Below are positions 1 through 64,000 of a stretch of DNA of 64,000 bases, in pieces (positions within the stretch are counted from its first letter, which is position 1; every line of letters starts with the position of its first letter). The stretch is from the NCBI GenBank assembly GCA_045118155.1, contig JBGUXS010000078.1, forward strand, positions 443-64,442. Direction: 5' to 3'. Made by a program: the position numbers and the translations under genes. Source of the stretch: Alphaproteobacteria bacterium (GTDB taxonomy: Bacteria > Pseudomonadota > Alphaproteobacteria > CAAHEQ01 > UBA3637). The notes under the pieces were generated by a model that was given only the letters and a program-made list of their open reading frames with translations, did no database searches and was not told the DNA's origin.

Positions 1-608
1 TTCTATTTTACAATCTTAAGTATTATTTGGAATTTCCTTTACAAACTTTATTCCTTTGGCAAGGGGGGATGTCTTTTCATGGGGGCCTGATAGGGGTTAT
101 CATCGCAACATTTTTATTTGCTAGGAAAAAACATATTCCAGTCCTAGCTTTGGGCGATATTTTATGTTGTGTTGCCCCGATTGGTTTATTTTTGGGGCGT
201 CTTGCTAATTTTGTAAACGCTGAACTATATGGGCGTATTACGACATCCGTTCCATGGGCAGTTATTTTTCCTGGGCAAACCCTTCCCCGCCATCCTAGTC
301 AAATTTACGAAGCTTTATGTGAAGGGTTCATTTTGTTCTGTGTTTTAAACAGCCTCTGGTGGTTTTCGGCAAAATACCGAGAAAAAAATGGATTTTTCAC
401 AGGGCTGTTTTTCTTGCTCTATGGTTTAATGCGTTTTGGATTAGAATTTTTCAGAGAGCCCGATGCCCATCTTGGATTTGTATTAGGACGATTAAGCATG
501 GGGCAAGTTCTTTGTATTCCTATGGTTATAGGGGGACTTTATTTGATACGTAACGCCTCAACCAAAGTCCAATTCAAGCGTCTGGTAAAAAGGGGAAAAA
601 ATGACTAA
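1..608 (+). CDS. lgt: prolipoprotein diacylglyceryl transferase Lgt, 5'-truncated by the window edge
   Basis: Frame 3 is open from nt 3. Motifs GGMSFHGGLIGVI, RLANFVNAELYGR and HPSQIYE match the middle and C-terminal parts of Lgt. Confidence 0.9.
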   Translation, partial: LFYNLKYYLEFPLQTLFLWQGGMSFHGGLIGVIIATFLFARKKHIPVLALGDILCCVAPIGLFLGRLANFVNAELYGRITTSVPWAVIFPGQTLPRHPSQIYEALCEGFILFCVLNSLWWFSAKYREKNGFFTGLFFLLYGLMRFGLEFFREPDAHLGFVLGRLSMGQVLCIPMVIGGLYLIRNASTKVQFKRLVKRGKND

Positions 609-1188
609 CTTTCGTCGTCGTTATACTTGGATTCAAAATATCGGACGTTTACTTAAAAAGAAGCTAATTATCCCCCTGTGGCGTTCGCCACATCCCCCAG
701 AATACAAAGCTCTAGGGGTGGCTATTGGGTTAGGATGGGCCATGACCCCTTTAGTTGGAGTACAAATGTACCTAGTCTGGATGACATGGTTAATCATGAA
801 AAAAGTCTTTAACAAACCATTTTCTTTGGCTTTGGGATTAGCTTGGACGTGGGTAACCAATGTTTTTACAATGGTGCCCATTTATTACGTTTTTTATCTA
901 ACAGGGCGGTTAATGATGGGAAAGGGGCTAACCGAAGATCATTCTGTTAAACAACAAATTGCAGCAATTTTTTTAGGTCCTCAATCCTTTGTTCAAAAAT
1001 GGGGAGATTTTTTCAAGGCTTTAATGAAAGAATGGGGTATTACAATGATGATGGGGTGTATCCCTTTTATTATTGCGGCTCTACTTTTAGGGTATTATGT
1101 AACTCTTAGGTACGAATCCTTACGAGAACATCATCGTCAATTACGTCAGCAAAAAAGGGAACAAAATGGAACAACCAGAAAATTTTAA
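601..1188 (+). CDS. DUF2062-family membrane protein
   Basis: SPHxxALGxAIGxxxxxTPxxG followed by TM helices, typical of DUF2062. The start overlaps the lgt stop. Confidence 0.7.
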   Translation: MTNFRRRYTWIQNIGRLLKKKLIIPLWRSPHPPEYKALGVAIGLGWAMTPLVGVQMYLVWMTWLIMKKVFNKPFSLALGLAWTWVTNVFTMVPIYYVFYLTGRLMMGKGLTEDHSVKQQIAAIFLGPQSFVQKWGDFFKALMKEWGITMMMGCIPFIIAALLLGYYVTLRYESLREHHRQLRQQKREQNGTTRKF

Positions 1189-1804
1189 GGATTTATCCCA
1201 AATTACGGGTTATTTTTTAAATAAGGAAGAATCTTTGACTGGGGCAGAAGATTTAGCCTTGATGAAACAAGTACACGGGTCAACTGTTCTGGTCATTGAT
1301 AAAGCACCGGATCCGGAAAATCCCCCCATGGCAGATGGTTTTATTACACAAACACCGGGATTAAAATTAGCGGTAAAAACGGCTGATTGTATTCCTTTAC
1401 TTATTGCTGACCCTTTACAAAAAACCGTTGGTGCCTTTCATGTGGGATGGAAACCAGGCCTCTTGGGTATTGTAGAAAGTGCTATCCTTACTTTTCAAAA
1501 ATTGGGGAGTCAACCTCAACATTTGGTCGCCGCTTTAGGGCCTGCTCTAGGGAAGCCAAGCTTTCCCGTCAGCAAAGAAATGATGCAACTGTATCCCGAA
1601 CCAGAACGCATTTTTTTTGAACAAAAGGAAGAAGGTATCTTTTTTGACAATACCGCCTATATCATCTATCGTTTAAAACGGGCAGGAATCCAAAATATTT
1701 GGGCCAGTTCCACTAACACTTACCGAGATTTGACCTATCACAGTTTTCGCCGTGAAAATGGGGCCAAAGGGCGACAATATAGTATTATTTTTCTAAATAC
1801 TTAG
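1166..1804 (+). CDS. pgeF: YfiH/PgeF-family laccase-domain protein (peptidoglycan editing factor / purine nucleoside phosphorylase LACC1 family)
   Basis: QVHG, ADGFIT, TADCIPLL and AFHVGWKPG motifs. Confidence 0.8.
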   Translation: MEQPENFKDLSQITGYFLNKEESLTGAEDLALMKQVHGSTVLVIDKAPDPENPPMADGFITQTPGLKLAVKTADCIPLLIADPLQKTVGAFHVGWKPGLLGIVESAILTFQKLGSQPQHLVAALGPALGKPSFPVSKEMMQLYPEPERIFFEQKEEGIFFDNTAYIIYRLKRAGIQNIWASSTNTYRDLTYHSFRRENGAKGRQYSIIFLNT

Positions 1805-2142
1805 GGCATTTGATTTCGCATAAGGGCCAAAATGGCATCAAAATCATCATTTTCCGCAACTTGATTACGATGAGTTTTGTGACATGTTTGACATTGATAT
1901 AAAATATACATCTTCCCATTTTTTTGTTCCACACCAATAGGTTTTAATACTCCTTGACAAGGATTAGCCCTATCTCCCGGAGAAATATCAACGTGCTTAC
2001 TTGTCAGACATTTAGGACAATGATCGGTGTACCCATTTCCCTTCACAAATGTTCCACAGACACAACAAATAAAATCTTCTTGAGTTCGTTGAAAGCGCTT
2101 TACCATAAGAGGTATTTTAAGCGATTTATAGGTAAAATTCAA
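1801..2142 (-). CDS. RNHCP-domain zinc-ribbon protein
   Basis: Cys-rich: CCVCG...DHCPKCL...CQTCHKTHRN. 113 aa. Convergent with pgeF, overlapping it by 4 nt. Confidence 0.65.
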   Translation of the reverse strand: MNFTYKSLKIPLMVKRFQRTQEDFICCVCGTFVKGNGYTDHCPKCLTSKHVDISPGDRANPCQGVLKPIGVEQKNGKMYILYQCQTCHKTHRNQVAENDDFDAILALMRNQMP

Positions 2143-2144
2143 TA

Positions 2145-2179
2145 TTTTACTAGAAAAAAGCTTTTATTACGTGTATAAT
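2145..2179 (+). promoter_or_regulatory. putative promoter for the 2199-6524 operon; -10 TATAAT at 2174-2179 preceded by TG
   Basis: gtgTATAAT lies 20 nt upstream of ATG 2199. No good -35 was found. Confidence 0.35.
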
Positions 2180-2198
2180 ATATCCGAAAGGGTTTGGT

Positions 2199-3341
2199 AT
2201 GCAGAAAAAACGCACCTTTATTATTGGACTTATTTGGGGGCTAATCTTCTTTTGGTGGCTGCACAATTTTTTTTACTTGAATTGGTATTTTCGGTTTTAC
2301 AGTCCCAAAGCTTGGGTTTATTTACTTCATGAATTCAAGTACGGTTGGCGGGTACGGGCCGTTTCCGATTGGATCTTTATTTTTACCCTTATTTTCGCAT
2401 TACCTCTGTTTTTCTGGGGGTGGTATCTATGCTTAAAAATCAAATGGTTGGCTCTTTTTAAATGGATAAAAAAACAATTTTTAAAACTTACCAACAAAAA
2501 ATCAACTGTTGTAAAAAAACAAATGAAGTTAGCCGCTAAAAAAAGTGTGCAAAAAGAACGCCCCCCTGCCCTTGCAACCCCCAAAGTAACTAGTCCCGAA
2601 AAGAAAATGCAAAAAATGCCATCTTCTGCCATCAAAAAAGAAGAAATCGATTTAGATTTTTCTGCTAAAGAAGAATTTTTGAAAGAAGAAAACATTCAAA
2701 CGGCACCTCCTGCCAAAGAACATCGGGCCCCGGATCCACCAAAAGGGGGACCTTCTTTCCTATTTGAAGATGATGATATCCCGCAACAAAACAATGATGT
2801 TCGGGCCGACACACTGTTGTCTGAAATAAAAATGCCAGAACGAGAACGAACACAAGAAAATATCCCAGATATTATTCACGCGCATGGCTTTAAGCCCATC
2901 ACGGCCATTGTGCATCCAGATATTTCTTTTGCGGCCGTTTCTTCAGATACCCTTTTGGTTGCTTTTGTGGATGAAGAACCAGGAGATTGGCTAGCCGATG
3001 AAGAAGATTTTGAAGGGGAAGACCCCTTGTGGTTTTCAGAAAGTTTTCATCGGGTTTCCCCAGTTTTTAAACTATTAAAAGTTGCTAAAAAAATCAGGGC
3101 TCAGTTAGAAAATCAAGGACTTTCTCATAAAGTAATTCCTTACTTAATTGAAAAAATGGGAAATATTATTAACGTAGAAGATATGCAAGAAACGTGGAAA
3201 GAACTGGGGGTCATTGTCTGCCGAACAGATGTTGGGGGGGATGAAACATTACCCACAGTAGAAGCTTCTTTCCCGCAAGCAAAAGATGTTGCAGAAGCTG
3301 CTGATTTAGATATAATAAAAGAAATTTTAAAAAAGTTATAG
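2199..3341 (+). CDS. hypothetical membrane-anchored protein: two N-terminal TM helices, a Lys-rich linker and a strongly acidic C-terminal domain; first gene of the coupling-protein operon
   Basis: TM helices FIIGLIWGLIFFWWL and WIFIFTLIFALPLFFWGWYL. KK-rich stretch from about residue 90 to 150. D/E-rich C-terminal half. Stop lies 9 nt before the next start, with the RBS AGGGGGAAAAG inside its 3' end. Confidence 0.6.
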   Translation: MQKKRTFIIGLIWGLIFFWWLHNFFYLNWYFRFYSPKAWVYLLHEFKYGWRVRAVSDWIFIFTLIFALPLFFWGWYLCLKIKWLALFKWIKKQFLKLTNKKSTVVKKQMKLAAKKSVQKERPPALATPKVTSPEKKMQKMPSSAIKKEEIDLDFSAKEEFLKEENIQTAPPAKEHRAPDPPKGGPSFLFEDDDIPQQNNDVRADTLLSEIKMPERERTQENIPDIIHAHGFKPITAIVHPDISFAAVSSDTLLVAFVDEEPGDWLADEEDFEGEDPLWFSESFHRVSPVFKLLKVAKKIRAQLENQGLSHKVIPYLIEKMGNIINVEDMQETWKELGVIVCRTDVGGDETLPTVEASFPQAKDVAEAADLDIIKEILKKL

Positions 3342-3350
3342 GGGGAAAAG

Positions 3351-5522
3351 TTGGGCGCCTCTGACGCGATGTACACCGAACGTAAAAAATATACGTACTA
3401 TGTGGCAGCTATCGTAGTACTGGCTCTTTTTGTATCTTGGATAATGCTGTTAATTACAATTCCTTTACAAGCTTTTATCCGTCAAGGGTTAGATATTGAA
3501 GCTTGGAATTACAGTGTTTCCTTTTGGACACATGCTTGGCATCCAAAAGTCATTTTTCAAGTCCTCAATAGTTGGTTTGATTCCCTAAAAACGTTAAAAA
3601 ATCCCCATTGGACTTTATATTTACCCTTTTTATCCTTTTTTATTGGCTTTATCGTTTTAGTGATAGGGCTAAAAAAGAATCCCTTTGAATACACACCAAA
3701 TATTTTTGGGAATGGACGTTTAGCCACTTATGCTGATGTCAAAAAAATGAAATTATTTACTGGGTTCTGCATCGTTTTGGGACGTTTTAAAGGCAAGTTA
3801 TTAAAAATGCCAGAAACCTTAGCGGCCTTAGTTGTTGCGCCACCGGGGACTGGTAAAACCGCTGGGGTGGTGATTCCCACCATTTTTGAATCCCCAGGAT
3901 TGAGTATTATTGTAAACGACCCTAAACCAGAATTATGTTATACCACAACCGGATATCGGGCACAACAAGGGCCTGTGTTCGTTATTAACTGGGGGGCCGA
4001 TGATGAACCAGAAAAAGGGATTTTCTTCCCTAGTTGGAATCCACTTTCTGCTTCATGCTTACCAGCACCAGGTCCCGCCAGAGATATGTACATAGACTCT
4101 ATGGTGGCTATTTTGGTAGAAGTTAATGAAAAAGATCCTCACTGGGGGAAAACTGGGCGAAATGCTATGTCTGGTTTTTTGAACTTTATCGCCAGTAAAT
4201 GTGAACGGGCACTTGCTAACGATTACTTTACTTCACGTTTAATGGACGATTTATTTGATGATGAAGACGCGGCCGTTTTAGAAACATACTATGCGGATAT
4301 GAACGATCCTGATACAGGGTCTGCTTTACAGGCATTAAAAAATGGGTCTATGACACGGGAATCTTACGTCCCTATCGGTACATGGGCGGGGCTACCTTCT
4401 GTTTGGCAAGGAAAAGAACCTTGTATTGCTATGATTTTGGACTGGCTGACGGAAATGCAAATGAAAATCAATGCCGATATTAAACGCCGTATGGATGAAG
4501 GGGATCAAATGGCGGCCATGGCAGACCCCATGCGGGATCTATTGGAAAGTGCCATCAGTGAAGCAGCCCGCTATGGCTATGCCAGACGTTCTGTCACAGA
4601 ACTCAATCAATTATCCGCCACACCGGATAAGGAACGGGGGTCTATTTTATCCACGGCCCTTTCTGGGATCAGTATTTTTAAAAACTCGGCAGTGCGTTCT
4701 AGAACTAAGTTCAGTGACATTACTTTCCGTGATTTACGTGGGATGCGTGATCCTATTACAGGGGAACAAAAACCTATTTCGGTTTATCTATCCGTTAACC
4801 AGGTAGATGCCCAAGCCTTAAATGTCATTACTGGGATTTTTGTTGAATTGATGAGCAGTTTCTTAATCGCGAACCCCCCAAATTTTGTTGGGGCAGGCGG
4901 GAAAAAGGCGGGACCATTTCCTGTTTTATTTGTGCTTGACGAGTTTCCACAAATGCCAAAATTGGATGCTGTGAAAAACGGGCCTGCCGTAGGGCGGGGA
5001 CAGAAAGTTTCTTATTTGCTCATTGGGCAGGATCTTGGACAGATTTCTGGTAAATACGGGAAAGATGATTTGGAAACAATCATTACAACAACAGCCGCTA
5101 AAGTCATTCTTTCTCAAAACAACGAACAAACCGCTGAACGTTTTACAAAAATGATTGGGACTAAAACGATTCAAGTAACAAGTTCTAGCCGAACTGAAGG
5201 GATTTCCAACCAAAATAACCCCTTTGCGGCAAACGTAAGCCGTTCCTACCAAAGCTCAAACGTGGTCCAAGTATCTGATATGATGAGCTTAGATATGCTT
5301 AAACAATACGTTTTATTCCAAGGATATCTAAACCATCCTATCTTAGCGGATGCCCCTCGTTATTACTTAGATAAAGTCATGCAAAAGAAAGCGGCCATTC
5401 CCCCTTCCCCATTTGTTCCGTATTGGATTGTAGCGCAACGGGAAGATACCGATTTAGAAACATTAAAAGCTTTGATGCAAGAGGAATTAGCAGATTTGGA
5501 TATTATCATAGAGGATGAATAA
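3351..5522 (+). CDS. virD4: type IV secretion coupling protein (VirD4/TraG/DotL family ATPase)
   Basis: Two N-terminal TM helices. Walker A VVAPPGTGKTAGVVIPT. Walker B VLFVLDEFPQMPKLD. NDPKPEL motif. Acidic C-terminal tail. TTG start at 3351; alternative ATG at 3369. Confidence 0.8.
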   Translation: MGASDAMYTERKKYTYYVAAIVVLALFVSWIMLLITIPLQAFIRQGLDIEAWNYSVSFWTHAWHPKVIFQVLNSWFDSLKTLKNPHWTLYLPFLSFFIGFIVLVIGLKKNPFEYTPNIFGNGRLATYADVKKMKLFTGFCIVLGRFKGKLLKMPETLAALVVAPPGTGKTAGVVIPTIFESPGLSIIVNDPKPELCYTTTGYRAQQGPVFVINWGADDEPEKGIFFPSWNPLSASCLPAPGPARDMYIDSMVAILVEVNEKDPHWGKTGRNAMSGFLNFIASKCERALANDYFTSRLMDDLFDDEDAAVLETYYADMNDPDTGSALQALKNGSMTRESYVPIGTWAGLPSVWQGKEPCIAMILDWLTEMQMKINADIKRRMDEGDQMAAMADPMRDLLESAISEAARYGYARRSVTELNQLSATPDKERGSILSTALSGISIFKNSAVRSRTKFSDITFRDLRGMRDPITGEQKPISVYLSVNQVDAQALNVITGIFVELMSSFLIANPPNFVGAGGKKAGPFPVLFVLDEFPQMPKLDAVKNGPAVGRGQKVSYLLIGQDLGQISGKYGKDDLETIITTTAAKVILSQNNEQTAERFTKMIGTKTIQVTSSSRTEGISNQNNPFAANVSRSYQSSNVVQVSDMMSLDMLKQYVLFQGYLNHPILADAPRYYLDKVMQKKAAIPPSPFVPYWIVAQREDTDLETLKALMQEELADLDIIIEDE

Positions 5523-6064
5523 TGACGGAAGATTTTAAGTTTGAAGATGGTCTAGGACAGGATTATTGGATTCGTGAATTTCATAAAATTCCCTTTCCAG
5601 GAATGGAATTGTTTGAAGTAACTTTTTTTAGACGTATAGAAGGGGCCTATGTGGATAAACATCAGCGCTTTAGAGAAATGGCCGTTGATTTTCTAAAAGA
5701 TTTAGGGAAAGAGGAAGAAGAACTTTATGCTTTTGAATTTTCTGAGGCCGAAGTCGCTTTGATTAAAAAAGGTCGTCTACCAGAAAATTATACTGTCCAT
5801 TTAAAATATCCTTTAGAATACGGTTGTGCATTGATCCCAGAACAATTTGTTTTGATGCCTATTGCCCCTTATTATCGGGATATTAATACTTATATCTTCA
5901 GACAACTTATAACCGATGAAGGAATTAAAAAGCCCCATCACCTTTATGTTCCCACACCAACAGGGCGTATTTATAAACCTTATTCTGGGGATGCAAGTGG
6001 CAGCGGTGGGAAAAGTAATACTTCCCAAATGGCGGCTATGTTTAACCAGGGGCGGGGGCGTTAA
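5522..6064 (+). CDS. hypothetical 180-aa protein with a Gly/Ser-rich basic C-terminus (...SGDASGSGGKSNTSQMAAMFNQGRGR), translationally coupled to virD4 (TAATG)
   Basis: Stop/start overlap with the T4CP gene. No recognisable motifs. Net-positive C-terminal tail. Confidence 0.55.
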   Translation: MTEDFKFEDGLGQDYWIREFHKIPFPGMELFEVTFFRRIEGAYVDKHQRFREMAVDFLKDLGKEEEELYAFEFSEAEVALIKKGRLPENYTVHLKYPLEYGCALIPEQFVLMPIAPYYRDINTYIFRQLITDEGIKKPHHLYVPTPTGRIYKPYSGDASGSGGKSNTSQMAAMFNQGRGR

Positions 6065-6065
6065 T

Positions 6066-6524
6066 ATGAAATTAATACATGTTGTTTTAAAAGCTATTTA
6101 TAAAGATGCCGCTGTTGTTTTTAATCCTGTGGCTTTGACTGATGTTCAAAAGGCCTCTTTTGAAATTGTAAAAAATAAAGGGATTAAAATTCCTAATGAT
6201 TATGCTGCCTTTTTAACAGAAGTTGATGGATTATCCTGGAATGGATTGTATCTTTTTTCCTTAAATGAAAAGGAACGTCAAGATGGCGCTTTTGTGCACC
6301 CTGGCATTCTACAAACATACCATAAGGGCTTAAAAAATCCGATTTTTAAAAACAGGCTTTTATTAGGATACGGCCCTGAAGAAATCATTACATATCATGC
6401 GGGAAAAAAAGAATATCAAATCCTAAGTCAATATGATTACAGAATCCTAGTACGGCTTCCCCGCTTCTTTGATGTACTGTATCACTATACCCATGCTTTA
6501 TTTGAGGATGCCCCTAAGGACTAG
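6066..6524 (+). CDS. SUKH/Smi1-Knr4-like protein (immunity-protein fold), 152 aa
   Basis: IPNDYAAFLTEVDGLSWNGLYLFSL ... LLLGYGPEEIITYH resembles the SMI1/KNR4 (SUKH-1) signature. ATG at 6066 sits 1 nt after the previous stop. The track ORF 5916-6524 is an over-extension into the previous gene. Confidence 0.5.
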   Translation: MKLIHVVLKAIYKDAAVVFNPVALTDVQKASFEIVKNKGIKIPNDYAAFLTEVDGLSWNGLYLFSLNEKERQDGAFVHPGILQTYHKGLKNPIFKNRLLLGYGPEEIITYHAGKKEYQILSQYDYRILVRLPRFFDVLYHYTHALFEDAPKD

Positions 6525-6931
6525 GACAAATCTTGCTTAACATGTGGCGTTTGCAAAAGTTCTTCAATGTGATCGGCCACTTCTAAGGAAGTATCTTTTT
6601 TAAAGATTAAATCTGGCACAATTCTTAACCGGATTTCTTTTCCAATGCGGTAACGAAAAAGGCCTTTATGTGCATTTAACAACTTCACTTGTTCATTCAC
6701 ATCAATTCCCCCGATACCATTTACAAAAACACTTGCGTAACTCAAATCTGGGGAAATGTTAGCTTGTGTGATTTGTAAAGCCCTTGGTTTTAAACCTGAA
6801 ATAAACAAATCCTCTTTAACCAACATCTGTCCAATTAGACGCCGAATGCTTTCTGAAACCCGAAGTTGCCGTTGTGATTGTTCTGACGTTTTCATAGAAG
6901 CTATTATACCTTTTTTTCTTGTTCCTTTCAA
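6521..6931 (-). CDS. rbfA: ribosome-binding factor A
   Basis: RQLRVSESIRRLIGQML...ISPDLSYASVFV...IVPDLIFKKD matches the RbfA pattern. The true start may be the internal Met (MKTSEQ). Confidence 0.8.
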   Translation of the reverse strand: MKGTRKKGIIASMKTSEQSQRQLRVSESIRRLIGQMLVKEDLFISGLKPRALQITQANISPDLSYASVFVNGIGGIDVNEQVKLLNAHKGLFRYRIGKEIRLRIVPDLIFKKDTSLEVADHIEELLQTPHVKQDLS

Positions 6932-6939
6932 GAATCTTT

Positions 6940-7680
6940 TTAGAACAAGTATCTAAGCCCCACCAAAACCGTCTGACTTTTATTTTCAACAGAAATCGGA
7001 GTTTTAGAAACTTTATCTGTCAATGAAATACGGCCTGGATCCATATAACGGTACCCTACATCTAAATCCAAATCCCGACCTAAATGTGTCGTGACACCGG
7101 CGGCTACATTCCAAGCCATTTTATACTTCCATGTTTCATGATTATAATGGTTCGTTCCTTTGTCTGATTGAACACGAATACGGGATTGGCTGACCCCGAT
7201 TCCTCCCCCAATATAAGGGCTAAAAGTATAAGAAGGGAACAAATCATAATAGGCATTCAAAAAATAAGTATTCATTTTAATATTGCTTGCCCGAACCCGT
7301 GTTCCATCATCCAACTTAAATACCGCATCCCTTTTCCCATGAGAATTATAGCTACCTTCAAGTTCCGTCCGCACATTTCCAAGCATTGTTTTGACTTGAA
7401 CCCCCAAAGCCCCGCTTAATTCCATCAGCTCATCCTTTTTTTTCTGAGATTGCCCCCCAATAGCGGGTTCAAAATCCCGTCCTTTATAGCCGATTTTTGC
7501 CTCAACATAAACCCGTTGACTAGGTTCCAAAGAATTATCTTTCAGACTCTCTTCCATATATTTGTTCTTATCATCCATCACGTAAAAATCAGTATCTCCC
7601 GCATAAGAGGCATAGTAGACACCAGCTTGTGCGTAATAACTTGACAAAACAAAAAAAGTAAAAATAAGCTTCTTCATCAT
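6940..7680 (-). CDS. outer-membrane beta-barrel protein (OMP_b-brl / Omp25-opacity-like)
   Basis: Signal peptide MMKKLIFTFFVLSSYYAQA. Alternating hydrophobic beta-strands. C-terminal ...GLRYLF with a terminal Phe. Confidence 0.7.
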   Translation of the reverse strand: MMKKLIFTFFVLSSYYAQAGVYYASYAGDTDFYVMDDKNKYMEESLKDNSLEPSQRVYVEAKIGYKGRDFEPAIGGQSQKKKDELMELSGALGVQVKTMLGNVRTELEGSYNSHGKRDAVFKLDDGTRVRASNIKMNTYFLNAYYDLFPSYTFSPYIGGGIGVSQSRIRVQSDKGTNHYNHETWKYKMAWNVAAGVTTHLGRDLDLDVGYRYMDPGRISLTDKVSKTPISVENKSQTVLVGLRYLF

Positions 7681-7698
7681 TTCATCCTCCTAAACCAA

Positions 7699-9510
7699 TT
7701 AGTCCCGTGTTACTTCGGGAAGGGTAAAATTATTTTCATCAAAAACACAGTATGTTTCAACCCGGGCGCTTAACGTATTGTCCCCCAAAGTTCCCCCTGT
7801 AAAATTCGTGGAACCCGCCCCCGTAACATAGCCAACTTCTATCCCCCATACTCTGGCAATATCCGCTTCGGTTTCTGCCTTTGCTTTATGAACATTATTA
7901 ACAGCCACAGCCACCGTATAGCGCGACACATTTGCATTTGTGACATTTGTGGTAGATCCATTTGTTACACCTTCAAAACTGTTCAAAACGTCCTTTCCGG
8001 TTGTTCGGATCGGGGTAACCACCAAAGCGGCCTTATATCCGGCCGGGCATGCTGGCGTTGTCACATTTGCCCGCAAGCAATTGTTCGTATATCCACTACA
8101 GTTCCCTAAATTAGCTTCTGTCGTTAATTCGGTAATAGATTTTGAAACATAATTCGGCAAGATATCACTTAATCTCGCCCCACCACGAGAAGCCAACTTA
8201 ACATCATTCATCACAGACGTATAAGCTGGATCTACCTGATAATGATCATACGTTTCTGATTCATTAGCAGCTTGAGCATCCACAAATTCAACGGATGAAT
8301 CAATACCTTTTGCAGACACGACTGCATTTTCTACTAACTGACCATCTGCATCATAAGCATTCAGCGTAACTTTCCCCTTGGAAGATCCATCTGTGGCTTC
8401 TTCAGCTTCGGCCTTTAAGACATCACGTCCGGCACTATCTCTGGTAATAATCTGCCCATTAGCATTGACAATAACCCGACGTTTGCCCGTGGCATCATAA
8501 ACGGTCACTGCCCGCTTGTCATTATCCACAGGATCAGTGGAAATAACGGCCGTTGAAACAAAGGCTTGAATTGTTTCCCCATCGTTCACGGGATCATCCA
8601 TAGAAACCGCTTGACGTCCTACATGCAAATCATTGCGGACATAAACATTCCCCGGGGTTCCTGCCAATCCTTCATCCGTTCCGTTTTCAAGATGTTCTGC
8701 CCCTACCCAAAATAAGGGGGCACATTCTTCCCCTGCATCCAAAATTGTATAACCGGTTGCATCTTTTCTAAAGCAATTCGTATTTCCTTCGCCAATAGAA
8801 AAATAGCTCCAAGCATGCAAGTTTTTGAAAGCGGCTTCATCTTCTAAAGAAGAAAAGAGTGCCCCTTCATCAAATCCAGTAAATGCAACATAAGACGGGC
8901 TTACCACAGGTTCCATCATCAAAGATGCCCCTTCTAATTCCCAAGTTCCCATGGTGCCTACAAAATTATCCCCTTGGACGATACCCCCATCAGCCCCAAT
9001 CAAGGCAGCGATACTAGCCGCCCGCTTTAAATTCCATGTTCCTTGCGGCAGTGCCGATGCTTTAGGTAAGATAACTCCATAAAAAGAGGTCCCAACTTTT
9101 GCCCCTTCCGTATTTTCTAAATTTTTCCCAAAAAGGTAAAAATTGTATTTTTCAGCCGTACTTGATGTCAAAACATCCCCTGTGTACGTGTTATAGGTCA
9201 CTGGTAAGTATGTTGCCACATTTTTCCACAACGTGTTATATGAACAATTGGAAGTTTCTGTTCCAGACAATGCACAAACCCCACCACCGGCTGTGGCTAA
9301 TTCTTCAAGTTGCCTATGTTGCGTTTGGATAAAAGAGGAAAAAGCTTCCTTCATCGTACGCATTTCGGTCGCTACATTAACATTGGCTAGTTCCCGATTA
9401 CGTTGTGCCACTTGCCTATACAAAACAGGTCCCAACACCGCCAAGATCCCTAAGACGGCAATAGCTTCTATCATAATAGACCCAGATTGGGTTTTTACAG
9501 CTTTTTTCAT
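7699..9510 (-). CDS. large (603 aa) prepilin-type (class III signal peptide) protein, TadG/pseudopilin/minor-pilin-like putative adhesin
   Basis: N-terminus MKKAVKTQSG|SIMIEAIAVLGILAVLG: basic leader ending in Gly, Glu at +5, then a hydrophobic helix. The remainder is Thr/Asn/Gly/Asp-rich and predicted extracellular. Confidence 0.65.
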   Translation of the reverse strand: MKKAVKTQSGSIMIEAIAVLGILAVLGPVLYRQVAQRNRELANVNVATEMRTMKEAFSSFIQTQHRQLEELATAGGGVCALSGTETSNCSYNTLWKNVATYLPVTYNTYTGDVLTSSTAEKYNFYLFGKNLENTEGAKVGTSFYGVILPKASALPQGTWNLKRAASIAALIGADGGIVQGDNFVGTMGTWELEGASLMMEPVVSPSYVAFTGFDEGALFSSLEDEAAFKNLHAWSYFSIGEGNTNCFRKDATGYTILDAGEECAPLFWVGAEHLENGTDEGLAGTPGNVYVRNDLHVGRQAVSMDDPVNDGETIQAFVSTAVISTDPVDNDKRAVTVYDATGKRRVIVNANGQIITRDSAGRDVLKAEAEEATDGSSKGKVTLNAYDADGQLVENAVVSAKGIDSSVEFVDAQAANESETYDHYQVDPAYTSVMNDVKLASRGGARLSDILPNYVSKSITELTTEANLGNCSGYTNNCLRANVTTPACPAGYKAALVVTPIRTTGKDVLNSFEGVTNGSTTNVTNANVSRYTVAVAVNNVHKAKAETEADIARVWGIEVGYVTGAGSTNFTGGTLGDNTLSARVETYCVFDENNFTLPEVTRD

Positions 9511-9536
9511 GTGGCATTACCCCCTAATTTTTTCCT

Positions 9537-9565
9537 ATTATACACCTTTTTTTATTAAAAGTCAA
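9537..9565 (-). promoter_or_regulatory. consensus sigma70 promoter: TTGACT (9565-9560), 17 nt, TATAAT (9542-9537), driving the pilin-like/OMP genes
   Basis: Minus-strand sequence aaaaatacTTGACTtttaataaaaaaaggtgTATAATagg, followed by RBS agggggtaatgccacATG. Confidence 0.6.
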
Positions 9566-9662
9566 GTATTTTTAAAAAATCCCCCCTCAATTCTCATTCA
9601 ATCACTTTCTGCTTGAGTTTTTTTAGAAAAGAACTATCCTTCAGGACAGGAAGAGGTGCTTT

Positions 9663-10118
9663 ATGTCATATATTACACGAACGCTTGGGGAAGACGAAAA
9701 AGTTCAAGTTGTCGCTAAATTACATTGGATTTGCTATGTTTATCCGACCCTACTTCTTTGCTTATGTTTATTCTGTGGTTTACTGGGATTAGGGGCTAAT
9801 CCTGTTTTCTTACTAATCAGCTTTCTGATTGGGCTTTTGGCTTTTTACCATTTTTTAAATTTAAACGCCATAGAAATGGTTGTCACCAACAGACGGGTTG
9901 TCTGTCGCAAGGGTATTATTGGGATTAAAACTTGGGAACTAAAAAACAATAAGGTAGAATCCATAGAAGTCAAGCAATCTCTAAAAGGGCGTATTCTAGG
10001 TTATGCAACCTTATGGTTTTCTGGCACAGGCACTTCCAAGGTGTGCTTTCAAAACATTAAAAATCCTTGGTCCCTAAAGAAAAAAATAGATTTGATCATT
10101 GGGAAAGACGAAGATTGA
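9663..10118 (+). CDS. bacterial PH-domain (bPH_2, YdbS-like) membrane protein
   Basis: Two TM helices, then NRRVVCRKGIIGIKTWEL...SIEVKQSLKGRILGYATLWF, typical of DUF304/bPH_2. Confidence 0.65.
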   Translation: MSYITRTLGEDEKVQVVAKLHWICYVYPTLLLCLCLFCGLLGLGANPVFLLISFLIGLLAFYHFLNLNAIEMVVTNRRVVCRKGIIGIKTWELKNNKVESIEVKQSLKGRILGYATLWFSGTGTSKVCFQNIKNPWSLKKKIDLIIGKDED

Positions 10119-10150
10119 AAAATGGGCTTGAAAACCAAGCCCATTTTTTG
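10119..10150. terminator. bidirectional rho-independent terminator between the PH-domain gene (+) and rpsI (-)
   Basis: aaaATGGGCTTGaaaacCAAGCCCATtttttt: 9-bp stem, 5-nt loop, with an A-tract on the 5' side and a T-tract on the 3' side. Confidence 0.6.
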
Positions 10151-10163
10151 ATAACCCCAATTT

Positions 10164-10652
10164 TTAACGTTTGGAGAATTGGAACCGTTTTCTGGCCTTG
10201 GAGAACCCAGGCTTTTTCCGTTCCACCACCCGAGAATCCCGTGTTAAGAAACCGGCCCGTTTTAATAAGGTATGAAGTTCTGGTTCAAATAAATCCAAGC
10301 ATTTACTGATCCCATGACGCAAAGCATAAGCTTGCCCAGACAAACCACCACCACAAACGGTACATTGGACATCAAATTCACCAGCCCGGTTCGTAACCAT
10401 AAATGGTTGATTGATAATCATTTGCAACACTGGGCGTGGGAAATATTCAGCCATTTTCCGATCATTAACCGTGATAGTTCCTTTCCCCGGTTTAATTATC
10501 ACGCGGGCAATAGCATTTTTCTTTTTACCCGTGGCCTGAGAACGTCCCAAAGCGTCTTTCTTAGGTTGTCTTTTCGGTGCTTGTTCAGCCGCCGCCGGTG
10601 CTTCTGTCACCGTCTTTAAATCTTGCATTGATGTTACTGTTTCTTTTGTCAT
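10164..10652 (-). CDS. rpsI: 30S ribosomal protein S9
   Basis: C-terminus ...[18 protein letters not shown]. The N-terminal extension may be over-called. Confidence 0.9.
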
Positions 10653-11128
10653 TAAGCACCTCTTTTATTCTTCGGATTTTTAGAAGCAATATCCAACGGG
10701 GTCGGATTTTGCGCCTGATGCGTATGTTCTGCCCCAGCAAAAACACGTAATTTCGTCATTTGTTTTGCCCCTAATGGGTTCCGAGAAATCATGCGTTTTA
10801 CCGCCCGAAATAAAACCTCTTCAGGATGCTTTTCAAACATTTCTTTGATGGTTGTTTCTTTCAATCCACCCAAGTATCCTGAATAGTTATAATACATTTT
10901 TTCTGCCATTTTTTTGCCGGTCAATTTGACCTTAGCCGCATTAATGACCACCACATAGTCCCCGCAATCCTGACTAGGGGTATAACATGGTTTATTCTTC
11001 CCCCGTAAAATTGTGGCAATCTGACTGGCCAAACGCCCTAACACAACACCGTCGGCATCCACCAAATACCATTTGACATCACAATCCGCCGGTTTAAGGG
11101 TTTTCGTTGTTTTTGTTAATGTTGTCAT
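10652..11128 (-). CDS. rplM: 50S ribosomal protein L13
   Basis: [26 protein letters not shown]... Confidence 0.92.
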
Positions 11129-11157
11129 TTGTCATCCTTTTTAAATAATACGTTTTT

Positions 11158-11185
11158 ATTTTAACGTATTTTTTACGAAAGTCAA
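11158..11185 (-). promoter_or_regulatory. putative rplM-rpsI promoter: TTGACT (11185-11180), 16 nt, TAAAAT (11163-11158)
   Basis: Same aaaatacTTGACTtt context as the other promoters in the window. Confidence 0.45.
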
Positions 11186-11203
11186 GTATTTTTTATGTTT
11201 TTT

Positions 11204-11227
11204 GGTGCGGTAATATTATACCGCACC
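11204..11227. other. perfect 24-nt palindrome / 10-bp stem hairpin GGTGCGGTAATATTATACCGCACC in the pnp-rplM spacer
   Basis: Perfect inverted repeat flanked by TTTTTT on the 5' side and AAAAA on the 3' side (plus sense). These flanks are the reverse of a canonical terminator. Confidence 0.5.
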
Positions 11228-11235
11228 AAAAATAC

Positions 11236-13428
11236 TTAATCTTCTTTATTTTCTAGCTTTTGTTCTTCAGTTTTTTCGGATTTATGCTCTTTTTCAGGTT
11301 TTTCTGCCTTTTCCGGCACAGGAATTTCTTCCCCTGTTTCCTGATTAACACACTTCATACTCAAACGAATTTTGCCTTTTTCAAGCCCCATGAATTTGAC
11401 CTTAACACGATCACCTTCTTTTAGAACATCAGTAACTTGTTTTACACGATGTTGGGCAATTTCAGAAATATGTACCAATCCGTCTTGCTTGCCACAGAAG
11501 TTCACAAAAGCCCCAAAATCCATGATTTTCACAACGGTTCCATCATAAATTTGACCAATTTCAGGTTCTGCCACAATATTTTTAATCATGGCTAAAGCTT
11601 TCTGGGCAGATTCTTCAGATAAAGAAGCAATTTGAATCACCCCATTATCATCAATATCAATTTTAGCCCCAGATTGTTCCACAATATCCCGAATCGTTTT
11701 ACCCCCAGATCCAATCACATCTTTAATTTTATCTTTGGCAATTTGGATTAAGGTAAGGCGTGGAGCATGAGCGCTAATTTCTGTCCGAGGTCCCTGCAAT
11801 GTTTCAGCAATTTTTCCCAAGATGAATAACCGCCCTTCTTTAGCTTGTTTTAAGGCTTTTTCCATAATTTCACGTGTAATGGATGTAATTTTAATATCCA
11901 TTTGCAAAGCGGTTACCCCATCGGCAGTTCCAGCCACTTTAAAATCCATATCCCCTAGGTGATCTTCATCCCCCATAATATCGGATAGGATAACAAAGTT
12001 ATCGGCTTCTTTCACAAGCCCCATTGCAATCCCCGCGACTGGCTTTTTCAAAGGGACCCCAGCATCCATTAATGCCAATGTTCCCCCACAAACCGTCGCC
12101 ATAGAAGAAGAACCGTTAGATTCCATAATATCTGAAACTACCCGAATGGAATAAGGGAATTCTTCCTTACTAGGCAACATCGGGTGCAATGCCCGCCAAG
12201 CCAATTTTCCGTGACCGATTTCACGACGTCCCGGACTACCAAGGCGACCAACTTCCCCCACAGAATACGGTGGAAAGTTATAGTGGAGTAAGAAACTTTC
12301 CTTATATTCCCCAGATAGGCAATCCACCACTTGTTCATCATCCGCAGTCCCCAACGTTGCTGTCACTAACGCTTGAGTTTCCCCACGCGTGAATAAAGCC
12401 GATCCATGCGCCCGACTTAACAATCCAACTTCGCTTTCAATCGGCCGAATAGTTTTTGTATCCCGCCCATCAATACGAATCCCCGTGTTTAAAACCGCTT
12501 CCCGCATAACTTTGGATTCCAAAGAATGGAAAATTTGATCACACATGTAAGGTTCCACATCTGGATTGTCGGCAAATAAACCTTGAGCCTTTTCCCGTAA
12601 TTCCGCAAGTTTATCAAGTCTAACCAATTTTTCGTGAATTTGGTAAGCCGCGGCAATATCTGCCCGCAATTCTTTTTCCAATGTTTGTTCCACTAAATCA
12701 AAAGAAGCTGGCTTTTCTGGAACTTCCCAAGCATCTTTAGCACATTCTTCAGCAAGTTCAATAATCATTTTGATAACGGGCTTTAATTGTTCATGCCCAA
12801 AATAAACCGCTTGCAACATGACATCTTCTGGTAATTCTTGTGCTTCGGATTCAACCATTAACACCCCTTCAAGGGTTCCGGCTACAACCAAATCCAACGC
12901 GGATTTTTCAAGATCTTTTGGACTAGGATTTAAGACATAATTTCCATCAATATACCCAACACGTGCCCCCGCGATAGGTCCTAAAAAAGGCAAGCCGGAT
13001 AACGTCAAGGCCGCGGATGACGCAATCATTGCCACAATATCAGCTTGCGTTTCTTTTTCAAAGTTAATTAATGTCGCGGTTACTTGTGTTTCGTTGTTAA
13101 AACCTTTTACAAACAAAGGCCGAATAGGCCGATCAATTAACCGTGATGTTAAAATTTCGTATTCACTAGGCTTTCCTTCCCGTTTGAAAAAGCCCCCAGG
13201 GAAACGCCCCGCCGCATATGTTTTTTCCTGATAATTCACCGTTAGCGGAATAAAATCTTCAAATTTTTCTGGTGGAACCTTACTGGCACATACGGCTGCA
13301 TGTACCATTGTTTCCCCGTATTTTACAATAACGGAACCATCTGCCTGACGTCCAATCTTACCTGTTTCAATACTTAAGGTTTTGTCTCCCCATTGAATTT
13401 CTTTACGATAAATTTTAAATAATGACAT
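11236..13428 (-). CDS. pnp: polynucleotide phosphorylase
   Basis: RNase PH domains, KH and S1 domains. K/E-rich C-terminal extension ([25 protein letters not shown]). Confidence 0.95.
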
Positions 13429-13485
13429 ATTTTCTCTTTCCTTCCAATAAAAAGGGCCTTTACCCTTGCAAAGGCCCTGACAAAC

Positions 13486-13755
13486 TTACTTGCGCAAACC
13501 TAAGCGCCGTAAAATATCTTCATACCTCTTCACTTCTTTCTTTTTCAGGTATGTAAGCAGTGACCGTCGTTCTGCCACCATTTTCAACAATCCACGCCGT
13601 GAATGGAAATCCTTAGCATGTGTTTTCATGTGTTCTGATAAGTCCTTAATCCGTTCGGTTAAAATAGCAATTTGAACCTCTGGTGAACCGGTATCAGTTG
13701 GTGACAAAGCAAATTCTTTGATCAACTGTTGTTTTTTTTCTTTACTTAACGACAT
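13486..13755 (-). CDS. rpsO: 30S ribosomal protein S15
   Basis: 89 aa, ...[23 protein letters not shown]... Confidence 0.92.
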
Positions 13756-14668
13756 CCTCTATCCTTTCTATTTGTTCAATTAACATTCGTTTTGGCTTCA
13801 AGATGTATCCATCCCAAAAGGCCAACACCACACTTTGATTCTGCCAAGTCACAAGAACCATTCCCTTTTTTTCTGGGAGAAGTCCCTGCTTTACACGCAA
13901 TGCCTGTCCTTGGCACAACCGCCTTGCTTCTTCTTCCGAAACGGCCAGAACCAAGATGTCGTCCAGTACGGTCGCAATCGGTTTCAATAACAAGACTCTG
14001 GCATTATACTCTAGTTTTTCAATAAAATCAAGTGAAATCTCTTCCTTTGCCGTAAAGCACCCACAAGAGGTCCGACATAATTTTGAAATTGTGCCACAAC
14101 TCCCTAAGGCCAAGGCCAAATCTCGTCCCAAAGAACGAACATATGTCCCTTTGGAACAACGTACAGAAAAACTAGCTTCATGCCCCGCTTTTTTTAATAA
14201 TTTCAATTCATAAATCTGAATTTCCCTAGAGGCCAATTCAACCTTTTCCCCATTGCGGGCCAAAGCATAGGCCCGCTTTCCCCCTACTTTAAGGGCACTA
14301 TATACGGGGGGAACTTGACGAATTTTCCCTAAAAACTTGGGTAAAATTGCCCTAATTTCCTTTGCCGTTGGAATATAGGTACTTTGGGAAATAACTTCCC
14401 CTTCCAAATCATCGGTAGTGGTCTGTACCCCAAAACGAATGGTAAAATCATAGGCTTTTTCCCCATCCATCACATAAGGAATTAATTTTGTTGCTTTTCC
14501 AAATGCAATCGGCAGCACCCCTGTTGCCAGTGGGTCCAAAGTCCCTGTATGCCCTATTTTAGCAGGATGATAAAGGCGTTTCAAACGCCCAACCACCTGT
14601 GCAGACGTCAAACCCGCTGGTTTATCAATAACCAACCATCCAGATAAAAAATTAATTTCCTTAGGCAT
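13742..14668 (-). CDS. truB: tRNA pseudouridine(55) synthase
   Basis: [17 protein letters not shown]...[16 protein letters not shown]. Confidence 0.92.
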
Positions 14669-15059
14669 GGGCCACCAATGAACGTACCCGTTCTACCATA
14701 GAAAAAAAACCATTCCGACGCGTGGGGGATAAATGATCTTCTAGACCTAAATCCTTAAAAATCCGTTCTATATCCAATTCCCGAATAAAAGCAGCTGTTT
14801 GCCCATTAATTAGGGAAAGTAAAATAGCCTCTAACCCCCGTACAATAAAGGCATCGCTATCGGCAACAAAAAAGAACTTATCCCCTTTTTGCTGAACAGT
14901 AATCCACACTTGTGATTGGCATCCTTGGACCTTATGGGCTTCTGTTTTATCTTCTTCTGGCATCGGGGGTAAACTCTGTCCTAATTCAATTAGGTATTGG
15001 TATTTTTCTTCCCAATCCGTAAATAAAGAAAAATTATCAATTAATTCCTGTTCTGTCAT
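14661..15059 (-). CDS. sufE: SufE-like cysteine desulfuration (sulfur acceptor) protein
   Basis: VQGCQSQVWI active-site Cys motif. 132 aa. Confidence 0.8.
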   Translation of the reverse strand: MTEQELIDNFSLFTDWEEKYQYLIELGQSLPPMPEEDKTEAHKVQGCQSQVWITVQQKGDKFFFVADSDAFIVRGLEAILLSLINGQTAAFIRELDIERIFKDLGLEDHLSPTRRNGFFSMVERVRSLVAHA

Positions 15060-16462
15060 TCAATGTTTTTTAATCCTTCTAGTGTTAATTTTACCTTTAT
15101 TATATCAACACTGCGATTTTTTTCATCAAAAATACGCTTATCCTCTTGTAAAAAAGGACGTAAGTCTTTTAATAATCCAGCATCTTCAGTAGCTTGACAC
15201 GCTGAATTTTGTAAAAATTCTTTTTCTTGAGGGGTTGTTTGAACCGCCACATTTTGTAAATAGGTTTGCATCAAAGTACATTGTTCTTCATCAATCGGTT
15301 TGGCTGGGGGAGAAATAGCATCAAAATTCCGAATAAGAAATTCAATATCTCCAACGGGTTTTTCCTTTTCAATCTGTCCTGTAAAATGCACATCTATAAC
15401 CGCTTGTACACTTTCCAAACTTCCTTTAACATCCAAATCAGCCCCTTTTAGCAGCCCCCAAGAAAAATCTTTAGAAAGCAATTGTTCTACTAATATTTCA
15501 CGATCAAACTTTTTGGCTTTGATAACTAATTTTCCCTTTTCTGGGATAAACCCTTTGGTCGGGACATTCCCTATACACGCGAATGTTAGGTTAATTTCAG
15601 CTTCCTCCCCCTTAAATTCTACTTGCCCTTCTACCTGCGTTAAAATAATCTTTCTGGGGTAAACGGGAAATACTAAATCCGCCTGTGGTATTTCAAATTC
15701 AATTTTTCCTGTATCCGCCAATAACCATGCATTATGTAAAATAGGGGCTAATCCCTGAAACCGTGCTTTTTCCGTTAAAGAAGCCACCGTCCCTTGCACT
15801 TCTTTCCCCGTAAATGTCAACCCCAAAAGGGAGGCTTTTTGTTCAATAACGGGAACATGCCCCAAAAAAGAAAACATATATTTGCCGTTTGCTTCATCCA
15901 CTTTCAATTGCCATTCGGGGCGCGTCAGGTGTACATGGCTAGCACTCCACCGATCTTCGGCAATCAAATCCCAATACGGGTGCCATTTAAATTCATTTTG
16001 CCACTTTTCAACATAGAAAAAATTGGGTTCAAATACCGCGGTTGCAAAACCTTCTAGTTGTTCTTTTGGGGGAAAGTGTCCCCGATATAACGTCGTCCCT
16101 TCTAATTGCCCATCTGGGGTCAATAATACCCCTTGTGTAGGGAAAGTCATTTCATCCGGTGTTTCTTTAAGTGGCATCCAAACGGTCAGAACTTTTTTCT
16201 TCAAGTCTAAATCATTCTTCACAGATGCTTCTGGCAATATTAAACTTGCTTGATCGGCTCGTTGTTGCAAAACAGCCCCCGAAATCCCCAATGCCTTTAA
16301 CTTCGCCCTTAGGGCCTTAGCCAAAGTATCATGATCCGGTCGTGTCAACACAGTGGATGGGGTTACGTAAGACATAGCATTAGGGAAAAAACGCGTTAAC
16401 ACCGCGCCTTGCAAAGCAACTGCCCCTACAAGAGCCAGACGTCCCAATAATTTTGCTAACAT
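15056..16462 (-). CDS. hypothetical secreted/periplasmic protein, 468 aa
   Basis: N-terminal signal-like MLAKLLGRLALVGAVALQGAV. No recognised motifs. Overlaps the sufE start by 4 nt. Confidence 0.55.
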   Translation of the reverse strand: MLAKLLGRLALVGAVALQGAVLTRFFPNAMSYVTPSTVLTRPDHDTLAKALRAKLKALGISGAVLQQRADQASLILPEASVKNDLDLKKKVLTVWMPLKETPDEMTFPTQGVLLTPDGQLEGTTLYRGHFPPKEQLEGFATAVFEPNFFYVEKWQNEFKWHPYWDLIAEDRWSASHVHLTRPEWQLKVDEANGKYMFSFLGHVPVIEQKASLLGLTFTGKEVQGTVASLTEKARFQGLAPILHNAWLLADTGKIEFEIPQADLVFPVYPRKIILTQVEGQVEFKGEEAEINLTFACIGNVPTKGFIPEKGKLVIKAKKFDREILVEQLLSKDFSWGLLKGADLDVKGSLESVQAVIDVHFTGQIEKEKPVGDIEFLIRNFDAISPPAKPIDEEQCTLMQTYLQNVAVQTTPQEKEFLQNSACQATEDAGLLKDLRPFLQEDKRIFDEKNRSVDIIKVKLTLEGLKNIE

Positions 16463-16552
16463 ATTACAGTCTCCATCTTAAGCCTACAAGTATTTATGTA
16501 AAATCACAAGTTTTTTCTTTTATTTTTACATAAAGGGTATAAACTTTTCATC

Positions 16553-17224
16553 ATGACATGGGAACTAAAAGAATTTGATGTCGTACTTAGCACAAATGAA
16601 ACAGCTTGCGACTATCCACCGTTTACAGTTGTTATTGCAGGACGACAACTTAAAGGGCGTGGCCGAATGGGACGTGTTTGGCAAAGTCCATTGGGTAATT
16701 TATATGCCAGCTTCGTTTTCCCTAAAACGCAAACGCCTCCTGCTTTTTTATCATTTTTACTAGGGGTTTCTGTTGTTCAAACCTTGCACAAACCTGTTGC
16801 CTTAAAATGGCCAAATGATATTTTGCTCAATGGGAAAAAATGTGGGGGAATTTTATTAGAACAAGAAGACGATAAAATTATTGCTGGTTTAGGTTTAAAT
16901 CTTAGCTCTTGCCCTAAAAGCGGAGTTATGTATCCTGTGACACATCTAGGATATCGGGGAACCCCCGCTCTTTTTACAAAACGTCTATTAAAAAGCATTG
17001 AAAAAAATTATGAACTTTTAGAAACAAAGGGCTTTCCCTATCTTCGGGAAATATGGCTATCGCACGCTTATGGGCTAAAAGGTCCTGTCAAAGCTGTCTT
17101 GCCCAACAAAGAATTAACAGGCATTTTTTACGATTTAACCCCAAATGGGGAACTTGTTCTTATTACCCCAGATAACAAGAAACATCTTATTTCTTGTGGG
17201 GATATCTTTTTTAAGAAACCTTAA
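16553..17224 (+). CDS. birA: biotin-[acetyl-CoA-carboxylase] ligase (group I, no HTH domain)
   Basis: QLKGRGRMGRVWQSPLGNLYASFVF. Confidence 0.85.
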   Translation: MTWELKEFDVVLSTNETACDYPPFTVVIAGRQLKGRGRMGRVWQSPLGNLYASFVFPKTQTPPAFLSFLLGVSVVQTLHKPVALKWPNDILLNGKKCGGILLEQEDDKIIAGLGLNLSSCPKSGVMYPVTHLGYRGTPALFTKRLLKSIEKNYELLETKGFPYLREIWLSHAYGLKGPVKAVLPNKELTGIFYDLTPNGELVLITPDNKKHLISCGDIFFKKP

Positions 17225-17249
17225 CTTATCACTTTTACGTTCGCATACG

Positions 17250-17285
17250 CTCACCGAACTCCCTCAACGTGAGTTCTCATCTTCT
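17250..17285 (+). terminator. possible weak terminator hairpin after birA (GAACTCcctcaacgtGAGTTC followed by a T-rich stretch)
   Basis: 6-bp stem. The 12-nt right arm is also complementary to part of the adjacent tRNA-Ser. Confidence 0.3.
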
Positions 17286-17303
17286 TTAATATTTACCTTG
17301 AAA

Positions 17304-17393
17304 TGGCGGATGGAGTGAGATTCGAACTCACGTTGGGCGTAAACCCAAACACACTTTCCAGGCGTGCGCCTTCAACCACTCGGCCATCCATCC
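17304..17393 (-). tRNA. tRNA-Ser (anticodon GGA), 90 nt, long variable arm, encoded CCA
   Basis: Cloverleaf read by eye from the reverse complement: acceptor GGATGGA/TCCATCC, D-arm GCCGAGTGGTTGAAGGC, anticodon loop CTGGAAA, long variable arm, T-arm GTGAGTTCGAATCTCAC, 3' GCCA. Confidence 0.85.
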
Positions 17394-17444
17394 ACATTGT
17401 TTATTAAAGCATATTTTTACTCAAAAATCAAGAGATATATTTTC

Positions 17445-18818
17445 CTATCCCCCAAGAGCTTTATAGATATGAATTAAATCCTGATATAAGGCATGGGTTG
17501 CCTGCACAAGTTCTCTTTGGCCAGCAATTAAATTCTGAAAAGCCGTGAGTACTTCAGAAAATGAAATCAACCCCCCAGTATATTTATCATATGTCAACTG
17601 ATAAACTTGTTGTAAATGGCTTAAACTTTGGTGCCTTAAATCATGAGTTTTTAAATCTTGATCTAACTCAACATAGGCATTTTTCACTTCATGAACCGCC
17701 GTCAGTAAAGCCTTTTCATAAGCAAGCAATTTTTCTTCCTTCATTTCTTTTTGAAGGATAATATTCTGTCGTAATACGCCCCAGTGAAACAACGGGGTAC
17801 TTACCCCAGGAAGTAGATGATATGTATAACTTTTATGATTAAGCAAAGAACTGACTTTATTATCTTGAAATCCCAAAAAAGTAGATAAATTGACTTTTGG
17901 GAAAAGCTCAGCAACAGCCATCCCAACAGCCGCATTTTGCCCAATTAATTCTTCTTCGGCGACACGGACATCTGGCCGATTCCGAAGCAATGAAACGCTA
18001 GCATCATACACCCGATTAACATCAAACAAAAACGGCTCTAAAATAATATTATGGGAACTTGCCAACTCTTTATTAAGCGTATTTGGTAAGTTCCCCAATA
18101 ATAAAGCAAGCGTATTTTTCTCTACCTGTTCTTGGGCTTTTAAGCCAGGTAATGCCGCCTTTGTTTCTGCTAACAAATATTTGGCTTGTTCTAATTCTAA
18201 TTTCGTTTCCAAGCCACTTTGATATTTCTTTTGAACCAAGTGTAACAAATCTTCTTGTGTCTTTATATTGCGCTGTAATAGGGATATCTGAGCTTGGACC
18301 ATACGTAATGACATATAAGCTAACGCTAATTGTGCCTGCACAGAAACAAAGACATTTTTTAATGCTTCTTGGGCCCCACGATAACTACTTTCTGCTTGCT
18401 CTGTCTGGCGACGTCCTCCGCCAAAGATATCTAATTCCCAATTGACATCAAAACCAACTTGATAATAATCTTCCTTAAGCAACATTGGCATAGATTTAGG
18501 CTCTTTTACATAGGTATACCCCGCTTCAATATCCACCATCGGTAAATTCTGCACGGATGTCTTTTTTAAAAAAGCACGTGCTTGTCTTAACCGCATAAGC
18601 GCTTGCCCAATATCTAGATTTTGTTCAGCTGTTTTAGTAAGCATACGGGTTAAAGGGGCTTCGTGAAAATCACTTAAATGAAAAGGTGCGTGAACCTGTT
18701 TGTTTTGAGATAAACCTAAAATTTGAGCCACTTCTTTATCTTCAAAAAAGATGGGACGTTGATAATCCGGTCCAACCGTGCACGAAACCAACACAAAAAA
18801 AAGAATAATTTTTTTCAT
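17445..18818 (-). CDS. RND efflux outer-membrane factor lipoprotein (NodT/OprM family)
   Basis: Lipobox LVSC. TolC-family repeats. Last gene of the operon. Confidence 0.85.
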   Translation of the reverse strand: MKKIILFFVLVSCTVGPDYQRPIFFEDKEVAQILGLSQNKQVHAPFHLSDFHEAPLTRMLTKTAEQNLDIGQALMRLRQARAFLKKTSVQNLPMVDIEAGYTYVKEPKSMPMLLKEDYYQVGFDVNWELDIFGGGRRQTEQAESSYRGAQEALKNVFVSVQAQLALAYMSLRMVQAQISLLQRNIKTQEDLLHLVQKKYQSGLETKLELEQAKYLLAETKAALPGLKAQEQVEKNTLALLLGNLPNTLNKELASSHNIILEPFLFDVNRVYDASVSLLRNRPDVRVAEEELIGQNAAVGMAVAELFPKVNLSTFLGFQDNKVSSLLNHKSYTYHLLPGVSTPLFHWGVLRQNIILQKEMKEEKLLAYEKALLTAVHEVKNAYVELDQDLKTHDLRHQSLSHLQQVYQLTYDKYTGGLISFSEVLTAFQNLIAGQRELVQATHALYQDLIHIYKALGG

Positions 18819-21800
18819 ATCTTTTTCCTTTTCCGGCGTATTTTAGGAACCGGAACCTTAAAATAACAGTGACGGCCAATCCCTTCACAAATACCATATA
18901 AGGCCGGAATAAATAAAATCCCAATACATGTAGCCGCTAACATCCCCGCGAATACCGTAACCCCAATGGATATCTGGCTGGAAGCCCCTGCCCCCGTGGC
19001 AAGCAACATAGGGACAACCCCTAAAATAAATGTTAAAGCCGTCATTAATACGGCACGAAAGCGTTCTTTTGCCCCATAAATACAGGATTGAACCAACGAT
19101 TGTCCTTGTCCACGGGCTTGTAAAATAAATTCCACAATTAAAATCGCATTTTTACTAGCAAGACCAATGAGTAATACTAACCCTAGCTGAGCATAAATAC
19201 TTAAAGGAAGGCCCCAAATCATGAGGCCTATCAAGGCCCCTAATAAAGCAAAAACATTTGAAAAAATGACCGAAAATGCCGTTAACCAACTTTCATATAA
19301 CCCAACCAAAAACAAATATCCAAAAATAATTGCCAACACAATTAAAATAAGAACCAAGCCCGATGTTTTAACCTCTTGTAAGCTCAATCCTGTCCAAGCT
19401 AACGCATACTTTGGTCCTAAGTCGTTCACCATTTTTTGCACCTGTTGAATTCCTTGCCCAGAACTCACCTCTTGTTTTGTAGCCGCTGTCACTGGAGCAC
19501 TTAAATACTGGTTAAACCGATACACAATCTTAGGGCTGAGTATGGTTTTGAACTCTATCAAATTTTTAAGGCGCACCATATTTCCACCCAAACTTGGAAC
19601 ATATAAATTTTCAATATTATTTTGATCTTGACGATAGGGGAAAGCCGCTTGTACAATCACTTTGTTAACTTGCCCTTGAACAGGAATATTATTAACATAT
19701 TGAGACCCTAAATTCGCTTGTAATACAGAAAAAATATTAGAAATTGGGACATGATAATTCAACGCTTTTGTACGATCAATTTCCAAAAATAAATGGGGAC
19801 TTCCAGGGGTTAATGTACTAAATCCAAACACAAAATTAGGGCTTTTTCGTATTTTTTGTATAACAGATTGCGTAGATATAAATAATTTTTCAAAAGAAAC
19901 ATCTTCATCTATAGCATTAATTTGAAAAGAAAGGCCATCACTTGTTCCAACGCCAGGAATAGATGGTAAGGCATAAAATTCTATAGATGCTTGCGTATTA
20001 TGCGTATAATTTTCCTGTAAACCATTTAAAATATGTGCTAAAGAAAGTGTTTTTGTTGTTCGTTGTTCCCATGGTTTTAACCCCACTACCCCCATCGCAA
20101 TATTTTCCCCTTGTCCCCCTAAAAAACTAACCCCAACAACAGAAATAAAATAACGAACCCCAGGTAAAGCCAGTATTTTTTGAGATAATTTTTCTAAGAC
20201 CGCTTCTGTCCTATTCCGGCTGGCTGTTTCGGGTAATTGAATATTCGCAAAAATGACCCCCTGATCTTCCTGGGGGATAAAGGAAGTTGGCCTGATAAAA
20301 AACAAGAAAAAAGTTCCAATTAAGGTACAACTAATTAAAAAAGAACTTGTTTTTAGGTGTTCACAAAAAAACCGTACCGCAGATATATATCGCTTTTTTG
20401 TCCACTCTAACATTTCATTAAAAAAATCAAAGATCTTTAAAGGATTCTTACTCTGCCGTCCCAAAAATAAAGCACATAAAGCGGGACTTAACGTCAAGGC
20501 ATTGACCGATGAAAATACAACCGCTGTCGCAATTGTAATTGCAAATTGCTGGTAAATTTTCCCCGTAATCCCCGCCATTAACCCAACAGGAACAAAAATA
20601 GATAACAAGACAAGCGTCGTTGCTATTACCACAGTACTAATATCTTTCATTGCTTGTATAGATGCCTCTTTTGCGGGCAATTTCCTATTTGCCATTAGGT
20701 ATTGCACCCGTTCTACCACAACAATAGCATCATCCACAACCAAACCGATAGCTAAAATAAGGGCAAATAAAGTTAAGATATTAATATCAAATCCTAAGAC
20801 ATAAATAACTGCAAACGTACTGATTAATGATACAGGAATTGTTATCATTGGAATAAATGTCGCAAAGATATTTTGTAAAAAAAGATATACAACCCCAACC
20901 ACCAACAAAAAAGTAATTAATAATGTTTCAATAATCCCTTTTAACGATGCCCGCACAAAATCAGTAGAATCATATACAACTTCTAATTCCAATCCCTCTG
21001 GGAAATGATACGTCAAGGTTTTAATTTCTTGGCGTACTGCCTGCATCGTCTGCAAGGAATTTGTCCCAGGTGTCTGGCTTAAAGCCATAATAACTGCTGG
21101 CTGATTATTAAACAAAGAAGTCATTTGATAGGTATCCGCCCCCCAAGAAACTTCTGCCACATCTTTCAACCTAACAATTCCCCCTTTAGTATCCACAGCA
21201 ACCACAATTTCTTCAAAATCAGAAACACTTTTTAAAAATCCCTTTGCGCTTAAGGTTAAAACAAAAGCATTTGTCACAGGACTTGGGGCTGCCCCCAAAG
21301 ATCCAACACTAGCTTGAACATTCTGATTTTCAATTGCCTGAATAATATCTTGAGAACTTAATCCTAAAGCATTTAACTTCATAGGATTTATCCAAACACG
21401 AATACTATGTTGTGGGCCATAAACTGTTACATCCCCAACCCCATGTACCCGAGATAGTGGATTTTTTAAATAGGTATATGCATAATTACTTAAAAACAAA
21501 TCCGAATAAGAGTTATTTTTCCCTTTTAAAACAAGCATCCCTAGCATATTTGCTGATTGTAATTTTACTTCTATCCCTTCTTGACGAACTATAGGGGGCA
21601 GAATAGGTTCTACCTGTTGTAACCGATTTTGTACTTTAACCTGAGCTATATCAGGGTCGGTCCCAATATTAAAAGTAATGGTCAATTGATAAACACCATT
21701 ATCATTTGAAGTAGAAGACATATATAACATATCTTCAACCCCATTAATTTCATTTTCAATTGGAATAGCCACTGTCTCTGTTAGAATTTGAGCATTTGCA

Positions 21801-21958
21801 CCGGGATAATTAACTGAAACAATCACTTGCGGAGGGGTAATATCTGGATATTGGGAAATTGGCAACACACTTATCGCTAATCCCCCCAACAAAACCATTA
21901 CAATAGCAATAACGGCCGCAAACCTAGGATGAGTAATACAAAATTGGGAACCCGTCAT
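18815..21958 (-). CDS. RND (HAE1/AcrB-family) multidrug efflux transporter
   Basis: 1047 aa, 12-TM RND signature. The N-terminus ...LPISQYPDITPPQVIVSVNYPGA is AcrB-like. Confidence 0.92.
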   Translation of the reverse strand: MTGSQFCITHPRFAAVIAIVMVLLGGLAISVLPISQYPDITPPQVIVSVNYPGANAQILTETVAIPIENEINGVEDMLYMSSTSNDNGVYQLTITFNIGTDPDIAQVKVQNRLQQVEPILPPIVRQEGIEVKLQSANMLGMLVLKGKNNSYSDLFLSNYAYTYLKNPLSRVHGVGDVTVYGPQHSIRVWINPMKLNALGLSSQDIIQAIENQNVQASVGSLGAAPSPVTNAFVLTLSAKGFLKSVSDFEEIVVAVDTKGGIVRLKDVAEVSWGADTYQMTSLFNNQPAVIMALSQTPGTNSLQTMQAVRQEIKTLTYHFPEGLELEVVYDSTDFVRASLKGIIETLLITFLLVVGVVYLFLQNIFATFIPMITIPVSLISTFAVIYVLGFDINILTLFALILAIGLVVDDAIVVVERVQYLMANRKLPAKEASIQAMKDISTVVIATTLVLLSIFVPVGLMAGITGKIYQQFAITIATAVVFSSVNALTLSPALCALFLGRQSKNPLKIFDFFNEMLEWTKKRYISAVRFFCEHLKTSSFLISCTLIGTFFLFFIRPTSFIPQEDQGVIFANIQLPETASRNRTEAVLEKLSQKILALPGVRYFISVVGVSFLGGQGENIAMGVVGLKPWEQRTTKTLSLAHILNGLQENYTHNTQASIEFYALPSIPGVGTSDGLSFQINAIDEDVSFEKLFISTQSVIQKIRKSPNFVFGFSTLTPGSPHLFLEIDRTKALNYHVPISNIFSVLQANLGSQYVNNIPVQGQVNKVIVQAAFPYRQDQNNIENLYVPSLGGNMVRLKNLIEFKTILSPKIVYRFNQYLSAPVTAATKQEVSSGQGIQQVQKMVNDLGPKYALAWTGLSLQEVKTSGLVLILIVLAIIFGYLFLVGLYESWLTAFSVIFSNVFALLGALIGLMIWGLPLSIYAQLGLVLLIGLASKNAILIVEFILQARGQGQSLVQSCIYGAKERFRAVLMTALTFILGVVPMLLATGAGASSQISIGVTVFAGMLAATCIGILFIPALYGICEGIGRHCYFKVPVPKIRRKRKKI

Positions 21959-23136
21959 TCTTCCTCCACTGACGAAGCAATGTTTGCTTTTTTCCCAATA
22001 TTTTCACTTCCCATAGAGGTCATGACGACTTTTTCTCCTGTCGTCAATCCCTTTAAAATAACAACATTTTCTCCCTGAACTGGCCCCAGAGATAATTGCC
22101 GCTTTTCAATAATTTGCTGATTATTTACTATAAAAACAAAAGGGATGTCTTCTTCCCAAGATAATTGATCTAACGACAGAACAAAAACATCATGAAGTGT
22201 TTTTTCTAACAAAACATCCACGTATGCTTGGGTAACAAGTAATCTTTGCCCATTTGAAAAATCAGCATACATCGTTAACGCATTTGTTTTAGAATTAATT
22301 TCATTATTTGTATAACTCAATGTTCCTGTTTCCGGATACCGCCGACCATCCGCTAGTTGCAAAGAGATTGTCCAATCTTCAAATGGCAGATGATGCGCAC
22401 TATATGATTCTACATAATCTTTATCCGAAATAGAAAACATAACCCTAATAGGATCTTCTTGAATAATACGCACCAATGCATCGCTTGAAGGTGCTACATA
22501 ATCCCCCAAAGATACTTTAATCGTTCCAATACGTCCAGAAATAGGGGCACAAATCGTTGTATAATCATAATTGACTTTAGCGACCTGCTCGGCGGCCTTA
22601 GCGGCCTCTAATGAGGCTAAAGCCGATAAAAAAGAAGCTTTTCCTTCATCCAATTGTGCTAAGGCAACCGCTTTTTCCCCTGTTTTTAGCAAACGTTGGT
22701 AATATTGATGCGCATTCACCAAAGTCGCTTCTGCAGATAAAACGTTTGCCTGTTCTAAGGCTAATTTCGCTTTATATTCATCTTGTTTTAAAATAAAAAG
22801 GGTTTGTCCTTCTAAAACATCTGCCCCATCTTCAACCAAAATATCTTCAATAAAACCGGCAAGAAAAGGGTGCACCTCTACGGAATTAATCGGCATCACA
22901 TATCCAATATAACGCCGTTGCAATGTCAATTCCTGTGGAACCATTTTTTTAACTTGGACTGTTAATGGCAAGACCTTTTTTTCTTCAAAAGGAGGGGACA
23001 TAAAACAATATCGCCCAACCCCTAAACTTCCTAAAATACATATCCCCAATATCCAAATCCATTTTTTTAAGCGCGTTCTATGTGCCATGGGGTCCTCATT
23101 TTCGTATTTGTTAAGAAAATACCTAATAAAATACAT
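21955..23136 (-). CDS. RND efflux membrane fusion protein (AcrA/HlyD family)
   Basis: Biotinyl-lipoyl/HlyD_D23 pattern. The true start is probably MAHRTRLKK (about 23088), which overlaps the eamA 3' end by about 20 nt. Confidence 0.85.
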   Translation of the reverse strand: MYFIRYFLNKYENEDPMAHRTRLKKWIWILGICILGSLGVGRYCFMSPPFEEKKVLPLTVQVKKMVPQELTLQRRYIGYVMPINSVEVHPFLAGFIEDILVEDGADVLEGQTLFILKQDEYKAKLALEQANVLSAEATLVNAHQYYQRLLKTGEKAVALAQLDEGKASFLSALASLEAAKAAEQVAKVNYDYTTICAPISGRIGTIKVSLGDYVAPSSDALVRIIQEDPIRVMFSISDKDYVESYSAHHLPFEDWTISLQLADGRRYPETGTLSYTNNEINSKTNALTMYADFSNGQRLLVTQAYVDVLLEKTLHDVFVLSLDQLSWEEDIPFVFIVNNQQIIEKRQLSLGPVQGENVVILKGLTTGEKVVMTSMGSENIGKKANIASSVEEE

Positions 23137-24011
23137 CCACCACCGATAACTTCAGTCCATACAAGAGATTCTTTGAGTAAAAAGAAAGCCTCTATCGTAC
23201 TAAAAATAGGCATTAAATAATACACAACACTTACTTTAATTGATCCTAATTTTTCCAGGGCCTTATTCCAGAAAAAATAAGCCAGAACAGAATTAAAAAT
23301 GCCCATATACAACATAATTCCCAATACACCCCAAGTTAAATGTTCTTGAATCAATGGGAATCGAATCGTTTCATAAATAAAAAACGGTAAGCAACCCAAC
23401 GCCCCCACCACAATTCCAACCGTTAAAAGACTTTCTTGAGACAAAGTTGAAGGTTTGGTGGACATTAAATAGCTATAAAAACCAAAACTACACGCCATAG
23501 CGACCATCCAAAAATCCCCCATTTGAAAAGGAAAATGAAAGATTTCCTGTAAACGACCTTTCAAAATAATTACAAAAACCCCAATAACAGCAAACAACAT
23601 ACCTATCTTTGCTCTCTTGTTAATAAAAGCTCCCCCTAAAAAATGGGCAAACAACAACAAAAAAACGGGCCCTGTAACTGAAATTAAAGACATTTGTACC
23701 GCAGACAGGGTATAACTGGCGTAATAAACACATGTATTGCAAAACGTGATTCCAATTAAAGAAGAATAAAGAATAAACTTCCATTCTCTCTTAAGATACA
23801 TTTTTTCTTTCATGACCCGCTTATACGTAAACGGAACAAGGCAAATTCCAGCAATTGCCCACCTAAAAAATGCTATTTGCCAAGGGGTTAAAATCCCTTG
23901 CAGGGCACTTCCAACAATAACATTAAAACTCCAAAAAAAAACAGCTAGTATCGCCAGCATATATGCCATGTAATATTCCCCTTTAAAAGGGGATATAAGG
24001 GGGGAAAACAA
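23067..24011 (-). CDS. EamA/DMT-family transporter
   Basis: 10 TM helices in two EamA repeats. First gene of the efflux operon. Confidence 0.75.
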   Translation of the reverse strand: MFSPLISPFKGEYYMAYMLAILAVFFWSFNVIVGSALQGILTPWQIAFFRWAIAGICLVPFTYKRVMKEKMYLKREWKFILYSSLIGITFCNTCVYYASYTLSAVQMSLISVTGPVFLLLFAHFLGGAFINKRAKIGMLFAVIGVFVIILKGRLQEIFHFPFQMGDFWMVAMACSFGFYSYLMSTKPSTLSQESLLTVGIVVGALGCLPFFIYETIRFPLIQEHLTWGVLGIMLYMGIFNSVLAYFFWNKALEKLGSIKVSVVYYLMPIFSTIEAFFLLKESLVWTEVIGGGCILLGIFLTNTKMRTPWHIERA

Positions 24012-24035
24012 GAGATACTACATAAACTTTAGTAT

Positions 24036-24069
24036 AAAAAAAGGGGGGAATAATTGCTTCCCCCTTTTC
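24036..24069 (-). terminator. rho-independent terminator after rne (GGGGGGAAtaattgcTTCCCCC; minus sense followed by T7)
   Basis: 7-bp GC-rich stem with a U-tract. The A-tract on the other side makes it potentially bidirectional. Confidence 0.6.
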
Positions 24070-24086
24070 AATAATAATTCTTCAAT

Positions 24087-26123
24087 CTATGGCATTAATT
24101 TATTCCACCAACCTTTTTTCCCTTTTGGACTAGGTTCAGGTGTTTTTTCTGCCTGAGATTCTTGTTCTTTTGAAGATTTTTCTTTAGTTTTTCCTGAAGT
24201 TCTTTTTTTAGGGGCATCAGGTTCTTGACGTCGTTTCGCATCAAATAATACTAAAGATTCCTGAGGGACAACCTTAAATTTTTCTTCAGCAGTTTTTTCT
24301 TCTGTACCCCCATTTCCTTTTTCCTTCTTGGCTTTAAAAGACTTTTTACCCCGTGTATTTTGTTTGTTTTTTTCTTTTGTATCTTTTTCTTCCTTAATTT
24401 GTTCCACTTTTTCTTCTTTTACCGTTTCCTTTTTCTCAGGGGTTGGCTTTTTCTGAAAAATCTTTCTTAACGTACTTGTGGGTTTTTCTTCCACAGGCAA
24501 AGGTTCTTCGCGTTCTGTTTTTTCTAAACGATAATCCGTTAAAACCTGCATATCTGGATCAATCATAATCCGTAAGCTGAATTTGCCTTTTTCTTCTAGT
24601 TCTGTCAACGAAGACCGTGTATTATTCAACAAATACAACGCCACCTTTTCTGGCACAAAAACAATCACATTTTTATTGATAAGTTCTGTTCCGAACCCTT
24701 CTAACAAATGGATCATCCTAATGGCGCAAGATTCCACCGTCCGAACCCGTCCCTTTCCTGCACAACAAGGGCATGGGACATATGAACTTTCCAATACACT
24801 AGAATGTAATCGTTGCCGAGACATTTCCATTAAACCAAAACCCGATATTTTCCCCATTTGAATACGGGCCCGGTCATGACGTAATGCTTCCCGCAAAGCA
24901 CGTTCAATATGTGCATTATTCTTTGGTTCCATCATATCAATAAAATCAATCACAACAAGCCCTGCTAAATCTCTAAGCCGCAATTGACGGGCCAATTCTT
25001 CGCAAGCTTCCAAATTCGTTTTTAAAGCGGTTTCTTCTAAATCCCGTTCCCGAATTGCCCGACCCGAATTCACATCCACCGTTACCATGGCCTCGGTCTG
25101 ATCAATCACTAAATATCCACCAGATTTAAGCTGAGCAACATTGTTATACAAAACCTCTATCTGATTTTCTATTTGGTATTTAGAAAACAATGGGATATCC
25201 CCCCGATATTGAGTTACTTTTTTAGCTTGAGAAGGAAGAAGTAACTTAACAAAATCTTTTACCGATTTAAATGTATCAACCCCTTCTACAAAAACATCTT
25301 CTATATCCGCTGTAAAAACATCCCGCAAAGAACGCTTAATAATATCCCCTTCTTCATGAATCAATTTCGGGGCAATAGAAGATAACGTTTGTTCCCGAAT
25401 TTTCATCCAAGTTTTGATTAAATAATCATAGTCCCGACGAATATCCGTTTTTTTCTTTTCTTGACCGGCTGTTCTAATAATAACACTCATTCCTTCCGGA
25501 ATAGGCAACTTACTGACAATTTCTTTTAAATTCTTACGTTCTTTAACATTCGTAATTTTCCGAGAAATACCAGCCCCTCGCCCATTATTTGGCATCAAAA
25601 CACTATACCGTCCCGCCAAAGAAAGATATGTCGTCAAGGCCGCCCCTTTATTACCACGTTCTTCTTTAATAACTTGGACCAACATGACTTGCCCATGATG
25701 AATCACTTCTTGAATTTTGTATTTTTTAAAAAAAGATGTTTTGGGAATATGAACATCATCCGAAGCCGGGGCAGAAACAACCTCAACATCCCCTTCCACC
25801 GCGGCATCATCTTCCATATCATCACTATCTTTATCTTCTTGGTTAATCAGCTGTTTTAAAGCTTCCTTATCCGCAACTGGAATTTGATAATAATCAGGAT
25901 GAATCCCACTAAACGGTAAAAAACCGTGCCGATGACCACCATAATCTACAAAAGCGGCTTGTAAAGAAGGTTCAACCCGAATAACCTTCGCTAAATAGAT
26001 ATTTCCTTTAATCTGTTTTTTTGTGGATGTATCCACATCCATCTCAACCAATTTCCCATCATCCACGACAGCCACACGGACTTCCTCAGGATGACGCGCA
26101 TCAATAAGCATCTGTTTTGACAT
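24087..26123 (-). CDS. rne: ribonuclease E
   Basis: S1 domain MLIDARHPEEVRVAVVDDGKL. DNase I-like catalytic region and Zn-link CPCCAGKG. K/E-rich C-terminal tail. Start taken at MSKQMLIDA; the track ORF extends to 26297. Confidence 0.9.
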   Translation of the reverse strand: MSKQMLIDARHPEEVRVAVVDDGKLVEMDVDTSTKKQIKGNIYLAKVIRVEPSLQAAFVDYGGHRHGFLPFSGIHPDYYQIPVADKEALKQLINQEDKDSDDMEDDAAVEGDVEVVSAPASDDVHIPKTSFFKKYKIQEVIHHGQVMLVQVIKEERGNKGAALTTYLSLAGRYSVLMPNNGRGAGISRKITNVKERKNLKEIVSKLPIPEGMSVIIRTAGQEKKKTDIRRDYDYLIKTWMKIREQTLSSIAPKLIHEEGDIIKRSLRDVFTADIEDVFVEGVDTFKSVKDFVKLLLPSQAKKVTQYRGDIPLFSKYQIENQIEVLYNNVAQLKSGGYLVIDQTEAMVTVDVNSGRAIRERDLEETALKTNLEACEELARQLRLRDLAGLVVIDFIDMMEPKNNAHIERALREALRHDRARIQMGKISGFGLMEMSRQRLHSSVLESSYVPCPCCAGKGRVRTVESCAIRMIHLLEGFGTELINKNVIVFVPEKVALYLLNNTRSSLTELEEKGKFSLRIMIDPDMQVLTDYRLEKTEREEPLPVEEKPTSTLRKIFQKKPTPEKKETVKEEKVEQIKEEKDTKEKNKQNTRGKKSFKAKKEKGNGGTEEKTAEEKFKVVPQESLVLFDAKRRQEPDAPKKRTSGKTKEKSSKEQESQAEKTPEPSPKGKKGWWNKLMP

Positions 26124-26322
26124 AAATTCCCCACTAATATTTTTTGAAAACAAGGCGTATCGGCGGTAAGGCTTACCCCTAATAAAGTAAAAAGCCCTAA
26201 ATAAATCATCAACATAGTTCCGCCAATCCGTAAAAAAACTTAAAACAATATTTTCTATTGCGTTTGTTATTATACCGATATACAATCCAAGAATCAAGTT
26301 ATTTTTTAAAGGGCCTTTATTT

Positions 26323-27459
26323 ATGCGTATCTTATACTTGTTTTTAATGGCTTTTTTGTTTGCTTTCCCCTCGTTAGGGGTAACGGTTCAAGATGTTCGT
26401 TTTTCGGCATCCTCTCCTCAAAAAGTACGGTTGGTTGCTGATTTATCCGAAAAAACAGAAGCTAAAGTTTTTAGGTTACAAAATCCCCCACGGTTAGTTG
26501 TTGATTTTGAAAAGGCAACTTTTTCTTCTGTTGTTAAAAATAATACTTTTAAACCTGTTGCCTTCATTGAAGGAATTCGTTTAGGGGTTCCTCAACCTAA
26601 TATCGGGCGGCTTGTCTTGGATATTCCCACAAAAGATTTAACCGAAAACCACTTTTTCCTTCCTCCGGGGGCGGGGAAAACTTGGCGTTTTGTCATTGAT
26701 TTAACGTTGGCCGAATCTACAAATTCAGAGGCAACAACTTACCATAAGGGGCTTACACCATTTCCAGCAAAAGCCCCCCGACAAAAAATTGTCATGTTGG
26801 ATCCGGGGCATGGGGGGCAAGATCCAGGGGCGATTTCTTCCACGGGGAAGTATGAAAAACACTTAACACTTTTATTTGCCAATGAAGCTAAAAAAGTGTT
26901 AGAAAAAAAAGGGTATACCGTTTATATGACCCGAACAAATGATACGGCCGTTTCTCTTCGATCCCGTATAGAAAAAGCCCATAAACACAATGCCGATATT
27001 TTTATTTCTATCCACGCCGACAGTGCCAAAAATAAATCCGCAAAAGGATTATCTATTTACACGATTTCTGAAAAAGCCTCTGATGCAGAAGCAGCCGCCT
27101 TAGCCGAACGTGAAAACAAAGCGGATATCATTTTAGGGATCAATCTAGAAGAATACCAAGAATCTATTGGCAACATTTTAATTGACTTAGCTAAACGCGA
27201 TACTATGGATAAATCTGCCCAATATGCAGAACTCTTTGTCAAGGAAGTTAAGCATACCGCCCAACTAAAAACCACCCCTCATCGCTTTGCTGGATTTGTG
27301 GTTTTAAAATCACCAAACATACCATCTGTTCTAATAGAACTTGGATATCTTTCCAACAAGAAAGAAGAAAAGATGCTTCAAAAGAAATCCTACCGAGCCG
27401 AAATCATTACTGCCCTTGCTAAAGGCTTAGATCAATACTTTAAAGAATTGGGGGATTGA
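26323..27459 (+). CDS. amiC: N-acetylmuramoyl-L-alanine amidase (AMIN + Amidase_3)
   Basis: Signal peptide, then an AMIN-like N-domain. MLDPGHGGQDPGA...HADS Amidase_3 motifs. Confidence 0.85.
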   Translation: MRILYLFLMAFLFAFPSLGVTVQDVRFSASSPQKVRLVADLSEKTEAKVFRLQNPPRLVVDFEKATFSSVVKNNTFKPVAFIEGIRLGVPQPNIGRLVLDIPTKDLTENHFFLPPGAGKTWRFVIDLTLAESTNSEATTYHKGLTPFPAKAPRQKIVMLDPGHGGQDPGAISSTGKYEKHLTLLFANEAKKVLEKKGYTVYMTRTNDTAVSLRSRIEKAHKHNADIFISIHADSAKNKSAKGLSIYTISEKASDAEAAALAERENKADIILGINLEEYQESIGNILIDLAKRDTMDKSAQYAELFVKEVKHTAQLKTTPHRFAGFVVLKSPNIPSVLIELGYLSNKKEEKMLQKKSYRAEIITALAKGLDQYFKELGD

Positions 27460-27758
27460 TGCCACCATTTTTAAGCCCTGATGAAGATTCGTGTCTTTTA
27501 CACATTTTATTGGTTCCTAATGCTAAAGAAAATAAGATTTATGGTCTTTTTAATGAACGATTAAAACTTTATATTTCTGCCCCAGCTGTGGACGGAAAAG
27601 CGAATAAAGCTTTAATTAAATACCTGGCTGATCTCTTTAACCTAAAAAAAAATCAGATTTCCTTGATACAAGGGGAAAGATCCCATCAAAAAACAGTACG
27701 ACTAGATGCCCCTATTGACCACATCTGTACTTGTTTAAGTCAACATATTTCCGTGTAA
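27456..27758 (+). CDS. DUF167 (YggU) family protein
   Basis: LKLYISAPAVDGKANKALIKYLADLF... Confidence 0.7.
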   Translation: MMPPFLSPDEDSCLLHILLVPNAKENKIYGLFNERLKLYISAPAVDGKANKALIKYLADLFNLKKNQISLIQGERSHQKTVRLDAPIDHICTCLSQHISV

Positions 27759-28805
27759 AATACGTGTAATCTCGCTTCCTTGCATCAAAGAAAAACCTAA
27801 GGCTTGGGCTTGTTGTATTTCTTGAGGGGTTTGAATATCAAACAAGATAATTTTTTCTTTAGGATAATTCAAAGTAGCAGCCCATTTCATCTGTTGACTA
27901 TTAATCTTTAGGTAATGCATCGGGATTTTATCCCATGCTAAATAGGATATTTCCTCCGGAATGCGTAATAAAAAGAGGGATTGTTGATAACAAGGTATTT
28001 TTTGAATACTTTGCCATAAATCCCGTTCCCAAAGAAAATCTGATAAACTTATTTCATAAGAAATACCTTGATGTTGATACAATTGGTGCATTTCCTGATA
28101 AACGGGTTGGGTTAAAAGATAAGGACTCGCAGAAAAAACTCCTCCTTGTGTTTTGGGCAATTCCTTTTTTAAAATTTTTGTATACAGCGCATTCTTAAAG
28201 GCCCTTTTCAAATATGTATCAGAATCCAATATCACCTTTGGAAATAGAACTTGACGGACATCAATATCTTTACAAAAAACACTGGTAAATACAGGAACCA
28301 TCTCGGTTAAATCATGAACCTGACAAATGCATTGATGCCGTGTTAAATGTGAAACATCCGCTGTTTTTAGCTCTGATAAAATATGTGTGAGAGTTGGGGT
28401 ATCCAAGGGCAATGAAGGAATTTTTTGAAGCACTTTTAAATCAGAAAAATCTGCTGTTGGGGTTAGCTCTTGATGATTAATTTTATGGATCAAAGCATTA
28501 AAATCTGTGATTAAATTAAAAAATGATAATTTATGTTCTTGGAAAAAGGATTTTTCCAGCCCCTTTAATTTCAAGGAAAGCAACATCATATCCTGTAATT
28601 TATTATGGGCAAAAAAGGCAACGCTATCCCCTTCGCTTAAAAAGAACAATTTCGTTTGATATGTCTGTTCAAAAGAACTCAAAAAATGCAAAAGAACCTT
28701 TTTTTTCTCATCTTCTTTAGGTAAAGGAATATAAAGAGCATGCCCTTTAAATGTTCTTTTTTCAAGATATTTGAGATAGTCAAAAACACTATTATACCGC
28801 ATCAT
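27735..28805 (-). CDS. hypothetical protein with a degenerate EAL-like C-terminal domain
   Basis: C-terminal ...YLKINSQQM...KIILFDIQTPQEIQQAQALGFSLMQG mirrors the EAL end (KID...EGVE...GCD..QG) but lacks the catalytic residues. Confidence 0.5.
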   Translation of the reverse strand: MMRYNSVFDYLKYLEKRTFKGHALYIPLPKEDEKKKVLLHFLSSFEQTYQTKLFFLSEGDSVAFFAHNKLQDMMLLSLKLKGLEKSFFQEHKLSFFNLITDFNALIHKINHQELTPTADFSDLKVLQKIPSLPLDTPTLTHILSELKTADVSHLTRHQCICQVHDLTEMVPVFTSVFCKDIDVRQVLFPKVILDSDTYLKRAFKNALYTKILKKELPKTQGGVFSASPYLLTQPVYQEMHQLYQHQGISYEISLSDFLWERDLWQSIQKIPCYQQSLFLLRIPEEISYLAWDKIPMHYLKINSQQMKWAATLNYPKEKIILFDIQTPQEIQQAQALGFSLMQGSEITRILHGNMLT

Positions 28806-29874
28806 ATCCCCTTAAATGTTGCACACACACGCATTGTGATGCTTGATGCGGGATCGCCCCCATTTGCATACACGTTTGTAAAGCACAATCTCCCCCATAT
28901 GGACACGTTTTTTTTCGAGAAGCCGCATGAATCAAATCAATAAAATCACCTTGAAAAAAGGTATATGGGGAAGACAGAATTTGAGTTAATTTTTCTTGCG
29001 TATCCACTCCTGTTACAAAAACAGGAACATGATTGATTGATTGTGTTAAACAAACTTCTACGGGAAGAAGTAAAAAATCAGCTTCTAATAAATCAAAACG
29101 ATAAAAGGCCGTTTCTGCAGTAATGCCCCCAATACCTAACCGATACTGTTTTCCTGGACGAGTTAGGGCTTCCTTATACAGATTTTTATTTAACAAGACT
29201 TCTGCAATATCTAAAATAATCCAAACTGGGTCATTATTTTCAATCCAAGCACTTTCCAACGTTCCTTGCACCATCAAAGGCAATGTCGTTTGTTTAAACA
29301 GCTCTTTATTTGGGTGTTGCAATAATTGTTTCTGTATTTTCTGAACTAACCACATTGGAAGCTGATCCATATTGTTTTTTAAGGTCCATGTATATCCCCA
29401 CAGAGAGTTGCTCCCCTTTTGATAAATTACCCGCCTAAACCAACTATTTTTTTCGGGAATATCTTTTAAAAAAGCCTCATAATCAACCTCTTGATTCGTT
29501 TGCTTTTTAGCTATCTGAATCAGGGACAAAACCCCCATCAAATCCTGTGGTAAATGGAACAAGCGTACATTTTCTTCTTTTTTTCCTGTTTGAATTTGAA
29601 AAAATGTTTGAATTTGGCGCATCACATCCACAACTTGATGTTCATCAAGATCAACCCCTATTAATAAACGATCTTGTTGTTCAAATGTAAAAAGCCGACA
29701 ATATTCATACGCTAATAACGGTTCTAATAAATGTTCTATGACGTGCATCAACCTTTCGGCCCCTGGCAGACCTAATAATTGACTTGTCCCTATCCAAAGG
29801 ACAACCGACGGTGTTTCTAAAGCAGCGACACGCTTTATTGTTTCTAAGGCCAGTTGTTCTTGTGTCTCATACAT
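28792..29874 (-). CDS. hypothetical protein with a degenerate EAL-like domain and a Cys-rich C-terminal tail
   Basis: YRLGIGGITAETAFYRFDLLEADFLLLPVEV...VPVFVTGVDTQEKL...FQGDF parallels the EAL DDFGTG...KIDRSF...EGVET...QGY layout. Tail TCPYGGDCALQTCMQMG...QCVCVQH. Confidence 0.5.
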   Translation of the reverse strand: MYETQEQLALETIKRVAALETPSVVLWIGTSQLLGLPGAERLMHVIEHLLEPLLAYEYCRLFTFEQQDRLLIGVDLDEHQVVDVMRQIQTFFQIQTGKKEENVRLFHLPQDLMGVLSLIQIAKKQTNQEVDYEAFLKDIPEKNSWFRRVIYQKGSNSLWGYTWTLKNNMDQLPMWLVQKIQKQLLQHPNKELFKQTTLPLMVQGTLESAWIENNDPVWIILDIAEVLLNKNLYKEALTRPGKQYRLGIGGITAETAFYRFDLLEADFLLLPVEVCLTQSINHVPVFVTGVDTQEKLTQILSSPYTFFQGDFIDLIHAASRKKTCPYGGDCALQTCMQMGAIPHQASQCVCVQHLRGYDAV

Positions 29875-29980
29875 TTTTTCTTCCTAAACTTGAGCTTTCA
29901 GTATAAAGGATATCCTTGAAAAAACAACTTGTTTTTTTGGGAAAAATCTTGCATACTCCTTTCAATAGGAGGAATCACAC

Positions 29981-31951
29981 ATGCATTACTTAACAGGGGA
30001 AGAAGTTTCTGTCACATCCTTAAAAACAATAGCCCAAGAATTTGGTTTTATGTTGTGGCCGCACCCCGATGATCCTTTCTTATTGCATAAAACACCCTAT
30101 CAAAGTTTTCCAGAAATGCTTTCTGTCCTTACAGATCATATTACAGAAAAAAAACTTAATTCCCTCTTCACTTTCCCTGTTTCTTTCATCTTAGATGCGA
30201 ATGCACAATCTGAATCCTTACATAACTTCTTTAAATATCAAGCCCGTAACCAATTGGATAAAACCATCGGTGTCTTGCTAACTTGCCCCGTTATTTACGC
30301 CTGTGATGTTGCGCAAATTTTTACCGAAGCCTTACATCAACGATTACACTTTCCTAGCACACGTTACAGTAATATTCATATGGCTATTCATGAAGCGCTC
30401 GTCAATGGTTTAGTGCATGGAAATCTAAAACTACCTAGTTCTTTACGGCAATCAGCTCGTGATTTCGTTGATTACGCCCGCATTGTTAATGAACGCTTAT
30501 TAGACCCTGCCTATGCTAATAAATCCATCAGTATTTGGGCTACTTGGAATACCTCTAGATTGGAAATTAAGATTCGGGACGAAGGGGCTGGATATACGGT
30601 TTTACCCCCCCATAAAAAACATGTGGCAGAAAAACGTTCTGGACGGGGGCTTTATCTAATTGCCGGAACTGCTGATTCCTGCACAATTGATGATTTTGGG
30701 CGAGAAATCACATTATCTTTTATTCTAAATAATCTAAACAACGAACAAGATATCGGGGTTTCTGAAAATGCGGCTTTACTGCATGATCCTGTAACCGATT
30801 TTTCGGATTGTCGTATTTTAATCATTGAAGATAACCCCAGTAATCAAATCTTGGTTTCACAACTTTTAAACGTGGTTGGAATTGGTCATATTGAAACAGC
30901 TCAAGATGGGGTTGAAGGCCTTGAAAAAGCATTCAGTATGAAACCAGACTTAGTCATTTTGGACATCACTATGCCCCGAATGAATGGATATGAAGTACTT
31001 CACCAACTCAGAACAAATCAAGATACGGCCTCTATCCCGGTTTTAATTCAAACGGCTTCTGATACACGGGCAGCACGGGATAAAACTTTTAGTGCGGGGG
31101 CAACAGACTTTATCACAAAGCCATTAAATCCTTTGGAATTTTTCTCTCGGATACGGGTACACTTAGAAAATAGATTACTTGTAAAACATCTTGAAACGAA
31201 ACTCGCTCAAATCAATGAAGAACTAGAACTTGCCCAAAAAATGCAAGAAAGTTTATTACCCCCCACGGAAGCACTTCAAGATATCAGCCAACGTTATCAT
31301 CTAGATATTTCTTATACGTTCTTACCTTCTTCCCATTTAGGGGGGGATTTCTGGCAAATTTTTCCATTGGCTAAAGATAAGGTCGCTTTTTATATTTGCG
31401 ATTTTTCGGGACATGGGGTAAGTGCTGCCATGAATACGTTCCGATTACACACCTTAATCGGGCAAATGGATATGACGGCATTGAAAAAGCCTTCCGAATT
31501 TCTTTTTATGCTTAATAATTCTTTGGTCAACTTGTTGCCCAGGGGACAATTTGCTACTTTCTTCTTTGGTATTTTAAACAAGCGACAAGGAACATTAACA
31601 TATGCTGGGGCCAGTTCGCCCTTCCCTATTTTGGTTAAGGACAACAAACCCTCTTTCTTAGATACTTCCGGGATGCCTTTGGGAATTTTAAAGGACGTTA
31701 CTTATAAAGATAAAAAGGTACCATTTTCCAAAGAAATGGGCATTTTACTATACAGTGACTCTTTCACTGAACAACAAAATAAAGAAGGAAATCGCCTTGA
31801 TTATGATGGTTTTATGAAAATGACTCAGACGTGTTTCTCAGAAAAAACATCTCAACAAGTCATTGCCCAAATCATGCAAAAATTTCATGAATTTTCTGAC
31901 ACCCCTAGTACCGATGATATTACGGCTGTCTATTTGAAAGGCCTCTTATGA
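29981..31951 (+). CDS. multidomain signalling protein: RsbW-like HATPase_c_2 kinase domain, receiver (REC) domain and PP2C/SpoIIE phosphatase
   Basis: N-box IHEALVNGLVHGN, G-boxes IRDEGAGY and GRGLYLIAG. REC domain ILIIEDNP...DLVILDITMP...ITKP. PP2C domain GGDFW...ICDFSGHGVSAAM...DDITAV. Confidence 0.75.
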   Translation: MHYLTGEEVSVTSLKTIAQEFGFMLWPHPDDPFLLHKTPYQSFPEMLSVLTDHITEKKLNSLFTFPVSFILDANAQSESLHNFFKYQARNQLDKTIGVLLTCPVIYACDVAQIFTEALHQRLHFPSTRYSNIHMAIHEALVNGLVHGNLKLPSSLRQSARDFVDYARIVNERLLDPAYANKSISIWATWNTSRLEIKIRDEGAGYTVLPPHKKHVAEKRSGRGLYLIAGTADSCTIDDFGREITLSFILNNLNNEQDIGVSENAALLHDPVTDFSDCRILIIEDNPSNQILVSQLLNVVGIGHIETAQDGVEGLEKAFSMKPDLVILDITMPRMNGYEVLHQLRTNQDTASIPVLIQTASDTRAARDKTFSAGATDFITKPLNPLEFFSRIRVHLENRLLVKHLETKLAQINEELELAQKMQESLLPPTEALQDISQRYHLDISYTFLPSSHLGGDFWQIFPLAKDKVAFYICDFSGHGVSAAMNTFRLHTLIGQMDMTALKKPSEFLFMLNNSLVNLLPRGQFATFFFGILNKRQGTLTYAGASSPFPILVKDNKPSFLDTSGMPLGILKDVTYKDKKVPFSKEMGILLYSDSFTEQQNKEGNRLDYDGFMKMTQTCFSEKTSQQVIAQIMQKFHEFSDTPSTDDITAVYLKGLL

Positions 31952-32655
31952 TTCGGGTGTATATAGAGGCTCTGGACCCTAAAAAACCAACACCTCTTTC
32001 TGTGGATCACTATCATTATTTGGCCCACGTTATGCGTTTAAAAGCGGGGGACAGTTTTTTAGCGTTTAATCAACTTCAAGGGGAATTTTTAGCTGTATTT
32101 CAACCTAAAAACAAAAAAGAAGGTCATCTTTTACTACAAAAACAAACGCGTTTACCAGAACAACCTCGTCCGCCTGTAACACTTTATATCGCCCCTATCC
32201 GAAAAGAAAAAATGGAACTTGTGTTACAAAAGGCAACAGAAATTGGCGTAGAGATCATCCAACCTATTTTAACGAAACATACATGCCATCGGCCTTTATC
32301 AAAAGAACGGGCGGATATTATTATAAAAGAAGCGGTAGAACAATCTGAACGGCTGACATTACCTAATTGGCTTCCCCCTATATCTTTGGAAGAACTTCTT
32401 ATTAAACGTTCAACAGATATCCCTCTTTTTTACCTATCCGAACGAGGGGAAACGCAACATATTTCTTTGCCCGCCCCTCCTATAAGCTTTCTTATCGGAC
32501 CAGAAGGGGGATTTTCTAAGGAAGAAATTACCTTATTAGGTCAACAAAAAAACGCCCAAGCTATCAACCTAGGCGCTTTTATTCTACGGGCGGAAACAGC
32601 CGCTATTGCTATGCTAGCGACCTACCGCTTTCATAAACTGTTTTATACAGCTTGA
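31948..32655 (+). CDS. rsmE: 16S rRNA (uracil1498-N3)-methyltransferase
   Basis: MIRVYIE...HYLAHVMRLKAGDSFLAFNQLQGEF... with a C-terminal SPOUT fold. Confidence 0.8.
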   Translation: MIRVYIEALDPKKPTPLSVDHYHYLAHVMRLKAGDSFLAFNQLQGEFLAVFQPKNKKEGHLLLQKQTRLPEQPRPPVTLYIAPIRKEKMELVLQKATEIGVEIIQPILTKHTCHRPLSKERADIIIKEAVEQSERLTLPNWLPPISLEELLIKRSTDIPLFYLSERGETQHISLPAPPISFLIGPEGGFSKEEITLLGQQKNAQAINLGAFILRAETAAIAMLATYRFHKLFYTA

Positions 32656-32831
32656 CGTAGTTTTTCCTCACAGCAACACTTTTCTTCAACAAACCATATA
32701 CGATCTTCAAATTCGGATTTTTTCCCCTTATTGAATTGGCTAACAGGACGAAAATACCCCATAACCCGTGTCCAACATTCCACCGCTTGACGTTCATTAG
32801 AAAATTTTTCTAAAATTTGGTTATCTGTCAT
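32643..32831 (-). CDS. stand-alone glycyl-radical domain (NrdD C-terminal-like) small protein, 62 aa
   Basis: RVMGYFRPVSQFNKGKKSEFEDRIWF matches the class III RNR glycyl-radical motif (RVCGY...N.GK..E..DR). ATGA overlap with the nrdD stop. Confidence 0.6.
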   Translation of the reverse strand: MTDNQILEKFSNERQAVECWTRVMGYFRPVSQFNKGKKSEFEDRIWFVEEKCCCEEKLRQAV

Positions 32832-34897
32832 GCTTTGTTCTCCTTTTCTGCAAGTTCTTGACGTTTTTTTTCAATGAGTTCCGCATCACACTTTGGGCAG
32901 AACTTGTGTTCCCCACTAATATACCCATGCTTGGGGCAAATAGAATAGACAGGGGTAATAGAAACATAAGGAAGATGATAATTTTCTAATACCCGTCTAA
33001 TAAGTGATTTACAAACACTTGCTGAAGAAATCCGTTCATTCATATACAGGTGCAAAACCGTTCCCCCTGTATACTGTGTTTGCAATTCATCTTGATAATC
33101 CAACGCTTTAAACGGATCATCTGTGAAGTTCTGTGGTAATTGAGAAGAGTTTGTATAATAGGGGGCCTCTTTCTTTCCTGCTTGAATAATACCAGGATAG
33201 CGTTTTTGATCTTCTTTGGCAAAACGATATGTTGTCCCTTCAGCTGGCGTTGCTTCCAAATTGTACATATTTCCTGTTTCTGCTTGGAAATCCAGCATTT
33301 TTTCCCGAATATGTGTTAAAAATTCTTTAGCCATCGCCCGCCCTTTTTCCGAAGCAATGTATTCTTCATCATTAGTAAAGTTCCGAATCATTTCATTAAT
33401 ACCATTAACCCCAATCGTGGAAAAATGATTTCGGAATGTTCCTAAATATCGCCGTGTATAAGGATACAACCCCCGATCCATGTGCATTGAAATGGTTTTA
33501 CGTTTAATTTCTAAGGAAGTCTTCGCTAATTCCAGTAATTCATCCAAACGTTTATACAATTCCTCTTTCTTCCCCTTATACAGGTATCCCAAACGGGCAC
33601 AGTTAATTGTAACAACCCCAATAGACCCCGTTTGTTCTGCTGAACCAAATAAACCACCACCTCGTTTTTTCAATTCCGTCAAATCCAACCGTAACCGACA
33701 ACACATTGAACGAATATCTGAAGGCTTCATATCAGAACTAACATAGTTTGAAAAATAGGGTAATCCATATTTAGCCGTCATTTCAAATAACAATTCCGTA
33801 TTTTCAGAATCCCATGGGAATTCATTTGTAATATTGTATGTCGGGATAGGGAAAGTAAACGGCCGCCCTTTGGCATCCCCACTTCCCATAACTTCTAAAT
33901 AAGCCCTATTAATCATATCCATTTCTTTTTGCAGATCACCATAAACAAAATCTTGTTCCACCCCCCCAATGATAGGGTGCCGATTCTTCAAATCTTCAGG
34001 GCAATTCCAATCAAAAGTTAAGTTCGTAAAGGGTGTCTGTGTCCCCCAACGCGATGGTACATTCAAGTTAAAGATGAAGGATTGCATCGCTTGTTTTACT
34101 TCTTCATAAGGTAATTTTTCAATTCGTATAAATGGTGCTAAGTACGTATCCACAGAAGAAAACGCCTGTGCCCCAGCCCATTCATTCTGCAAAGTCCCCA
34201 AGAAATTAATCATCTGGCTAAACGCAGAAACAAGGTGTTTTGGCGGTTTAGATTCTGTCTTATTGGGAACCCCATTAAAACCTTCTTCTAATAAAACCCT
34301 TAAGGACCACCCTGCACAATACCCACTCAACATATCCAAATCATGAATATGATAATCCCCATTTCGGTGAGCTTCCCCAATTTCTGGCGTATACACGTGG
34401 CTCAACCAATAATTGGCCACCACCTTTCCTGCCGTATTTAAAATCAATCCCCCTAAGGAATATCCTTGATTAGCATTTGCGTTCACCCGCCAATCTGACC
34501 GATCTAAATATTCATTAATAGAAGCCACCGCATCAATAACCGTTTTCTTATCATTCCGCATTTTTCCGCGTTGTTCACGGTACACGATATAAGCCCGGGC
34601 AGTTTTGTAATAATTAGAGGAAATTAAAACCTGTTCAACCACATCTTGAATTTGCTCAATATTAGGATAAACCCCGAAAGCAAACCGATGCTTTAAAACC
34701 TTAATAACTTGTCTTGTTAATAACCACGCTTCATCTTGACCGAATTCAGCCGTTGCTTCCCCAGCTTTCAAAATAGCAACCATAATTTTAGTCACATCAA
34801 ACGGATACTGTTGCCCATCCCGTTTAATTACATAGCTCAACGGACTAATATCAATGGTTACATTTAGCGGCTGGGCTCCTGTCAAAACTTGCAACAT
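32828..34897 (-). CDS. nrdD: anaerobic (class III) ribonucleoside-triphosphate reductase, large catalytic part without a glycyl-radical domain
   Basis: N-terminal ATP-cone (VIKRDGQQYPFDVTKI...AYIVYREQR). SMCCRLRLD region. C-terminal Zn ribbon CPKHG...CPKC. The ORF ends before any RVxGY motif. Confidence 0.75.
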   Translation of the reverse strand: MLQVLTGAQPLNVTIDISPLSYVIKRDGQQYPFDVTKIMVAILKAGEATAEFGQDEAWLLTRQVIKVLKHRFAFGVYPNIEQIQDVVEQVLISSNYYKTARAYIVYREQRGKMRNDKKTVIDAVASINEYLDRSDWRVNANANQGYSLGGLILNTAGKVVANYWLSHVYTPEIGEAHRNGDYHIHDLDMLSGYCAGWSLRVLLEEGFNGVPNKTESKPPKHLVSAFSQMINFLGTLQNEWAGAQAFSSVDTYLAPFIRIEKLPYEEVKQAMQSFIFNLNVPSRWGTQTPFTNLTFDWNCPEDLKNRHPIIGGVEQDFVYGDLQKEMDMINRAYLEVMGSGDAKGRPFTFPIPTYNITNEFPWDSENTELLFEMTAKYGLPYFSNYVSSDMKPSDIRSMCCRLRLDLTELKKRGGGLFGSAEQTGSIGVVTINCARLGYLYKGKKEELYKRLDELLELAKTSLEIKRKTISMHMDRGLYPYTRRYLGTFRNHFSTIGVNGINEMIRNFTNDEEYIASEKGRAMAKEFLTHIREKMLDFQAETGNMYNLEATPAEGTTYRFAKEDQKRYPGIIQAGKKEAPYYTNSSQLPQNFTDDPFKALDYQDELQTQYTGGTVLHLYMNERISSASVCKSLIRRVLENYHLPYVSITPVYSICPKHGYISGEHKFCPKCDAELIEKKRQELAEKENKA

Positions 34898-35056
34898 ATA
34901 GTCTTTCCTTTCTTAAAAATTACTAAATATAGTTGTTTTACTCCTTTTTTTCTTTTTCTAGTCAACCGTTTTTCTCCCCCAAAGTCAATAGCTATTTTAA
35001 AAATAAAACAACTTTTTTTTAAACTCATTGAAAAATAGAAATATTTTTTAATGAAT

Positions 35057-35758
35057 CTATAACAAGCCCTCACGCATCAAAGATGTTACGGATTCTTTTC
35101 CTATGATTAAACTATCAAAAATATCTATATGCAATGGACGTAAAACAGCCTTTATTAGGCGGGTAGCTGTAATATCTTCTTCCGAGGGAATGGCCTCCCC
35201 TGACGGATGATTATGCACCAAAATGATATGACTAGCCCGTTCCACAATAGCCCGTTGTGCAATAACTTCCACAGGGATATGAACCATACGTTTTCCCCCT
35301 TTTTGAATAAGTTCATCTTTCAACAGGTACAATTGGGCATCCAATATCAATAAATGCAGTTCTTCCTCTGTTTTGTGGGCATAATTTAAATGGCAATAAT
35401 CCACTAGATTATCCCAATTTTCTAAAATGGGACGTTGAATCACTTCTAATTTTTTAGCCCGTAACGTCAATTCTAAACAAAACTTAAAAAAGGCCGCAGA
35501 TGTTTCTTGTAATCCTTTTATACTTACTAATTCTTCAACAGGGGCTTGCAAAATTCCCAAAATACTTTGAAAACGATCCATCAGTCGTTTTGCAATAGGG
35601 CGTACATCACATCTAGGGATCACAAACATCAAGCCCAATTCAACAAGATCTGTATCAGAAAGGGCCTCTGGTAACGTCAAAAACCGTGTCCGTAACTTCT
35701 GCCGATGTCCCGTATGGATATACCCAGCATCTTTGGTGGTCTTTGACGTTGTTTTCAT
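35057..35758 (-). CDS. radC: RadC-family JAB/MPN domain protein
   Basis: HNHPSGEAIPSEEDITATRLI JAMM motif. Confidence 0.85.
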   Translation of the reverse strand: MKTTSKTTKDAGYIHTGHRQKLRTRFLTLPEALSDTDLVELGLMFVIPRCDVRPIAKRLMDRFQSILGILQAPVEELVSIKGLQETSAAFFKFCLELTLRAKKLEVIQRPILENWDNLVDYCHLNYAHKTEEELHLLILDAQLYLLKDELIQKGGKRMVHIPVEVIAQRAIVERASHIILVHNHPSGEAIPSEEDITATRLIKAVLRPLHIDIFDSLIIGKESVTSLMREGLL

Positions 35759-36567
35759 TACCTTTCTTCCGCTTGCAGTATATTATTTTTAGAAGGATTT
35801 TTAACAAAGTTCAAAATATCTTGGACATATATATTCTTTCCTAAAGTAGGATCTTCTTCTACCTGTTGTATACGTTCAACAAATGTTGTTCCTTCCTTTT
35901 TGGTAAACAACGCCTTATACGCTTTTTGCAAAACGAAGATATCTTCTTTAGACATACCACGACGTTGCAACCCAATTAAATTGAGCCCTGCTAAATGCGA
36001 AGGGATTCCCCCTAGGGCTATCCCATAAGGAATCACATCCCGTGTAATTCCACACATAGCCCCTATCATCGCACCTTTCCCAATTCTGGTAAATTGCAAA
36101 ACCCCTGCCATCCCCCCAACAGTCACATTATCTTCTACTTTTACATGACCAGCTAAGCTAGCATTATTACTCATAACAATATTGTTTCCTAATTTGCAAT
36201 CATGAGCAATGTGGCTATACGCCAAAAAGAAATTATCATTTCCAATACGGGTAATATTATCATCTACATCTGATCCCCCGATGTGAACAGTAACCCCTTC
36301 TCTAAAAGTGTTTCTATCCCCAATAATTAACAAACCATCCGTTGCATCACAACGTTTATGTTGATGCATTCCCCCAATGGTTGCGAACTGGTACACCGTA
36401 CATCCAGAACCCATCGTTGTATGCCCATCAATCACCGCATGAGAAATTACTTTACAACCTGCCCCCATTTTAACAAAAGGACCTATCGTACAAAAGGGCC
36501 CTATTTCAACATCTTCTGCAAGTTCTGCTTTTGGATCAACAATACTAGTAGGATGAATTTTAACCAT
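35758..36567 (-). CDS. lpxA: acyl-ACP-UDP-N-acetylglucosamine O-acyltransferase
   Basis: Hexapeptide-repeat LbH fold, IHPTSIVDPKAEL... Confidence 0.9.
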   Translation of the reverse strand: MVKIHPTSIVDPKAELAEDVEIGPFCTIGPFVKMGAGCKVISHAVIDGHTTMGSGCTVYQFATIGGMHQHKRCDATDGLLIIGDRNTFREGVTVHIGGSDVDDNITRIGNDNFFLAYSHIAHDCKLGNNIVMSNNASLAGHVKVEDNVTVGGMAGVLQFTRIGKGAMIGAMCGITRDVIPYGIALGGIPSHLAGLNLIGLQRRGMSKEDIFVLQKAYKALFTKKEGTTFVERIQQVEEDPTLGKNIYVQDILNFVKNPSKNNILQAEER

Positions 36568-36576
36568 AATCCCTCC

Positions 36577-37050
36577 TTATGCTTTTTTCAACATCATAGC
36601 ACTAAAGACACACTGTGAAACAAGCTTTCCATCCACATAAGCTTGTCCCCGGAATTTAAACACATTTCTAACGACTTGTTCTTTTGTTACCTTCATTTCC
36701 AAAACATCCCCTGGGACAACAGGTTTTCTAAATTTCGCATCATCTAATGTCATAAAGTACACCATCTGATTATAGCGTTCTTCTTCAGGTAACATCATCA
36801 AGACAACAATTCCTGCAGTTTGTGCCATTGCTTCAATCTGCAAAACCCCTGGCATAACTGGATTTTCTGGGAAATGGCCTTGAAAAAAAGGTTCGTTAAT
36901 GGTAATATTTTTTACACCCGTTCCACTAACCCCAGGAACAATATCTTTAACTCTATCAATCATGATAAACGGATACCGATGCGGCAGCATCTTTAAAATG
37001 GTATCTATTCTAATTTCTGGTAACGTTTCTTCCATAGCCGTATCTGTCAT
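36577..37050 (-). CDS. fabZ: 3-hydroxyacyl-ACP dehydratase
   Basis: [13 protein letters not shown]...GHFP...PGVL hotdog motifs. Confidence 0.9.
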
Positions 37051-38126
37051 TTATGACTCCTTTTCAATACCCAAAGTTTTATTTTATCTTTCCACGAAAG
37101 GGGGACCCCTTGTTTCTTTTCCCCTAATTTTTGGATAAGAAGTTGCTGGCGTACCCAATCCAGCTTAGGCTGCGCCGGAGATCCCAAAACCGTCATACCT
37201 GCTGGGACATCCCGCATCACCCCAGATTGTGCCCCAATTTGCGCTCCTGTCCCAATATTTAAGTGTCCTGCAAAACCAACTTGTCCCCCAACGGTTACAA
37301 AATCACCAAATGTACAACTGCCCGCAATACCCACTTGTGCCACAATAACGCAACACCTTCCTAATTTTACGTTATGAGCAACTTGAACAAGATTATCAAT
37401 GCGTGTTCCAGAACCTATTTCTGTATCTCCCATAGCCCCGCGATCAACGGTGGTACAGGCGCCAATTTCAACATCATCTCCAATCTTAACGCGCCCCAAT
37501 TGAGGGCATTTTGTGGGACCAAATTTTGGGGACATCGCAAATCCAAAACCATCCTGCCCAATCATTGCCCCAGGATAAATATAAACTTTATTTCCCATAT
37601 CACAATGCGAAACAACCGCATTAGCCCCAATAATACACCCAGCCCCCATATGGACCCCAGCTTGAACAACGGCATTAGCTTGAATATGGCATCCTGAACC
37701 TATAACAGTATCCGCCCCCACAAAGGCCCCAGCATCAATTTGACATCCTTCCCCAATCTTGGCTGTGGGATCAATAAATGCCTTATCTGAAATTCCCGGA
37801 GTTATTGAATAAGGATAAAACGCCTGAGCTAACAAGCCATATGACCGATGAGGATCAACAGCTATTAAAGCTATGGTTCCTTCCGGCACCAAAGACAAAA
37901 ACTTTTCTGGGACAATCACCGCCCCAGCTTTTGTTTGTTTTAGGCTTTCTCGCACTGAAGGAATAAAGGCCCAGGAAACATCATCAGGGCCTGCTTCATC
38001 TAATGAAGCAACATCTTGCATAACCCTTCCCAAAGCATTGGTATCTGAAACTTTAACATCTGCGATACGGGCAACTTCTTCTAATGTAAAAGGACCCTTT
38101 TTATCAAAAAAACGTTTATCGGCCAT
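37047..38126 (-). CDS. lpxD: UDP-3-O-acylglucosamine N-acyltransferase
   Basis: LbH repeats. N-terminal [14 protein letters not shown]. Confidence 0.9.
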
Positions 38127-38140
38127 TTGTATTTTTATCC

Positions 38141-38713
38141 TTATGGTAAATGAAATTGCGTGGGATCAGGATAAACCACCTTAATTTCTTTTTTATTTAA
38201 AATTTTAATAACATCTTCTGTCATATCATAATGCTTTCCTGTATAAACCAATGTCCCCCGAAGCAAAATGATATCATACCCCTTTTTATCCCCGATCTCT
38301 CGGATAATATTTACCGCCGCTTCGTCCACTTCCTTGGAAGCAACTTGTGTGGCCTGCATAATACGTTGAGCCTCTTCTTGATAACGGGCTTGTAATTTTT
38401 CCATTTTCTTTTGCAAAGCCACTAATTTATCTTGGCTAGGCTTTTTACTCTTCCTTAAATCTTGTTCTTCTTTATCTAAAACCGCCTTTTCGGCCATTAA
38501 CTTTACTCGCCAAACATCTTCATATTTCTTTTGTTCCGCGGCAATTGTCTGATAAGCCTTTGCTTCATCCCGTAATTTTTGCCCATCCAAAATGCCAATC
38601 TTCATCCCACTTGGACGCATAAAAAGGAAAAGAATAAATGCCCCCAAGACAATTAAAATGATTTTGAAATAACGCCGAACAAATGGCAGAATTTTTTGTG
38701 CTGACTGTGTCAT
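38141..38713 (-). CDS. skp: periplasmic chaperone Skp/OmpH
   Basis: 190 aa, signal anchor, coiled-coil KE-rich body. Conserved position between bamA and lpxD. Confidence 0.8.
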
Positions 38714-40977
38714 TAGAATCCCTTTCCAAAGTTTAACCTAAACACTCTGCGATTATCCTCTTTTGCTTTTTTGATTGGGAAAGCAAAATCAAGATTAATC
38801 GTTCCCATCGGGGATTGCCAAACAATCCCTGTTCCAACAGAAACACGAACATCATCAGAATATACCATTGTATTCGGGTCATAATCATCCGGTTTCCCTA
38901 AGATACCAGCGTCCGTAAACAATTTTCCTTTAATTCCAAGTTCTTTAGGAAGCCCTAGTGGGAATGTTAATTCCATAGAAGCTGTCGTATACCACAAGCC
39001 CCCTAAGAAGTCATCACCTTGTTTAGCACCAACACCACCATATTCAAACCCACGAAGTAATGAATCCCCTAAAATATACCGGTTATTGATACGGACTGAT
39101 TGCCCCCCCAATCCCCAAATTTTTCCTGCATCACCCCGTACAGAGAAAACAACATCGTCCATCACCGGGAAGTACCGGATTCCCATCACATTAACACGGA
39201 AGAATTTTGTATCTCCACCGACACCGGCAAAATCTGTGCCAATTGATGTATAATACCCTTGGGTCGGATCCATTTTATTATCTCGTTTATCATAATACAA
39301 TTCTTGGCCAATCATAGAAGTTGAATAAGAACCGGCTTGTCCTTTAATATAAAGTGAAGCATCTTCTTTAATATCAGTGACTTTATCTCGTTTTAATGTA
39401 TAGCGCACAACCTGTCCTAAATAGTCATTGTAATGCCACCCAAAAGATAAGACCCCACCAGTACTCCGTGATTTATAGGAACTGTAATCTTCATTATCTT
39501 CTGTTGTATGGAACAATGAGATTCCCGCTGAAACATTTTGATCCATAAAATAAGGATCACTTAGATTAATTTGATATTGGGTTTCACGTTGCGACCACAT
39601 AACATCAAATCCAGCGGTTTTACCTGTCCCTAAGATATTACGCTCTTGAATACCAGTTTCAAACAACATCCCATCATAAGATGACCATCCAATCCCAACA
39701 TTAAAGGCCCCTGTTGATTTTTCCACAACATCCAACATAACATCCGTTTTGGCGGCACTTCCTGAAACAGGAACAACCTTAAAATCGGCCTTTTCAAAAT
39801 ACCCTAAATTATCCACCCGTTGTTTAGATAGCTGAATACGGGCAGGACTGTATGCATCTCCTTCTTTGAATCTCAACTCACGCCGAACAACTTTATCCAA
39901 TGTCCGCGTATTTCCCCGAATGTCAATCCGGTTTACAAACACCTTTTCTCCTTCAGCAACATTGAAAACAACTTGAACCGTTCTGTCTGTCGGGTTTGTA
40001 TTCAACATGGGCTGTACATCAGCAAAAGCATACCCGGAATTTGAAAATTTATCTAACAAATTAGAGATACTGGCCTCTATTCTATCGGCATTGAACCAGT
40101 TTCCTTCTTCCACTTCCAACAAATCCATCAGTTCAGAAGTATCCCCTTGGTATTCCGGTAAATTAACTTGGATTTTGGGCTTTGCAAATTTATACCGTTC
40201 TCCTTCGGTAAGATCCATATTCACAATAAATGCTTGCCGATCAGGGGTTAATTCCGCCCATGCCTTATTCACTTTAAAATCAACATATCCATGGTTCAAA
40301 TAAAACCGCCGTAATGCTTCTTGGTCATAATTCAACCGATCTGGGTCATATGTATCTGTAGAGGCAAAAAAACGGTACCAAGCGTATTCTTTACTAATCA
40401 AAGCGGCTTTTAAATCATCTGCTTTATAGGCCTTATTTCCAATGAAGTTTATTTTTTTAATAAACGTTTGATCCCCTTCGGTAATTTCATAGATAACATC
40501 TACCCTATTTTCATCTTTCTTAATAATTTTAGGAACAATTGTGGCCCCATAACGACCATGGCGTTGATATAACTGTAACATCCGTTCCACGTCATTTTGC
40601 ATTTTAGCCTTTGTCCAAACAGCCCGCGGTTTTAATGAAATTTCTGGACGTAACATCGTATCTTCTAGCTTTCGGTTCCCTTCAAAGAAGAGCTCATTGA
40701 CAATAGGATTTTCCTGAACTTGAACCCTAGCAATCCCTTGATTCATCGTTACTTTTACTTCAGAAAAAAGGCCTGTATCAAATAATGTCTTAACGGCCTC
40801 GTCTAAATCCGAACTTGATAGCACTTTGCCCTTTTGCCAATTTAAATAGTTCATAATTGTTGCATCTTCTATTCTATTAGTTCCCGTAATAGAAACCGCA
40901 TTCAAAACCTGATCAGCGAAGACCGAAGTTGATAACAATAAACTAGAACAAACAAAAGTGTAATACAGTTTTTTCAT
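38713..40977 (-). CDS. bamA: outer-membrane protein assembly factor BamA
   Basis: Signal peptide MKKLYYTFVCSSLLLSTSVFA, POTRA repeats, C-terminal beta-barrel ...FRLNFGKGF. Start set at MKKLYY; the track extends 28 codons further. Confidence 0.9.
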   Translation of the reverse strand: MKKLYYTFVCSSLLLSTSVFADQVLNAVSITGTNRIEDATIMNYLNWQKGKVLSSSDLDEAVKTLFDTGLFSEVKVTMNQGIARVQVQENPIVNELFFEGNRKLEDTMLRPEISLKPRAVWTKAKMQNDVERMLQLYQRHGRYGATIVPKIIKKDENRVDVIYEITEGDQTFIKKINFIGNKAYKADDLKAALISKEYAWYRFFASTDTYDPDRLNYDQEALRRFYLNHGYVDFKVNKAWAELTPDRQAFIVNMDLTEGERYKFAKPKIQVNLPEYQGDTSELMDLLEVEEGNWFNADRIEASISNLLDKFSNSGYAFADVQPMLNTNPTDRTVQVVFNVAEGEKVFVNRIDIRGNTRTLDKVVRRELRFKEGDAYSPARIQLSKQRVDNLGYFEKADFKVVPVSGSAAKTDVMLDVVEKSTGAFNVGIGWSSYDGMLFETGIQERNILGTGKTAGFDVMWSQRETQYQINLSDPYFMDQNVSAGISLFHTTEDNEDYSSYKSRSTGGVLSFGWHYNDYLGQVVRYTLKRDKVTDIKEDASLYIKGQAGSYSTSMIGQELYYDKRDNKMDPTQGYYTSIGTDFAGVGGDTKFFRVNVMGIRYFPVMDDVVFSVRGDAGKIWGLGGQSVRINNRYILGDSLLRGFEYGGVGAKQGDDFLGGLWYTTASMELTFPLGLPKELGIKGKLFTDAGILGKPDDYDPNTMVYSDDVRVSVGTGIVWQSPMGTINLDFAFPIKKAKEDNRRVFRLNFGKGF

Positions 40978-42068
40978 CCAAAAATCCTTTGCACAATTCG
41001 TGGTATATCTAATACCAGAGTAAACACAAGAAGTCCCCCTAACACAGCACAACCTACCCAAACAAGTACTGTCTGTAAGCGAACCGACACAGAACGACCT
41101 GTCAGCCCTTCCACAAGATACATTGCAAGATGTCCCCCATCCAACAATGGTATCGGTAATAAATTCATAAAACCAACTGCAATTGAAATATTAACAATAA
41201 ACAATAAAAGGGTTAATCCCCCACCTAATAAAGCATCCCCAGAAGCTTCAGCAATTCCCAACGGACCCCGCATTTCTTTTGCTGAACGTTTATGTAAAAT
41301 CATTTGTTTTAAATAAACAACCATATCCCATGTTGTCTGTCCTATAATCTGTCCTGAACGTCCTAAAGCCGCCAGCAAAGAAAACTTCTTTTGGCCAATT
41401 TCAACCTTAGGGGATGACTTAATTCCCAACATAGGGGTTCCTTCAACTTCTTCAAGTTTCGGGATGATAATGTCTTCTATTTTTCCTTCCCGCTGAACTT
41501 GAATAGCTAGCGGTTGCCCTTTTTCTTGTGCCAAAACAAAACGTAAAATATCCCGATAGCTTTCAACCCCTTTTTGATTCATTGTCAAAATACGATCCCC
41601 AGAAACAATCCCCGCCCGTTCAGCCGGCAACCCTGGCATCACTTCTCCAACAACAGGGGGAACAATTGCTTCCCCAATACACAAGAGCATCCCAGCCAAT
41701 ACAATCCACGCAAAAAAGTAATTCATCCCTGGTCCCGCCGCAATAATCAGTGCCCGTTGCCACCGGGGTTTAGATAAGAACATCTTTTTACGTTCAGACG
41801 CGGGAATTTTGGTATCTTTTTGGGTCATACTGGCCGCATCCCCGTCCCCTAACATCTTCACATATCCCCCTAGAGGAATCGCCCCGATTTTCCAAAGAGT
41901 TCCCTTCTTGTCTTTTCTGGAAAACAATGTCTTTCCAAATCCAATGGAAAATTCCTCAACCTGAACACCACAGCATCGGGCCACAAAAAAATGTCCCCCT
42001 TCATGAACAAGGACAATGATAGATAAGACAACAACAAAAGCCGTGAGATAAATACAGGCTTGTATCAT
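40974..42068 (-). CDS. rseP: RIP zinc metalloprotease RseP
   Basis: HEGGHFFVAR (HExxH), LGGYVKM, PDZ domain. Start probably MIQACI (ATGA overlap with cdsA); the track start is 42092. Confidence 0.88.
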   Translation of the reverse strand: MIQACIYLTAFVVVLSIIVLVHEGGHFFVARCCGVQVEEFSIGFGKTLFSRKDKKGTLWKIGAIPLGGYVKMLGDGDAASMTQKDTKIPASERKKMFLSKPRWQRALIIAAGPGMNYFFAWIVLAGMLLCIGEAIVPPVVGEVMPGLPAERAGIVSGDRILTMNQKGVESYRDILRFVLAQEKGQPLAIQVQREGKIEDIIIPKLEEVEGTPMLGIKSSPKVEIGQKKFSLLAALGRSGQIIGQTTWDMVVYLKQMILHKRSAKEMRGPLGIAEASGDALLGGGLTLLLFIVNISIAVGFMNLLPIPLLDGGHLAMYLVEGLTGRSVSVRLQTVLVWVGCAVLGGLLVFTLVLDIPRIVQRIFG

Positions 42069-42898
42069 GAAAACCACCCCTGCGTAAAGCACAACACAAA
42101 CAGTGCCAATCCCATTGCAGCAAACAACAATCCATCCACTCTATCAAACAACCCCCCATGCCCTGGGATTAAATTACTAGAATCTTTTAAATCTAATTGA
42201 CGCTTAATAAATGATTCAAAAAAGTCCCCAACTTGGGAAACGACCGCCAAAATACCGGCAGATATAGTCAACAATGTCCGCCATGGAATATTGACCGTTC
42301 CTTCTTGTGGATCATTCCCCATCCACAGGGCAAACAGAAAAGCCACCAGCATAGCAAATCCAACCCCACCGATAAGTCCAGACCACGTTTTATTCGGGCT
42401 AATCCGGGGACAAATCTTAGGCCCTTTTACTGTCGTCCCCACAAGGTAAGCCCCTATATCTGTTGCCCAAACCACAAAAAACAACCATAAAACAATATCC
42501 CGAGAAATCGATCCTTCAATGAAGTATAAATAGCTCAATGACACCACCGGAAGACAAATATAAGGCACCCCAAAAGCTAGCGCAATATTGAAACGGGATT
42601 TCCAAAAGATAAAGGCCGTTGATAACCCAACAACCCAAAGGGCAAATGAAGGATTATCTGGGGTCAAAAAGGCGCATAAACATACACTTAAAGTCATCAG
42701 TAATGCATTAATCGTAATGTTTCTGGAAATCATGTGTTCCCATTCCCAACACAACCCCGTTCCTAAAACAGCAAGTAAAATGGAATATGCCGGAATAGAA
42801 AAGTTTTCATAAATGGGTTTTCCAAACCAAACAATAGCCACCACCATAGGTGCTAGCACAAAAGAAGAGATAATACGTTTTGCAAGTTGAGAATTCAT
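42065..42898 (-). CDS. cdsA: phosphatidate cytidylyltransferase
   Basis: CTP_transf_1 C-terminal motif SFIKRQLDLKDSSNLIPGHGGLFDRVDGLLF. Start taken at MNSQLAKRIIS; the track ORF is over-extended to 43048. Confidence 0.88.
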   Translation of the reverse strand: MNSQLAKRIISSFVLAPMVVAIVWFGKPIYENFSIPAYSILLAVLGTGLCWEWEHMISRNITINALLMTLSVCLCAFLTPDNPSFALWVVGLSTAFIFWKSRFNIALAFGVPYICLPVVSLSYLYFIEGSISRDIVLWLFFVVWATDIGAYLVGTTVKGPKICPRISPNKTWSGLIGGVGFAMLVAFLFALWMGNDPQEGTVNIPWRTLLTISAGILAVVSQVGDFFESFIKRQLDLKDSSNLIPGHGGLFDRVDGLLFAAMGLALFVLCFTQGWFS

Positions 42899-43050
42899 TT
42901 TCAATCCTTTTCCTGTTTTGCGGATTTTCGCAGATTTACACGCCCTTGTCAAATATTTTTTATCCTTAAAAAGAAATGCCATTTTTTTTAAAAAAACTGT
43001 TGTCTTTTTACGAAAAGAAGTATATGAATGGTTTAATACTAGAAACATGA

Positions 43051-44112
<1,062 letters not shown>

Positions 44113-44120
44113 GAGGGTTC

Positions 44121-44972
44121 ATGGAAAACAGGGCTTTTCGTGTAAAACGGATGCGGGCGCAACTAAAACGGTTTGCGCCTGTCCTGTTTTTAATGATCGC
44201 CCTTTTTTCACTTTGGTTTGCAAAAAGTTCTTTGCCCGCGGTTGAATACGCGCGGCGTTGGACACTAAATACTGTCACCCCGGTATGGGCTGTTATCATA
44301 ACTCCTTTAAATTGGATTAACGCAGGGATTGATCATATCCAAGATTTCTTCCTAACTTATCTTGAAAATGACAAATTAAAACAAGAAAATGCGACGTTAA
44401 AGCAAAATATGGTTTTATTTGACTATCTAAAAATGGAAAATGAACGTTTGAAAAAACAGTATCATTATATTGATCTACCCATTGTTTCTATCGTATCAGC
44501 ACCGGTTCTTTCTTCTGAAACAGAAAAAGCACAAACCCTTTTAACCCCTGCTGGGACAAAAGACGGAATAAAAAAAGGATTTGTGGCGCTTTCCCCTCAA
44601 GGACTTGTCGGACGTGTTCTGTCCACGGGTTATGGATACAGTCGTATTTTATTACTAACTGATTTAACATCACGTATTCCCGTTATGGTGGGGCCACAAC
44701 GTTTTTTAGCTCTAGCCATTGGAACAGATGAAGATACATTAACCCTAACGGCGTTACCCGATGACGTATGCTACAATATTGGGGATGAAGTTTTAACATC
44801 AGGACATGGGGGTGTTTTCCCCGCCGGCTTGCGGGTTGGAACCATTGTTGATATTCAAGAAGACATTATTACCGTTCGTCCTACTTTCTCAAAAGAACAG
44901 GTTGAAACAATCCAACTTATTGATTTTGGTTTAACAGGATTACTATCCGAAGCCACATCATGTCAGGAGTAA
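44121..44972 (+). CDS. mreC: rod shape-determining protein MreC
   Basis: Coiled-coil N-terminus, then MreC beta domains. Conserved position. Confidence 0.85.
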   Translation: MENRAFRVKRMRAQLKRFAPVLFLMIALFSLWFAKSSLPAVEYARRWTLNTVTPVWAVIITPLNWINAGIDHIQDFFLTYLENDKLKQENATLKQNMVLFDYLKMENERLKKQYHYIDLPIVSIVSAPVLSSETEKAQTLLTPAGTKDGIKKGFVALSPQGLVGRVLSTGYGYSRILLLTDLTSRIPVMVGPQRFLALAIGTDEDTLTLTALPDDVCYNIGDEVLTSGHGGVFPAGLRVGTIVDIQEDIITVRPTFSKEQVETIQLIDFGLTGLLSEATSCQE

Positions 44973-45472
44973 GCATGCAAGCGCATCCTTGGTATGTTCA
45001 AAAAACTTTTTTACCCCTTCTAGGATGTTTATTCATTTTGTTACAACATGTCAATGGCTTTCATACAATTCCTGTTATGCCGACTATGATTTTCTTTTTT
45101 GCCTTATTTAACCCACCCCTTTTGCCTTTACTAACTGTTGTTGTTTTAGGAATTTTTGCAGACTTAATAGCTTCTAACTTTTTTGGGCTAAATACTTTTA
45201 TTTTTGTTTTTATTTTTTTTGCAGCAAACTTTTTCAAACGCTTTTTAAGCGATTTAAGTTTTTGGGGAATTTGGACTTTTTTCACCCTATTAAATGGCCT
45301 TATTTTTACGTTTAACGCCTTCATTTTTCTTCTTTCTTTTAATCACTTTCCGATTCTTCCATTCCTTCAAGAATGGATAGCATCCTGTTTCTTTTTCCCG
45401 ATATTCATGTTAATGTGTAATCGTTGCAATACTTGGCTAACTGGGGGGGATTATGATCGCTTGGAAGTATGA
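44960..45472 (+). CDS. mreD: rod shape-determining protein MreD
   Basis: 170-aa polytopic membrane protein following mreC. Confidence 0.75.
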   Translation: MSGVSMQAHPWYVQKTFLPLLGCLFILLQHVNGFHTIPVMPTMIFFFALFNPPLLPLLTVVVLGIFADLIASNFFGLNTFIFVFIFFAANFFKRFLSDLSFWGIWTFFTLLNGLIFTFNAFIFLLSFNHFPILPFLQEWIASCFFFPIFMLMCNRCNTWLTGGDYDRLEV

Positions 45473-47267
45473 AAAAGCGCAAGTCATTTTGCACCGTTTA
45501 GTTGCATTAGCGTGCATATTTTTCCTCATTTTTGTCATTTTGGTTTTACGTCTTTGTTATTTACAAATTTTTCAAGGCGAAAAATTTAAATTGCTTGCAG
45601 ATAAAAATCGCATTTCCGTTCGCGCAACCTTACCAATCCGTGGGACCATCTATGATCGGAACGGAATAAAGTTGGCAGAAAACAAAAAAAATTTTCGGGC
45701 AATTTTTATTCGTGAAGGCATCAAGAACTATAAGAAAGTTTTGGATAAATTTTCCTTACTCGTTTCTTTAAGCACAGAAGAACGGGCCCACATAGAAAAA
45801 GAATTAAAAAAGGTGCGGCCCTTTATGCCAGTTATGTTAAAAGATAATCTATCCTATCAGGAAATTGCCGCCTTAAGCTTAAACGCTCCTGACCTCCCTG
45901 GTATTCAGTTAGAAGAAGGGTTAACGCGGGTTTACCCCTTTGCTGAAAATACAGCACATGTTTTGGGATATTTGTCTATTCCCAGTGAAGATGATCTAAA
46001 AGAAAATGAACTTTTAAGTACTTTAACGGGTTATAAAATTGGATCCACTGGGATGGAAAAAGTTCTAGAAAACCACTTAATGGGCACCCCTGGTCTTTTA
46101 AAATCAGAAATCAATGCTTATGGACGCACAGTTCGTATTCTAGAAAAGGTCCCCCCCTTAGCTGGGGAAAATATTATGTTAACACTTGATGCACGTTTAC
46201 AACAATATGGGCTAGATGTATTTGGGGAACAAGCGGGTTCTGCTATTGTCATGGATATCCATACTGGGGAAATCTTAATGCTAATTTCGGCCCCTAGTTT
46301 TGATCCCAACTTATTTTTAATGCCCGTTTCCAGTAAAGATTGGACCGCGTTAAATACAAATAAGAAAAAACCTCTCACGAATAAAGCCCTCAGTGGCACT
46401 TATTCCCCAGGATCTATTTTTAAAATAGTAGTGGCTTTGGCTGGTTTAGAAAGTGGGGATATTAAATTAAATGAAAAAGAATATTGTTCGGGAAAAGTAA
46501 AATTGGGTCAACGCACTTTCCACTGTTGGAAAGAACATGGTCATGGAAATTTGGATGTCATCGGGGCACTCCGGGAATCTTGCGACGTCTTCTTTTATAA
46601 AAAAGCTCAAGAAATCGGGGTGGATAAAATTGTTGAAACAGCTCATAAACTTGGATTTGGAGAATTAACTGGCATTGAATTAATTGGTGAAAAAAAGGGA
46701 TTATTACCATCTAGGCAATGGAAGCAGGCGGTTAAAAAAGATGGATGGCGCATGGGGGATACCTTTAATTTAAGCATTGGACAAGGTTTCTTAAGTGCCA
46801 CCCCCCTACAAATGCTTCAAGCGGCTTCCATTATTGCAGCAGATGGGGTGAAGGTCCAACCTCATCTTTTAAAAACAAGTACACCATTCCCAGTACAAGA
46901 AGTCCCTTTTAAAAAAGATCATTTAGCTATTGTGCGCAAAGGGATGAACGAAGTTGTAAATGACCCGCATGGAACGGCCCATCGTTCAGCTTTTAATTTG
47001 GATGGGTTAAAAATGGCAGGGAAAACCGCTAGTACCCAAGTACGGGGAATCTCTTTAAAAGAACGTTTAGAAGGGGTAAAAAAACAAGAGGAACTGCCAT
47101 GGGAATATCGTGACCACGGGATGTTTGTTGCTTTTGCCCCAACAGATAATCCCCGTTATGCCGCTATTGTCGTCGTTGAACATGGGGGGGGAGGTTCCAA
47201 AGCAGCCGCCCCAATTGCTTCTAAACTTTTGAAAAAAGTATTACAGTTAGAAAAAGGACAAAACTGA
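45453..47267 (+). CDS. mrdA: penicillin-binding protein 2 (elongasome transpeptidase)
   Basis: PBP dimerisation and transpeptidase domains. SIFK (SxxK) and KTAS (KTG-like) motifs. Confidence 0.9.
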   Translation: MIAWKYEKAQVILHRLVALACIFFLIFVILVLRLCYLQIFQGEKFKLLADKNRISVRATLPIRGTIYDRNGIKLAENKKNFRAIFIREGIKNYKKVLDKFSLLVSLSTEERAHIEKELKKVRPFMPVMLKDNLSYQEIAALSLNAPDLPGIQLEEGLTRVYPFAENTAHVLGYLSIPSEDDLKENELLSTLTGYKIGSTGMEKVLENHLMGTPGLLKSEINAYGRTVRILEKVPPLAGENIMLTLDARLQQYGLDVFGEQAGSAIVMDIHTGEILMLISAPSFDPNLFLMPVSSKDWTALNTNKKKPLTNKALSGTYSPGSIFKIVVALAGLESGDIKLNEKEYCSGKVKLGQRTFHCWKEHGHGNLDVIGALRESCDVFFYKKAQEIGVDKIVETAHKLGFGELTGIELIGEKKGLLPSRQWKQAVKKDGWRMGDTFNLSIGQGFLSATPLQMLQAASIIAADGVKVQPHLLKTSTPFPVQEVPFKKDHLAIVRKGMNEVVNDPHGTAHRSAFNLDGLKMAGKTASTQVRGISLKERLEGVKKQEELPWEYRDHGMFVAFAPTDNPRYAAIVVVEHGGGGSKAAAPIASKLLKKVLQLEKGQN

Positions 47268-48430
47268 TGGGCTTTTTTAGGGAACGAAACTGTTATTTAA
47301 AAGATTACAATTTATCTTTTAAGGATAAATGTAAACGATTCAGTTTTATATTTACATTTTATATTTTTTGTGTGGTTGGAATAGGTTTAGGTATTCTTTA
47401 TTCTGTTGGTGGGGGTAATTGGTCTCCATGGGCCCTCAAACAACTTATGCGTTTTTTGTTGGGACTTGCGCTTTATTTAATAATCGCTTTTACAAATTTA
47501 CGCATGTGGATGAAATATGCTTACTGGATTTATGGGATTACTTTGGCATTACTTGTCGGGGTAGAAGTTATGGGGACTATCGGAATGGGCGCCCAACGAT
47601 GGTTGGATTTAGGGGTATTTCAATTACAACCTTCAGAACTAATGAAAATAACACTTATTTTAGCATTGGCCAGGTATTTTCACGGAGCCGGCCTAGAAGA
47701 TATCCGAACTATCCGTTCGGCTTTAATTCCCATTGGCATGATTCTTGTTCCAACGGCTTTGATTTTAAAACAACCTGATTTGGGGACAGCCCTTATGTTG
47801 ATTTTTGCTGGTAGCATGATGTTATTTTTAGCCGGTGTTCAGATTTGGAAATTTATTTGTGTCGGGATTTTAGGGGCAACATCTGTTCCTATTTTATGGT
47901 CTTTTTTACACGATTATCAAAAACAACGCGTTTTAACCTTTTTAAATCCCGAAAAAGATCCGCTAGGGGCTGGATATCACATCATGCAATCAAAAATTGC
48001 TTTAGGATCCGGGGGACTTTGGGGAAAAGGTTTTCTAGAAGGCACTCAAAGCCGCTTAAATTTCTTACCCGAAAAACAAACCGATTTTATTTTTACCGTT
48101 TTATCTGAAGAATTTGGGTTTGTAGGATCTATGATTTTATTAGCCCTATTTGCCCTTATTATTTTATATGGTTTTATTATTACTGTACGATGTACTAATT
48201 TTTTTGGGAAATTTTTAGCTTTTGGATTAACCGCAAATTTTGCTTTGTATATTTTTATTAATGTCGGTATGGTCATGGGGTTATTACCGGTTGTAGGCGT
48301 TCCCTTACCACTTGTTTCTTACGGGGGAACCGCCATGTTAACCTTAATGATGGGCTTTGGGTTAATTCAGTGTGTTCATATCAACAGCGACATGGAAATA
48401 GGACGACGAGGATCCATTGATGATGAATGA
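47267..48430 (+). CDS. mrdB: rod shape-determining protein RodA (SEDS family)
   Basis: FtsW/RodA 10-TM pattern. ATGA overlap with mrdA. Confidence 0.9.
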   Translation: MGFFRERNCYLKDYNLSFKDKCKRFSFIFTFYIFCVVGIGLGILYSVGGGNWSPWALKQLMRFLLGLALYLIIAFTNLRMWMKYAYWIYGITLALLVGVEVMGTIGMGAQRWLDLGVFQLQPSELMKITLILALARYFHGAGLEDIRTIRSALIPIGMILVPTALILKQPDLGTALMLIFAGSMMLFLAGVQIWKFICVGILGATSVPILWSFLHDYQKQRVLTFLNPEKDPLGAGYHIMQSKIALGSGGLWGKGFLEGTQSRLNFLPEKQTDFIFTVLSEEFGFVGSMILLALFALIILYGFIITVRCTNFFGKFLAFGLTANFALYIFINVGMVMGLLPVVGVPLPLVSYGGTAMLTLMMGFGLIQCVHINSDMEIGRRGSIDDE

Positions 48431-50171
48431 TATCAACACCCTGCTAGATCAAGCGTTTGATGCCTATAATCGTCAAGATTTCACAACCGCCGAAGCTATG
48501 GCACGCCTGGTTCTTTCCATGGCACATGAAGAACCAGATGCCCTGTACTTATTGGGACTTTTAGCTTTCAAATCCTACACTTTCAAGCAATCGGAATTAT
48601 TTTTAACTCAAGCTCATTTTTTACGTCCTGATAATGAAAACTATACCCTAGCGTTAGCTTTTACTTTACAATGTTTAGGTCAGGGAGAACGAGCCCTAGC
48701 CTTATATCAGCCATATTCAGAAAATGCCGAAGCCCTTTCTCAAACAGGGATGATCCATCTTATGTATCATCGCATTCCTTTTGCAAAAACGGCCTTTCAA
48801 AAAGCCCTATCTCTAGATCCCGCCCTCCCTTCGGCTTGGATTGGGAAAGCTTTGATAGAAAAAACAAAGGGACATCTTAAAACCGCCGAAGAAATTTTAA
48901 AAAAAATGCCTCTTAAAAACCAAGATACTTTTAAACAATTAGGATATATTTATAGAGAACAAGGGGATTTGAAAAAAGCTGTATCTGCCTTTGAGAAAGC
49001 CTTAACTTATGCACAAAGCCCTGACGCGTGGCATATTTTAGGCCAAATCTATTGTGAATTAAATCATCCTAAAAAAGCATTAGATGCCTATAACAACGCT
49101 TTAAAAATAACCCCAAATAATCCGGATATTCTTGTGGATAAGGCGACCCTTTGTCCAGAAAAACAAGCTAAATCTCTATATGAACAAGCTCTACAGGAAA
49201 ATCCTAATTATATTCCGGCTTTACACAATCTAGCTTGCTTATATACAAAACAAAAAGAAACCGCAAAAGCTTTGGATTTATATCAACGCATTATACAATT
49301 AAATCCTCAGCATCTACCTTCCTTATATAATCTCGCCATTATTTTAGAAGAAGAATCTTCATGGTCAGAGGCTTTAGGCCTTTATTTTAATTTACTGGTT
49401 TTAAAGGCCGATTTTTCAGATTTACCTTTTAGAATTTCTGCTTGCATTACCGAATTATTTCAAACAGGAAAAGAGGGGGAAAAAGAAGCGCTTCGTTTTG
49501 CCAAAGGTTGGATTAAACACTTTGCAAAAGATCCTATTGCTCTTCATACTTATGCTGTTTTAACCCATAAAAAAGGGGTAAATTCTCTAGATTATTTGAA
49601 GAGATTTTACAATCATTTTTCAGGCACCTATGATGACACCATGCATCTTTTACAGGCTGAATCTTTAAATATCATTTTAAAAAATCTGCCCAAAACTTCT
49701 TTTCACAATATTTTAGATTTGGGTTGTGGAACGGGAAAATTTGGATCTCTTTATAAACAACCATTTAAAACACTAACAGGGGTAGATTTATCTGAAGAAA
49801 TGCTAAAGAAAGCCCCTAAGAAATATACACATCTTATATGTCAAGATATCTTTACTTATTTAACCAAAACAAAAAAAACGTTTGATTTAATTATTTTGGC
49901 TGAAGTTGCTTGTTATATCGCAGATATGGAATCTCTTCTCAAAAATCTTGTTCCTCATATGAAAAAGGGAACTTTTTTAGCTCTAACAACTGAAACCGCC
50001 CTAAAACAACAAACATTATCCCCTTATGGCCGGTGGGCATACCCAGATGAAAAAATTGAAAAAATTCTGCATAACTTGGGATTAAAACTGATAAGAAAAA
50101 CTTCCTTTCCCTTAAGAAAAGAAAAGGAAGTTATTTTACCCGGAACGTTCTTTTTAATTCAAAGAACTTAA
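48417..50171 (+). CDS. TPR-repeat protein fused to a class I SAM-dependent methyltransferase domain
   Basis: About 9 TPR-like repeats, then [12 protein letters not shown] (motif I) ... FDLIILAEV. Confidence 0.7.
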
Positions 50172-51611
50172 TTTTTTTTCAAACAATTGATTCGCTAAAC
50201 CCGGATTCACTTTGCCACCAGATGCTTTCATAATCTGTCCGATGAACCACCCTTTCAACTTATCTTTCCCGGCTTTAATTTCGGCAATTTTATCTTGGTT
50301 CTGCGCTATAATTTCATCAATAATTTTTTCAATTGCCCCTGTATCAGAAACTTGCTTTAACCCTTTTTCTTCAACCAATGTTTCAGGGTCTTTACCTGTT
50401 TCAATCATCAATTCAAAGACATCTTTTGCAATCTTCCCCGAAATCACTCCTTCGGTAATTAAATGAACTAATGCCCCCAAATTTTCAGATGAAATTGGGG
50501 ATTCCAAAATACTAAGGCCTTGTTTATTCAAATAAGCAAATAAATCCCCCATAACCCAGTTCGCCACTTTTTTCGCATCGGCCTTTTGACACGCCCGTTC
50601 AAAATAGGCCGCTGTATCCATATCCATCGTTAAAATACGAGCATCATATTCCGGAAGGCCTAATTCTTCCATATACCGTTTCTTTTTAGCTTCCGGTAAT
50701 TCCGGCAAAGTGGCCCGAATTTTATCCACATACTCTTGTGTTAAAATTACAGGGGGCAAATCTGGATCCGGGAAATAACGATAATCATTCGCATTTTCCT
50801 TACCCCGCATAGACCGCGTTTCCATCGCATCAGAATCAAACAATCTGGTTTCCTGAATAACCGTTCCCCCAGCATCATAAAGATCTACCTGACGTTGCGC
50901 CTCTATTTCAATAGCCTGCATGACAAACCGGATAGAATTCATATTTTTCACTTCCACCCGTGTTCGCAACGTTTTTTCCCCGACTTTACGGACAGATACA
51001 TTGGCATCGCACCGCAAAGACCCTTCATCCATATTGCCATCACATGTTTTAAGGGCCCGCACAATCGCCCGTAATTGCCGTAAATAAGCCCCTGCTTCTT
51101 CTGGGGAATGCATATCGGGTTTAGACACAATTTCCATGAGTCCCACCCCGCACCGATTCAGGTCAATAAAGGAATGGACTGGATCCATGTCATGAATAGA
51201 TTTTGCTGCATCCTGTTCCAAGTGTAACCGTTCCACCCCGATTTTTTTCGTACCTTCTTCGGTGGTAATTTCAACAAATCCTTCCCCAACAATTGGATGA
51301 TATAACTGTGAAATCTGATAACCCGAAGGTAAATCTGCATAAAAATAATTCTTTCTGTCAAAACGGGAATATAAATTAATTTTGGCGTTTAAACCCATCC
51401 CCGTTTTCACACATTGTTCCACACATTTTTCATTTAAAACCGGCAACATCCCCGGGAACGCCGCATCCACAAAAGACACATGTGTATTTTGTTCCGCCCC
51501 AACTTTCGTGGACGCCCCTGAAAACACCTTAGATTCAGAAATAATCTGACAGTGGACTTCCAAACCAATAACTAATTCCCACTCGGCATCTTTTCCTTTA
51601 ATTGTGTACAT
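50154..51611 (-). CDS. gatB: Asp/Glu-tRNA(Asn/Gln) amidotransferase subunit B
   Basis: [12 protein letters not shown]..., GatB/YqeY C-terminal domain. Confidence 0.95.
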
Positions 51612-51614
51612 GAT

Positions 51615-53096
51615 TTATCCTTTCACCCGATGCGGGATTAATGGCATTTCTGCCCCATTTTCTAGCGCTTGTGCTACCTGGAAAACCGTTGTTTCATCAA
51701 AATGTCGTCCTATAACTTGAAGTCCTATCGGCAATCCATTTTTTCCAAACCCAACAGGAACCGCAACACTAGGTACCCCAGCCAACGAAGACGGTGTTGT
51801 AAAAACATCAGCTAAATACGCATCCAACGCACTCATATTTTTCATTTCCTGTTCAGAAATCGCCGTCGTTGGGGATGTTGGTACTAACAAAGCATCCACT
51901 TTATTATACACATCCATAAAGTCATTATAAATCAAACGACGCACCTTTTGTGCCCGCGTATAATAGGCATCATAGAATCCCGCAGATAACACAAAAGTTC
52001 CCAAGAAAATACGGCGTTGTACTTCTTCACCAAACCCTAAAGAACGTGTTTTTGTATAAAGTTCATCCAGTGTTTTTCCTGTTTCCCGAATGGTATAACG
52101 CACCCCATCATACCGGGCTAAATTAGAAGAAGCTTCGGCGGGACTAATAATATAATAAACCGGCAAAGCATATTGCGTATGGGGCAAACTAACATCCAAA
52201 ATTTCCGCCCCAGCCTCTTTCAAAATCCGAACCCCTTTATCCCAAACAGAGGCGACATCTGGGTTAAGCCCCTCTAACCGATATTCCTTTGGGATCCCAA
52301 TTTTCAACCCTTTAATCCCTTTTTTGCAAAGGGCCGCAAAATCTGGAACCAACTGGTTCGCTGAGGTAGAATCTTTGGCATCATATCCCGCCATATTTTG
52401 AAGCATCAAAGCCCCATCTTCCACGGAACGCGCCAAGACCCCCGCTTGATCCAAAGAAGAAGCATACGCCACAATTCCCCATCTAGAACACCGCCCATAA
52501 GTCGGTTTTACCCCAACAATACCACAAAAGCTAGCTGGTTGCCGGGAAGATCCCCCTGTATCTGTACCGGTTGCCGCCATACAAAGGCCCCCGGCCACTG
52601 CCGCAGCTGGTCCCCCAGATGATCCCCCAGGAACAAGGGTGTAATTTCCGTTTTCATCCGTCCACGGATTCTTGGTTAAGCCAAAATAACTGGTAATTGT
52701 AGAAACCCCCATTGCGAATTCATCGGTATTAACTTTTCCCAAAACAACGGTTCCGGCTTTTTGCAATTTTTCAGAAACTGTGGATTCATAAGGGGGAATA
52801 AATTCGCTTAAAATCCTAGAGGCCGCCGTTGTCCGAACCCCTTTTGTACAAAACACATCTTTATGTGCGATAGGGATTCCTTCCAACGCCCCGGCTTGTC
52901 CTTTTGCCCGGCGCGCATCACTTTCTTCCGCTTGTTTTAATGCCAATTCTGGGGTTTGTGTAATAAACGCATTTAAGGTTTTATCTGCCCGTTCCATTTC
53001 CGCAATATAGGCCTTGGTTAATTCCACAGAAGAAATTTCTTTTTTATCTAAAAGATCTAAAGCTTGGGCAACACGTAAATCTATCAAATCCGTCAT
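51615..53096 (-). CDS. gatA: Asp/Glu-tRNA(Asn/Gln) amidotransferase subunit A
   Basis: Amidase signature GGSSGGPAAAVA. Confidence 0.95.
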   Translation of the reverse strand: MTDLIDLRVAQALDLLDKKEISSVELTKAYIAEMERADKTLNAFITQTPELALKQAEESDARRAKGQAGALEGIPIAHKDVFCTKGVRTTAASRILSEFIPPYESTVSEKLQKAGTVVLGKVNTDEFAMGVSTITSYFGLTKNPWTDENGNYTLVPGGSSGGPAAAVAGGLCMAATGTDTGGSSRQPASFCGIVGVKPTYGRCSRWGIVAYASSLDQAGVLARSVEDGALMLQNMAGYDAKDSTSANQLVPDFAALCKKGIKGLKIGIPKEYRLEGLNPDVASVWDKGVRILKEAGAEILDVSLPHTQYALPVYYIISPAEASSNLARYDGVRYTIRETGKTLDELYTKTRSLGFGEEVQRRIFLGTFVLSAGFYDAYYTRAQKVRRLIYNDFMDVYNKVDALLVPTSPTTAISEQEMKNMSALDAYLADVFTTPSSLAGVPSVAVPVGFGKNGLPIGLQVIGRHFDETTVFQVAQALENGAEMPLIPHRVKG

Positions 53097-53100
53097 TTTC

Positions 53101-53388
53101 TTACTCCACTACCTTGGGGACAACATAAAATCCATGAACAGCATCAGGGGAATTCGCCATTAATTCTTCCTGTAAATTCCCAGTGGTCACCTCATCCGCC
53201 CGTTGGACATTTTTTTCTTCTGCGACACTGTAAAGTGGCTCAATCCCATCAACATTGACCTGTTGCAACTGCTCCACCCACTTTAAAATATCTTCCATTT
53301 CGTGAATAAATTTTTCCTGTTTTTCTTCTGGGATATTAAGCCGCGCCAGCTGTGCAATCCCTTTTACCGTTTTTGTATCAAAATGCAT
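53101..53388 (-). CDS. gatC: Asp/Glu-tRNA(Asn/Gln) amidotransferase subunit C
   Basis: 95 aa. Conserved gatCAB order. Confidence 0.85.
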   Translation of the reverse strand: MHFDTKTVKGIAQLARLNIPEEKQEKFIHEMEDILKWVEQLQQVNVDGIEPLYSVAEEKNVQRADEVTTGNLQEELMANSPDAVHGFYVVPKVVE

Positions 53389-53412
53389 TAAATGCCCCTC
53401 CTAGAAGTCTTT

Positions 53413-53441
53413 TTTATACATTTTTTCCGTTTAAAAGTCAA
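53413..53441 (-). promoter_or_regulatory. gatCAB promoter: TTGACT (53441-53436), 17 nt, TATAAA (53418-53413)
   Basis: Minus-strand sequence aaaaaaacTTGACTtttaaacggaaaaaatgTATAAAaaagacttctAGGAGGGGcatttaATG. Confidence 0.55.
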
Positions 53442-53517
53442 GTTTTTTTCATAAAAGCATTTTCTGCCTTTACTTTTCATCTCTTTTTGATTATGCTTGT
53501 TTCTACAAGGGGGTAAT

Positions 53518-53805
53518 ATGCGGGAACCTATTTTAAAAGCGGTCAGTATGCCGGCGCGTATTTTATGGGCGCCGTCGGTTCCGGCGTTGTTAAACATGGT
53601 TTGTCAATTACCTTTCATGTTGTTCTATGCGGGACAAGGGGGCAACCCTTTGCTATTCATGGGAACTATCATCGGGGTTCATGCCTTAATTGCTCTTTAT
53701 GCCGCGAAAGAACCTCATTTATCTAATATGTTCAAAGCCCAAGGTCCTTTCTTTAAGAAAAGTTCACAAATGTATACCTCATCAGGAAGAAAATACGCCC
53801 CATGA
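53518..53805 (+). CDS. virB3: type IV secretion system protein VirB3 (TrbD-like)
   Basis: Two TM helices. ILKAVSMPARILWAPSVPALLNMV...LLFMGTIIGVHALIALYAAKEPHL matches the VirB3 family. RBS AAGGGGG. ATGA overlap with virB4. Confidence 0.75.
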   Translation: MREPILKAVSMPARILWAPSVPALLNMVCQLPFMLFYAGQGGNPLLFMGTIIGVHALIALYAAKEPHLSNMFKAQGPFFKKSSQMYTSSGRKYAP

Positions 53806-56237
53806 ATCAAACAGATGTTTTCGCCCTTATTTTACAAAATGCTTCCTCTACGGGGTTACTTATTGCCTTGTTAGGAGTATTAGCACTTGTTTTTGTCATG
53901 GTTGTATTTGTGACCTCCTTAGGAAATATGTTACTTCCCAAACCAAAAGAAACCCTTGTTTCTGATTTTCTTCCTTTTTCAAGGCTAGACCCAGATGGTG
54001 CCACCATTTACATGCGTAATGGTACTTTGGCTCGTGTTTTTGAATTAACAGGAACGGATACCACTTTAGCAAGTGATATTGAACGTAAAGCCTTAATGGA
54101 AAAACGGCAACAATGGATTGATTCACTAAGTGAATTAGAAATTATTTGCAGGGTTATTACGATTCGTGAAAAAATTCCTTTAGCCGAAGAAACACTACAT
54201 CCAGATAATCCTTTGCTCAATAAAGTGTCAGAACTTTGGTTGAACAGTTTACACCGTATTTTCAGAAACAAACATTACCTAATTCTTTCCGTTAATGATC
54301 GTAAGGATGCCATTAATGATTTAATTCAGGCAACAAATGCGACTCTTTCTATTTTAGATGTTTATCATCCTATTCTTATTTCTGAAAAAACCCCAGATAA
54401 ACATCAAGACAAAAGCCCCTTTTGGGTTTTTTCACAACTTGTCAGCCCCGTATCAAACCCCAAACCCATTGTAGGCTTTGAAAAAGGGGAAGAACTTAAT
54501 TCCTTTTTAACGTCTGACTATATCCACTTCACAAAAGATGAAGGGATTATCCGTTTCTTTTCTGGGGATAGGGAAAAATTAGCCATTTGTATCGGTATTC
54601 GTAAGCCTGGGGATTTCATGGATGAACAAATGGTTGCCCGTATTTTAGGAATTGATTGTGAAGTTGTTATTACACACAATATCCATGCTATTCCAAAAGC
54701 AAAAGGAAACCTGTTAATGATTCAACAACGCCGTATGGCTTACTTAACAAGTTTTTCTGAAAGTGTACGTTCCCAATATAATACCGCCATGCAATTAATG
54801 GATCCTTCTGATATTAATTCACAAACCCTTAATGAATATTCTATGTCTATTATGGTTTATGGGGAATCTAAGGAAGAACTTGTTTTTGGACAACAGGAAG
54901 TTGAAAAAATATGCCGACTTTACGGGGTGACCCCTGTGCGAGAAGGTTGGATTACTCAAGCTGTTTTCTTTTCTCAAATTCCCTCTTATGAAGTATATCC
55001 ACGTACATACTTGTATTTATCGCGGGTAGTGGCGTGTTCCATTTGCATGGATAAAACAACTGAAGGCCGGCAAAAATCTGATTGGGGGCCTGTGCCTATT
55101 TCTTACTTCCGGACTATTACGGGGACCCCTTACGCTTTCCAATTTCATGTAACAGAAGAACCCTATGCTGTGGCACATACAGCCCTTATTGGTCCAACGG
55201 GACAAGGGAAAACAACCTTATTTTCATTTTTAGCAGGCCAATCTTCCCGTATTCCAGATTTACGGACTTATTTCTTTGACCGTAACAATGGGGCCAAAGT
55301 TTTTGCTTTATTACAAGGGGCTCCTTATGTGCGGTTTGATGGGGGGGACAATGCTGTTGCCTTAAATCCTTTCTTTATGCCAGATTCCCCTGAAAACAGG
55401 GCATTTTTACGATCTTGGTTACGCTCTATTACTGGCTGTACAGATGCTTTTTCCGAAGAAGAAATTGCCCGAGCCGTTACAACAGCTTATGACTATTTAA
55501 AACCAGAAGAACGTCTTTTGAAGAACTTGTATAAAAGCTCTTTTTCCTTAAACGGAGATATGCGCCGTGAACTAAAACGTTGGGTCAGTGATGATCAATA
55601 TGGTCGGATCTTTAATGCCGAAGAAGATAAATTAGATATTGATAACCGCTATACTGGTTTTGATTTTACGCATATTTTCCAAGATGGGACGTTGGCTCCT
55701 GCTGTCATCAGTTATATCATGTACCGCATTCATGAATTAGCTAGTTTAAAAGGGACCCCCTCGTTAGTGATGATTGATGAAACGGCCCCTATGTTAGAAC
55801 ATCCTATGTTCCGAGACAATTTCATTGTAGGCCTTCGGGAAGGACGAAAGAAACGACAAGCATTCTTATGTGCTTTCCAGCAACCTCGCTTTTTAGATGA
55901 AAACGGTTTAGGGGATGTGATTCGTGGCCAATGTCAAACCATTATTTTCTTTAGAAATTTACAGGCAACCCCCGCGGATTATGAATCTTGGAATTTAACC
56001 CCAAGTGAACTAAACTTTATTCTAGGAAAAGAATTTATTGATCATAAATACGCCATCCTTGTCAAACGGCCCGCTGTTAATGAATCTGTTATCTTAGATA
56101 TTAATTTGGGGGGATTAGGTCCCTACTTAAAAATTTATTCTTCTGGGAATAAAAATGTGGCCTTAGTTGAACGTCTTAGTCATGAACTAAAATATGCTAA
56201 AGATATCCTACAACAATATCTACAGTTATCTGATTAG
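53802..56237 (+). CDS. virB4: type IV secretion system ATPase VirB4 (TrbE-like), 811 aa
   Basis: Walker A LIGPTGQGKTT. Walker B SLVMIDETAPML. N-terminal TM helix. CagE/TrbE/VirB4 architecture. Confidence 0.88.
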   Translation: MNQTDVFALILQNASSTGLLIALLGVLALVFVMVVFVTSLGNMLLPKPKETLVSDFLPFSRLDPDGATIYMRNGTLARVFELTGTDTTLASDIERKALMEKRQQWIDSLSELEIICRVITIREKIPLAEETLHPDNPLLNKVSELWLNSLHRIFRNKHYLILSVNDRKDAINDLIQATNATLSILDVYHPILISEKTPDKHQDKSPFWVFSQLVSPVSNPKPIVGFEKGEELNSFLTSDYIHFTKDEGIIRFFSGDREKLAICIGIRKPGDFMDEQMVARILGIDCEVVITHNIHAIPKAKGNLLMIQQRRMAYLTSFSESVRSQYNTAMQLMDPSDINSQTLNEYSMSIMVYGESKEELVFGQQEVEKICRLYGVTPVREGWITQAVFFSQIPSYEVYPRTYLYLSRVVACSICMDKTTEGRQKSDWGPVPISYFRTITGTPYAFQFHVTEEPYAVAHTALIGPTGQGKTTLFSFLAGQSSRIPDLRTYFFDRNNGAKVFALLQGAPYVRFDGGDNAVALNPFFMPDSPENRAFLRSWLRSITGCTDAFSEEEIARAVTTAYDYLKPEERLLKNLYKSSFSLNGDMRRELKRWVSDDQYGRIFNAEEDKLDIDNRYTGFDFTHIFQDGTLAPAVISYIMYRIHELASLKGTPSLVMIDETAPMLEHPMFRDNFIVGLREGRKKRQAFLCAFQQPRFLDENGLGDVIRGQCQTIIFFRNLQATPADYESWNLTPSELNFILGKEFIDHKYAILVKRPAVNESVILDINLGGLGPYLKIYSSGNKNVALVERLSHELKYAKDILQQYLQLSD

Positions 56238-56617
56238 CATTCAATAACAACAAACGCCATAGCTTGTTTATCATCACTCAAAGAAATATGTAGATAACTA
56301 TTGGGGTAAGATTCTAAAAGTGTTTGTCGCGCTTTTTCAGAAAGCTTGATAATGGGCTTTCCATTATCCGTGTTTAAAATACTAATGTCTTGCCAAGAAA
56401 GCTTCATTCCAATTCCAACCCCTAAGGCCTTTGCAACCGCTTCTTTTCCTGCAAATCTTTTAGCATAAAATCTAACTTGCCTAGTATAAGATAACTCTTC
56501 TGCATACTGTCTTTCTTCGGGGGTAAATAAACGATGCAGCACTTTGTTTCCAAAGCGCTGCATTAAAAATTGCATTCGTTCTATTTCTAAGATATCTGTG
56601 CCGATACCTAAAATCAT
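56234..56617 (-). CDS. acpS: holo-[acyl-carrier-protein] synthase
   Basis: MILGIGTDILEIERM... 4'-phosphopantetheinyl transferase. Confidence 0.88.
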   Translation of the reverse strand: MILGIGTDILEIERMQFLMQRFGNKVLHRLFTPEERQYAEELSYTRQVRFYAKRFAGKEAVAKALGVGIGMKLSWQDISILNTDNGKPIIKLSEKARQTLLESYPNSYLHISLSDDKQAMAFVVIEC

Positions 56618-56625
56618 TGGGGTAT

Positions 56626-56976
56626 TTAAACCTCGTCCACAACTTGAAAGGAACCCGTTTCTGCAAGTTCCTCATCTGAATAAATGGCATCCCCCATCAA
56701 TTCGGCATCCACAGCTTTCAATTCTTCTGCATCGGCTACACTTTCTTTAACCGGGGTATAGCGTTGTAATTTATCCACCATTGTTTCGCGCACCGCATCC
56801 AAATCCACAGCCCCTTGTTCAATTTCACGTAAGGCTATCACTGTATTCTTATCACCATCTTTTTCAACGGTTGGGGCAACCCCTAATCCCAAAGATTTCG
56901 CCCGGCCAACCGCCAAAACGACCAATTCAAATCTGTTAGGAACTTTTTTAACACATTCTTGAATACAAGCGTCCAT
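56626..56976 (-). CDS. rpoZ: DNA-directed RNA polymerase subunit omega
   Basis: VPNRFELVVLAVGRAKSL. Confidence 0.85.
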   Translation of the reverse strand: MDACIQECVKKVPNRFELVVLAVGRAKSLGLGVAPTVEKDGDKNTVIALREIEQGAVDLDAVRETMVDKLQRYTPVKESVADAEELKAVDAELMGDAIYSDEELAETGSFQVVDEV

Positions 56977-56996
56977 ATGTATCCTCCGCCTAAAAG

Positions 56997-57161
56997 TTAT
57001 TTGACCTTCTTTTCTACAAATTCGACGTGTTTTCTGGCCTTACGGTCATATTTACGAACTTTCATTTTTTCGGTTTTACGTGAACTTTTTTTCGTAACGT
57101 AAAACACACCTGTTCCAGCCGTACTTTCAAGTTTAATTTCAATTGTTGTTGGTTTTGCCAT
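56997..57161 (-). CDS. rpmG: 50S ribosomal protein L33 (not in the ORF track, 54 aa)
   Basis: Hand translation of the reverse complement: [54 protein letters not shown], which matches the L33 consensus. Confidence 0.85.
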
Positions 57162-57197
57162 ACTCTATACCCTTCCTTAAACATAAAATCTCTTGTT

Positions 57198-57226
57198 ATC
57201 ATACTTAAAATTTTCTTAAAAGTCAA
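57198..57226 (-). promoter_or_regulatory. rpmG-rpoZ-acpS promoter: TTGACT (57226-57221), 17 nt, TATGAT (57203-57198)
   Basis: Minus-strand sequence ttttttcTTGACTtttaagaaaattttaagTATGATaac. Confidence 0.5.
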
Positions 57227-57322
57227 GAAAAAAAGTAAAAAAGCGTTTTTTTTAAATTTTAATCACATTTTATGCTTGCTTTTCCCACAAAAAAAAGGTT
57301 GAATGATGCGCAGAGGAGAATT

Positions 57323-58063
57323 ATGAAAAAAATACTGTTGTGTCTTGGTCTTATACTATCTCTTCCCCTGGGGGCAGAGGAGTTGTTTTGGACATTTGAT
57401 AACACGGGAAAAGAATCCCCTGTTCCCCCTGATTGTGATGGGGTTTTTAACGAGGAATTAGGACGTTTTGTTTTGCCAACCCCAGAAGAATTATATACGG
57501 CGGGGAATGCCTATTTCTTTAAAAGGGAAGATGAACAACGTAACGCAGGGTATTGTTTTGTGGCGGCTGCCTTACAGGGGCATTTGAACGCTCAGTACAC
57601 ACTCGCTCAGCTTTACAGCAAGGGGATGGTTTTGCCTAAGGATGATTTAGCCGCCTATAAATGGGCTTTTATTGCGGGGTTGCAAGGACATAAAGCCGCT
57701 GAACGACTAGCGGTTTCTTTGGAACAATATCTAACAACTGAAGACATCATGAAGGCCACAGATGAAGCTCAGGAATTTTTAAAAACGTTGCCGACGAAAA
57801 CACAACAAACATTGGCGGGATTAGATGCTGAATTAGAAAGTAAGCAGGCCTATCTTGATCAAATTTATGCTGATATTGATAACGAATTGAACATTACTTT
57901 ACCCGAAGTTAAAATAGATGATTCTTTAAATCCTATTTTCCCGGATGAAGAAGAAACAGTGATTTCCAAAAAAGTCCCTACCGAAAAAAAAGCTGCAAAA
58001 ACAAAACGGGAATCTGTTTTAAAGCCTCTTGATAACATCTTTACTCAAAAAGATCGGCCATGA
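57323..58063 (+). CDS. secreted Sel1-repeat (TPR-like) protein
   Basis: Signal peptide MKKILLCLGLILSLPLGA. Sel1-like repeats GNAYFF...AQLYSKGMVLPKDDLAAYKWAFIAGLQGH. The track start 57272 is over-extended. Confidence 0.7.
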   Translation: MKKILLCLGLILSLPLGAEELFWTFDNTGKESPVPPDCDGVFNEELGRFVLPTPEELYTAGNAYFFKREDEQRNAGYCFVAAALQGHLNAQYTLAQLYSKGMVLPKDDLAAYKWAFIAGLQGHKAAERLAVSLEQYLTTEDIMKATDEAQEFLKTLPTKTQQTLAGLDAELESKQAYLDQIYADIDNELNITLPEVKIDDSLNPIFPDEEETVISKKVPTEKKAAKTKRESVLKPLDNIFTQKDRP

Positions 58064-58392
58064 AGCGTTTTTTATTTACCTTATGTTTTTTTGTGCTTTC
58101 AAACGTATATGCTGATTTTTTACCTTTCACACAAGATATCCCTTTAATGCCCAATTTAGTTCTTCAAGAAGATTATTTATCTTTTGATACTCCCTCGGGG
58201 CAAATACTTAATTTATCGGCTAAAACACCCCTTCCTTGTCAAAAAGTTTTTGATTTTTATTCCCAGACTTTACCCGCGTTGGGGTGGCAAGAAGAAAAAA
58301 AAGGATTTTTTAAAAGAAATGAAGATACTTTGTCCCTTTCCTGCAAAGCATCAACGGTCACTTTTGAAATAACATTTGAAAATCCTTCTTAA
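58060..58392 (+). CDS. small secreted hypothetical protein (110 aa, 2 Cys)
   Basis: Signal peptide MKRFLFTLCFFVLSNVYA. ATGA-coupled to the Sel1 gene. Confidence 0.5.
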   Translation: MKRFLFTLCFFVLSNVYADFLPFTQDIPLMPNLVLQEDYLSFDTPSGQILNLSAKTPLPCQKVFDFYSQTLPALGWQEEKKGFFKRNEDTLSLSCKASTVTFEITFENPS

Positions 58393-58428
58393 TTCAGCTA
58401 TACTGTTTAGCGGAAGGAAGTAAGGTTA

Positions 58429-61400
58429 ATGATATCCCCCCCGTTTATTCATCTGCACGTTCATACCGCATATTCTTTGTTAGAAGGGGCCATCAAAGTA
58501 GAACATCTTGTTGAAAAAACCGTCCAAGATGGTTTGCCGGCTGTTGCGATGACGGACAAGGGCAATGTCTTTGGGGCGATGGCTCTGGCTCACAGTGCAA
58601 CCGATAGCGGGATTCAACCTATTTTGGGATGTGAATTACTCATTCGTTTAGACGACCCTACCCGTAAATTTGGAGAACCTCAATTTAAAAAACTTGTTGT
58701 GCTAGTCAAAAATGAAGAAGGCTATACCAGTATTCGCCATTTATTCAGAACCTATTACATGGGTCCTGGAAAAGAAGAAGTTCCCCATTTGACTCTAGAT
58801 GAATTTATATCTCAACCCCAGGGGCTTATCGTGCTTACTGGGGGACCGGATGGATTAATAAACACCTGCTTACTCAATAAATGGGATGAACAAGCTAAAT
58901 CTATCTTAAAAACACTTCAAAATGCTTTTCCTAACCGTCTTTATATTGAATTGCAACGTCATGGGACCGAAGAAGAAATTAAAACTGAACCCTTGCTTTT
59001 ACAATTAGCCCTAGATTTTAATTTACCGATTGTGGCAACAAATGAGCCTTTTTTTGAAGATGCGGCTATGTATGAAGCCCATGATGCTTACTTATGTATC
59101 GCCGATAAAACTTATGTTGTTGAACAAAACAGACGACGGGTAACTCCTGAACATTACTTAAAAACCGCCACCCAAATGACAGAACTTTTTTCGGATTTAC
59201 CAGAGGCATTAGAAAATACCGTTAAAATTGCTCAGCAATGTTATTTCATGGCAACAAAAAAGAAACCCGCCTTCCCAATTTTTGATTGTGGGGAATACAC
59301 CGAAGATGATTTATTAGATAAAAATGCCCACGAAGGGTTAAAATTACGGGTAGGGCACTTACCCCCTGAAGAACAAAAAGTTTATTTTGATCGCTTAGAA
59401 TATGAATTAGGCATTATTAAAAAAATGGGCTTTTCTGGTTATTTTTTAATCGTGGCTGATTTTATTAACTGGTCAAAGAACAATGGTGTTCCCGTAGGAC
59501 CAGGACGGGGATCTGGGGCTGGATCCGTTGTGGCATGGTCCATTAAAATTACAGGAATCAACCCTTTAAGATTTCATCTGCTATTTGAACGTTTTTTAAA
59601 CCCAGAACGGGTTTCTATGCCCGATTTTGATGTTGATTTTTGTCAGGAAAACCGTGAAAAAACAATTGAATACGTACAGAAAAAATACGGTTTTGATCAT
59701 GTGGCTCAGATCATCACTTTTGGTAAATTACAGGCCAAAGCCGTCATTCGTGATGTCGGCCGCGTTTTACAAGTTCCGCATCCCGTTGTGGATAGATTAG
59801 CTAAATTGGTTCCCAACACATTAAACATTACCTTAAAAGAAGCGTTAGAAGTAGAACCAGAATTGCAAAAGCAAGCTGACGCTGATGAAATGATTGCGCA
59901 TTTACTAAAGATTGCTTTGCAATTAGAAGGGCTTTATCGTAACACATCCACACATGCAGCTGGGGTTGTGATTGGGGATAAACCTTTGGAAGAAATTATC
60001 CCTATTTATAAGGACCCAAGTTCCGATATGCCCGTTACTCAGTATAATATGAAATACGTTGAAGATGCTAGCCTTATTAAATTTGACTTCTTAGGATTAA
60101 AAACACTGACAACTATTGCAAAAACAATGGGATTACTGGGGGACAAAGGCAATTTTAATATTCAAGACCTTCCCTTAGACGACCCCGAAACCTATAAATT
60201 ATTCAAGGCCGCTACAACGGTTGGTGTTTTCCAGTTAGAATCCGCAGGAATGCGCCAAATTTTACGGGATATGCAACCTGATACGATTGAAGATATTATT
60301 GCCCTAATTTCTTTATTCCGACCAGGGCCAATGGACAATATCCCCACCTATATTGCCCGTAAAAAAGGCCTGGAAGAACCTGATTATATGCATCCAATGT
60401 TGGAATCCATTTTAAAAGAAACCTATGGAATTATGGTGTATCAGGAACAAGTCATGCAGATTTCCCAAAAGATGGCTGGATACACTTTGGGGGGGGCCGA
60501 TTTACTACGCCGAGCCATGGGGAAAAAGAAAAAAGAAGAAATGGCAAAGCAACGAGATATTTTTATTGAAGGGGCTAAGAAAAACGGGGTTACCAAAGAA
60601 ACAGCAGAAACCGTTTTTGATAAAATGGCCAAATTTGCAGAATATGGTTTTAACAAATCTCACGCAGCGGCTTATGCCTATATTTCTTATCAAACGGCTT
60701 ATTTGAAAGCCCATTATCCGGCTGAATTCATGGCAGCCACCATGACTTTAGATAAAACAAACACGGATAAATTGGCGGTATTTAAAGCAGATATTACTAA
60801 ATTTGGGGTAGAGGTTGTCTCCCCAGATATTAATTTATCTGAAGTTGATTTTTCTGTGAAAGATGGAAAAATTATCTATGCCCTCTCTGCGATTAAAAAC
60901 GTCGGGGAAGCTGGGATGGCACAAATTGTAGAAGAACGTAAGAAAAATGGTCCTTTTAAATCTTTGCAAGATTTATTTTCTAGGGTAGATGCGTCTGCCT
61001 TCAATCGGCGCTATCTAGAACAAATGATTAAAGCCGGCGTATTTGATTCCTTACATAATAACAGGGCTCAGCTTTTTAACAATATTGATAAAATGTTAGC
61101 CTATGCCACAGGAACAACAGAACAACGCAATTCTAGTCAAATTAGTTTATTCGGGGAACAAACATTAGCGGAATTAAAGCTAGATCCTGCCACCTCATGG
61201 CCTATGTTAGAACAACTAGAGTATGAAAAAGAAGCGTTTGGTTTTTATCTTTCTCATCACCCTTTGGATATGTATGAAGGTGTTTTTGAACGTTTAAGAA
61301 TTGTCCCATCAACCGATATTGAATCAATGGTTCAAAATGTGGGGGCTATCTGCGTTAATGTAGCTGGAATTGTCGCTGGTTTTAGGGAACGTATAAATCA

Positions 61401-61833
61401 AAAAGGGAAAAAATTTGCTTTTGTTTCTTTAGCCGATAAAAGCGGACTATTAGATATTGGTTGTTTCGCAGAAAGTTATGAACTGTACAAAGATTTATTA
61501 AAATCTGGAAAACCCGTTTTACTAACAATAACCGCGGATTACAATAAAGAAGGGAACGCTATTCGTTCTTCTGTTCAAAAGGTAGAATATTTAGAAGATG
61601 CTGTTTCTAAAACACATTCTGTTCTACTTATTCATTTGAATCAATCACAGGCTTTACCGGAAATAAAAAAAGTACTTTCCACTTTGGCACCTGGAAACAA
61701 TGGGGTCTATTTTTTACTAGAAACACCTCTTGCCGATGTAGAAATCGGCCTTAAAGAAAAATACGCCATCCACACGGACACAATTGAAATTTTAAAGCGT
61801 ATTCCCGGGATTTCAGAAATTCAAGCCGTCTAA
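58429..61833 (+). CDS. dnaE: DNA polymerase III subunit alpha
   Basis: PHP domain (HLHVHTAYSLLEGA), polymerase core, OB fold. 1134 aa. Confidence 0.95.
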   Translation: MISPPFIHLHVHTAYSLLEGAIKVEHLVEKTVQDGLPAVAMTDKGNVFGAMALAHSATDSGIQPILGCELLIRLDDPTRKFGEPQFKKLVVLVKNEEGYTSIRHLFRTYYMGPGKEEVPHLTLDEFISQPQGLIVLTGGPDGLINTCLLNKWDEQAKSILKTLQNAFPNRLYIELQRHGTEEEIKTEPLLLQLALDFNLPIVATNEPFFEDAAMYEAHDAYLCIADKTYVVEQNRRRVTPEHYLKTATQMTELFSDLPEALENTVKIAQQCYFMATKKKPAFPIFDCGEYTEDDLLDKNAHEGLKLRVGHLPPEEQKVYFDRLEYELGIIKKMGFSGYFLIVADFINWSKNNGVPVGPGRGSGAGSVVAWSIKITGINPLRFHLLFERFLNPERVSMPDFDVDFCQENREKTIEYVQKKYGFDHVAQIITFGKLQAKAVIRDVGRVLQVPHPVVDRLAKLVPNTLNITLKEALEVEPELQKQADADEMIAHLLKIALQLEGLYRNTSTHAAGVVIGDKPLEEIIPIYKDPSSDMPVTQYNMKYVEDASLIKFDFLGLKTLTTIAKTMGLLGDKGNFNIQDLPLDDPETYKLFKAATTVGVFQLESAGMRQILRDMQPDTIEDIIALISLFRPGPMDNIPTYIARKKGLEEPDYMHPMLESILKETYGIMVYQEQVMQISQKMAGYTLGGADLLRRAMGKKKKEEMAKQRDIFIEGAKKNGVTKETAETVFDKMAKFAEYGFNKSHAAAYAYISYQTAYLKAHYPAEFMAATMTLDKTNTDKLAVFKADITKFGVEVVSPDINLSEVDFSVKDGKIIYALSAIKNVGEAGMAQIVEERKKNGPFKSLQDLFSRVDASAFNRRYLEQMIKAGVFDSLHNNRAQLFNNIDKMLAYATGTTEQRNSSQISLFGEQTLAELKLDPATSWPMLEQLEYEKEAFGFYLSHHPLDMYEGVFERLRIVPSTDIESMVQNVGAICVNVAGIVAGFRERINQKGKKFAFVSLADKSGLLDIGCFAESYELYKDLLKSGKPVLLTITADYNKEGNAIRSSVQKVEYLEDAVSKTHSVLLIHLNQSQALPEIKKVLSTLAPGNNGVYFLLETPLADVEIGLKEKYAIHTDTIEILKRIPGISEIQAV

Positions 61834-62048
61834 AATTTTTCAATATCTTCCGGCAAAATTGACATATTCCAATCATAGGAAATTTCCCCTTCGTCGTCAT
61901 TTTTATAAATGACCCCTAGGAATTCTTTTCCTACAAACACCTCACTGGGGGAATCTTTTCCTTCTCCTTCTGTAACACGAATTTCAGGATTCCAAAACAG
62001 TTGTTGCAAATACGTTTGGACTTTTTCCATTTCTTGTGCAGTCATCAT
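61830..62048 (-). CDS. DUF3126-family small protein
   Basis: MTAQEMEKVQTYLQQLF.NP.IRV...EVFVGKEFLGVIYKNDDEGEISYDWNMSI. The track start is over-extended. Confidence 0.55.
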   Translation of the reverse strand: MMTAQEMEKVQTYLQQLFWNPEIRVTEGEGKDSPSEVFVGKEFLGVIYKNDDEGEISYDWNMSILPEDIEKF

Positions 62049-62093
62049 GTTTTTTTCCTTTCTATTTAAGGGCATTTGTATCATAATAGAAGA

Positions 62094-63050
62094 ATGATAA
62101 AAAAGCAAGTTTTTCGTGATAAAAATCCAAATCTAATTTCCATTGCTCCAATGTTAGATTATACGGATACTTTTTTCCGCCTTTTTTTTAGGCATATTTG
62201 TGTTCATGCTATGCTTTATACAGAAATGCTTCCCATCGGGGCGGTTTTACATCAACCACAAACTTTTTTAAAAGCCCAACGCACCCCTGGCCCATTAACG
62301 GCACAACTAGGGGGAAATAATCCGGGGGAACTTGCAGAATGTGCCTACCGGCTAGAACAAGCGGGTTTTGATGGGGTCAATTTAAATGCAGGTTGTCCAT
62401 CTGAACGGGTACAAGCAGGGTCTTTTGGGGCATCGTTAATGAAAACCCCAGAAGTTATTGCTGATTGTTATCAAGCCATGGCGTCCAAAGTTAAGATCCC
62501 TGTATCTATTAAAACCCGTCTAGGATTCGTTGGGGAAGATTTAGCAGAAAAAACCCAAAATCTAACCAAAATTTTATATCAGGCAGGGTGTCGACACCTG
62601 ATTTTTCACGCTAGACCCGCCGCTTTAAACAAATCCCCGAAAGAAAATCGGCAAAATTTACCCTTGCATTATGAAATTGTGTATAAAATCAAGGCAAAAT
62701 ATCCAGATTTATCTATCACGTTAAACGGCTCTATTTTATCAGACGAGGCCATTCATACTCATTTACAGCATGTGGACGGCGTTATGATTGGCCGGTGGGC
62801 TTATGGGAATCCATATGCTTTAACAAGAATAGATAAGGATTATTTTGGGGATGATCATCCCATTTTAAAACGAACAGAAATTTTAGAAAAAATGATACCT
62901 ATTCTTGAAAAAGCCCCTGCTTTTTTAGAAGCCGCCAAAAGTATGATGGGATTGTTTCACGGGACACCATATGCAAAAAAATACAAAAATGTTCTCATGG
63001 CACGGGATTTAGGCCTTTTAAAAGAATGGCTTACCACCATAAAAGAATGA
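62094..63050 (+). CDS. dusA: tRNA-dihydrouridine synthase A
   Basis: IAPMLDYTDTFFR...NLNAGCPS...K..R.G TIM-barrel Dus motifs. Confidence 0.85.
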   Translation: MIKKQVFRDKNPNLISIAPMLDYTDTFFRLFFRHICVHAMLYTEMLPIGAVLHQPQTFLKAQRTPGPLTAQLGGNNPGELAECAYRLEQAGFDGVNLNAGCPSERVQAGSFGASLMKTPEVIADCYQAMASKVKIPVSIKTRLGFVGEDLAEKTQNLTKILYQAGCRHLIFHARPAALNKSPKENRQNLPLHYEIVYKIKAKYPDLSITLNGSILSDEAIHTHLQHVDGVMIGRWAYGNPYALTRIDKDYFGDDHPILKRTEILEKMIPILEKAPAFLEAAKSMMGLFHGTPYAKKYKNVLMARDLGLLKEWLTTIKE

Positions 63051-63159
63051 AACATCAACTTTCCGCGATTATAGGAAAAATATTGCGCAAAAAGGGGATA
63101 TCCTCGCATAAATCATCGCTCACCCTATCCATAAAAAATGCCCTATTTTGGGGCTTTTC

Positions 63160-63340
63160 TAAGCTAAAGGTGGCTGGATTAGGGATCAACGAATGACGGA
63201 ACGGATAGTTGGTGAGAACAAGCTGCTAAGCACAGTTTGAACCTTACGACGTGAGGAGGACCCGTTTACGGGAGTACCCAACCGAATCCGTCCACTTACC
63301 ACTTAGCAACACCCCAATATGCGGTCTTCGTATAACACAA
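63160..63340. ncRNA. candidate structured RNA in a locally GC-rich part of the 390-bp dusA-ORF63443 spacer; class and strand unresolved
   Basis: Local base composition differs from all other intergenic DNA in the window. Nested complementarity: gacggaacgg...ccgaatccgtcc, cccgtttacggg hairpin, gctaag...cttagc. No ORF. Confidence 0.3.
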
Positions 63341-63388
63341 ATTTTATAAATCACAAGAAAAATATAAGAAGAATAGGCCATATTGCAC

Positions 63389-63416
63389 TTGACTTTTTAA
63401 AATGAAAATATACTCT
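63389..63416 (+). promoter_or_regulatory. possible promoter of ORF 63443: TTGACT (63389-63394), 14-16 nt, TATACT
   Basis: gcacTTGACTttttaaaatgaaaaTATACTct. The spacer is suboptimal. Confidence 0.35.
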
Positions 63417-63442
63417 GTTATCAAAGAACAAAGGACATTTAT

Positions 63443-63808
63443 ATGTCACAGGAACGCATACCCAAAGACAAGGTAGAAATTATTACCTTAAGGCGTTTCT
63501 CTCACAGATTATTTTGCTTACCTTACACCGAAAAACAAAAAATAAAAGAACAAGTTTTACACATGTCTTCGGCACTTAAACTGGCTCTACTCGCTAAAAA
63601 CTGTTTAACCTTAGAAAAAAATCTTAACCCCTTAGAAAGCTATACCATCACTCCAGAACAATTTAAAAAAAATTTTTATACGCCGGCGCGTCTACTGTTT
63701 GATCACCCTGAATATCAGGCCCTTTTTATTTCTTTTCTTTTTACAGATCATTTGGTCACTAAACAAAAAGCATTTCCTAAAAAAGAAAAACTGCTTTCTG
63801 CTTGCTAA
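63443..63808 (+). CDS. hypothetical protein, 121 aa
   Basis: Open frame with an upstream promoter-like element. No motifs. Confidence 0.45.
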   Translation: MSQERIPKDKVEIITLRRFSHRLFCLPYTEKQKIKEQVLHMSSALKLALLAKNCLTLEKNLNPLESYTITPEQFKKNFYTPARLLFDHPEYQALFISFLFTDHLVTKQKAFPKKEKLLSAC

Positions 63809-63849
63809 ATAACAAAAATATTTTATTTTATAGTTAGGAGGATTTTTCT

Positions 63850-64000
63850 ATGATACAAATGCAACCACTTTCTTTTGAATTAAACGATTTGGAACCGATT
63901 ATTAGTGCCAAAACAATTGATTTTCATTACAATAAGCATTATGCCACCTATGTACAAACAGCGAATGATTTGTGTGCCAAGACACCCCTTGCTGACTTAC
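63850..64000 (+). CDS. sodB: Fe/Mn superoxide dismutase, N-terminal fragment (runs off the window)
   Basis: Strong RBS TAGGAGGA. LSFELNDLEPIISAKTIDFHYNKHYATYV resembles the SOD N-terminal helix (LPYA.DALEP.IS..T.E.HH.KHH..YV). Confidence 0.7.
   Translation, partial: MIQMQPLSFELNDLEPIISAKTIDFHYNKHYATYVQTANDLCAKTPLADL

Follow-up and report, generated by a model that had tools for sequence, protein, structure and literature searches.

Within the window (the whole 64-kb stretch of alphaproteobacterial DNA analyzed here), four genes succeed one another on the forward strand between positions 2199 and 6524. Gene A (2199–3341; 380 aa, ATG start) codes for a membrane-anchored protein, gene B (3351–5522; 723 aa, TTG start) for a predicted divergent VirD4/TraG-family type IV coupling protein (T4CP) with an acidic C-terminal tail, gene C (5522–6064; 180 aa) for a predicted polymorphic-toxin-type nuclease domain of the HNH (beta-beta-alpha-metal) class extended by a disordered basic C-terminal tail, and gene D (6066–6524; 152 aa) for a predicted immunity-type protein of the SUKH (SMI1/KNR4, YrhA-like) kind. 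The tight coupling noted in the first-pass annotation is confirmed by the open reading frames and by the junctions, which were read directly: a 9-nt gap containing GGGGGAAAAG separates A from B, a TAATG overlap joins B to C, and a single nucleotide lies between C and D, with the start of D taken as 6066 where the mechanical ORF list begins it at 5916. Independent gene calling returned the same four genes in four other assemblies of the species. Just 5′ of gene A a candidate sigma-70-like promoter (2151–2179, forward strand; TAGAAA-17-TATAAT) agrees with the consensus at 10 of 12 positions; being a consensus match only, it is weak evidence, and the region has fewer such sites than its own shuffles.

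Profile searches with the product of gene B recovered the Pfam families T4SS-DNA_transf (E = 1.2e-54; 186.4 bits), TraG-D_C (7.9e-23; 81.2 bits) and TrwB_AAD_bind (2.8e-18; 66.4 bits), against gathering cut-offs of 20–22 bits. Its Walker A (APPGTGKT) and Walker B (VLFVLDEFP) motifs are invariant or nearly so in an alignment of 18 sequences, and hydrophobic spans are present at residues 13–44 and 86–109; hence, the earlier reading of this protein as a VirD4/TraG ATPase with two N-terminal transmembrane (TM) spans holds. It scores under every NCBIfam equivalog cut-off (at best 146 bits versus 250 for the CD1115 family and 128 versus 728 for PRK13897), and a PDB sequence search, also with a profile, returned no match. 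Together, these results identify gene B, at the level of sequence, as a divergent VirD4/TraG coupling protein. Identity is 59–74% across 80 relatives. Within the plasmid collection, the nearest annotated T4CPs, at 31–33% identity, belong to P-type VirB/VirD4 systems of alphaproteobacterial plasmids, such as those of Erythrobacter aureus YH-07 (NZ_CP031358) and Microvirga pMVF16-3, whose alignments cover 97% and 75% of the query, respectively. The Erythrobacter VirD4 (31% identity) lies in a complete virB operon, and the closest VirD4 of a cultured organism is part of a full virB4-...-virB11-virD4 operon. The last 30 residues of gene B carry a net charge of −9, and VirD4 tail charges range from −1 to −22 among the relatives.

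The product of gene A combines two TM helices (~7–25 and ~52–79), a basic juxtamembrane segment, a disordered linker (~105–205) and a C-terminal domain (206–380). It had been described as an acidic membrane-anchored partner, of which the anchor stands, whereas acidity is a property of domain 206–380 (net −16, pI 4.6); the whole protein is near neutral (pI 6.7), with its membrane part and linker being strongly basic. Gene A reaches no Pfam or NCBIfam family; the NERD family (PF08378) is matched by 12 of 64 A-family members, the version in the window not being among them, and the cytoplasmic domain has a predicted alpha/beta fold matching restriction-endonuclease-like nucleases. The soluble domain is thus best modeled as nuclease-like, with a probable NERD/PD-(D/E)xK restriction-endonuclease-like fold. 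When the motif was mapped onto the structure by eye, the canonical D...(D/E)-x-K catalytic triad was found not to be kept in the family: conservation of the first D reaches 73%, the window having S243 there, D258 never varies, and E (75%) or Q stands at the K position, such that D...ExK is replaced by D/S...DxE. The family also displays an invariant long insert (residues 263–288) that sets it apart from NERD proteins. The adjacency of A and B persists even in a clade in which gene A is merely 28% identical.

No Pfam family was recovered with gene C at E ≤ 1, or with any of 40 homologues at E ≤ 0.1, and gene C matches no NCBIfam family; its structure-based fold matches are HNH nucleases. Domains homologous to C form the extreme C-terminus of RHS, PT-HINT, PT-TG and MuF proteins and of LXG toxins, with E-values mostly of 1e-13 to 1e-18 for those checked. 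These relationships indicate that gene C descends from the HNH DNase toxin domain of polymorphic toxins. Gene D matches the NCBIfam YrhA family (7.3e-13; 48.7 bits, under the cut-off of 55), and SMI1_KNR4, SUKH_5 and SUKH_6 are the sole Pfam families matched across 41 D homologues, all below the gathering score. It is predicted to be cytoplasmic, having neither a signal peptide nor a TM helix, and lies directly 3′ of C in 74 of 80 loci. The same order recurs where an RHS toxin ending in a C-type HNH domain is followed by an SMI1_KNR4 (PF09346) gene, and at locus L088, where a C-like gene is followed by a D-like ORF. On these grounds, gene D is assigned as a SUKH immunity-type protein, probably descended from the immunity partner of C. 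HNH domains with SUKH immunity proteins are known from polymorphic toxin systems (Zhang et al. 2012, PMC3482391). Consistent with this, the core of C shares homology with the C-terminal toxin domains of RHS, PT-HINT, PT-TG, MuF and LXG proteins, and D-type SUKH genes follow such toxins; in contrast to those systems, C is here a standalone protein that lacks a trafficking domain and has a basic tail unique to it. It passes vertically together with a T4CP, and its catalytic residues have often been lost. The tail, which is confined to the standalone forms and is missing from the toxin-type forms, is a conserved disordered basic segment of ~35–40 aa (...GSGGKNKQDRS...IAxKxMPGR) in the T4CP-linked versions. 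Its charge is mostly +3 to +5, falling to +2 in the window (where residues 156–180 are disordered in the model) and to ~0 in one subclade.

The co-occurrence of the four genes in related genomes, raised earlier as a check on the block, is clear: A-B-C-D is syntenic in 74–80 of 80 species-level relatives with flanking genes that are unrelated between genomes, a linkage far beyond chance. VirB4 and VirD4 are similarly conserved across the lineage. This cassette is core, lineage-wide, single-copy and co-diverging, which is unlike patchy defence islands. That difference bears on the possibility that the locus serves defence or addiction independently of any T4SS, its T4CP-like ATPase working with the nucleases to counter invading DNA. 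Such a role would fit the two nuclease folds, the toxin-immunity pair and a weak PADLOC match between the ATPase and mads_8 (25 bits); however, PADLOC returned nothing for A, C or D and in one relative (L096) the cassette is continuous with virB7-10, and we regard it as highly improbable.

Elsewhere in the window, a virB4 gene (53802–56237, forward strand; TIGR00929, 7.5e-112) stands alone between gatCAB and acpS/rpoZ/dnaE, its start overlapped by a small membrane ORF (53497–53805, forward strand; 102 aa). As the latter has no Pfam match, we call it virB3-like by position and size only; ORFs of 97–127 aa occupy the equivalent place before virB4 in two other loci, L085 and L086. The VirB4 protein is 66–95% identical among the best 120 relatives listed and ~40% identical to that of the Erythrobacter plasmid, and stand-alone virB3-like/virB4 genes among housekeeping genes are also seen in other genomes. 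Besides this pair, the window yielded neither a T4SS gene nor a relaxase in a Pfam scan of essentially all ORFs of at least 120 aa, in agreement with the first-pass annotation. ORFs at 7699–9510, 15056–16462, 27735–29874 and 57272–58392 match no family.

This scarcity of channel genes within 64 kb had suggested a stand-alone orphan coupling cassette devoid of its own channel and equipped with a DotM/IcmP-like membrane adaptor, the order of a TM-anchored partner followed by a T4CP resembling icmP-icmO. The relatives speak against it. In L096, a single strand carries A, a 122-aa ORF, VirD4, C, D, a virB7-like gene, virB8, virB9 and a giant virB10. In L017, virB10-virB11 lie 1.3 kb upstream of the cassette, and in L063 a virB7-like gene, two virB8 copies, virB9 and the beginning of virB10 are located 6–10 kb upstream of it; altogether, virB7/8/9/10/11 genes occur within 10 kb of the cassette in L017, L063 and L060. 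Thus, the apparent lack of a channel reflects a scattered gene layout rather than a missing channel. The adaptor half of the proposal fares no better: the soluble domain of gene A is a predicted alpha/beta, restriction-endonuclease-like domain with NERD matches in its family rather than a DotM-like one, and no DotM or IcmS/W family match was found. Compared with the Legionella type IVB DotL(IcmO)-DotM(IcmP)-IcmSW-LvgA complex, the locus shares the gene order and the idea of small T4CP-bound accessory proteins, but A (NERD/PD-(D/E)xK-like), C (HNH) and D (SUKH) have no sequence or fold homology to DotM/IcmP, IcmS, IcmW or LvgA, and the channel genes are of type IVA (VirB), not Dot/Icm. A truly orphan cassette accordingly seems very improbable to us.

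The channel genes instead liken the system to other VirB/VirD4 machines. The window or its relatives encode homologs of VirB4, B8, B9, B10 and B11 of the Erythrobacter and Microvirga plasmids (30–41% identity); however, those plasmids carry a single virB4-...-virB11-virD4 operon without A, C or D, whereas here the genes are chromosomal and scattered, with three extra partners and a giant VirB10 (at least 2203 aa). The rvh T4SS of the Rickettsiales is likewise a chromosomal, vertically inherited, lineage-wide VirB/D4 system of Alphaproteobacteria with its genes split into several islands, among them a virB3-virB4 group and a virB8-9-10-11-D4 group. Scattering is more extreme in our case and the NCBIfam scores fall far under the rvh-type equivalog cut-offs; moreover, A-, C- or D-type neighbors are not known for RvhD4. 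Killing of other microbes has been suggested for basal members of the rvh group (PMC11077975).

Searches of the window, of the 8 kb that precede it and of the recurrent neighbors across 80 loci turned up no relaxase, and neither the window nor those 8 kb harbor a tra locus; the adjacent tra/trb locus with a relaxase that might have accounted for the cassette was thus not encountered there. Given that two nuclease-fold proteins flank a DNA-translocase-type ATPase and that most species keep the catalytic residues of the HNH site, one might envisage a T4SS that moves DNA (by conjugation-like transfer or DNA release), with A (restriction-endonuclease fold) and/or C (as an HNH nickase) taking the place of the classical HUH relaxase at the T4CP and D regulating C. 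There is precedent in the MOB_C relaxases, which have a restriction-endonuclease-like fold, CloDF13 pairing such a relaxase with its own T4CP. Nevertheless, the nearest relatives of C are polymorphic-toxin domains with SUKH immunity genes rather than relaxases, the PD-(D/E)xK positions of gene A are not conserved, gene A has no match among 72,556 plasmids, the HNH site has been lost repeatedly, and the housekeeping flanks give no oriT or mobile-element context, all of which makes DNA processing an improbable function.

Taking the preceding observations together, we propose that the four genes form the coupling (substrate-receptor) module of a complete VirB/VirD4 T4SS, in which C and D are a captured toxin-immunity pair that most likely supplies a DNase effector; we give this proposal about an even chance of being right. 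From the gene identities, folds, synteny, scattered channel genes, tail and charge features and motif statistics, we infer the physical interactions, the export of C and the role of gene A as follows. The T4SS would be a chromosomal, vertically inherited system of uncultured gut Alphaproteobacteria, split into small groups among housekeeping genes, with its VirD4 co-transcribed with three lineage-specific partners. D would keep C inactive in the cytoplasm of the producer; the basic tail of C would dock on VirD4 with its acidic tail, and VirD4 would strip off D and hand C over to the VirB channel as a DNase effector that attacks neighboring cells. The two TM helices of gene A would anchor it beside VirD4, with the acidic NERD-like domain on a ~100-aa flexible tether helping, in an accessory role, to receive or gate the C-D complex. 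Bacteria-killing T4SSs that deploy nuclease effectors with immunity proteins are already known, such as the X-T4SS of the Xanthomonadales, for which VirD4-dependent delivery of toxic effectors, including the nuclease TfdA of Stenotrophomonas maltophilia, each encoded beside an immunity gene and recognized through its C-terminal region, has been described (PMC11253643; PMC6536674). Gene C differs in having no XVIPCD domain by Pfam, provided that the Pfam release includes an XVIPCD model; further, in place of many dispersed variable pairs, the virD4 operon contains one conserved pair at a fixed position.

The catalytic site of C bears directly on this proposal. The HNH-like motif H93/N108/H118/H122 is retained in 74–75 of 75 main-gut-clade relatives, and the conservation of all four positions in 74 of these species points to selection on catalysis in that clade. 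In the window the site is degenerate: H93 is retained, N108Q, H118Y and H122N are identical in four assemblies, and the changes cluster in the metal-binding loop, most other conserved positions being retained. Overall, 16 of 38 tail-bearing clusters have lost the site while keeping the C fold, the tail and D; the species of the window and the T4SS operon of L096 are among them. This repeated loss implies that C and D may also, or instead, act structurally, and in the window species, where the site is dead, the pair would be limited to a non-catalytic role, be it docking, regulation or disarmed cargo. A tentative and less probable alternative is therefore that C and D, with A, belong permanently to the coupling complex as subunits that are not secreted, serving as an adaptor, chaperone or gate for other substrates, with the nuclease activity a dispensable relic; they would then function like IcmS/IcmW/LvgA and DotM while being unrelated to them by descent. 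Such domestication would account for the strict one-to-one vertical co-inheritance of C and D with VirD4, the persistence of the A-C-D trio as a unit, and the losses just described, concentrated as they are in the metal-binding loop of the window version. Against it stand the intact sites of the main gut clade and the disordered basic tail and immunity-type partner, which a fixed subunit would not obviously need.

We found no published account of the partners A and C. The first-pass view of an undescribed coupling-protein/adaptor/cargo cassette survives in part: synteny supports the cassette, A and C match no described family, and C suits the part of cargo; generic adaptors give way to an HNH toxin-type protein and its SUKH partner. 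More broadly, there is some chance, if a rather modest one, that domestication has made the HNH/SUKH pair, along with a NERD-like nuclease tethered to the membrane, integral to the coupling complex of a widespread lineage of gut Alphaproteobacteria, yielding either a novel type of substrate gate or adaptor with no need of nuclease activity or a relaxase-independent DNA-processing machine for a chromosomal T4SS. Across the lineage, the T4CP is inherited together with three undescribed partners, namely the nuclease-like, membrane-tethered A, the HNH protein C and the SUKH protein D.

We identified the divergent VirD4/TraG-family type IV coupling protein (T4CP) of this bacterium as the second product of a forward-strand operon of four genes, here termed A (2199-3341, 380 aa), B (the T4CP; 3351-5522, 723 aa, with a TTG start), C (5522-6064, 180 aa) and D (6066-6524, 152 aa), with a promoter-like site at 2151-2179. 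The ORF coordinates agree with the four coupled ORFs described by the first-pass annotation, as do the junctions read from the sequence: 9 nt separate A from B, B overlaps C at TAATG, and a single nucleotide lies between C and D. Independent gene calls in 4 other assemblies of the same species, at 98.7-99% nucleotide identity, recover these four genes. Protein B matches the Pfam models T4SS-DNA_transf (1.2e-54), TraG-D_C (7.9e-23) and TrwB_AAD_bind (2.8e-18), and displays Walker A and Walker B motifs and two hydrophobic spans at its N-terminus. Judged by its sequence, it is a T4CP, and a divergent one that reaches none of the NCBIfam equivalog cut-offs and, profile search included, matches no solved structure by sequence; comparable searches with A and C, using single sequences and profiles, returned nothing useful. 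The C-terminal tails of the T4CPs compared are all acidic, with charges from -1 to -22. A defense system was also considered and rejected as very improbable, the sole PADLOC match being that of the ATPase to mads_8, at 25 bits.

A scan with one genome per species recovered 357 relatives of the T4CP, and the best 80 of these (59-74% identity) were used for analysis of synteny. Nearly all of the latter belong to gut MAGs (human, ruminant, rabbit and horse) whose titles read uncultured Alphaproteobacteria or Rhodospirillales, a lineage that seems to be the GTDB order RF32. By tblastn and ORF clustering across the 80 loci with 10-kb flanks, B is present in all 80, with A directly 5′ of it in 77, C directly 3′ in 75 and D following C in 74. 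No gene that flanks the block in the window recurs regularly in these loci, and the next commonest neighbors are a DnaJ-like gene (37/80) and a ribbon-helix-helix gene (28/80), followed by FtsE, AnmK and L28. Thus, the block counts and the non-recurring flanks decisively bear out the conservation of the block in relatives, which the first-pass annotation had proposed checking. Moreover, the divergence of A, C and D parallels that of B across the 80 loci, which indicates that the cassette has been vertically co-inherited. One subclade (L051-L075) features two tandem A paralogs (e.g., L056:7700-9870), and in a more distant clade A is only 28% identical and again lies directly upstream of the T4CP (741 aa). 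Small ORFs adjoin A or the T4CP in two more distant lineages (L091:9461-9940, 159 aa; L096:7216-7584, 122 aa), the former resembling the Trp-rich N-terminal membrane module of A alone. In two divergent lineages (L090:2-1619 and L094:5189-7440), an A-like gene is followed by a C-like gene with a degenerate HNH site and then a D-like gene, with no T4CP between A and C; hence, the A-C-D association is independent of the gene order around virD4.

The affinities of C and D lie with polymorphic toxin systems. No Pfam family was recovered for C with the window protein and 40 homologs; a profile of its domain, run against 1.84 billion representative proteins, matched 528 clusters. Outside the gut clade, this domain occupies the extreme C-terminus of larger proteins bearing RHS repeats, PT-HINT, PT-TG, MuF_C or Mu-portal domains, wherein the matched region also matches Pfam HNH; on plasmids its carriers are annotated as HNH endonuclease, T7SS LXG polymorphic toxin or pre-toxin TG protein. 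D matches SUKH-type models only (NCBIfam YrhA family, 7.3e-13, just below the cut-off), and across 41 homologs Pfam gave SMI1_KNR4, SUKH_5 and SUKH_6 alone, all scoring below the gathering thresholds. Downstream of one RHS toxin ending in a C-type HNH domain comes a SMI1_KNR4 gene, and elsewhere a D-like ORF follows a standalone C-like gene. Taken with the exclusively SUKH-type matches of D, these pairings mean that C and D are, on such sequence criteria, a toxin-immunity pair by descent, the HNH toxin-type identity of C being firmly supported and the SUKH immunity-type identity of D probable.

Protein A matches no Pfam or NCBIfam family and nothing in a collection of 72,556 plasmids; its 501 homologs are almost all unnamed, one of them being called a NERD-domain protein by one source. 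In its AlphaFold model (pLDDT 81.8), helices (2-29, 36-47, 55-80 and 83-99) precede a disordered region spanning 105-205, after which residues 205-380 form an alpha/beta domain modeled with confidence; a Foldseek search of the PDB gave no significant match. A is predicted to be a NERD-like membrane-tethered protein, with modest fold-search scores. The canonical catalytic positions are poorly kept: conservation of the first D is 73%, with S243 in the window protein, D258 is invariant, and E or Q stands at the K position. The residues that never vary make up a block specific to this family at 263-288 (DWLA[DE]EE-x-F-N-x-E-x-PLWFSE-xx-HR-x-SP) and a second part at 321-333 (GNIINAE[DE]M...W). Both the N-terminus and the C-terminal domain are predicted to be cytoplasmic by the positive-inside rule. 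The description of A as an acidic partner holds for its C-terminal domain (net -16) and fails for the membrane part and juxtamembrane linker, which are strongly basic. Its proposed likeness to DotM in an icmP(dotM)-icmO(dotL)-like arrangement is rejected because of its predicted fold, which is not DotM-like.

The first-pass annotation had further taken B for an orphan coupling protein with no channel. Pfam scans of the rest of the window uphold its statement that the sole other T4SS genes in the 64 kb are a virB3-like ORF (53497-53805) and VirB4 (53802-56237), and no relaxase was seen in them; the remainder is housekeeping (lgt, rbfA, rpsI/rplM, pnp, truB, an AcrB-type efflux system, RNase E, nrdD, lpxA/lpxD/fabZ/bamA, mreBCD/PBP2/rodA, gatCAB and dnaE). 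The 8 kb upstream of the window, seen in a near-identical contig of the same species, likewise holds housekeeping genes and not the adjoining tra/trb locus for which that annotation had allowed. VirB4 is a conserved component throughout the lineage, with 66-95% identity among its best 120 relatives. In the window, the virB3-like/virB4 unit (53497-56237) is wedged between gatCAB and acpS/rpoZ/dnaE. The same stand-alone unit occurs among housekeeping genes elsewhere (L085:9605-12445, L086:9699-12439), with neighbors that differ between genomes, so that scattering of T4SS genes is the rule in this lineage.

Among the 72,556 plasmids, the closest T4CP (31% identity over 97% of the query) is that of Erythrobacter aureus, which sits in a complete operon (virB4-...-virB8-virB9-virB10-virB11-virD4). 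We used the Erythrobacter VirB proteins as tblastn queries against the relatives' loci and the window. At 6-10 kb upstream of the cassette, one locus (L063) encodes a virB7-like lipoprotein, virB8 in two copies, virB9 and the beginning of a giant virB10; in another (L017), VirB10 (at least 2203 aa) and VirB11 end 1.3 kb upstream of A with only the DnaJ-like and ribbon-helix-helix genes between, as though a virB10-virB11-virD4 arrangement had been interrupted and A placed ahead of virD4. VirB8 was matched in L060 and VirB4 in L076. None of the channel genes matched in these four loci lies within the window. In L096, a single strand carries the A-like gene (415 aa), the 122-aa ORF, which is a TM protein, the T4CP (724 aa), C-like and D-like genes, a virB7-like gene, virB8, virB9 and a giant virB10. 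This contiguous order firmly supports the prediction that the cassette serves as the coupling module for a VirB/VirD4 T4SS that is complete, its genes being dispersed. With channel genes near the cassette in L063 and L017 and contiguous with it in L096, the orphan, DotM-like reading retains almost no probability. The giant VirB10 proteins of the lineage (L017:4-6615; L096:13952-17017; L063:1-890) display long N-terminal degenerate 'DGN..G'-type repeats before the TrbI/VirB10 domain.

The T4SS genes of Rickettsiales are scattered, and the layout seen here recalls their rvh system. Where T4SS genes are so scattered, the lack of a channel gene within 64 kb tells nothing about orphan status, a caution for genome scans in general. 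Unlike the cassette, the loci of two of the closest VirD4s from cultured organisms, those of Erythrobacter (the plasmid VirB/VirD4 locus) and Microvirga, lack A, C and D. No family model, annotation or paper was found for a T4CP operon with NERD-like, HNH and SUKH partners, in line with the first-pass view of the module as an undescribed cassette. What is new is thus the operon with these three partners; a type IVA secretion system with a coupling protein is known, and no new category is called for.

Other parts of the window merit mention. A 603-aa protein (7699-9510, reverse strand), 1.2 kb from the cassette and beside an Adr-like/OMP beta-barrel gene (6940-7680), has a type IV pilin-like N-terminus (…QSGS/IMIEAIAVLGILAVLG, Glu at +5), no Pfam family and a weak ComGG-like NCBIfam match. 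Further ORFs without a Pfam family are one of 468 aa (15056-16462, reverse strand), an overlapping pair of 356 and 360 aa (27735-29874, reverse strand) and, shortly after the virB4 region, two lipoprotein-like ORFs of 263 and 110 aa (57272-58392, forward strand); unrecognized T4SS or envelope components could be among them. An unusual 656-aa protein (29981-31951, forward strand) fuses HATPase_c_2 (anti-sigma-factor kinase-like), response-regulator receiver and SpoIIE/PP2C phosphatase domains.

Gut-clade C proteins bear an extra C-terminal tail of 35-40 aa (GSGGK[NG]K[QH]DRS...AG[FY]S...[IL]AxKxMPGR); the polymorphic-toxin forms lack it and end 3-10 residues past the core. The net charge of the tail is +3 to +5 in most cases, +2 in the window and close to 0 in one subclade. 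At the other end of C, the N-terminal extension is variable, acidic and of low complexity, with a length of 0 to about 290 aa. A secretion signal shared with other proteins was not recovered, the tail HMM matching the C family only among 6004 ORFs of the window and loci. Directly upstream of the A-like gene of L094 lies a 454-aa protein without a Pfam family or a tail-HMM match (L094:3807-5171), whose end (...YYNFGNGR) recalls the ...GR ends of these tails; that it shares a C-terminal signal with them is speculative.

We favor, with about an even chance of its being correct, a mechanism likened to that of the bacteria-killing T4SSs, for which the export of nucleases that have cognate immunity proteins is described (PMC11253643, PMC6536674). 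In this scheme, whose steps go further than gene identity and synteny and are inferred, C would be the dedicated substrate of the T4SS, D would neutralize it inside the producer, VirD4 would recognize the basic disordered tail of C, and A would act as an accessory receptor or gate. In 74-75 of 75 gut-clade relatives, C keeps the catalytic residues H93, N108, H118 and H122; the sole exception is the window species, in whose C, uniquely in an alignment of 76 C proteins, three of the four are lost (N108Q, H118Y, H122N). Residues 102-122 also show G102C, D105I and F106P, while H93, most other conserved positions, the rest of the fold and the C-terminal tail are retained; the changes are identical in 4 independent assemblies. 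The HNH site of this species is thus predicted to be dead, and C would there have a role without HNH catalysis. Among the top 150 representative clusters, 143 of them scorable at all four positions, the site is intact in 58 and degenerate in 1 where the HNH domain ends a larger, toxin-type protein, and intact in 22 and degenerate in 16 where it is standalone with a basic tail. A degenerate C still precedes D within the T4SS cluster of L096, and in L090 and L094 it has the A-like gene before it and D after it. The main rival to export of C, that the C-D pair has been domesticated into fixed, non-secreted subunits, draws on this repeated loss with both genes retained, on the strict vertical synteny and on the persistence of the A-C-D trio; we consider it possible, at perhaps one chance in four. 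The deep co-divergence, and the fact that catalytic residues have repeatedly been lost with both genes kept, make it unlikely that toxin-antitoxin addiction stabilizes the operon. Two nuclease folds flanking a DNA-translocase-type ATPase, with no relaxase seen, might instead speak for DNA processing; however, the relatives of C are toxins rather than relaxases and A is without a canonical active site, making such a role improbable.

For T4SS biology, the cassette presents a new set of T4CP accessories unrelated to DotM, IcmSW or the relaxosome, and a candidate short C-terminal recognition tail with a charge complementary to that of the T4CP tail. The natural series of intact and dead HNH sites could show the capture, and perhaps the domestication, of a toxin-immunity pair by a secretion machine. 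Gut MAGs of humans, ruminants, rabbits and horses repeatedly contain these uncultured Alphaproteobacteria, about whose biology very little is known; a T4SS inherited vertically throughout the lineage, with its coupling protein locked to HNH toxin-type, immunity-type and tethered nuclease-like proteins, suggests that contact-dependent killing or DNA handling is a core trait of the group.

What the first reader, a model, noticed from the sequence alone, without database searches (positions are those of the whole stretch)
2199..3341. T4CP partner protein with an unusual TM / Lys-rich / acidic tripartite layout
Two TM helices (residues about 8-75), a roughly 60-residue lysine-rich linker (KWIKKQFLKLTNKKSTVVKKQMKLAAKKSVQKE), then a strongly acidic globular C-terminal half (EDDDIPQQNNDV..., DEEPGDWLADEEDFEGEDPLWF). 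Its stop is 9 nt from the T4CP start, so the two should be co-translated near-stoichiometrically. Known T4CP adaptors (DotM, IcmS/W, TraM) do not have this composition.
Basis: seen in the sequence. Interest (0 to 1): 0.6.

Follow-up and report, generated by a model that had tools for sequence, protein, structure and literature searches.

The report
Membrane partner of a secretion ATPase
An unannotated 380-residue inner-membrane protein of uncultured gut Alphaproteobacteria is almost always encoded directly in front of the coupling ATPase of a type IV secretion system, and carries a nuclease-like domain with a strictly conserved acidic motif that also turns up beside other ATPases/GTPases, so it is probably a new kind of partner subunit for such motors.

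Summary
ORF 2199-3341 (+) encodes 380 aa: two hydrophobic helices, a Lys-rich disordered tether and an acidic globular C-terminal domain. It ends 9 nt before a VirD4-type coupling protein (T4CP, 3351-5522).

The pairing is not chance. The partner lies just upstream of the T4CP in about 80 genome loci found through the partner, and in 73 of 74 metagenome loci found through the T4CP. The window also holds virB4, so the T4CP belongs to a scattered chromosomal T4SS.

Best reading (about 0.5): a membrane-tethered adaptor or regulator of the T4CP, analogous to DotM but unrelated in fold and opposite in charge. No physical interaction has been shown, and three distant relatives lack a neighbouring T4CP. 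I rate it a new variant of a known kind.

The parts
2151..2179 (+). Promoter-like site TAGAAA-17-TATAAT, 20 nt upstream of the partner's ATG. Candidate operon promoter.
   Evidence: Consensus scan, 10 of 12 matches. This is a pattern match only. The region as a whole has fewer such sites than its shuffles.
2199..3341 (+). Partner gene, 380 aa: membrane domain, basic tether, acidic nuclease-fold domain.
   Evidence: ORF. 501 homologues. AF2 model, mean pLDDT 80.5. Conserved position upstream of the T4CP.
2199..2495 (+). Residues 1-99: Trp-rich membrane domain. TM1 is about residues 6-27, a short helix spans 36-47, TM2 is about 52-82, and a basic juxtamembrane helix spans 83-99.
   Evidence: Hydropathy. 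AF2 helices with pLDDT 88-97. Invariant W29, F31, W39, W83. Mean 43% identity to homologues. The domain also occurs alone as a 150-200 aa paralogue upstream of the partner in other lineages.
2496..2813 (+). Residues 100-205: disordered tether. It is Lys-rich near the membrane and mixed or acidic further out, and its length varies between species.
   Evidence: pLDDT <50. Mean 19% identity to homologues. Composition.
2538..2564 (+). Short conserved motif in the tether, KKSVQKERP (family pattern KKS.K..RP).
   Evidence: R121 nearly invariant and P122 invariant among 42 homologues, inside an otherwise unalignable linker.
2814..3338 (+). Residues 206-380: acidic alpha/beta domain with a restriction-endonuclease-like (NERD-like) fold.
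2982..3062 (+). Hallmark block GDWLADEEDFEGEDPLWFSESFHRVSP (residues 262-288), inserted after the third core strand.
   Evidence: Invariant D263, W264, L265, A266, E268, E269, P276, W278, F279, S280, E281, H284, R285, S287, P288 in 42 homologues. Most of the block (WLADE, F, PLWFS, SP) is also conserved in unrelated domain architectures; H284/R285 are not.
3159..3239 (+). Second conserved blocks GNIINVEDMQETW (residues 321-333) and VCRTDVGG (residues 340-347).
   Evidence: Invariant G321, I324, N325, M329, W333. Nearly invariant V340, R342, G346.
3351..5522 (+). VirD4-type type IV coupling protein, 723 aa. It has two N-terminal TM helices, Walker A at 3840-3860, Walker B at 4926-4943, and an acidic C-terminal tail (net -9).
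   Evidence: Pfam PF02534, PF12696, PF10412. Below the cut-off of every named NCBIfam T4CP subfamily. 56-71% identical across the clade. Nearest plasmid relatives are 31% identical and sit in virB8-B11-D4 clusters. Motifs.
5522..6064 (+). p180: HNH-like (beta-beta-alpha-Me) domain protein. Candidate T4SS cargo or toxin, with a degenerate motif in this genome.
6066..6524 (+). p152: SUKH/YrhA-like small protein. Candidate immunity protein or chaperone for p180.
   Evidence: NCBIfam YrhA family E 1.6e-12, 47.6 bits against a cut-off of 55. Weak SUKH_6 and SMI1_KNR4 matches, E 0.007-0.015. Always found together with p180.
53497..53805 (+). Possible virB3-like small membrane protein gene, overlapping the start of virB4.
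   Evidence: Assigned by position and hydrophobicity only. No Pfam hit and no plasmid tblastn hit.
53802..56237 (+). VirB4 ATPase, 811 aa, of the same secretion system. It lies about 48 kb from the T4CP, between gatCAB and acpS/rpoZ.
   Evidence: PF03135 E 5e-12, 46.6 bits against a cut-off of 21. Walker A GPTGQGKT. Neighbouring genes.

Best explanation
The 380-aa protein is a dedicated inner-membrane partner subunit of a divergent VirD4-type coupling ATPase. That ATPase belongs to a chromosomal type IV secretion system whose genes are scattered around the genome, found in uncultured gut and rumen Alphaproteobacteria.

Shown:
- The gene pair partner-T4CP is the invariant core of the locus across the clade.
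- The same window encodes VirB4.
- In a distant branch the operon sits beside three VirB6 paralogues.

Inferred topology: the N-terminus faces the cytoplasm, a Trp-rich two-span hairpin sits in the membrane, and a basic, roughly 100-residue flexible tether holds an acidic globular domain in the cytoplasm.

Inferred mechanism: the membrane hairpin packs against the T4CP's own two-helix membrane anchor. The tethered C-terminal domain docks on the cytoplasmic ATPase ring or on incoming substrates, and so recruits cargo or gates the motor. This is the job DotM does for DotL in Legionella, done here with an unrelated fold and the opposite charge.

The C-domain has a restriction-endonuclease-like fold that has lost the catalytic lysine. 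Its functional hallmark is an inserted acidic-aromatic hairpin (GDWLADEE..PLWFSE..HR.SP). Because the same hallmark domain recurs fused to, or encoded beside, other P-loop NTPases, I take it to be an NTPase-binding or regulating module rather than a nuclease.

A plausible cargo is the downstream HNH-like protein. It has a disordered, basic, conserved C-terminal tail, and it is paired with a SUKH-like protein.
For: Gene order. The order partner-T4CP is conserved in about 80 genome loci at 27-59% partner identity, while the flanking genes differ. In 80 loci found through the T4CP alone, 73 of 74 with enough upstream DNA carry the partner just upstream on the same strand. The median spacing between the two reading frames is 16 nt. 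p180 and p152 are present in only 36 of 55 of those loci, so the pair is the core.

T4SS membership. VirB4 is in the window. Three TrbL/VirB6 paralogues lie next to the operon in loci L072-L086. The nearest plasmid T4CPs sit in virB8-B11-D4 clusters.

Layout. The model and composition support the tripartite layout, and the charges are conserved family-wide.

Nuclease inactivity. The Lys position 260 is E in 32, Q in 8, and never K. The 'PD' column is D in 31 of 42 and is Ser in the window protein. In other architectures even D258 is lost while the hallmark is kept.

Hallmark domain with other NTPases. It occurs in TPR-domain-Roc-COR-TIR proteins. It occurs in tandem-domain proteins whose genes overlap or abut a 982-988 aa FtsH-like AAA+ gene in Akkermansia-like genomes. 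It also occurs beside a 781-aa AAA gene.

Membrane domain. It exists as a separate paralogue upstream of the partner in 45 of 52 loci.

DotM comparison. DotM has the same general layout but is all-alpha and basic (PMC5802825).
Against: No physical interaction was tested, and no complex model could be run.

Three distant TM-bearing relatives with a relaxed hallmark are not next to a T4CP or any obvious NTPase. Their neighbours look like accB and glgA, or are polA and an ion-channel gene. The wider family is therefore not obligatorily T4CP-linked.

The NTPase associations outside this clade come from few independent lineages: one FtsH-like, one AAA, one Roc-COR fusion.

D258 is invariant and E260 is common. 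A BamHI-like D/E/E active site (recalled from memory) is therefore not excluded in most members.

The correlation between the basic charge of the tether and the acidic T4CP tail (rho -0.5) is confounded by phylogeny and by a regex failure in some loci.
Confidence: 0.5

Rival explanations
1. The partner is an active membrane-tethered nuclease or nickase. It would process DNA at the coupling protein, for example as a restriction-endonuclease-fold relaxase (the MOB_C type, such as pAD1 TraX; recalled from memory), or it would degrade DNA handled by the T4CP.
For: The fold is restriction-endonuclease-like and some members weakly match NERD. D258 is invariant, E260 is present in 32 of 42 and E220 in 33 of 42. 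The invariant D263, E268, E269, E281 and H284 could bind metal. The neighbouring gene encodes an HNH-like protein.
Against: The catalytic Lys is absent in all 42 members. The 'PD' Asp is Ser in the window protein and N, S, E or G in 11 of 42. The canonical positions are not conserved in other architectures that keep the hallmark. No oriT, relaxase accessory gene or mobile-element context is present: the locus is chromosomal and sits among housekeeping genes. The domain also pairs with a protease-type AAA+ (FtsH-like), which argues against a DNA-specific role.
Confidence: 0.12
2. The protein is a general membrane-tethered factor of Alphaproteobacteria that is not specific to secretion. It might, for example, be a regulator of some other membrane process or NTPase. 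On this reading its place upstream of the T4CP is a clade-specific operon arrangement without direct functional coupling.
For: Distant relatives with the same layout stand alone next to accB-like, glgA-like, polA and ion-channel genes. The C-domain is a mobile module found in other contexts. The gene has no relative on any of 72,556 plasmids, and the nearest plasmid T4CPs lack it.
Against: Adjacency is kept in 73 of 74 T4CP-ascertained loci and across partner divergence down to about 27% identity, while all flanking genes change. The spacing is usually under 25 nt. Paralogues of its membrane domain also cluster at the same spot. Conservation of this kind is the classical signature of a functional pair.
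Confidence: 0.15
3. The four-gene cassette works on its own rather than as part of the T4SS. It would be a membrane DNA translocase of the FtsK/HerA superfamily with nuclease-fold partners, comparable to HerA-nuclease defence systems or McrBC. It might act against incoming DNA.
For: The cassette is separate from the virB genes. It holds two nuclease-fold proteins and a SUKH-like protein. There is a weak PADLOC hit of the T4CP to mad8, E 2e-6. A HerA-DUF4297 assembly chain appears among the non-significant Foldseek hits.
Against: virB4 is in the same window. The operon abuts three VirB6 genes in another branch. The ATPase has the full T4CP domain set and membrane anchor. It is core and syntenic rather than in a variable defence island. 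Both nuclease-fold proteins are degenerate in this genome. No PADLOC hit was found for the other three proteins.
Confidence: 0.07
4. The protein is a diverged orthologue of DotM/IcmP (TrbA of IncI plasmids).
For: It has the same length (380 aa), an N-terminal membrane domain and a cytoplasmic domain, and its gene lies immediately upstream of the T4CP gene.
Confidence: 0.02

Closest known systems
[quoted passage not shown]
   Same: Inner-membrane protein of about 380 aa. N-terminal TM helices are followed by a cytoplasmic domain. The gene lies directly upstream of the coupling ATPase gene. The presumed role is as a T4CP-bound platform for substrate recruitment.
   Different: No sequence similarity. 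The DotM domain is all-alpha with basic patches that bind Glu-rich signals. Here the domain is alpha/beta, endonuclease-like and strongly acidic, and is joined by a roughly 100-residue disordered basic tether. The system here is a VirB/VirD4-type T4SS, not Dot/Icm.
NERD domain (PF08378) and the PD-(D/E)xK restriction-endonuclease fold
   Different: The window protein has no Pfam hit. The catalytic Lys is replaced (E or Q) in all members and the first Asp is Ser here. A 27-residue invariant acidic-aromatic insertion defines the family instead.
Nuclease-fold partners of ring P-loop NTPases (McrC with McrB, DUF4297 or NurA with HerA; recalled from memory)
   Same: A restriction-endonuclease-fold protein is encoded next to, and presumed to dock on, an oligomeric P-loop NTPase. 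T4CPs belong to the FtsK/HerA superfamily.
   Different: Those partners are soluble, catalytically active nucleases in defence or repair. This one is membrane-anchored and probably inactive, and it sits in a secretion system.
Rickettsiales vir homologue (rvh) type IV secretion system (from memory: Gillespie et al.)
   Same: A chromosomal P-type T4SS whose genes are scattered in small islands among housekeeping genes, with multiple tandem VirB6 paralogues carrying extensions. The host is an alphaproteobacterium.
   Different: In rvh, and in the nearest plasmid relatives seen here, virD4 follows virB8-B9-B10-B11. Here virD4 has its own operon headed by the partner gene. No such partner is described for rvh.
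ZipA-type layout (from memory)
   Same: A membrane anchor, a charged segment, a long flexible linker and a small alpha/beta globular domain that binds a partner protein.
   Different: No homology. There are two TM helices rather than one, and the context is different (FtsZ tethering in gammaproteobacteria).

Membership tests
DotM/IcmP-TrbA family | Detectable sequence homology to DotM or TrbA | tested here: not met
   phmmer of the protein and hmmsearch of the 42-sequence profile against all PDB chains (which include DotM structures) gave no DotM hit at E up to 10.
DotM/IcmP-TrbA family | All-alpha cytoplasmic domain with basic patches that bind acidic signals | tested here: not met
DotM/IcmP-TrbA family | N-terminal TM domain and a gene adjacent to the T4CP gene | tested here: met
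DotM/IcmP-TrbA family | Type IVB (Dot/Icm or IncI) system context | tested here: not met
   The T4CP matches VirD4/TraG models. VirB4 and VirB6/TrbL are present. No Dot/Icm gene was seen.
NERD (PF08378) / PD-(D/E)xK nucleases | Match to the Pfam NERD model above the gathering score | tested here: not met
   The window protein has no NERD hit at E <= 0.1. 11 of 42 relatives match weakly, best E 4e-4.
NERD (PF08378) / PD-(D/E)xK nucleases | Restriction-endonuclease alpha-beta-beta-beta-alpha-beta core fold | tested here: inconclusive
NERD (PF08378) / PD-(D/E)xK nucleases | Catalytic D ... (D/E)xK residues | tested here: not met
   Column 243 is D in 31 of 42 and Ser in the window. D258 is invariant. 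Column 260 is E in 32, Q in 8, and never K. These positions are not conserved in other architectures of the domain.
Type IV coupling protein (the neighbouring gene 3351-5522) | T4CP nucleotide-binding domain, TraG-D_C region, Walker A and B motifs, N-terminal membrane anchor | tested here: met
   PF02534 1e-54, PF12696 8e-23, PF10412 3e-18. Motifs and two TM helices. It is below the cut-off for every named NCBIfam subfamily.
Component of a type IV secretion system | Other T4SS genes in the same genome | tested here: met
   VirB4 at 53802-56237 in the same window. Three VirB6/TrbL genes adjoin the operon in L072-L086. VirB8-B11 were not seen because they lie outside the DNA available.
Component of a type IV secretion system | Physical association with the T4CP, or a requirement for secretion | not testable with these tools
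   Requires co-purification, two-hybrid or genetic experiments, or a multimer structure prediction.
HNH (beta-beta-alpha-Me) nucleases (neighbour p180) | H...N...H(H) motif on a beta-beta-alpha fold | tested here: inconclusive
SUKH / SMI1-KNR4 immunity-type proteins (neighbour p152) | Match to SUKH family models | tested here: inconclusive
   NCBIfam YrhA family 47.6 bits against a cut-off of 55. Pfam SUKH_6 and SMI1_KNR4 at E 0.007-0.015, below their cut-offs. A distant orthologue gave no hit.

The most novel reading that the evidence does not exclude
The 'WLADEE' domain would be a previously undescribed, widely distributed module that couples to oligomeric P-loop NTPases of quite different classes: a VirD4 coupling ATPase, an FtsH-like AAA+ protease, an AAA ATPase and a Roc-COR GTPase fused to TIR. 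It has a restriction-endonuclease-like fold, has lost catalysis, and carries an invariant acidic-aromatic hairpin. In the T4SS it would act as a charge-inverted functional counterpart of DotM, capturing the basic C-terminal signals typical of VirB/D4 substrates. That would be the first membrane-anchored substrate receptor known for a type IVA coupling protein.
Probability: 0.2. Interest if true: 0.75.

Novelty: new variant of a known kind. Interest (0 to 1): 0.55.

Why it matters
How VirD4-type coupling proteins recognise and admit substrates is still poorly understood. To my knowledge the only structurally defined multi-subunit coupling complex is the Legionella DotL-DotM-DotN-IcmSW assembly.

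A second, unrelated membrane partner that is strictly co-inherited with a type IVA coupling protein gives a concrete candidate for an equivalent complex in VirB/D4 systems. It also gives a testable hypothesis: an acidic receptor for basic C-terminal signals.

The host clade is made up of uncultured Alphaproteobacteria that recur in human-gut, ruminant and other animal-gut assemblies. They appear to keep a chromosomal T4SS as a core trait, in part with an HNH-like/SUKH-like pair that looks like a toxin and its immunity protein. That points to contact-dependent competition in the gut.

Independently, the hallmark domain is an unannotated family that recurs beside NTPases, including a TIR-containing ROCO protein. 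It is worth defining as a family in its own right.

Tried and rejected
- Single-sequence and profile searches of the partner against Pfam, NCBIfam, PADLOC, PHROGs and all PDB chains gave nothing usable. The weak ATP-synthase-b hits of the profile (E 0.03) cover the TM and charged-helix part only, and I dismissed them as compositional.
- A Foldseek search of the model against the PDB gave no significant hit. The AFDB libraries were unavailable.
- tblastn of the partner against 72,556 plasmids found no match.
- Literature searches for NERD plus type IV secretion and for RF32 plus type IV secretion found nothing relevant.
- A third homologue search with a profile of the C-domain, built from the non-T4CP architectures, returned only short gut-alphaproteobacterial fragments and no new architectures.
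- The DotM-orthologue idea is rejected on fold, charge and system type.
- I tried a correlation between the acidic T4CP tail and the basic tether (rho -0.5). I do not rely on it: two clades drive it, and my tail-finding pattern failed in about 20 loci.
- The virB3 assignment of ORF 53497-53805 could not be confirmed.
- Profile searches of p180 and p152 against the PDB were not significant. Pfam found no HNH model in 32 p180 relatives.
- A complex prediction of partner plus T4CP was not possible with the single-chain tool and its input restrictions.
Full report
**1. What is at the coordinates**

ORF 2199-3341 (+) starts with ATG and encodes 380 aa.

- Hydropathy gives two membrane segments, residues 6-27 and 52-82.
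- An AlphaFold2 model built on 42 homologues has mean pLDDT 80.5. It shows helices 2-29, 36-47, 55-80 and 83-99, then a disordered stretch at about residues 100-200 (pLDDT <50), then a confident alpha/beta domain at 206-380 (pLDDT >90).
Residues 86-150 hold 18 Lys in 65 residues.
- Residues 206-380 are net -16 with pI 4.6.
- The stop codon ends at 3341. A TTG start lies at 3351 behind a GGGGGA-type ribosome-binding site. An ATG at 3369 is the alternative start.
- The next ORF (3351-5522, 723 aa) is a coupling protein. It matches PF02534 (1e-54), PF12696 and PF10412. It has two N-terminal TM helices, Walker A PPGTGKT, Walker B LFVLDE and an acidic tail. It falls below the cut-off of every named NCBIfam T4CP subfamily.

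It is also a family property: among 42 homologues the juxtamembrane segment is net +7 to +16 and the C-domain net -19 to -1.

**2. Surroundings**

The gene heads a four-gene unit: partner, T4CP, p180 (5522-6064) and p152 (6066-6524).

- A promoter-like site lies at 2151-2179, and no convincing terminator lies inside the unit.
- The flanks are housekeeping genes: tuf, lgt, DUF2062 and yfiH on one side, and rbfA, rpsI, rplM, pnp and truB on the other.
- The rest of the window is also core genome: AcrAB-TolC-type efflux genes, RNase E/G, nrdD, lpxD-fabZ-lpxA, bamA, mreBCD and gatCAB (for gatC), and dnaE.
- The exception is a VirB4 gene at 53802-56237 (PF03135, 46.6 bits against a cut-off of 21). 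A possible virB3-like ORF precedes it, but this could not be confirmed.

The organism therefore has a chromosomal type IV secretion system whose genes are scattered among housekeeping genes. From memory, this resembles the Rickettsiales rvh arrangement.

**3. Is the pairing with the T4CP real?**

- The protein has 501 homologues at E <= 1e-3 in the clustered protein collection. Those that carry a source name are from 'Alphaproteobacteria bacterium' MAGs.
- A scan of one genome per species found 386 stretches that encode a relative. The 80 best-scoring are almost all gut and rumen alphaproteobacterial MAGs.
- In the fetched loci, tblastn and ORF clustering show the order partner-T4CP-p180-p152 wherever the contig is long enough. 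The genes outside the unit differ.
- The T4CP is 56-71% identical across these loci and the partner 27-59%. Within the partner, the TM domain is 43% identical on average, the linker 19%, the C-domain 41% and the hallmark block 76%.
- To remove ascertainment bias I fetched 80 metagenome loci through the T4CP alone and searched them with family profiles. Of the 74 loci with at least 450 nt upstream, 73 carry the partner directly upstream on the same strand.
- The single exception (L106) has only 623 nt upstream. It may belong to a lineage in which a roughly 1.1-kb spacer separates the two genes. I did not test that.
- In 45 of 52 loci with enough DNA, a second and weaker paralogue lies upstream of the partner. 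It is either the membrane domain alone (150-200 aa) or a full-length copy with a degenerate hallmark.
- p180 and p152 follow the T4CP in only 36 of 55 loci. Elsewhere housekeeping genes follow.

The invariant core is therefore partner plus T4CP.

- In one distant branch the operon is longer and abuts three tandem TrbL/VirB6 genes. One was tested against Pfam: PF04610, 27.1 bits against a cut-off of 25.9.
- The partner has no relative on 72,556 plasmids.
- The nearest plasmid T4CPs are 31% identical. The one examined (Erythrobacter aureus) sits in a classical virB8-B9-B10-B11-D4 cluster without a partner.

**4. What the protein is made of**

No Pfam, NCBIfam, PADLOC, PHROG or PDB sequence match exists for the window protein or for the family profile.

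Fold of the C-domain:
- Foldseek is not significant, although its more probable hits are of the same fold.
- 11 of the 42 homologues weakly match the NERD model, best E 4e-4. NCBI names one homologue 'NERD domain-containing'.

Canonical catalytic positions:
- E220 is present in 33 of 42.
- The 'PD' Asp column is D in 31 of 42 and is Ser in the window protein.
- D258 is invariant.
- The Lys position is E in 32, Q in 8, and never K.

Conserved blocks:
- The absolutely conserved residues lie in an insertion after the third strand: G262-D-W-L-A-(D/E)-E-E-.-F-N-.-E-.-P-L-W-F-S-E-.-.-H-R-.-S-P288.
- Two later blocks are also conserved: GNIINAEDM...W and V.RTD.GG.
- The tether carries one conserved short motif, KKS.K..RP.

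**5. The C-domain is a mobile module**

An exhaustive profile search of 1.84 billion representative proteins found 528 hits at E <= 1e-3. Among the top hits of at least 300 aa, 40 combine the TM domain with the strict hallmark, 46 have TM helices and a relaxed hallmark, and 11 have the hallmark without the TM domain.

The last group includes:
- Proteins of 1513 and 1565 aa with the architecture TPR - this domain - Roc - COR-A - COR-B - TIR.
- Proteins of 1802 and 1895 aa without any Pfam domain.
- Soluble proteins with two tandem copies of the domain.

Gene neighbourhoods of the tandem-copy proteins:
- In Akkermansia-like genomes, the gene overlaps or lies within 7 nt of the end of a 982-988 aa FtsH-like AAA+/M41 gene.
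- In another genome, a two-copy protein overlaps the end of a 781-aa AAA ATPase gene.

An alignment across these architectures keeps WLADEE, PLWFS, SP, IIN.(E/D)D and W. It does not keep D258 or the other nuclease positions. The hallmark, not the nuclease site, is therefore the conserved function, and the domain repeatedly keeps company with P-loop NTPases.

Against over-reading this:
- The non-T4CP associations come from few lineages.
- Three distant TM-bearing relatives with a relaxed hallmark have no NTPase or T4CP neighbour. Their downstream genes look like accB (L095) and glgA (L096), and L097 has polA and an ion-channel gene on either side.

**6. The downstream pair**

p180:
- p180 relatives share a variable, often Pro/Gln-rich N-terminus and a core with the pattern PEN.T.H.K.P..YGG.....N.V.IQ..P.H..IH. 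They end in a conserved, disordered, basic tail, SGGK.K.DRSV.AGF...GR.
- The spacing H-15-N-10-H-4-H resembles the colicin DNase HNH motif (from memory).
- Pfam and PDB profile searches were not significant. The HNH assignment is therefore probable, not proven.
- The window's own copy is the only one of 32 with N108Q, H118Y and H122N.

p152:
- It matches the YrhA family (47.6 bits, cut-off 55) and, weakly, SUKH models.

From established knowledge of polymorphic toxin systems (Zhang, Iyer and Aravind 2011, from memory), HNH nucleases paired with SUKH proteins are a typical toxin-immunity arrangement. The pair is therefore a plausible cargo cassette of the T4SS. Its patchy presence (36 of 55 loci) fits cargo rather than machinery.

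**7. Mechanism proposed**

Shown: obligatory gene pairing with a VirD4-type T4CP, a T4SS in the same genome, the tripartite conserved layout, loss of the catalytic Lys, and a hallmark domain shared with other NTPase contexts.

Inferred:
- The N-terminus (KKR) and the Lys-rich segment after TM2 place both ends in the cytoplasm, by the positive-inside rule.
- The Trp-rich hairpin packs against the T4CP membrane anchor. Stand-alone paralogues of this hairpin at the same locus suggest it is an independent membrane-interaction module.
- The flexible basic tether lets the acidic domain reach the cytoplasmic face of the ATPase ring or substrates. There it recruits cargo or gates the motor.
- VirB/D4 substrates typically carry basic C-terminal signals (Vergunst et al. 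2005, from memory), and p180 has such a tail. An acidic receptor would be the mirror image of DotM, whose basic patches bind Glu-rich signals (PMC5802825).

I put about 0.5 on the partner/adaptor-regulator reading. The rivals are an active nuclease (0.12), a general factor with incidental adjacency (0.15), an autonomous DNA-translocase cassette (0.07) and a DotM orthologue (0.02).

**8. Comparison and novelty**

- It works like DotM: a membrane subunit encoded upstream of the T4CP. It fails every defining feature of that family that could be tested, namely sequence, fold, charge and system type.
- It resembles NERD and PD-(D/E)xK proteins in fold only. It fails the Pfam threshold and the catalytic-residue tests.
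- To my knowledge, no membrane partner of this kind has been described for a type IVA coupling protein. The literature searches I ran found none.
- I rate it a new variant of a known kind: a T4CP accessory subunit built on an undescribed domain family. Interest is 0.55.
- The more novel reading, a general NTPase-coupled module and a charge-inverted DotM counterpart, has probability of about 0.2.

Noticed in passing
window 53497-56237 (+): A virB4 gene (811 aa, PF03135), preceded by a small hydrophobic ORF that could be virB3. The pair sits alone between gatCAB and acpS/rpoZ, about 48 kb from the T4CP operon. The T4SS genes are therefore scattered among housekeeping genes, as in the Rickettsiales rvh system.
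   Followed up: partly
window 5522-6064 (+): p180 belongs to a family with a conserved HNH-like H-N-H-H motif. This genome's copy alone has Q, Y and N at three of the four positions, and a shortened C-terminal tail. Even its 64%-identical relative keeps the motif. The partner's 'PD' Asp is also Ser here, so both nuclease-fold proteins look inactive in this species.
   Followed up: yes
window 2199-5522 (+): The partner and the T4CP are in the same reading frame, separated only by TAG plus 9 nt. Read-through of the stop codon would fuse them. The spacing in other species is often not a multiple of three, so this is probably incidental.
   Followed up: partly
window 7699-9510 (-): A 603-aa protein with a type IV prepilin-like N-terminus (..QSG/SIMIEAIAVLGILAVLGPVLY) and no Pfam domain. 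If it is a pilin, it is unusually large.
   Followed up: no
window 27735-29874 (-): Two overlapping tandem ORFs of 356 and 360 aa with no Pfam match, between an amidase gene and a response-regulator/SpoIIE phosphatase gene.
   Followed up: no
window 5916-6524 versus 6066-6524 (+): The mechanical ORF for p152 starts at 5916 and overlaps p180 by 149 nt. Public gene calls and the homologue alignment support the ATG at 6066 (152 aa).
   Followed up: yes
L087 5035-9551, L089 3046-7548, L091 323-4780, L090 3659-8412: Soluble proteins with two tandem copies of the hallmark domain (one copy degenerate) are encoded immediately after an unusually long FtsH-like AAA+/M41 gene in Akkermansia-like genomes. 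In another genome such a protein follows a 781-aa AAA gene and is itself followed by ASCH and ADP-ribosylglycohydrolase genes.
   Followed up: partly
P0212, P0219 (L093 6001-10542): The hallmark domain is embedded in 1500-aa proteins with the architecture TPR - domain - Roc - COR-A - COR-B - TIR. This architecture is typical of conflict or signalling NTPases.
   Followed up: partly
L072-L086, for example L079 4168-15058: In a distant branch the operon is extended: three tandem VirB6/TrbL genes (opposite strand), two unknown genes (c8, c29), a degenerate partner paralogue, the partner, a T4CP with a 70-85 residue hyper-acidic tail (net -28 to -47), p180 with a long Pro/Gln-rich N-terminus, and p152. 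The C-terminal extension of one VirB6 shares a motif (KNMA.R.YDN...G.NQKA.DQMTV..LK) with the c29 protein.
   Followed up: partly
L130-L178 and L005 9461-9940: Most human-gut lineages carry a 150-200 aa paralogue, consisting of the partner's membrane domain only, directly upstream of the full-length partner. The window's own lineage has none.
   Followed up: partly
L001 1-9700, L062: In two related genomes a prophage-like block (capsid, head-tail connector, S24 repressor) lies directly upstream of the DnaJ-domain / partner / T4CP locus.
   Followed up: no
many loci, for example L001 8755-9678, L007, L009: A divergently transcribed DnaJ-domain protein of about 180 aa (40 of 82 loci) and an ORF of about 92 aa (30 of 82 loci) often precede the partner gene. 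At the same position in L001 the public gene call is a 92-aa RHH_4 (ribbon-helix-helix) protein, though my clustering did not place that ORF in the same family. Neither gene is present upstream in the window.
   Followed up: no

Follow-up and report, generated by a model that had tools for sequence, protein, structure and literature searches.

IcmS-IcmW-LvgA-DotN, which act on DotL in Legionella, and VirE1-VirE2 of Agrobacterium are small cytoplasmic proteins that either act at a type IV coupling protein (T4CP) or are encoded together with it. T4CP adaptors and chaperones of this kind are lineage-conserved, with one partner holding the other, and offer a functional analogy only to the gene pair described here. 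X-Tfe effectors carry a C-terminal XVIPCD recognition domain of ~100-120 aa. HNH-superfamily T4SS cargo has precedents in TfdA of S. maltophilia (PMC11253643) and LtdD of L. enzymogenes (PMC13600162). Outside T4SS, HNH ('VHHK...N...H') toxins paired with YrhA/SUKH immunity proteins include an LXG T7SS toxin in a B. subtilis SPbeta-like element (NZ_CP064819.1), an RHS-associated orphan in Photobacterium toruni (NZ_AP024856.1), and metagenome RHS, PT-HINT, and MuF toxins. Reuse of the SUKH fold has so far been described mainly in eukaryotes and viruses (PMC3113570). Our literature searches for SUKH with T4CP, RF32 with T4SS, and YrhA with immunity found no prior description.

The window, by which we mean the whole stretch of 64,000 nucleotides of alphaproteobacterial DNA that was analysed, encodes a T4CP followed by two small genes, ORF-A and ORF-B (Table 1). 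Both ORFs are present as an earlier note on this DNA had claimed, as are all of the peptides quoted there (IPNDYAAFLTEVDGLSWNGLYLFSL, LLLGYGPEEIITYH, and ...GKSNTSQMAAMFNQGRGR). The translational coupling of ORF-A to the T4CP, also claimed, is evident from the TAATG at 5520-5524, in which the ATG and the stop share one base, and a Shine-Dalgarno-like AGAGGA (5510-5515) lies 6 nt before this ATG; the ORF-A stop and the ORF-B start are separated by a 1 nt gap. The gene upstream of ORF-A encodes a VirD4/TraG type IV coupling protein, as its translation shows Walker A (PPGTGKT) and Walker B (VLFVLDEF) motifs and its Pfam matches to T4SS-DNA_transf (1.2e-54), TraG-D_C (7.9e-23), and TrwB_AAD_bind (2.8e-18) are all well above cutoffs. 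This gene more probably begins at an ATG (3369) than at the TTG. The first gene of what is a conserved four-gene block, up380, is found upstream of the T4CP wherever the contig reaches (dN/dS ~0.135); its window copy has no Pfam match, and the NERD assignment is a weak one, with Pfam NERD weakly matched by 5/12 family members (best 1.3e-5). The virB4 gene matches Pfam CagE_TrbE_VirB (5e-12), and another locus (L003) has a homologue of VirB4 at a distance of 5.5 kb from the T4CP block. PADLOC returned only a weak mad8 match for the T4CP and none for up380, ORF-A, or ORF-B, and a defence-system reading was dropped on the latter result.

Table 1. Features of the coupling-protein block and of the remaining T4SS genes, in window coordinates
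Feature	Position	Strand	Description
Candidate operon promoter	2151..2179	+	TAGAAA-17-TATAAT just 5' of up380; 10/12 consensus matches, a consensus match only, with such sites fewer in the region than in shuffled sequence
up380	2199..3341	+	380 aa; N-terminal transmembrane segments, Lys/Glu/Pro-rich linker, C-terminal NERD-like (PD-(D/E)xK-type) domain
VirD4/TraG-type T4CP	3351..5522	+	723 aa counted from TTG
ORF-A	5522..6064	+	180 aa; standalone degenerate HNH toxin-type domain (~residues 14-155), then short disordered basic tail
Predicted beta-beta-alpha-metal core of ORF-A	5789..5908	+	Residues 90-129; eroded active site H93, L94, Q108, Y118, N122
ORF-A C-terminal tail	5987..6061	+	Residues 156-180, GDASGSGGKSNTSQMAAMFNQGRGR; predicted disordered; net charge +2
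ORF-B	6066..6524	+	152 aa; cytoplasmic SUKH-fold protein, divergent YrhA (NF038335) immunity family member
virB3-like ORF + virB4	53497-53805 + 53802-56237	+	47 kb from the T4CP block; remaining T4SS genes of the window; VirB3 is our reading of a small membrane ORF overlapping the virB4 start

The identities of A and B were resolved by fold search together with a wider profile search. The statement in the earlier note that the 180-aa protein contains no known motifs proved to be wrong, as a degenerate HNH toxin domain is recognisable in it by profile. With hmmsearch, the A-family profile recovered 524 relatives, 244 of them at E<=1e-10, and in 37 of the 45 relatives of at least 300 aa the domain sits at the extreme C-terminus. 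A scan of ten long relatives showed domains for toxin or phage delivery (RHS, PT-HINT, PT-TG, MuF_C, and Portal_Mu) in five of them and, in six, a weak generic Pfam HNH match in the C-terminal region matched by the profile, while annotated relatives bear the names 'HNH endonuclease signature motif containing protein' and 'T7SS effector LXG polymorphic toxin'. Alignment of the A family to the canonical toxin domains with hhalign gave 99.8% (E=3e-28) over 128 columns. YrhA-family genes follow these canonical toxins and also match the B-family HMM (1e-15 and 2e-12). These profile comparisons establish A and B as homologous to a toxin domain and to the immunity family of that same toxin, which bears out the toxin/immunity ancestry in the earlier note: A derives from the nuclease domain of a polymorphic toxin, for which YrhA-family proteins provide the cognate immunity. 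No Pfam family was matched at E<=5 by any of 20 A family members, and sequence-profile searches of the PDB, run for both the A and the B family, gave no significant match. The AF2 model of ORF-A has strands at 90-94 and 109-113 and a helix at 114-129; a Foldseek search of this model against the PDB found no match at E<0.49. Rehh/Tox-REHH (bioRxiv 2026) was ruled out as the identity of ORF-A, being a separate and active HNH family.

The 152-aa protein had been assigned to SUKH, and this assignment holds, as the fold search found the SUKH alpha+beta fold and the protein is placed near the YrhA immunity family. ORF-B alone falls below the Pfam cutoffs (SUKH_6, E=0.0065, 17.4 vs 27; SMI1_KNR4, E=0.015, 16.4 vs 25.4), SMI1_KNR4 is matched by 13/13 B family members, and the SUKH signal exceeds chance. 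Against the YrhA model (NCBIfam NF038335) ORF-B scores 48.7 bits (E=7e-13), under the curated cutoff of 55, while the true cognate immunity proteins of canonical toxins score 122-165 bits. By its profile scores, ORF-B is a divergent relative of the YrhA family.

Two scans (36 + 28) of gut Alphaproteobacteria MAGs and metagenome contigs yielded 64 loci. In all of them a B-family gene lies directly downstream of the toxin-domain gene, and wherever the contig reaches, the genes follow one order, [TM/NERD-like protein]-[T4CP]-[A]-[B]. The T4CP-A-B order also occurs in L039/L040. Intergenic gaps in the block are typically -1 to +3 nt, and the genes flanking it vary from locus to locus. The A-B pair is present in single copy per locus, and its dN/dS is 0.046 in the core of A, 0.016 in the tail of A, and 0.067 in B; the T4CP, which is ~69% identical across the clade, has a dN/dS of 0.033. 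Strong purifying selection thus acts on A-B, which is a fixed orthologue rather than a variable effector/immunity cassette.

We compared the active-site columns of ORF-A with those of 148 relatives and 36 syntenic homologues. The general-base His, which is the second His of HH and falls in the H-x-x-P position in PDB alignments, is Leu in all 36 aligned syntenic homologues (L94 in the window), and the motif is VHHK..P in the toxins versus VH[LIM]K in the T4CP-linked copies. Of 125 distant relatives, 89 have His at this position, among them each of the 31 long HH-class proteins with a C-terminal domain. No tail-bearing protein from the library search has it, and the other tail-bearing relatives have L, I, M, V, R, or Q. 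The window copy is altered further, with Asn108 replaced by Gln, His118 by Tyr, and His122 by Asn, such that H93 alone is retained, and it also shows G102C. Asn is found at position 108 in 143/143 other aligned sequences with a residue at this column (5 more are gapped there). The three metal-type residues H93, H118, and H122 together with N108 are retained in 36/36 aligned syntenic homologues, if not in every wider relative. Judged by these residues, the site of ORF-A is dead by the canonical HNH mechanism, and A probably cuts DNA no longer. Residual or altered chemistry is possible in the 36 homologues, since H93, N108, H118, and H122 are retained there, and HNH sites have been described that are remodelled past recognition yet still active (bioRxiv 10.64898/2026.09.22.753552).

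The most constrained segment of A is its basic C-terminal tail, which in the family reads TGSGGKNKQDRSVYAGFSKAAFEKIALKxMPGR and has a net charge of +4/+5. It is found on non-HH copies only, most of them T4CP-linked, is absent from 31/31 long C-terminal HH-type toxins, and forms the very C-terminus in every case of the 28-locus scan. The basic tail to which the earlier note drew attention is therefore a conserved, clade-specific feature of the family, but the window holds an eroded version of it, as does its sublineage: in the window, SGGK and the terminal GR are all that remain of the family tail, the last 26 residues have a net charge of +2, and the pLDDT is below 50. The T4CP-linked P0071 group (186 aa) has no tail. 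An HMM of the tail, run on every ORF in the window and the loci, matched A genes only, a tail pattern scan of metagenome contigs recovered 28 loci, all of them A homologues, and a word-indexed search of proteins for the tail yielded no more than five short, uninformative fragments. As the tail was confined to A proteins in these scans, it is not a shared secretion signal, which weakens the possibility that A is a translocated client.

The explanation that we hold somewhat more probable than its negation is that A-B is an exapted, nuclease-dead toxin/immunity pair at the T4CP, working either as client and chaperone or as an adaptor. The co-translated A-B pair descends from the C-terminal domain of an HNH-nuclease polymorphic toxin and its cognate YrhA-type SUKH immunity protein, and in a clade of Alphaproteobacteria from animal guts it has become fixed within the coupling-protein operon. 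B would still clamp A, now as its partner or chaperone rather than its antidote, and the complex may act on the cytoplasmic face of the T4CP, where the disordered basic tail of A would dock; adjacency is the sole basis for connecting A-B to the T4CP. Whether A is the dedicated, non-enzymatic translocated client of the T4CP or a non-exported adaptor/regulator of substrate recruitment is roughly an even choice. In the sublineage of the window the ancestral role is perhaps weakening or changing, since erosion has gone further there in both the tail and the metal site. A bolder proposal, which we regard as possible but doubtful, is that an ancient HNH-toxin/SUKH-immunity cassette has given rise to permanent, non-toxic subunits of the VirD4 complex together with the membrane-anchored NERD-like protein, by analogy a T4ASS counterpart of DotL-IcmSW-LvgA in which the basic tail of the dead nuclease and the SUKH clamp might gate or recruit substrates. 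A DotM-DotL-like arrangement with IcmS/W-type adaptors is out, given a T4CP of the VirD4/TraG type, the presence of virB3 and virB4, and neighbours that are NERD-like rather than DotM-like (up380), HNH (A), and SUKH (B).

The model of the earlier note, taken here to cover bacterial and eukaryotic targets alike, has the VirB/D4 system deliver A via its basic tail as a toxic effector that is still active, while B provides immunity to the producer; this model has the ancestry right and may be thought attractive on several further grounds. A toxin domain with a C-terminal signal beside virD4 fits polymorphic-toxin logic, the layout is also like that of the X-T4SS HNH effectors TfdA and LtdD, the tail is basic, predicted disordered, and C-terminal, the metal-type residues and Asn are kept in the 36 homologues, and B is retained everywhere. 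However, the general base is missing from all 36 aligned T4CP-linked copies and from the Hx/tail-bearing library proteins, the window copy has lost N108, H118, and H122 besides, and its tail is eroded. Nor does the pair behave as a polymorphic toxin: A is standalone, with one copy per locus, strict and vertical-looking synteny, and dN/dS values of 0.05-0.07, with no polymorphism or diversifying selection. The proposed analogy to Xanthomonas-type pairs stands as regards linkage, since the pair adjoins virD4 in 64 loci, ORF-A overlaps the virD4 stop, and virB3 and virB4 are in the window, but fails as regards an XVIPCD-type signal, for which the 25 residues that follow the HNH-like core leave no room, an argument from size alone. 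Active toxin/immunity function is therefore poorly supported, because of the lost catalytic residues and the conserved place in the coupling-protein operon, and we consider it unlikely, especially for this copy.

An equally improbable alternative is that A and B are accessories of DNA handling, with dead-HNH A and the membrane-anchored NERD-like protein binding without cleaving and presenting DNA or nucleoprotein to the T4CP, while B covers the DNA-binding cleft of A until hand-over, comparable to relaxosome accessory factors and VirE2/VirE1. The T4CP is indeed flanked by two nuclease-derived domains without canonical catalytic residues, and metal-ligand residues are kept in the 36 homologues. 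In L037, moreover, a weak up380 homologue precedes A-B, the NERD-like/A/B trio stays together without an adjacent T4CP, and an RHH protein then follows. Against this, no relaxase, oriT, or mobile-element signature was found near the T4CP block, whose flanks are housekeeping genes, and the NERD assignment is itself weak. Least probable of all is that A-B is a relic, a decaying toxin-antitoxin-like or addiction cassette that lies 3' of virD4 by chance and has no role in secretion: the extra erosion of the window copy (Q108, Y118, N122, G102C, and the shortened tail) and the 4 nonsynonymous and 2 synonymous changes in A relative to its nearest relative (2 and 24 in the T4CP) would suit it, though relaxed selection cannot be claimed from only 6 substitutions, whereas both ORFs are intact and tightly coupled with dN/dS of 0.02-0.07 clade-wide, the reading frame is open despite 40-60% divergence inside the sublineage, B is identical between the window and L044, and synteny with the T4CP persists in different genomic contexts.

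If the exapted-pair explanation is true, A-B would show clearly that a conflict module can be domesticated in bacteria, whether as part of the core secretion machinery or as a dedicated client. It would also provide a testable handle on substrate recognition in the T4SS of uncultured Alphaproteobacteria of animal guts, a scattered, Rickettsiales-like system that has barely been studied; the handle comprises a four-gene operon, a tail motif of 34 residues, and natural variants lacking the tail or the site. More generally, where a SUKH gene lies beside a secretion gene, the catalytic residues should be checked before calling an active toxin/immunity pair.

How the locus compares with described systems can now be stated. 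Like the HNH/YrhA toxin systems, to which both proteins are tied by the hhalign and HMM matches given above, it has toxin-then-immunity order, tight spacing, and an immunity protein of ~150 aa. Unlike them, A has no N-terminal delivery domain and has gained a basic C-terminal tail, its general-base His is Leu, with the Asn and two metal-ligand His also lost in the window, and the pair sits beside a T4CP as a fixed single copy kept by purifying selection instead of residing in variable cassettes. With the X-Tfe/X-Tfi pairs of Xanthomonadales it shares a toxin-type domain N-terminal to a C-terminal element and linkage to a VirB/VirD4 system, but X-Tfe effectors are active DNases, accessory and variably present, whereas A has a tail of 25-45 aa, an apparently dead site, and universal synteny. 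The beta-beta-alpha-metal motif predicted for A appears to match the layout H-H-x-x-P...GG...N...H...H of the colicin E7/E9 DNases and Cas9/Cas8-HNH, which are active enzymes, unlike A with its general base replaced by Leu at what we take, from alignment, to be the equivalent of colicin E9 H103 and Cas9 H840; Im7/Im9, moreover, are not SUKH proteins. IcmS/IcmW/LvgA and VirE1 are unrelated to A-B in sequence or fold, B being SUKH and A HNH-like, and a Pfam search of A and B gave no IcmS or IcmW-type match. Finally, Syd, which has a SUKH fold and binds the SecY translocon, and the eukaryotic or viral SUKH proteins Smi1/Knr4, FBXO3, and US22 have no paired toxin-derived partner, whereas B keeps its partner.

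The T4CP block of the window comprises four same-strand genes, encoding a membrane-anchored, weakly NERD-like protein (up380), a coupling protein (T4CP), ORF-A and ORF-B. The T4CP is firmly predicted from its Pfam matches (T4SS-DNA_transf 1.2e-54, TraG-D_C 8e-23) and from Walker A and Walker B motifs legible in the translation. Its stop codon overlaps the ORF-A ATG by one base (TAATG), 1 nt separates the ORF-A stop from the ORF-B start, and ORF-B lies tail-to-tail with rbfA on the opposite strand; the overlap of their stop codons is such that an intergenic terminator would not fit. At the C-terminus of the T4CP a conserved PWVPYWIVAQRE[DN]TD motif precedes an acidic tail. The final 45 residues have a net charge of -7 in the window and of 0 to -9 in almost all relatives (+1 in one), and this acidic end is a possible counterpart of the basic ORF-A tail. 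In up380, membrane segments at the N-terminus and a charged linker precede a conserved C-terminal domain that contains the motif GDWLADEERFNGEDPLWFSESSHRVSP; Pfam NERD matched this domain weakly in five of the 12 members (best 1.3e-5), and there was no match among PDB sequences. The usual Lys of D...(D/E)xK seems to be absent in our reading of ...LVDSQ/EE.... Directly 5' of the block is a small Cys-rich gene retained only within the window's own sublineage, whose counterparts in loci L001 and L044 are annotated RNHCP (PF12647).

Positions of the features discussed (window coordinates, except the last row)
Feature	Position	Strand	Remark
Small Cys-rich gene	1801-2142	-	
up380, 380 aa	2199-3341	+	
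VirD4/TraG-type T4CP, 723 aa	3351-5522	+	Pfam, Walker motifs
ORF-A, 180 aa	5522-6064	+	
ORF-B, 152 aa	6066-6524	+	
ORF-B and rbfA stop codons	6521-6524	+/-	overlapping
OMP beta-barrel gene	6940-7680		
Pilin-like ORF, 603 aa	7699-9510	-	
NrdD	32828-34897	-	
virB3-like ORF and virB4	53497-56237	+	
L037 module (own contig)	4229-9204		921-aa protein, 336-aa up380-like protein, ORF-A homologue, ORF-B homologue, RHH_4 protein

The earlier note, whose quoted peptides were all found in the window translations, had described ORF-A as free of known motifs. Pfam scans of the window copy and of family members likewise gave nothing; profile comparison contradicts the description. With a profile built from 20 homologues, a search of 1.84 billion representatives returned 524 matches (244 at E<=1e-10), and among the matches listed the domain was the extreme C-terminus in 37 of the 45 that were at least 300 aa. 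Ten long matches were scanned, five of which bear RHS repeats and core, PT-HINT, PT-TG, MuF_C or Portal_Mu domains, while six gave a weak generic Pfam HNH signal within the matched C-terminal region. Annotated relatives are named 'HNH endonuclease signature motif containing protein', 'T7SS effector LXG polymorphic toxin' or 'pre-toxin TG domain-containing protein'. By hhalign, the family aligned with 12 canonical toxin domains over 128 columns (99.8% probability, E=3e-28), and the canonical toxin family matched Cas8f-HNH (2e-6), a group II intron maturase HNH domain, pyocin AP41 and colicin E7 in the PDB. Judged by these sequence comparisons, ORF-A is a degenerate HNH toxin domain. ORF-B by itself stayed under Pfam cutoffs (SUKH_6 E=0.0065, SMI1_KNR4 E=0.015), and its match to NCBIfam NF038335 (YrhA family) had E=7e-13 and 48.7 bits, where the cutoff is 55; all 13 members of its family match SMI1_KNR4. 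These matches place ORF-B among SUKH proteins of the YrhA immunity type and bear out the SUKH assignment made earlier. In each of four examples a canonical toxin of the ORF-A family precedes a ~150-aa gene: the RHS toxin of L041, the PT-HINT toxin of L042, the LXG toxin of L045 (on a B. subtilis SPbeta-like element) and the RHS-associated orphan of L046 (Photobacterium). PGAP labels two of these downstream genes 'YrhA family protein', the three that were scored gave 122-165 bits on NF038335, and the ORF-B family HMM matched both that were tested (1e-15, 2e-12). Because canonical toxins precede YrhA-type genes matching the ORF-B family, the toxin/immunity ancestry proposed for the pair is supported.

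The active site is where the T4CP-linked proteins depart from these toxins. The canonical motif is G-x-x-P-x-G-[YW]-Q-V-H-H-K-x-P-L-D-D-G-G-T-N-x-F-x-N-L-V-L-I...P-Y-H-x-x-I-[TH], and that of the T4CP-linked proteins is P-E-N-Y-T-V-H-L-K-Y-P-L-E-Y-G-G...N...P-[FY]-H-x-x-I-H. Leu takes the place of the second His in all 36 syntenic homologues, and the other tail-bearing relatives have L, I, M, V, R or Q at that position, never His. In PDB alignments this His maps to the H-x-x-P position (VHHklP = VHHIVP, eIHHILP), which in HNH enzymes is the general base and corresponds to H103 of colicin E9 and H840 of Cas9. Mutation of the HNH general-base His abolishes cleavage. The window ORF-A and a 98%-identical relative additionally show N108Q, H118Y, H122N and G102C, an erosion beyond that of all 36 syntenic homologues; Asn108 is kept in all 143 other aligned sequences having a residue at that column. 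We infer, rather than assert, that the ORF-A site is dead, because divergent HNH toxins can conceal intact chemistry (bioRxiv 10.64898/2026.09.22.753552). An active T4SS toxin with ORF-B as its immunity protein, the reading proposed in the earlier note, is in our view unlikely in general, and less likely again for the window copy. It also seems improbable that the pair has a DNA-presenting accessory role.

In the main clade the domain is followed by a tail, [FY]TGSGGKNKQDRSVYAGFSKAAFEKIALKxMPGR, with a net charge of +4/+5 and an invariant terminal GR, which without exception is the very C-terminus and is predicted to be disordered in a structure model of the window copy. It is absent from all 31 long C-terminal-domain proteins of the HH type (second His of VHHK retained) and present on all nine long non-HH ones; among short proteins it is nearly restricted to non-HH types, with one HH exception. 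Conserved, basic and C-terminal, it would suit a role in T4CP docking or translocation, as suggested earlier, but a tail HMM run against window and locus ORFs and a metagenome pattern scan found it on ORF-A homologues only, a T4CP-linked subgroup (P0071 type) is entirely tail-less, and in the window sublineage (window, L001, P0003, P0004) it is reduced to SGGK and a terminal GR or SR, with a net charge of +1/+2. Long N-terminal extensions, acidic and rich in repeats, are also present on many ORF-A homologues (0 to ~170 aa across the clade); in L026 and L028 the extension contains a PSQAHGF(N/T)EQSS-like unit in tandem repeats and brings the protein to ~345 aa.

Direct homologues (23 clusters for ORF-A, 12 for ORF-B) are every one metagenomic or MAG-derived. 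The up380-T4CP-A-B order was retained, as far as contigs extend, in all 36 loci first collected, which comprise 5 metagenome contigs and 31 GTDB species representatives (30 titled Alphaproteobacteria and one Lactobacillales, many with names from animal gut samples), and it recurs in 28 more metagenome loci and in L039/L040. The flanking genes vary by lineage (lgt...rbfA in the window, clpB in one lineage, rpmB/dnaJ in another). Compared with the window copies, the T4CP is ~69% identical, ORF-A ~40%, ORF-B 36-68% (mostly 37-52%) and up380 ~35%. Pairwise Nei-Gojobori dN/dS over 40 locus pairs was 0.033 for the T4CP, 0.135 for up380, 0.046 for the ORF-A core, 0.067 for ORF-B and 0.016 for the ORF-A tail, its most constrained segment. 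The block is under strong purifying selection with no arms-race signature, and the pair is fixed within the T4CP operon, not polymorphic. That the pair is a functionless relic, a reading to which the decayed window copy lends itself, is very improbable beside this selection.

In L037, another metagenomic, alphaproteobacterium-like contig, a weak up380 homologue lies immediately 5' of the ORF-A and ORF-B homologues. Since the three occur together there without an adjacent T4CP, the trio may be the functional unit. This ORF-A homologue has a fully degenerate site (MFNAY at five key columns) and keeps the first half of the tail, GG....DR[ML][ST]; the 921-aa protein of the module had no Pfam match.

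Elsewhere in the window, the OMP beta-barrel gene adjoins an ORF whose N-terminus resembles the leader and hydrophobic helix of a type IV pilin or pseudopilin (MKKAVKTQSGSIMIEAIAVLGILAVLGPVLY). For a pilin-like protein this ORF is unusually large, and it had no Pfam match. NrdD, an anaerobic ribonucleotide reductase (Pfam NRDD 2e-176), is consistent with an anaerobic gut organism and so agrees with the animal-gut origin of related MAGs. The virB3-like ORF and virB4 are isolated between gatCAB and acpS/rpoZ, distant from virD4. As they lie 47 kb from the T4CP block, T4SS genes are scattered among housekeeping genes, a layout reminiscent of the scattered rvh system of Rickettsiales.

We lean, by a little over even chances, toward an exapted, nuclease-dead toxin/immunity pair acting with the coupling protein. 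ORF-B would hold ORF-A, the T4CP would be contacted by the ORF-A tail or by ORF-B itself, and ORF-A might be a dedicated non-enzymatic client of the T4CP or else an adaptor or regulator. This function is inferred for the family, in which the window copy has decayed furthest. No account of a SUKH/HNH pair tied to a T4CP turned up in literature searches, and the arrangement, which is open to direct testing, should surprise those who specialise in T4SS and polymorphic toxins. HNH domains serve as VirD4-dependent cargo in TfdA (PMC11253643) and LtdD (PMC13600162), both of which use an XVIPCD, and Syd is a precedent for a SUKH protein reused as a binding adaptor (PMC3113570). The components are of kinds already known; what is new is their fixed, catalytically dead, T4CP-embedded arrangement.

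Follow-up and report, generated by a model that had tools for sequence, protein, structure and literature searches.

A previously unannotated family of large pilin-like proteins in gut and rumen Alphaproteobacteria, with a 603-aa member encoded beside an outer-membrane barrel

The minor pilins CofB (ETEC CFA/III) and TcpB (Vibrio cholerae TCP) are located at the pilus tip, where they initiate assembly and bind ligands or partners (PMC5207764, PMC6048534, PMC8179133), and these roles are the model for the mechanism that we propose below for a 603-aa protein of an uncultured alphaproteobacterium. In pilins, the Glu residue at position 5 is required for docking into the growing filament (PMC5207764). 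Many modular pilins have escaped detection since their extra modules carry no database signature (PMC8179133), which is also true of the family to which the 603-aa protein belongs, here called c0. In the window, by which we mean the whole 64-kb stretch of DNA that was analysed, the gene for this protein is co-oriented with, and directly followed by, a gene for an outer-membrane protein (OMP), and the features of the locus are collected in Table 1. In our view the 603-aa protein is probably a type IV pilin-like protein of large, modular build, namely a tip or minor-pilin adhesin assembled by a type IV filament machine.

Table 1. Features of the pilin-like/OMP locus and its neighbours, in coordinates of the window.
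Feature	Coordinates	Strand	Basis
CDS, 603-aa pilin-like protein (family c0)	7699..9510	-	ORF and homologue family
Leader MKKAVKTQSG, residues 1-10, predicted cleavage after Gly10	9481..9510	-	G10 invariance, class III motif
Pilin module, residues 11-215: alpha-1N with Glu15, alpha-1 to about residue 63, alpha/beta globular part	8866..9480	-	
Middle region, residues ~216-405, variable, partly low-confidence	8296..8865	-	
Most conserved c0 motif DPAYTSVMNDVKLASRGGARLSDILPNY, residues 427-454	8149..8232	-	alignment
C-terminal beta-sandwich module, residues ~455-590, with invariant Cys488 and Cys588	7741..8148	-	
CDS, 246-aa OMP_b-brl outer-membrane beta-barrel, co-oriented with the pilin-like gene	6940..7680	-	Pfam
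AGGAGG ribosome-binding site of the OMP gene, within the 18 nt that separate this gene from the pilin-like stop codon	7686..7691	-	sequence
Sigma-70-type promoter: TTGACT (9565-9560), 17-nt spacer, TATAAT (9542-9537)	9537..9565	-	11/12 match
Shine-Dalgarno-like AGGGGG, 9 nt upstream of the pilin-like ATG	9520..9525	-	sequence
rbfA	6521..6931	-	Pfam RBFA, 5e-22
bPH_2 gene, divergent, between the pilin-like gene and rpsI	9663-10118	+	absent from the original prediction
rpsI/rplM, pnp, rpsO, truB	10164-14668	-	

The 603-aa ORF had been singled out for a prepilin-type N-terminus with Glu in position +5 relative to the Gly (MKKAVKTQSG|SIMIEAIAVLGILAVLG), and this was borne out as the invariant feature that defines the family. 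The class III leader is followed by about 21 mostly hydrophobic residues (MKKAVKTQSG|SIMIEAIAVLGILAVLGPVLY), and an alignment of 87 c0 homologues showed that both G10 and E15 (the +5 residue) are invariant. In the larger set of collected members, G-1 and E+5 (G-x4-E) together with the hydrophobic tract were present in 237 of 239, with a median leader length of 11 residues and S or A at +1. The 603-aa protein gave no match to PF07963 (N_methyl) or TIGR02532, PF07963 had no match at E<=0.1 among 22 c0 members, and curated-model searches with these same proteins returned sub-threshold matches only, to GspG, ComGG and PpdD-type models; the c0 sequence profile matched Geobacter PilA-N in register, at E 0.04. 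The protein, whose body had been described as rich in Thr, Asn and Gly, has a composition of T 10%, G 9% and N 7%, along with A 11% and V 10%.

The c0 family comprises about 479 clusters at 50% identity, every member of which is named "hypothetical", and it is carried by at least 277 GTDB species-level genomes, its hosts being gut and rumen alphaproteobacterial MAGs only. Many other pilin-like genes occur in the same MAG group. Neither the 603-aa protein nor the 22 members matched any Pfam or NCBIfam model above threshold, a profile search from 87 sequences that sought annotated distant relatives returned the same c0 family alone, and an exact-sequence look-up of the 603-aa protein found no record. 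The species of the window is absent from the GTDB representative set, in which the best match to the 603-aa protein is at 36%, while a scan of JGI metagenomes yielded only four contigs, all short, that showed the arrangement of the window; a literature search on pili in RF32-type gut Alphaproteobacteria gave nothing relevant. The 603-aa protein is 82% identical to its orthologue in a relative (L005), compared with 94-97% for the housekeeping neighbours, and such faster divergence is expected of a surface protein.

The predicted structure also resembles that of a pilin. In the AF2 model a 57-residue N-terminal helix is packed on a beta-sheet (pLDDT 86), the fold of residues 1-215 is predicted to be pilin-like with pilins as the matches of a fold search, and the model displays the alpha-1 helix of about 50 residues on an antiparallel beta-sheet by which a pilin fold is recognized. 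Confidence was low at residues 217-240 and 407-451, the latter stretch overlapping the conserved motif at 427-454, and the whole model had no match in the PDB at E<0.001 with Foldseek. The middle region holds the invariant Cys246 and Cys263 and a CxPLFWVG motif, followed by beta-hairpin repeats (~330-405), and the four cysteines of the protein are invariant across the c0 alignment. Within the DPAYTSVMNDVKLASRGGARLSDILPNY motif, which is also present in a subfamily of c0 proteins of about 1000 aa, the invariant residues are D427, S432, D436, L439, R442, G443, G444, L447, S448, L451 and Y454. The size of the 603-aa protein and its modular C-terminal part fit the suggestion that it is an adhesin of the minor or tip pilin kind rather than a major pilin.

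The 246-aa product of the adjoining gene, only 18 nt away, scored above threshold with Pfam OMP_b-brl (PF13505; 42.7 bits against a cutoff of 28.7, 8.9e-11), has a Sec-type signal at its N-terminus (MMKKLIFTFFVLSSYYAQA) and ends in ...GLRYLF, an aromatic beta-signal, so that the proposed pairing with an OMP gene stood. There is no terminator-like site between the two genes, which apparently form one operon. The OMP lies just above the Pfam cutoffs for Opacity (30.6 against 21) and Surface_Ag_2 (24.8 against 22), and its score with the Rickettsia Adr adhesin model (NF052636) is 45.7 bits, far below the cutoff of 210, so that it can be assigned no specific adhesin function. The pairing is kept in L005 (OMP 88% identical), in L090-92 and in L088/89 (52% identical). 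The OMP family (c20) lies beside c0 only in the clade of the window and, loosely, in a CAG:495-like clade, and we refrain from generalising this association; in the window, the adjacency of the two genes might reflect a functional link between their products.

The pair had been placed under a perfect consensus promoter, the best in the window. A strong-looking and conserved TTGACT-17-TATAAT is indeed present upstream of the pilin-like gene, its -10 hexamer ending 27 nt ahead of the ATG, but it matches the consensus at 11/12 and is tied with three others, since the whole window holds four sites of >=11/12 and none of 12/12. At a lenient threshold, promoter-like sites in the region were not in excess (11, against 9.2 +/- 2.9 in shuffled sequence). 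Judged from its conservation, the TTGACT-17-TATAAT site is more than a chance match, because in L005 both hexamers are kept while 4 of the 17 spacer bases differ, and because an orthologue at 45% identity, located elsewhere in its genome, has a perfect TTGACA-17-TATAAT (12/12); we therefore regard it as the putative promoter of the pair. The AGGGGG in front of the pilin-like gene is conserved in L005 and L090, and operon layout and promoter alike are conserved across relatives of 45-99% identity. Known tip minor pilins are of low abundance and are encoded inside a pilus operon, and an orphan gene behind a near-consensus promoter was counted against placing the 603-aa protein at a pilus tip.

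With regard to the genetic context, the location of the pair between rbfA and the rplM/truB genes was confirmed by the coordinates, but the account of it had omitted the bPH_2 gene and the canonical operon is not simply interrupted. The order on the minus strand is sufE-truB-rpsO-pnp-rplM-rpsI ... [pilin-like]-[OMP]-rbfA, with rbfA downstream of pnp and with neither infB nor nusA within the window. In a relative whose PNPase is 83% identical, the same sufE-truB-rpsO-pnp-rplM-rpsI backbone recurs, but rpsI is not followed by a pilin-like gene, OMP or rbfA, and on a contig from the same sample, presumably of the same organism, the pair is placed after virB3-virB4; a more distant relative retains the canonical rimP-nusA-infB-rbfA-truB-rpsO-pnp order. 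It follows that the separation of rbfA from truB predates the placement of the pair and does not depend on it, and the claim that an insertion of the pair splits the canonical infB-rbfA-truB-rpsO-pnp linkage was rejected on the synteny in two loci (L098 and L099). The true start of rbfA is probably the ATG at 6895, as suggested by a TTGAAA-17-TATAAT of its own at 6931-6903 and by gene calls of 124-127 aa in L005 and L090, and transcription of the pair may continue into rbfA. Neither GC content nor skew in the neighbourhood of the pair pointed to a recent foreign origin.

In most of the family the neighbour of c0 is a different one. A conserved gene for a bitopic membrane partner (c1), some of whose products bear a lectin-type Laminin_G_3 domain, lies directly upstream of c0 in 73 of 87 loci. 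This partner was sought by tblastn and HMM in the window and in L005 and was not found, and in the clade of the window the OMP gene adjoins c0 in its place; the best explanation is that c1 was lost in this clade and that the pilin-like gene now stands in a two-gene operon with the OMP gene. As had been stated of pilus assembly genes, no T4P, T2SS or tad gene was found in the 64 kb. The TcpQ, secretin, PilO, ATPase and platform proteins of L061 found no counterpart when searched against the window, a search of all loci for Walker boxes of the GspE type and for the GxGD motifs of prepilin peptidases gave none for the window clade, and neither the window nor about 25 kb of additional contigs of the clade contained a prepilin peptidase or a gene for pilus assembly, which counts against a pilus-assembled protein in this organism. 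Both in the window and in almost every one of the 87 loci, the c0 gene is an orphan with no surrounding pilus operon. The sole pilus machinery found to adjoin c0 members is type IVb-like: in two relatives (L054 and L061) a TcpQ/secretin/PAP_PilO/T2SSE/T2SSF operon lies 0.5-3 kb from the c0 gene, which is adjacent to and convergent with this operon, outside the operon itself, and no peptidase was found beside the operon there either.

This distribution bears on a reading that we regard as unlikely, namely that c0 is a pilin-like but non-polymerised envelope protein whose N-terminus serves as an inner-membrane anchor or as an element of a short T2SS-like pseudopilus, and whose large periplasmic part works with c1 in most relatives and with the OMP here, e.g., as an envelope-spanning tether. 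The bitopic partner directly upstream, the OMP in the adjacent position in the window clade, the rarity of c0 inside pilus operons, weak matches of 14 of the 22 members to GspG, a T2SS pseudopilin, and a strong promoter suggesting an abundance atypical of a tip pilin would all fit such a protein. However, a strict Gly-1/Glu+5 invariance is unexpected of a mere anchor and, given that Glu5 is needed for docking, argues for polymerisation; c0 keeps Glu5, whereas bulky tip-only pseudopilins such as GspK do without it (PMC5207764). In addition, Laminin_G_3 on some partners is more easily reconciled with an exposed than with a periplasmic location, and a type IVb operon with a secretin adjoins c0 in the two relatives mentioned.

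Loss of the partner, the operon with the OMP behind a consensus-like promoter and two placements of the pair beside virB or virD4 genes make it conceivable, if in our judgement rather improbable, that in the window clade the 603-aa protein is no longer a pilus subunit and acts as a pilus-independent, abundant surface or envelope-spanning adhesin, together with the OMP or a T4SS, in a host possibly devoid of type IV pilus machinery. The placements concerned are different ones, both beside T4SS genes: in the relative at 45% identity the pair follows virB3-virB4 directly, with a gap of 66 nt, and in the window and its close relatives it converges with a virD4 operon about 1.4 kb away. They also bear on a further reading, that the pair serves the clade's scattered VirB/VirD4 T4SS as an accessory surface module, e.g., a contact adhesin and an outer-membrane component that would help the T4SS engage target cells. 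This appears highly improbable, since VirB4 or VirD4 lies within 10 kb in none of the other ~80 c0 loci, each arrangement provides the pair with a promoter of its own, and the two independent arrangements are few enough for adjacency by chance or shared local synteny; moreover, we know of no VirB-type T4SS component with a class III signal. Lastly, an ordinary Sec signal peptide or signal anchor, which would make the 603-aa protein secreted or periplasmic, is hardly credible and was rejected, for although the positively charged n-region, the hydrophobic core and the below-threshold scores of the curated pilin N-terminal models are as such a signal would have them, the hydrophobic core holds an invariant charged Glu, placed exactly five residues past a Gly that is itself invariant, there is no AXA-type site behind the core, the helix of the model is predicted to run uninterrupted to about residue 63, and the fold search returned pilins.

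Under the preferred reading of the 603-aa protein as a tip or minor-pilin adhesin, the protein would be inserted in the inner membrane by its hydrophobic alpha-1N segment, and a prepilin peptidase with its gene elsewhere in the genome would cut the 10-residue leader after Gly10. The mature protein, starting at Ser11 with Glu at position 5, would then be extracted by a type IV filament machine, most likely a type IVb-like one as in the relatives, and positioned at or near the pilus tip, where the beta-repeat and beta-sandwich modules might serve as an adhesin, as an assembly initiator, or as both, in the manner of CofB and TcpB. Together with the OMP, and expressed from a putatively strong and conserved sigma-70 promoter, it could thus form a surface-attachment module of this uncultured gut/rumen alphaproteobacterium.

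Animal microbiomes commonly contain uncultured gut and rumen Alphaproteobacteria, whose means of attachment to hosts or partner cells are, to our knowledge, hardly known. The c0 family was previously unannotated. The 603-aa protein would most likely belong to a known kind, the large tip or minor pilin adhesins, and our understanding of type IV filaments is unchanged by it. The c0 proteins, hitherto all labelled hypothetical, can now be interpreted as large pilin-like adhesins or initiators that come with a conserved partner gene. The family supports the view that modular pilins are far more widespread than the domain databases show and argues for a new family model in annotation, and the invariant Gly-1/Glu+5, the four cysteines and the SRGGARLSDILPNY motif are targets for colonisation studies.

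A comparison with known systems places c0 as follows. The OMP shares a Sec signal and a C-terminal aromatic residue with the small 8-10-stranded barrels (OMP_b-brl, Opacity, Rickettsia Adr, Anaplasma Surface_Ag_2). TadG, TadE and TadF of Flp/tad pili have the N-terminal hydrophobic G-(A/S)-x-x-x-E motif in common with c0, both groups occur in Alphaproteobacteria, and TadG is also large; the TadG-like assignment of the original prediction was nevertheless discarded, as none of 22 members matched Pfam TadE (PF07811) or Tad (PF13400) at E<=0.1 and no tad genes were found near any of the ~90 loci fetched. With PilB (vWA) and PilC (lectin) of Streptococcus sanguinis, c0 shares the concept of a functional module grafted on a pilin carrier, but the c0 host is a diderm, the extra modules match no known domain, and a lectin-type domain is found on the partner protein in c0 relatives and not on the pilin as in PilC. 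In contrast to CofB and TcpB, with which there is no detectable sequence similarity beyond alpha-1, c0 proteins have a short leader (~11 residues) with Ser/Ala at +1 and the family-specific invariant motif SRGGARLSDILPNY, their gene has its own strong-looking promoter outside any pilus operon whereas minor pilins of the CofB/TcpB type are encoded within the type IVb operon, and they are paired with an OMP (here) or a bitopic protein (most relatives) instead of the secreted CofJ or TcpF. What c0 has in common with CofB and TcpB is a class III signal with Glu5, a similar size class (423-520 aa for CofB/TcpB and 603 aa here), several conserved cysteines in what may be, in a partly low-confidence AF2 model, a comparable architecture of pilin module, beta-repeat and beta-sandwich, and, in two relatives, type IVb machinery of the CofB/TcpB kind (TcpQ, PAP_PilO) next to the gene.

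The pairing of a 603-aa prepilin-type protein with an outer-membrane protein (OMP) in the original prediction was largely right, both ORFs being confirmed. In an 87-sequence alignment of the family, Gly10 and Glu15 of the 603-aa protein were invariant, and Gly, four residues, Glu and then a hydrophobic tract were present in 237 of 239 collected members, the two exceptions being truncated gene calls. This arrangement is what defines a class III signal peptide (PMC8179133), and Glu5 is required for pilin docking into the growing filament (PMC5207764). The leader had a median length of 11 residues among the 239 members, and the residue after the Gly was Ser in 119 and Ala in 106. The curated N-terminal models PF07963 and TIGR02532 stayed under threshold, probably because the +1 residue is other than Phe or Met. 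Such weak matches as there were all pointed the same way: ComGG for the window protein, GspG in 14 of 22 members and, in a PDB profile search, Geobacter PilA-N (E 0.04), whose alignment kept register from the Gly along alpha-1. The earlier interpretation of a prepilin-type, minor-pilin-like adhesin is supported; the accompanying comparison with TadG found no support.

No Pfam or NCBIfam family scored above threshold for the 603-aa protein, and a profile built from 87 members matched nothing beyond the family itself. The family is well defined, with 124 clusters at 90% identity in a word-indexed search, 479 representatives at 50% identity in an exhaustive search and at least 277 matches among GTDB species representatives. 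All named matches are 'hypothetical protein' from uncultured animal gut or rumen Alphaproteobacteria, including Proteobacteria bacterium CAG:495; the exact sequence has no database record, and the window species is absent from the GTDB representative set. PNPase puts the organism of the window in the same broad group: its enzyme shares about 73% identity with those of hundreds of gut MAGs, and only two closer lineages are known, at 97% and 83%. An NrdD-like anaerobic ribonucleotide reductase of 689 aa (window 32828-34897), identified by eye, would suit anaerobic life in gut or rumen. The family comprises two size classes, of about 520-760 and about 900-1400 aa, which have in common the N-terminal ~200 residues and the strongly conserved DPAYTSVMNDIRLxSRGGARLSDILPNY; four cysteines (246, 263, 488 and 588) are invariant. 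It represents a new family, unannotated so far, of an already known kind of protein, and is relevant chiefly to the biology of uncultured gut Alphaproteobacteria and to their annotation.

Coordinates of the gene pair, its surroundings and related features in relatives (L, loci of relatives)
Feature	Sequence	Position	Strand	Remarks
Pilin-like ORF, 603 aa	window	7699-9510	-	begins MKKAVKTQSGSIMIEAIAVLGILAVLGPVLYRQ
OMP ORF, 246 aa	window	6940-7680	-	18 nt downstream of pilin-like gene; preceded by AGGAGG RBS
Promoter TTGACT-17-TATAAT	window	9565-9537	-	-10 hexamer ends 27 nt before pilin-like ATG
Bacterial PH-domain gene	window	9663-10118		divergent from pilin-like gene; absent from the original prediction
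virD4	window	3351-5522		followed by 180-aa ORF, SUKH/YrhA-family immunity-type protein (about 6066-6524)
virB3-virB4	window	53497-56237		adjoins gatCAB
Upstream partner gene c1	L001; L003; L007	8480-9985; 9110-9985; 8271-9977		examples; 70 more loci
Second pilin-like family	L054; L029; L049; L025	1082-1483 and 13042-14460; 1-1352; 17593-19482; 17227-20274		RSMVEMLGVLAIIGVLS after the Gly
Pilus operon	L061; L054	1007-8875; 14559-21181		TcpQ, secretin, PAP_PilO, one unknown gene, T2SSE ATPase, T2SSF platform

The OMP protein carries a Sec-type signal, and its last residues are ...RYLF; it exceeded the Pfam threshold for OMP_b-brl, lay just above the cutoffs of Opacity and Surface_Ag_2, and fell well short of the one set for the Rickettsia Adr model. 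The next gene is rbfA, whose longest ORF begins at TTG 6931 and whose true start is most likely ATG 6895, since a promoter-like TTGAAA-17-TATAAT lies at 6931-6903 and the gene is called at 124-127 aa in relatives. Elsewhere in the window, a neighbouring pair of ORFs (356 and 360 aa; 27735-29874, minus strand) beside a response-regulator/PP2C-type gene had no function recognisable by eye.

The region upstream of the pilin-like gene is 152 nt long and contains an AGGGGG RBS. The promoter there, originally called perfect, matches the consensus at 11 of 12 positions; only four 11/12 sites and no 12/12 site occur across the 64-kb window, and at a lenient threshold promoter-like sites around the pair were no commoner than in shuffled sequence. 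A third 11/12 site, TTGACA-18-TACAAT, lies within the pilin-like coding sequence, ~340 nt past its start (9142-9171, minus strand). We treat the pilin-like promoter as real and conserved because the 82%-identical relative retains both hexamers intact while differing at four spacer bases, and because a perfect TTGACA-17-TATAAT precedes the 45% orthologue (L088 4920-5010), which occupies a different genomic position; its strength is a prediction. The L088 promoter is better than every site in the window.

ORFs were called and clustered in 87 loci of relatives. Directly upstream of the pilin-like gene, 73 of the 87 carried a homologue of c1, typically across a gap of 12-24 nt. The c1 proteins are bitopic, of 200-600 aa, with a TM helix from the start (M-L/V/Y-F/Y-W...) and neither leader nor Glu5; some bear a Laminin_G_3 lectin-type domain. 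Beyond this gene pair the neighbourhood differs among clades. In ~20 loci (L059-L086, e.g., L066 9307-13048) the ~1000-aa subfamily with a small c1 adjoins flagellar fliL/fliM, which may be synteny of the CAG:495-like clade rather than a functional link. A second modular pilin-like family, of 133 to 1015 aa and with EGF/teneurin-like modules on some members, is frequent at these loci, which are randomly sampled 20-kb stretches of gut alphaproteobacterial MAGs: 16 of the 87 contain it, and it is apparently expanded. In two MAG species (L054 and L061), an operon convergent with the pilin-like gene and 0.5-3 kb away encodes a type IVb-like pilus machine; the stretches read at these operons contained no prepilin peptidase.

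Neither the window nor its 82% relative (L005) has c1 by tblastn and HMM searches; in this clade the OMP gene, following the pilin-like gene, takes its place. The pairing is kept in the 99% (L090-92), 82% (L005) and 45% (L088/89) relatives, the OMPs of the last being 52% identical. Gene orders in relatives refuted the view that the pair interrupts infB-rbfA-truB. A more distant relative (L098) keeps the canonical rimP-nusA-ylxR-infB-rbfA-truB-rpsO-pnp order. The 83% lineage (L099) has sufE-truB-rpsO-pnp-rplM-rpsI as in the window, but the genes after rpsI are a two-component system and a small ORF; the pilin-like gene, the OMP and rbfA are all missing there. In L088, from the same sample, the pair lies directly behind virB3-virB4, the pilin-like gene 66 nt after virB4. 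These orders indicate that the rbfA/truB separation predates, and is independent of, placement of the pair, which behaves as a movable two-gene unit. As type IV secretion genes adjoin the pair in both arrangements, and the window holds a scattered chromosomal VirB/VirD4-type system (virB2 and virB5-B11 were not found in it), the pair might instead be linked to type IV secretion; we rank this link as minor because VirB4 and VirD4 are both missing near the family at all of the other ~80 loci.

A large modular pilin is the best-supported reading of the 603-aa protein. Cleavage behind Gly10 would be the work of a prepilin peptidase; the processed protein would then be handled by a type IV filament machine and may be displayed at or near the pilus tip. 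Divergence of the protein outpaces that of the adjoining housekeeping genes (82% vs 94-97%), which fits surface exposure. Against the pilin reading, no prepilin peptidase or pilus-assembly gene of the organism was seen within the 64-kb window or on ~25 kb of further contigs of its clade. It is further weakened by modest structural similarity scores, by a near-consensus promoter and orphan location unusual for a low-copy tip pilin, and by an OMP role that rests solely on adjacency. The full-length AlphaFold model, built from the 87-sequence alignment, had a mean pLDDT of 73, with high confidence at residues 5-210 and 454-590 and poor confidence at 217-240 and 407-451; modelled separately, residues 1-215 (pLDDT 86, pTM 0.78) formed a helix (7-63) packed on a beta-sheet. 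A role as tip adhesin and/or initiator is suggested by what CofB and TcpB, the large minor pilins of type IVb pili, do; CofB is described as a pilin module followed by a beta-repeat and a beta-sandwich (PMC8179133), a layout that the 603-aa protein may have as well.
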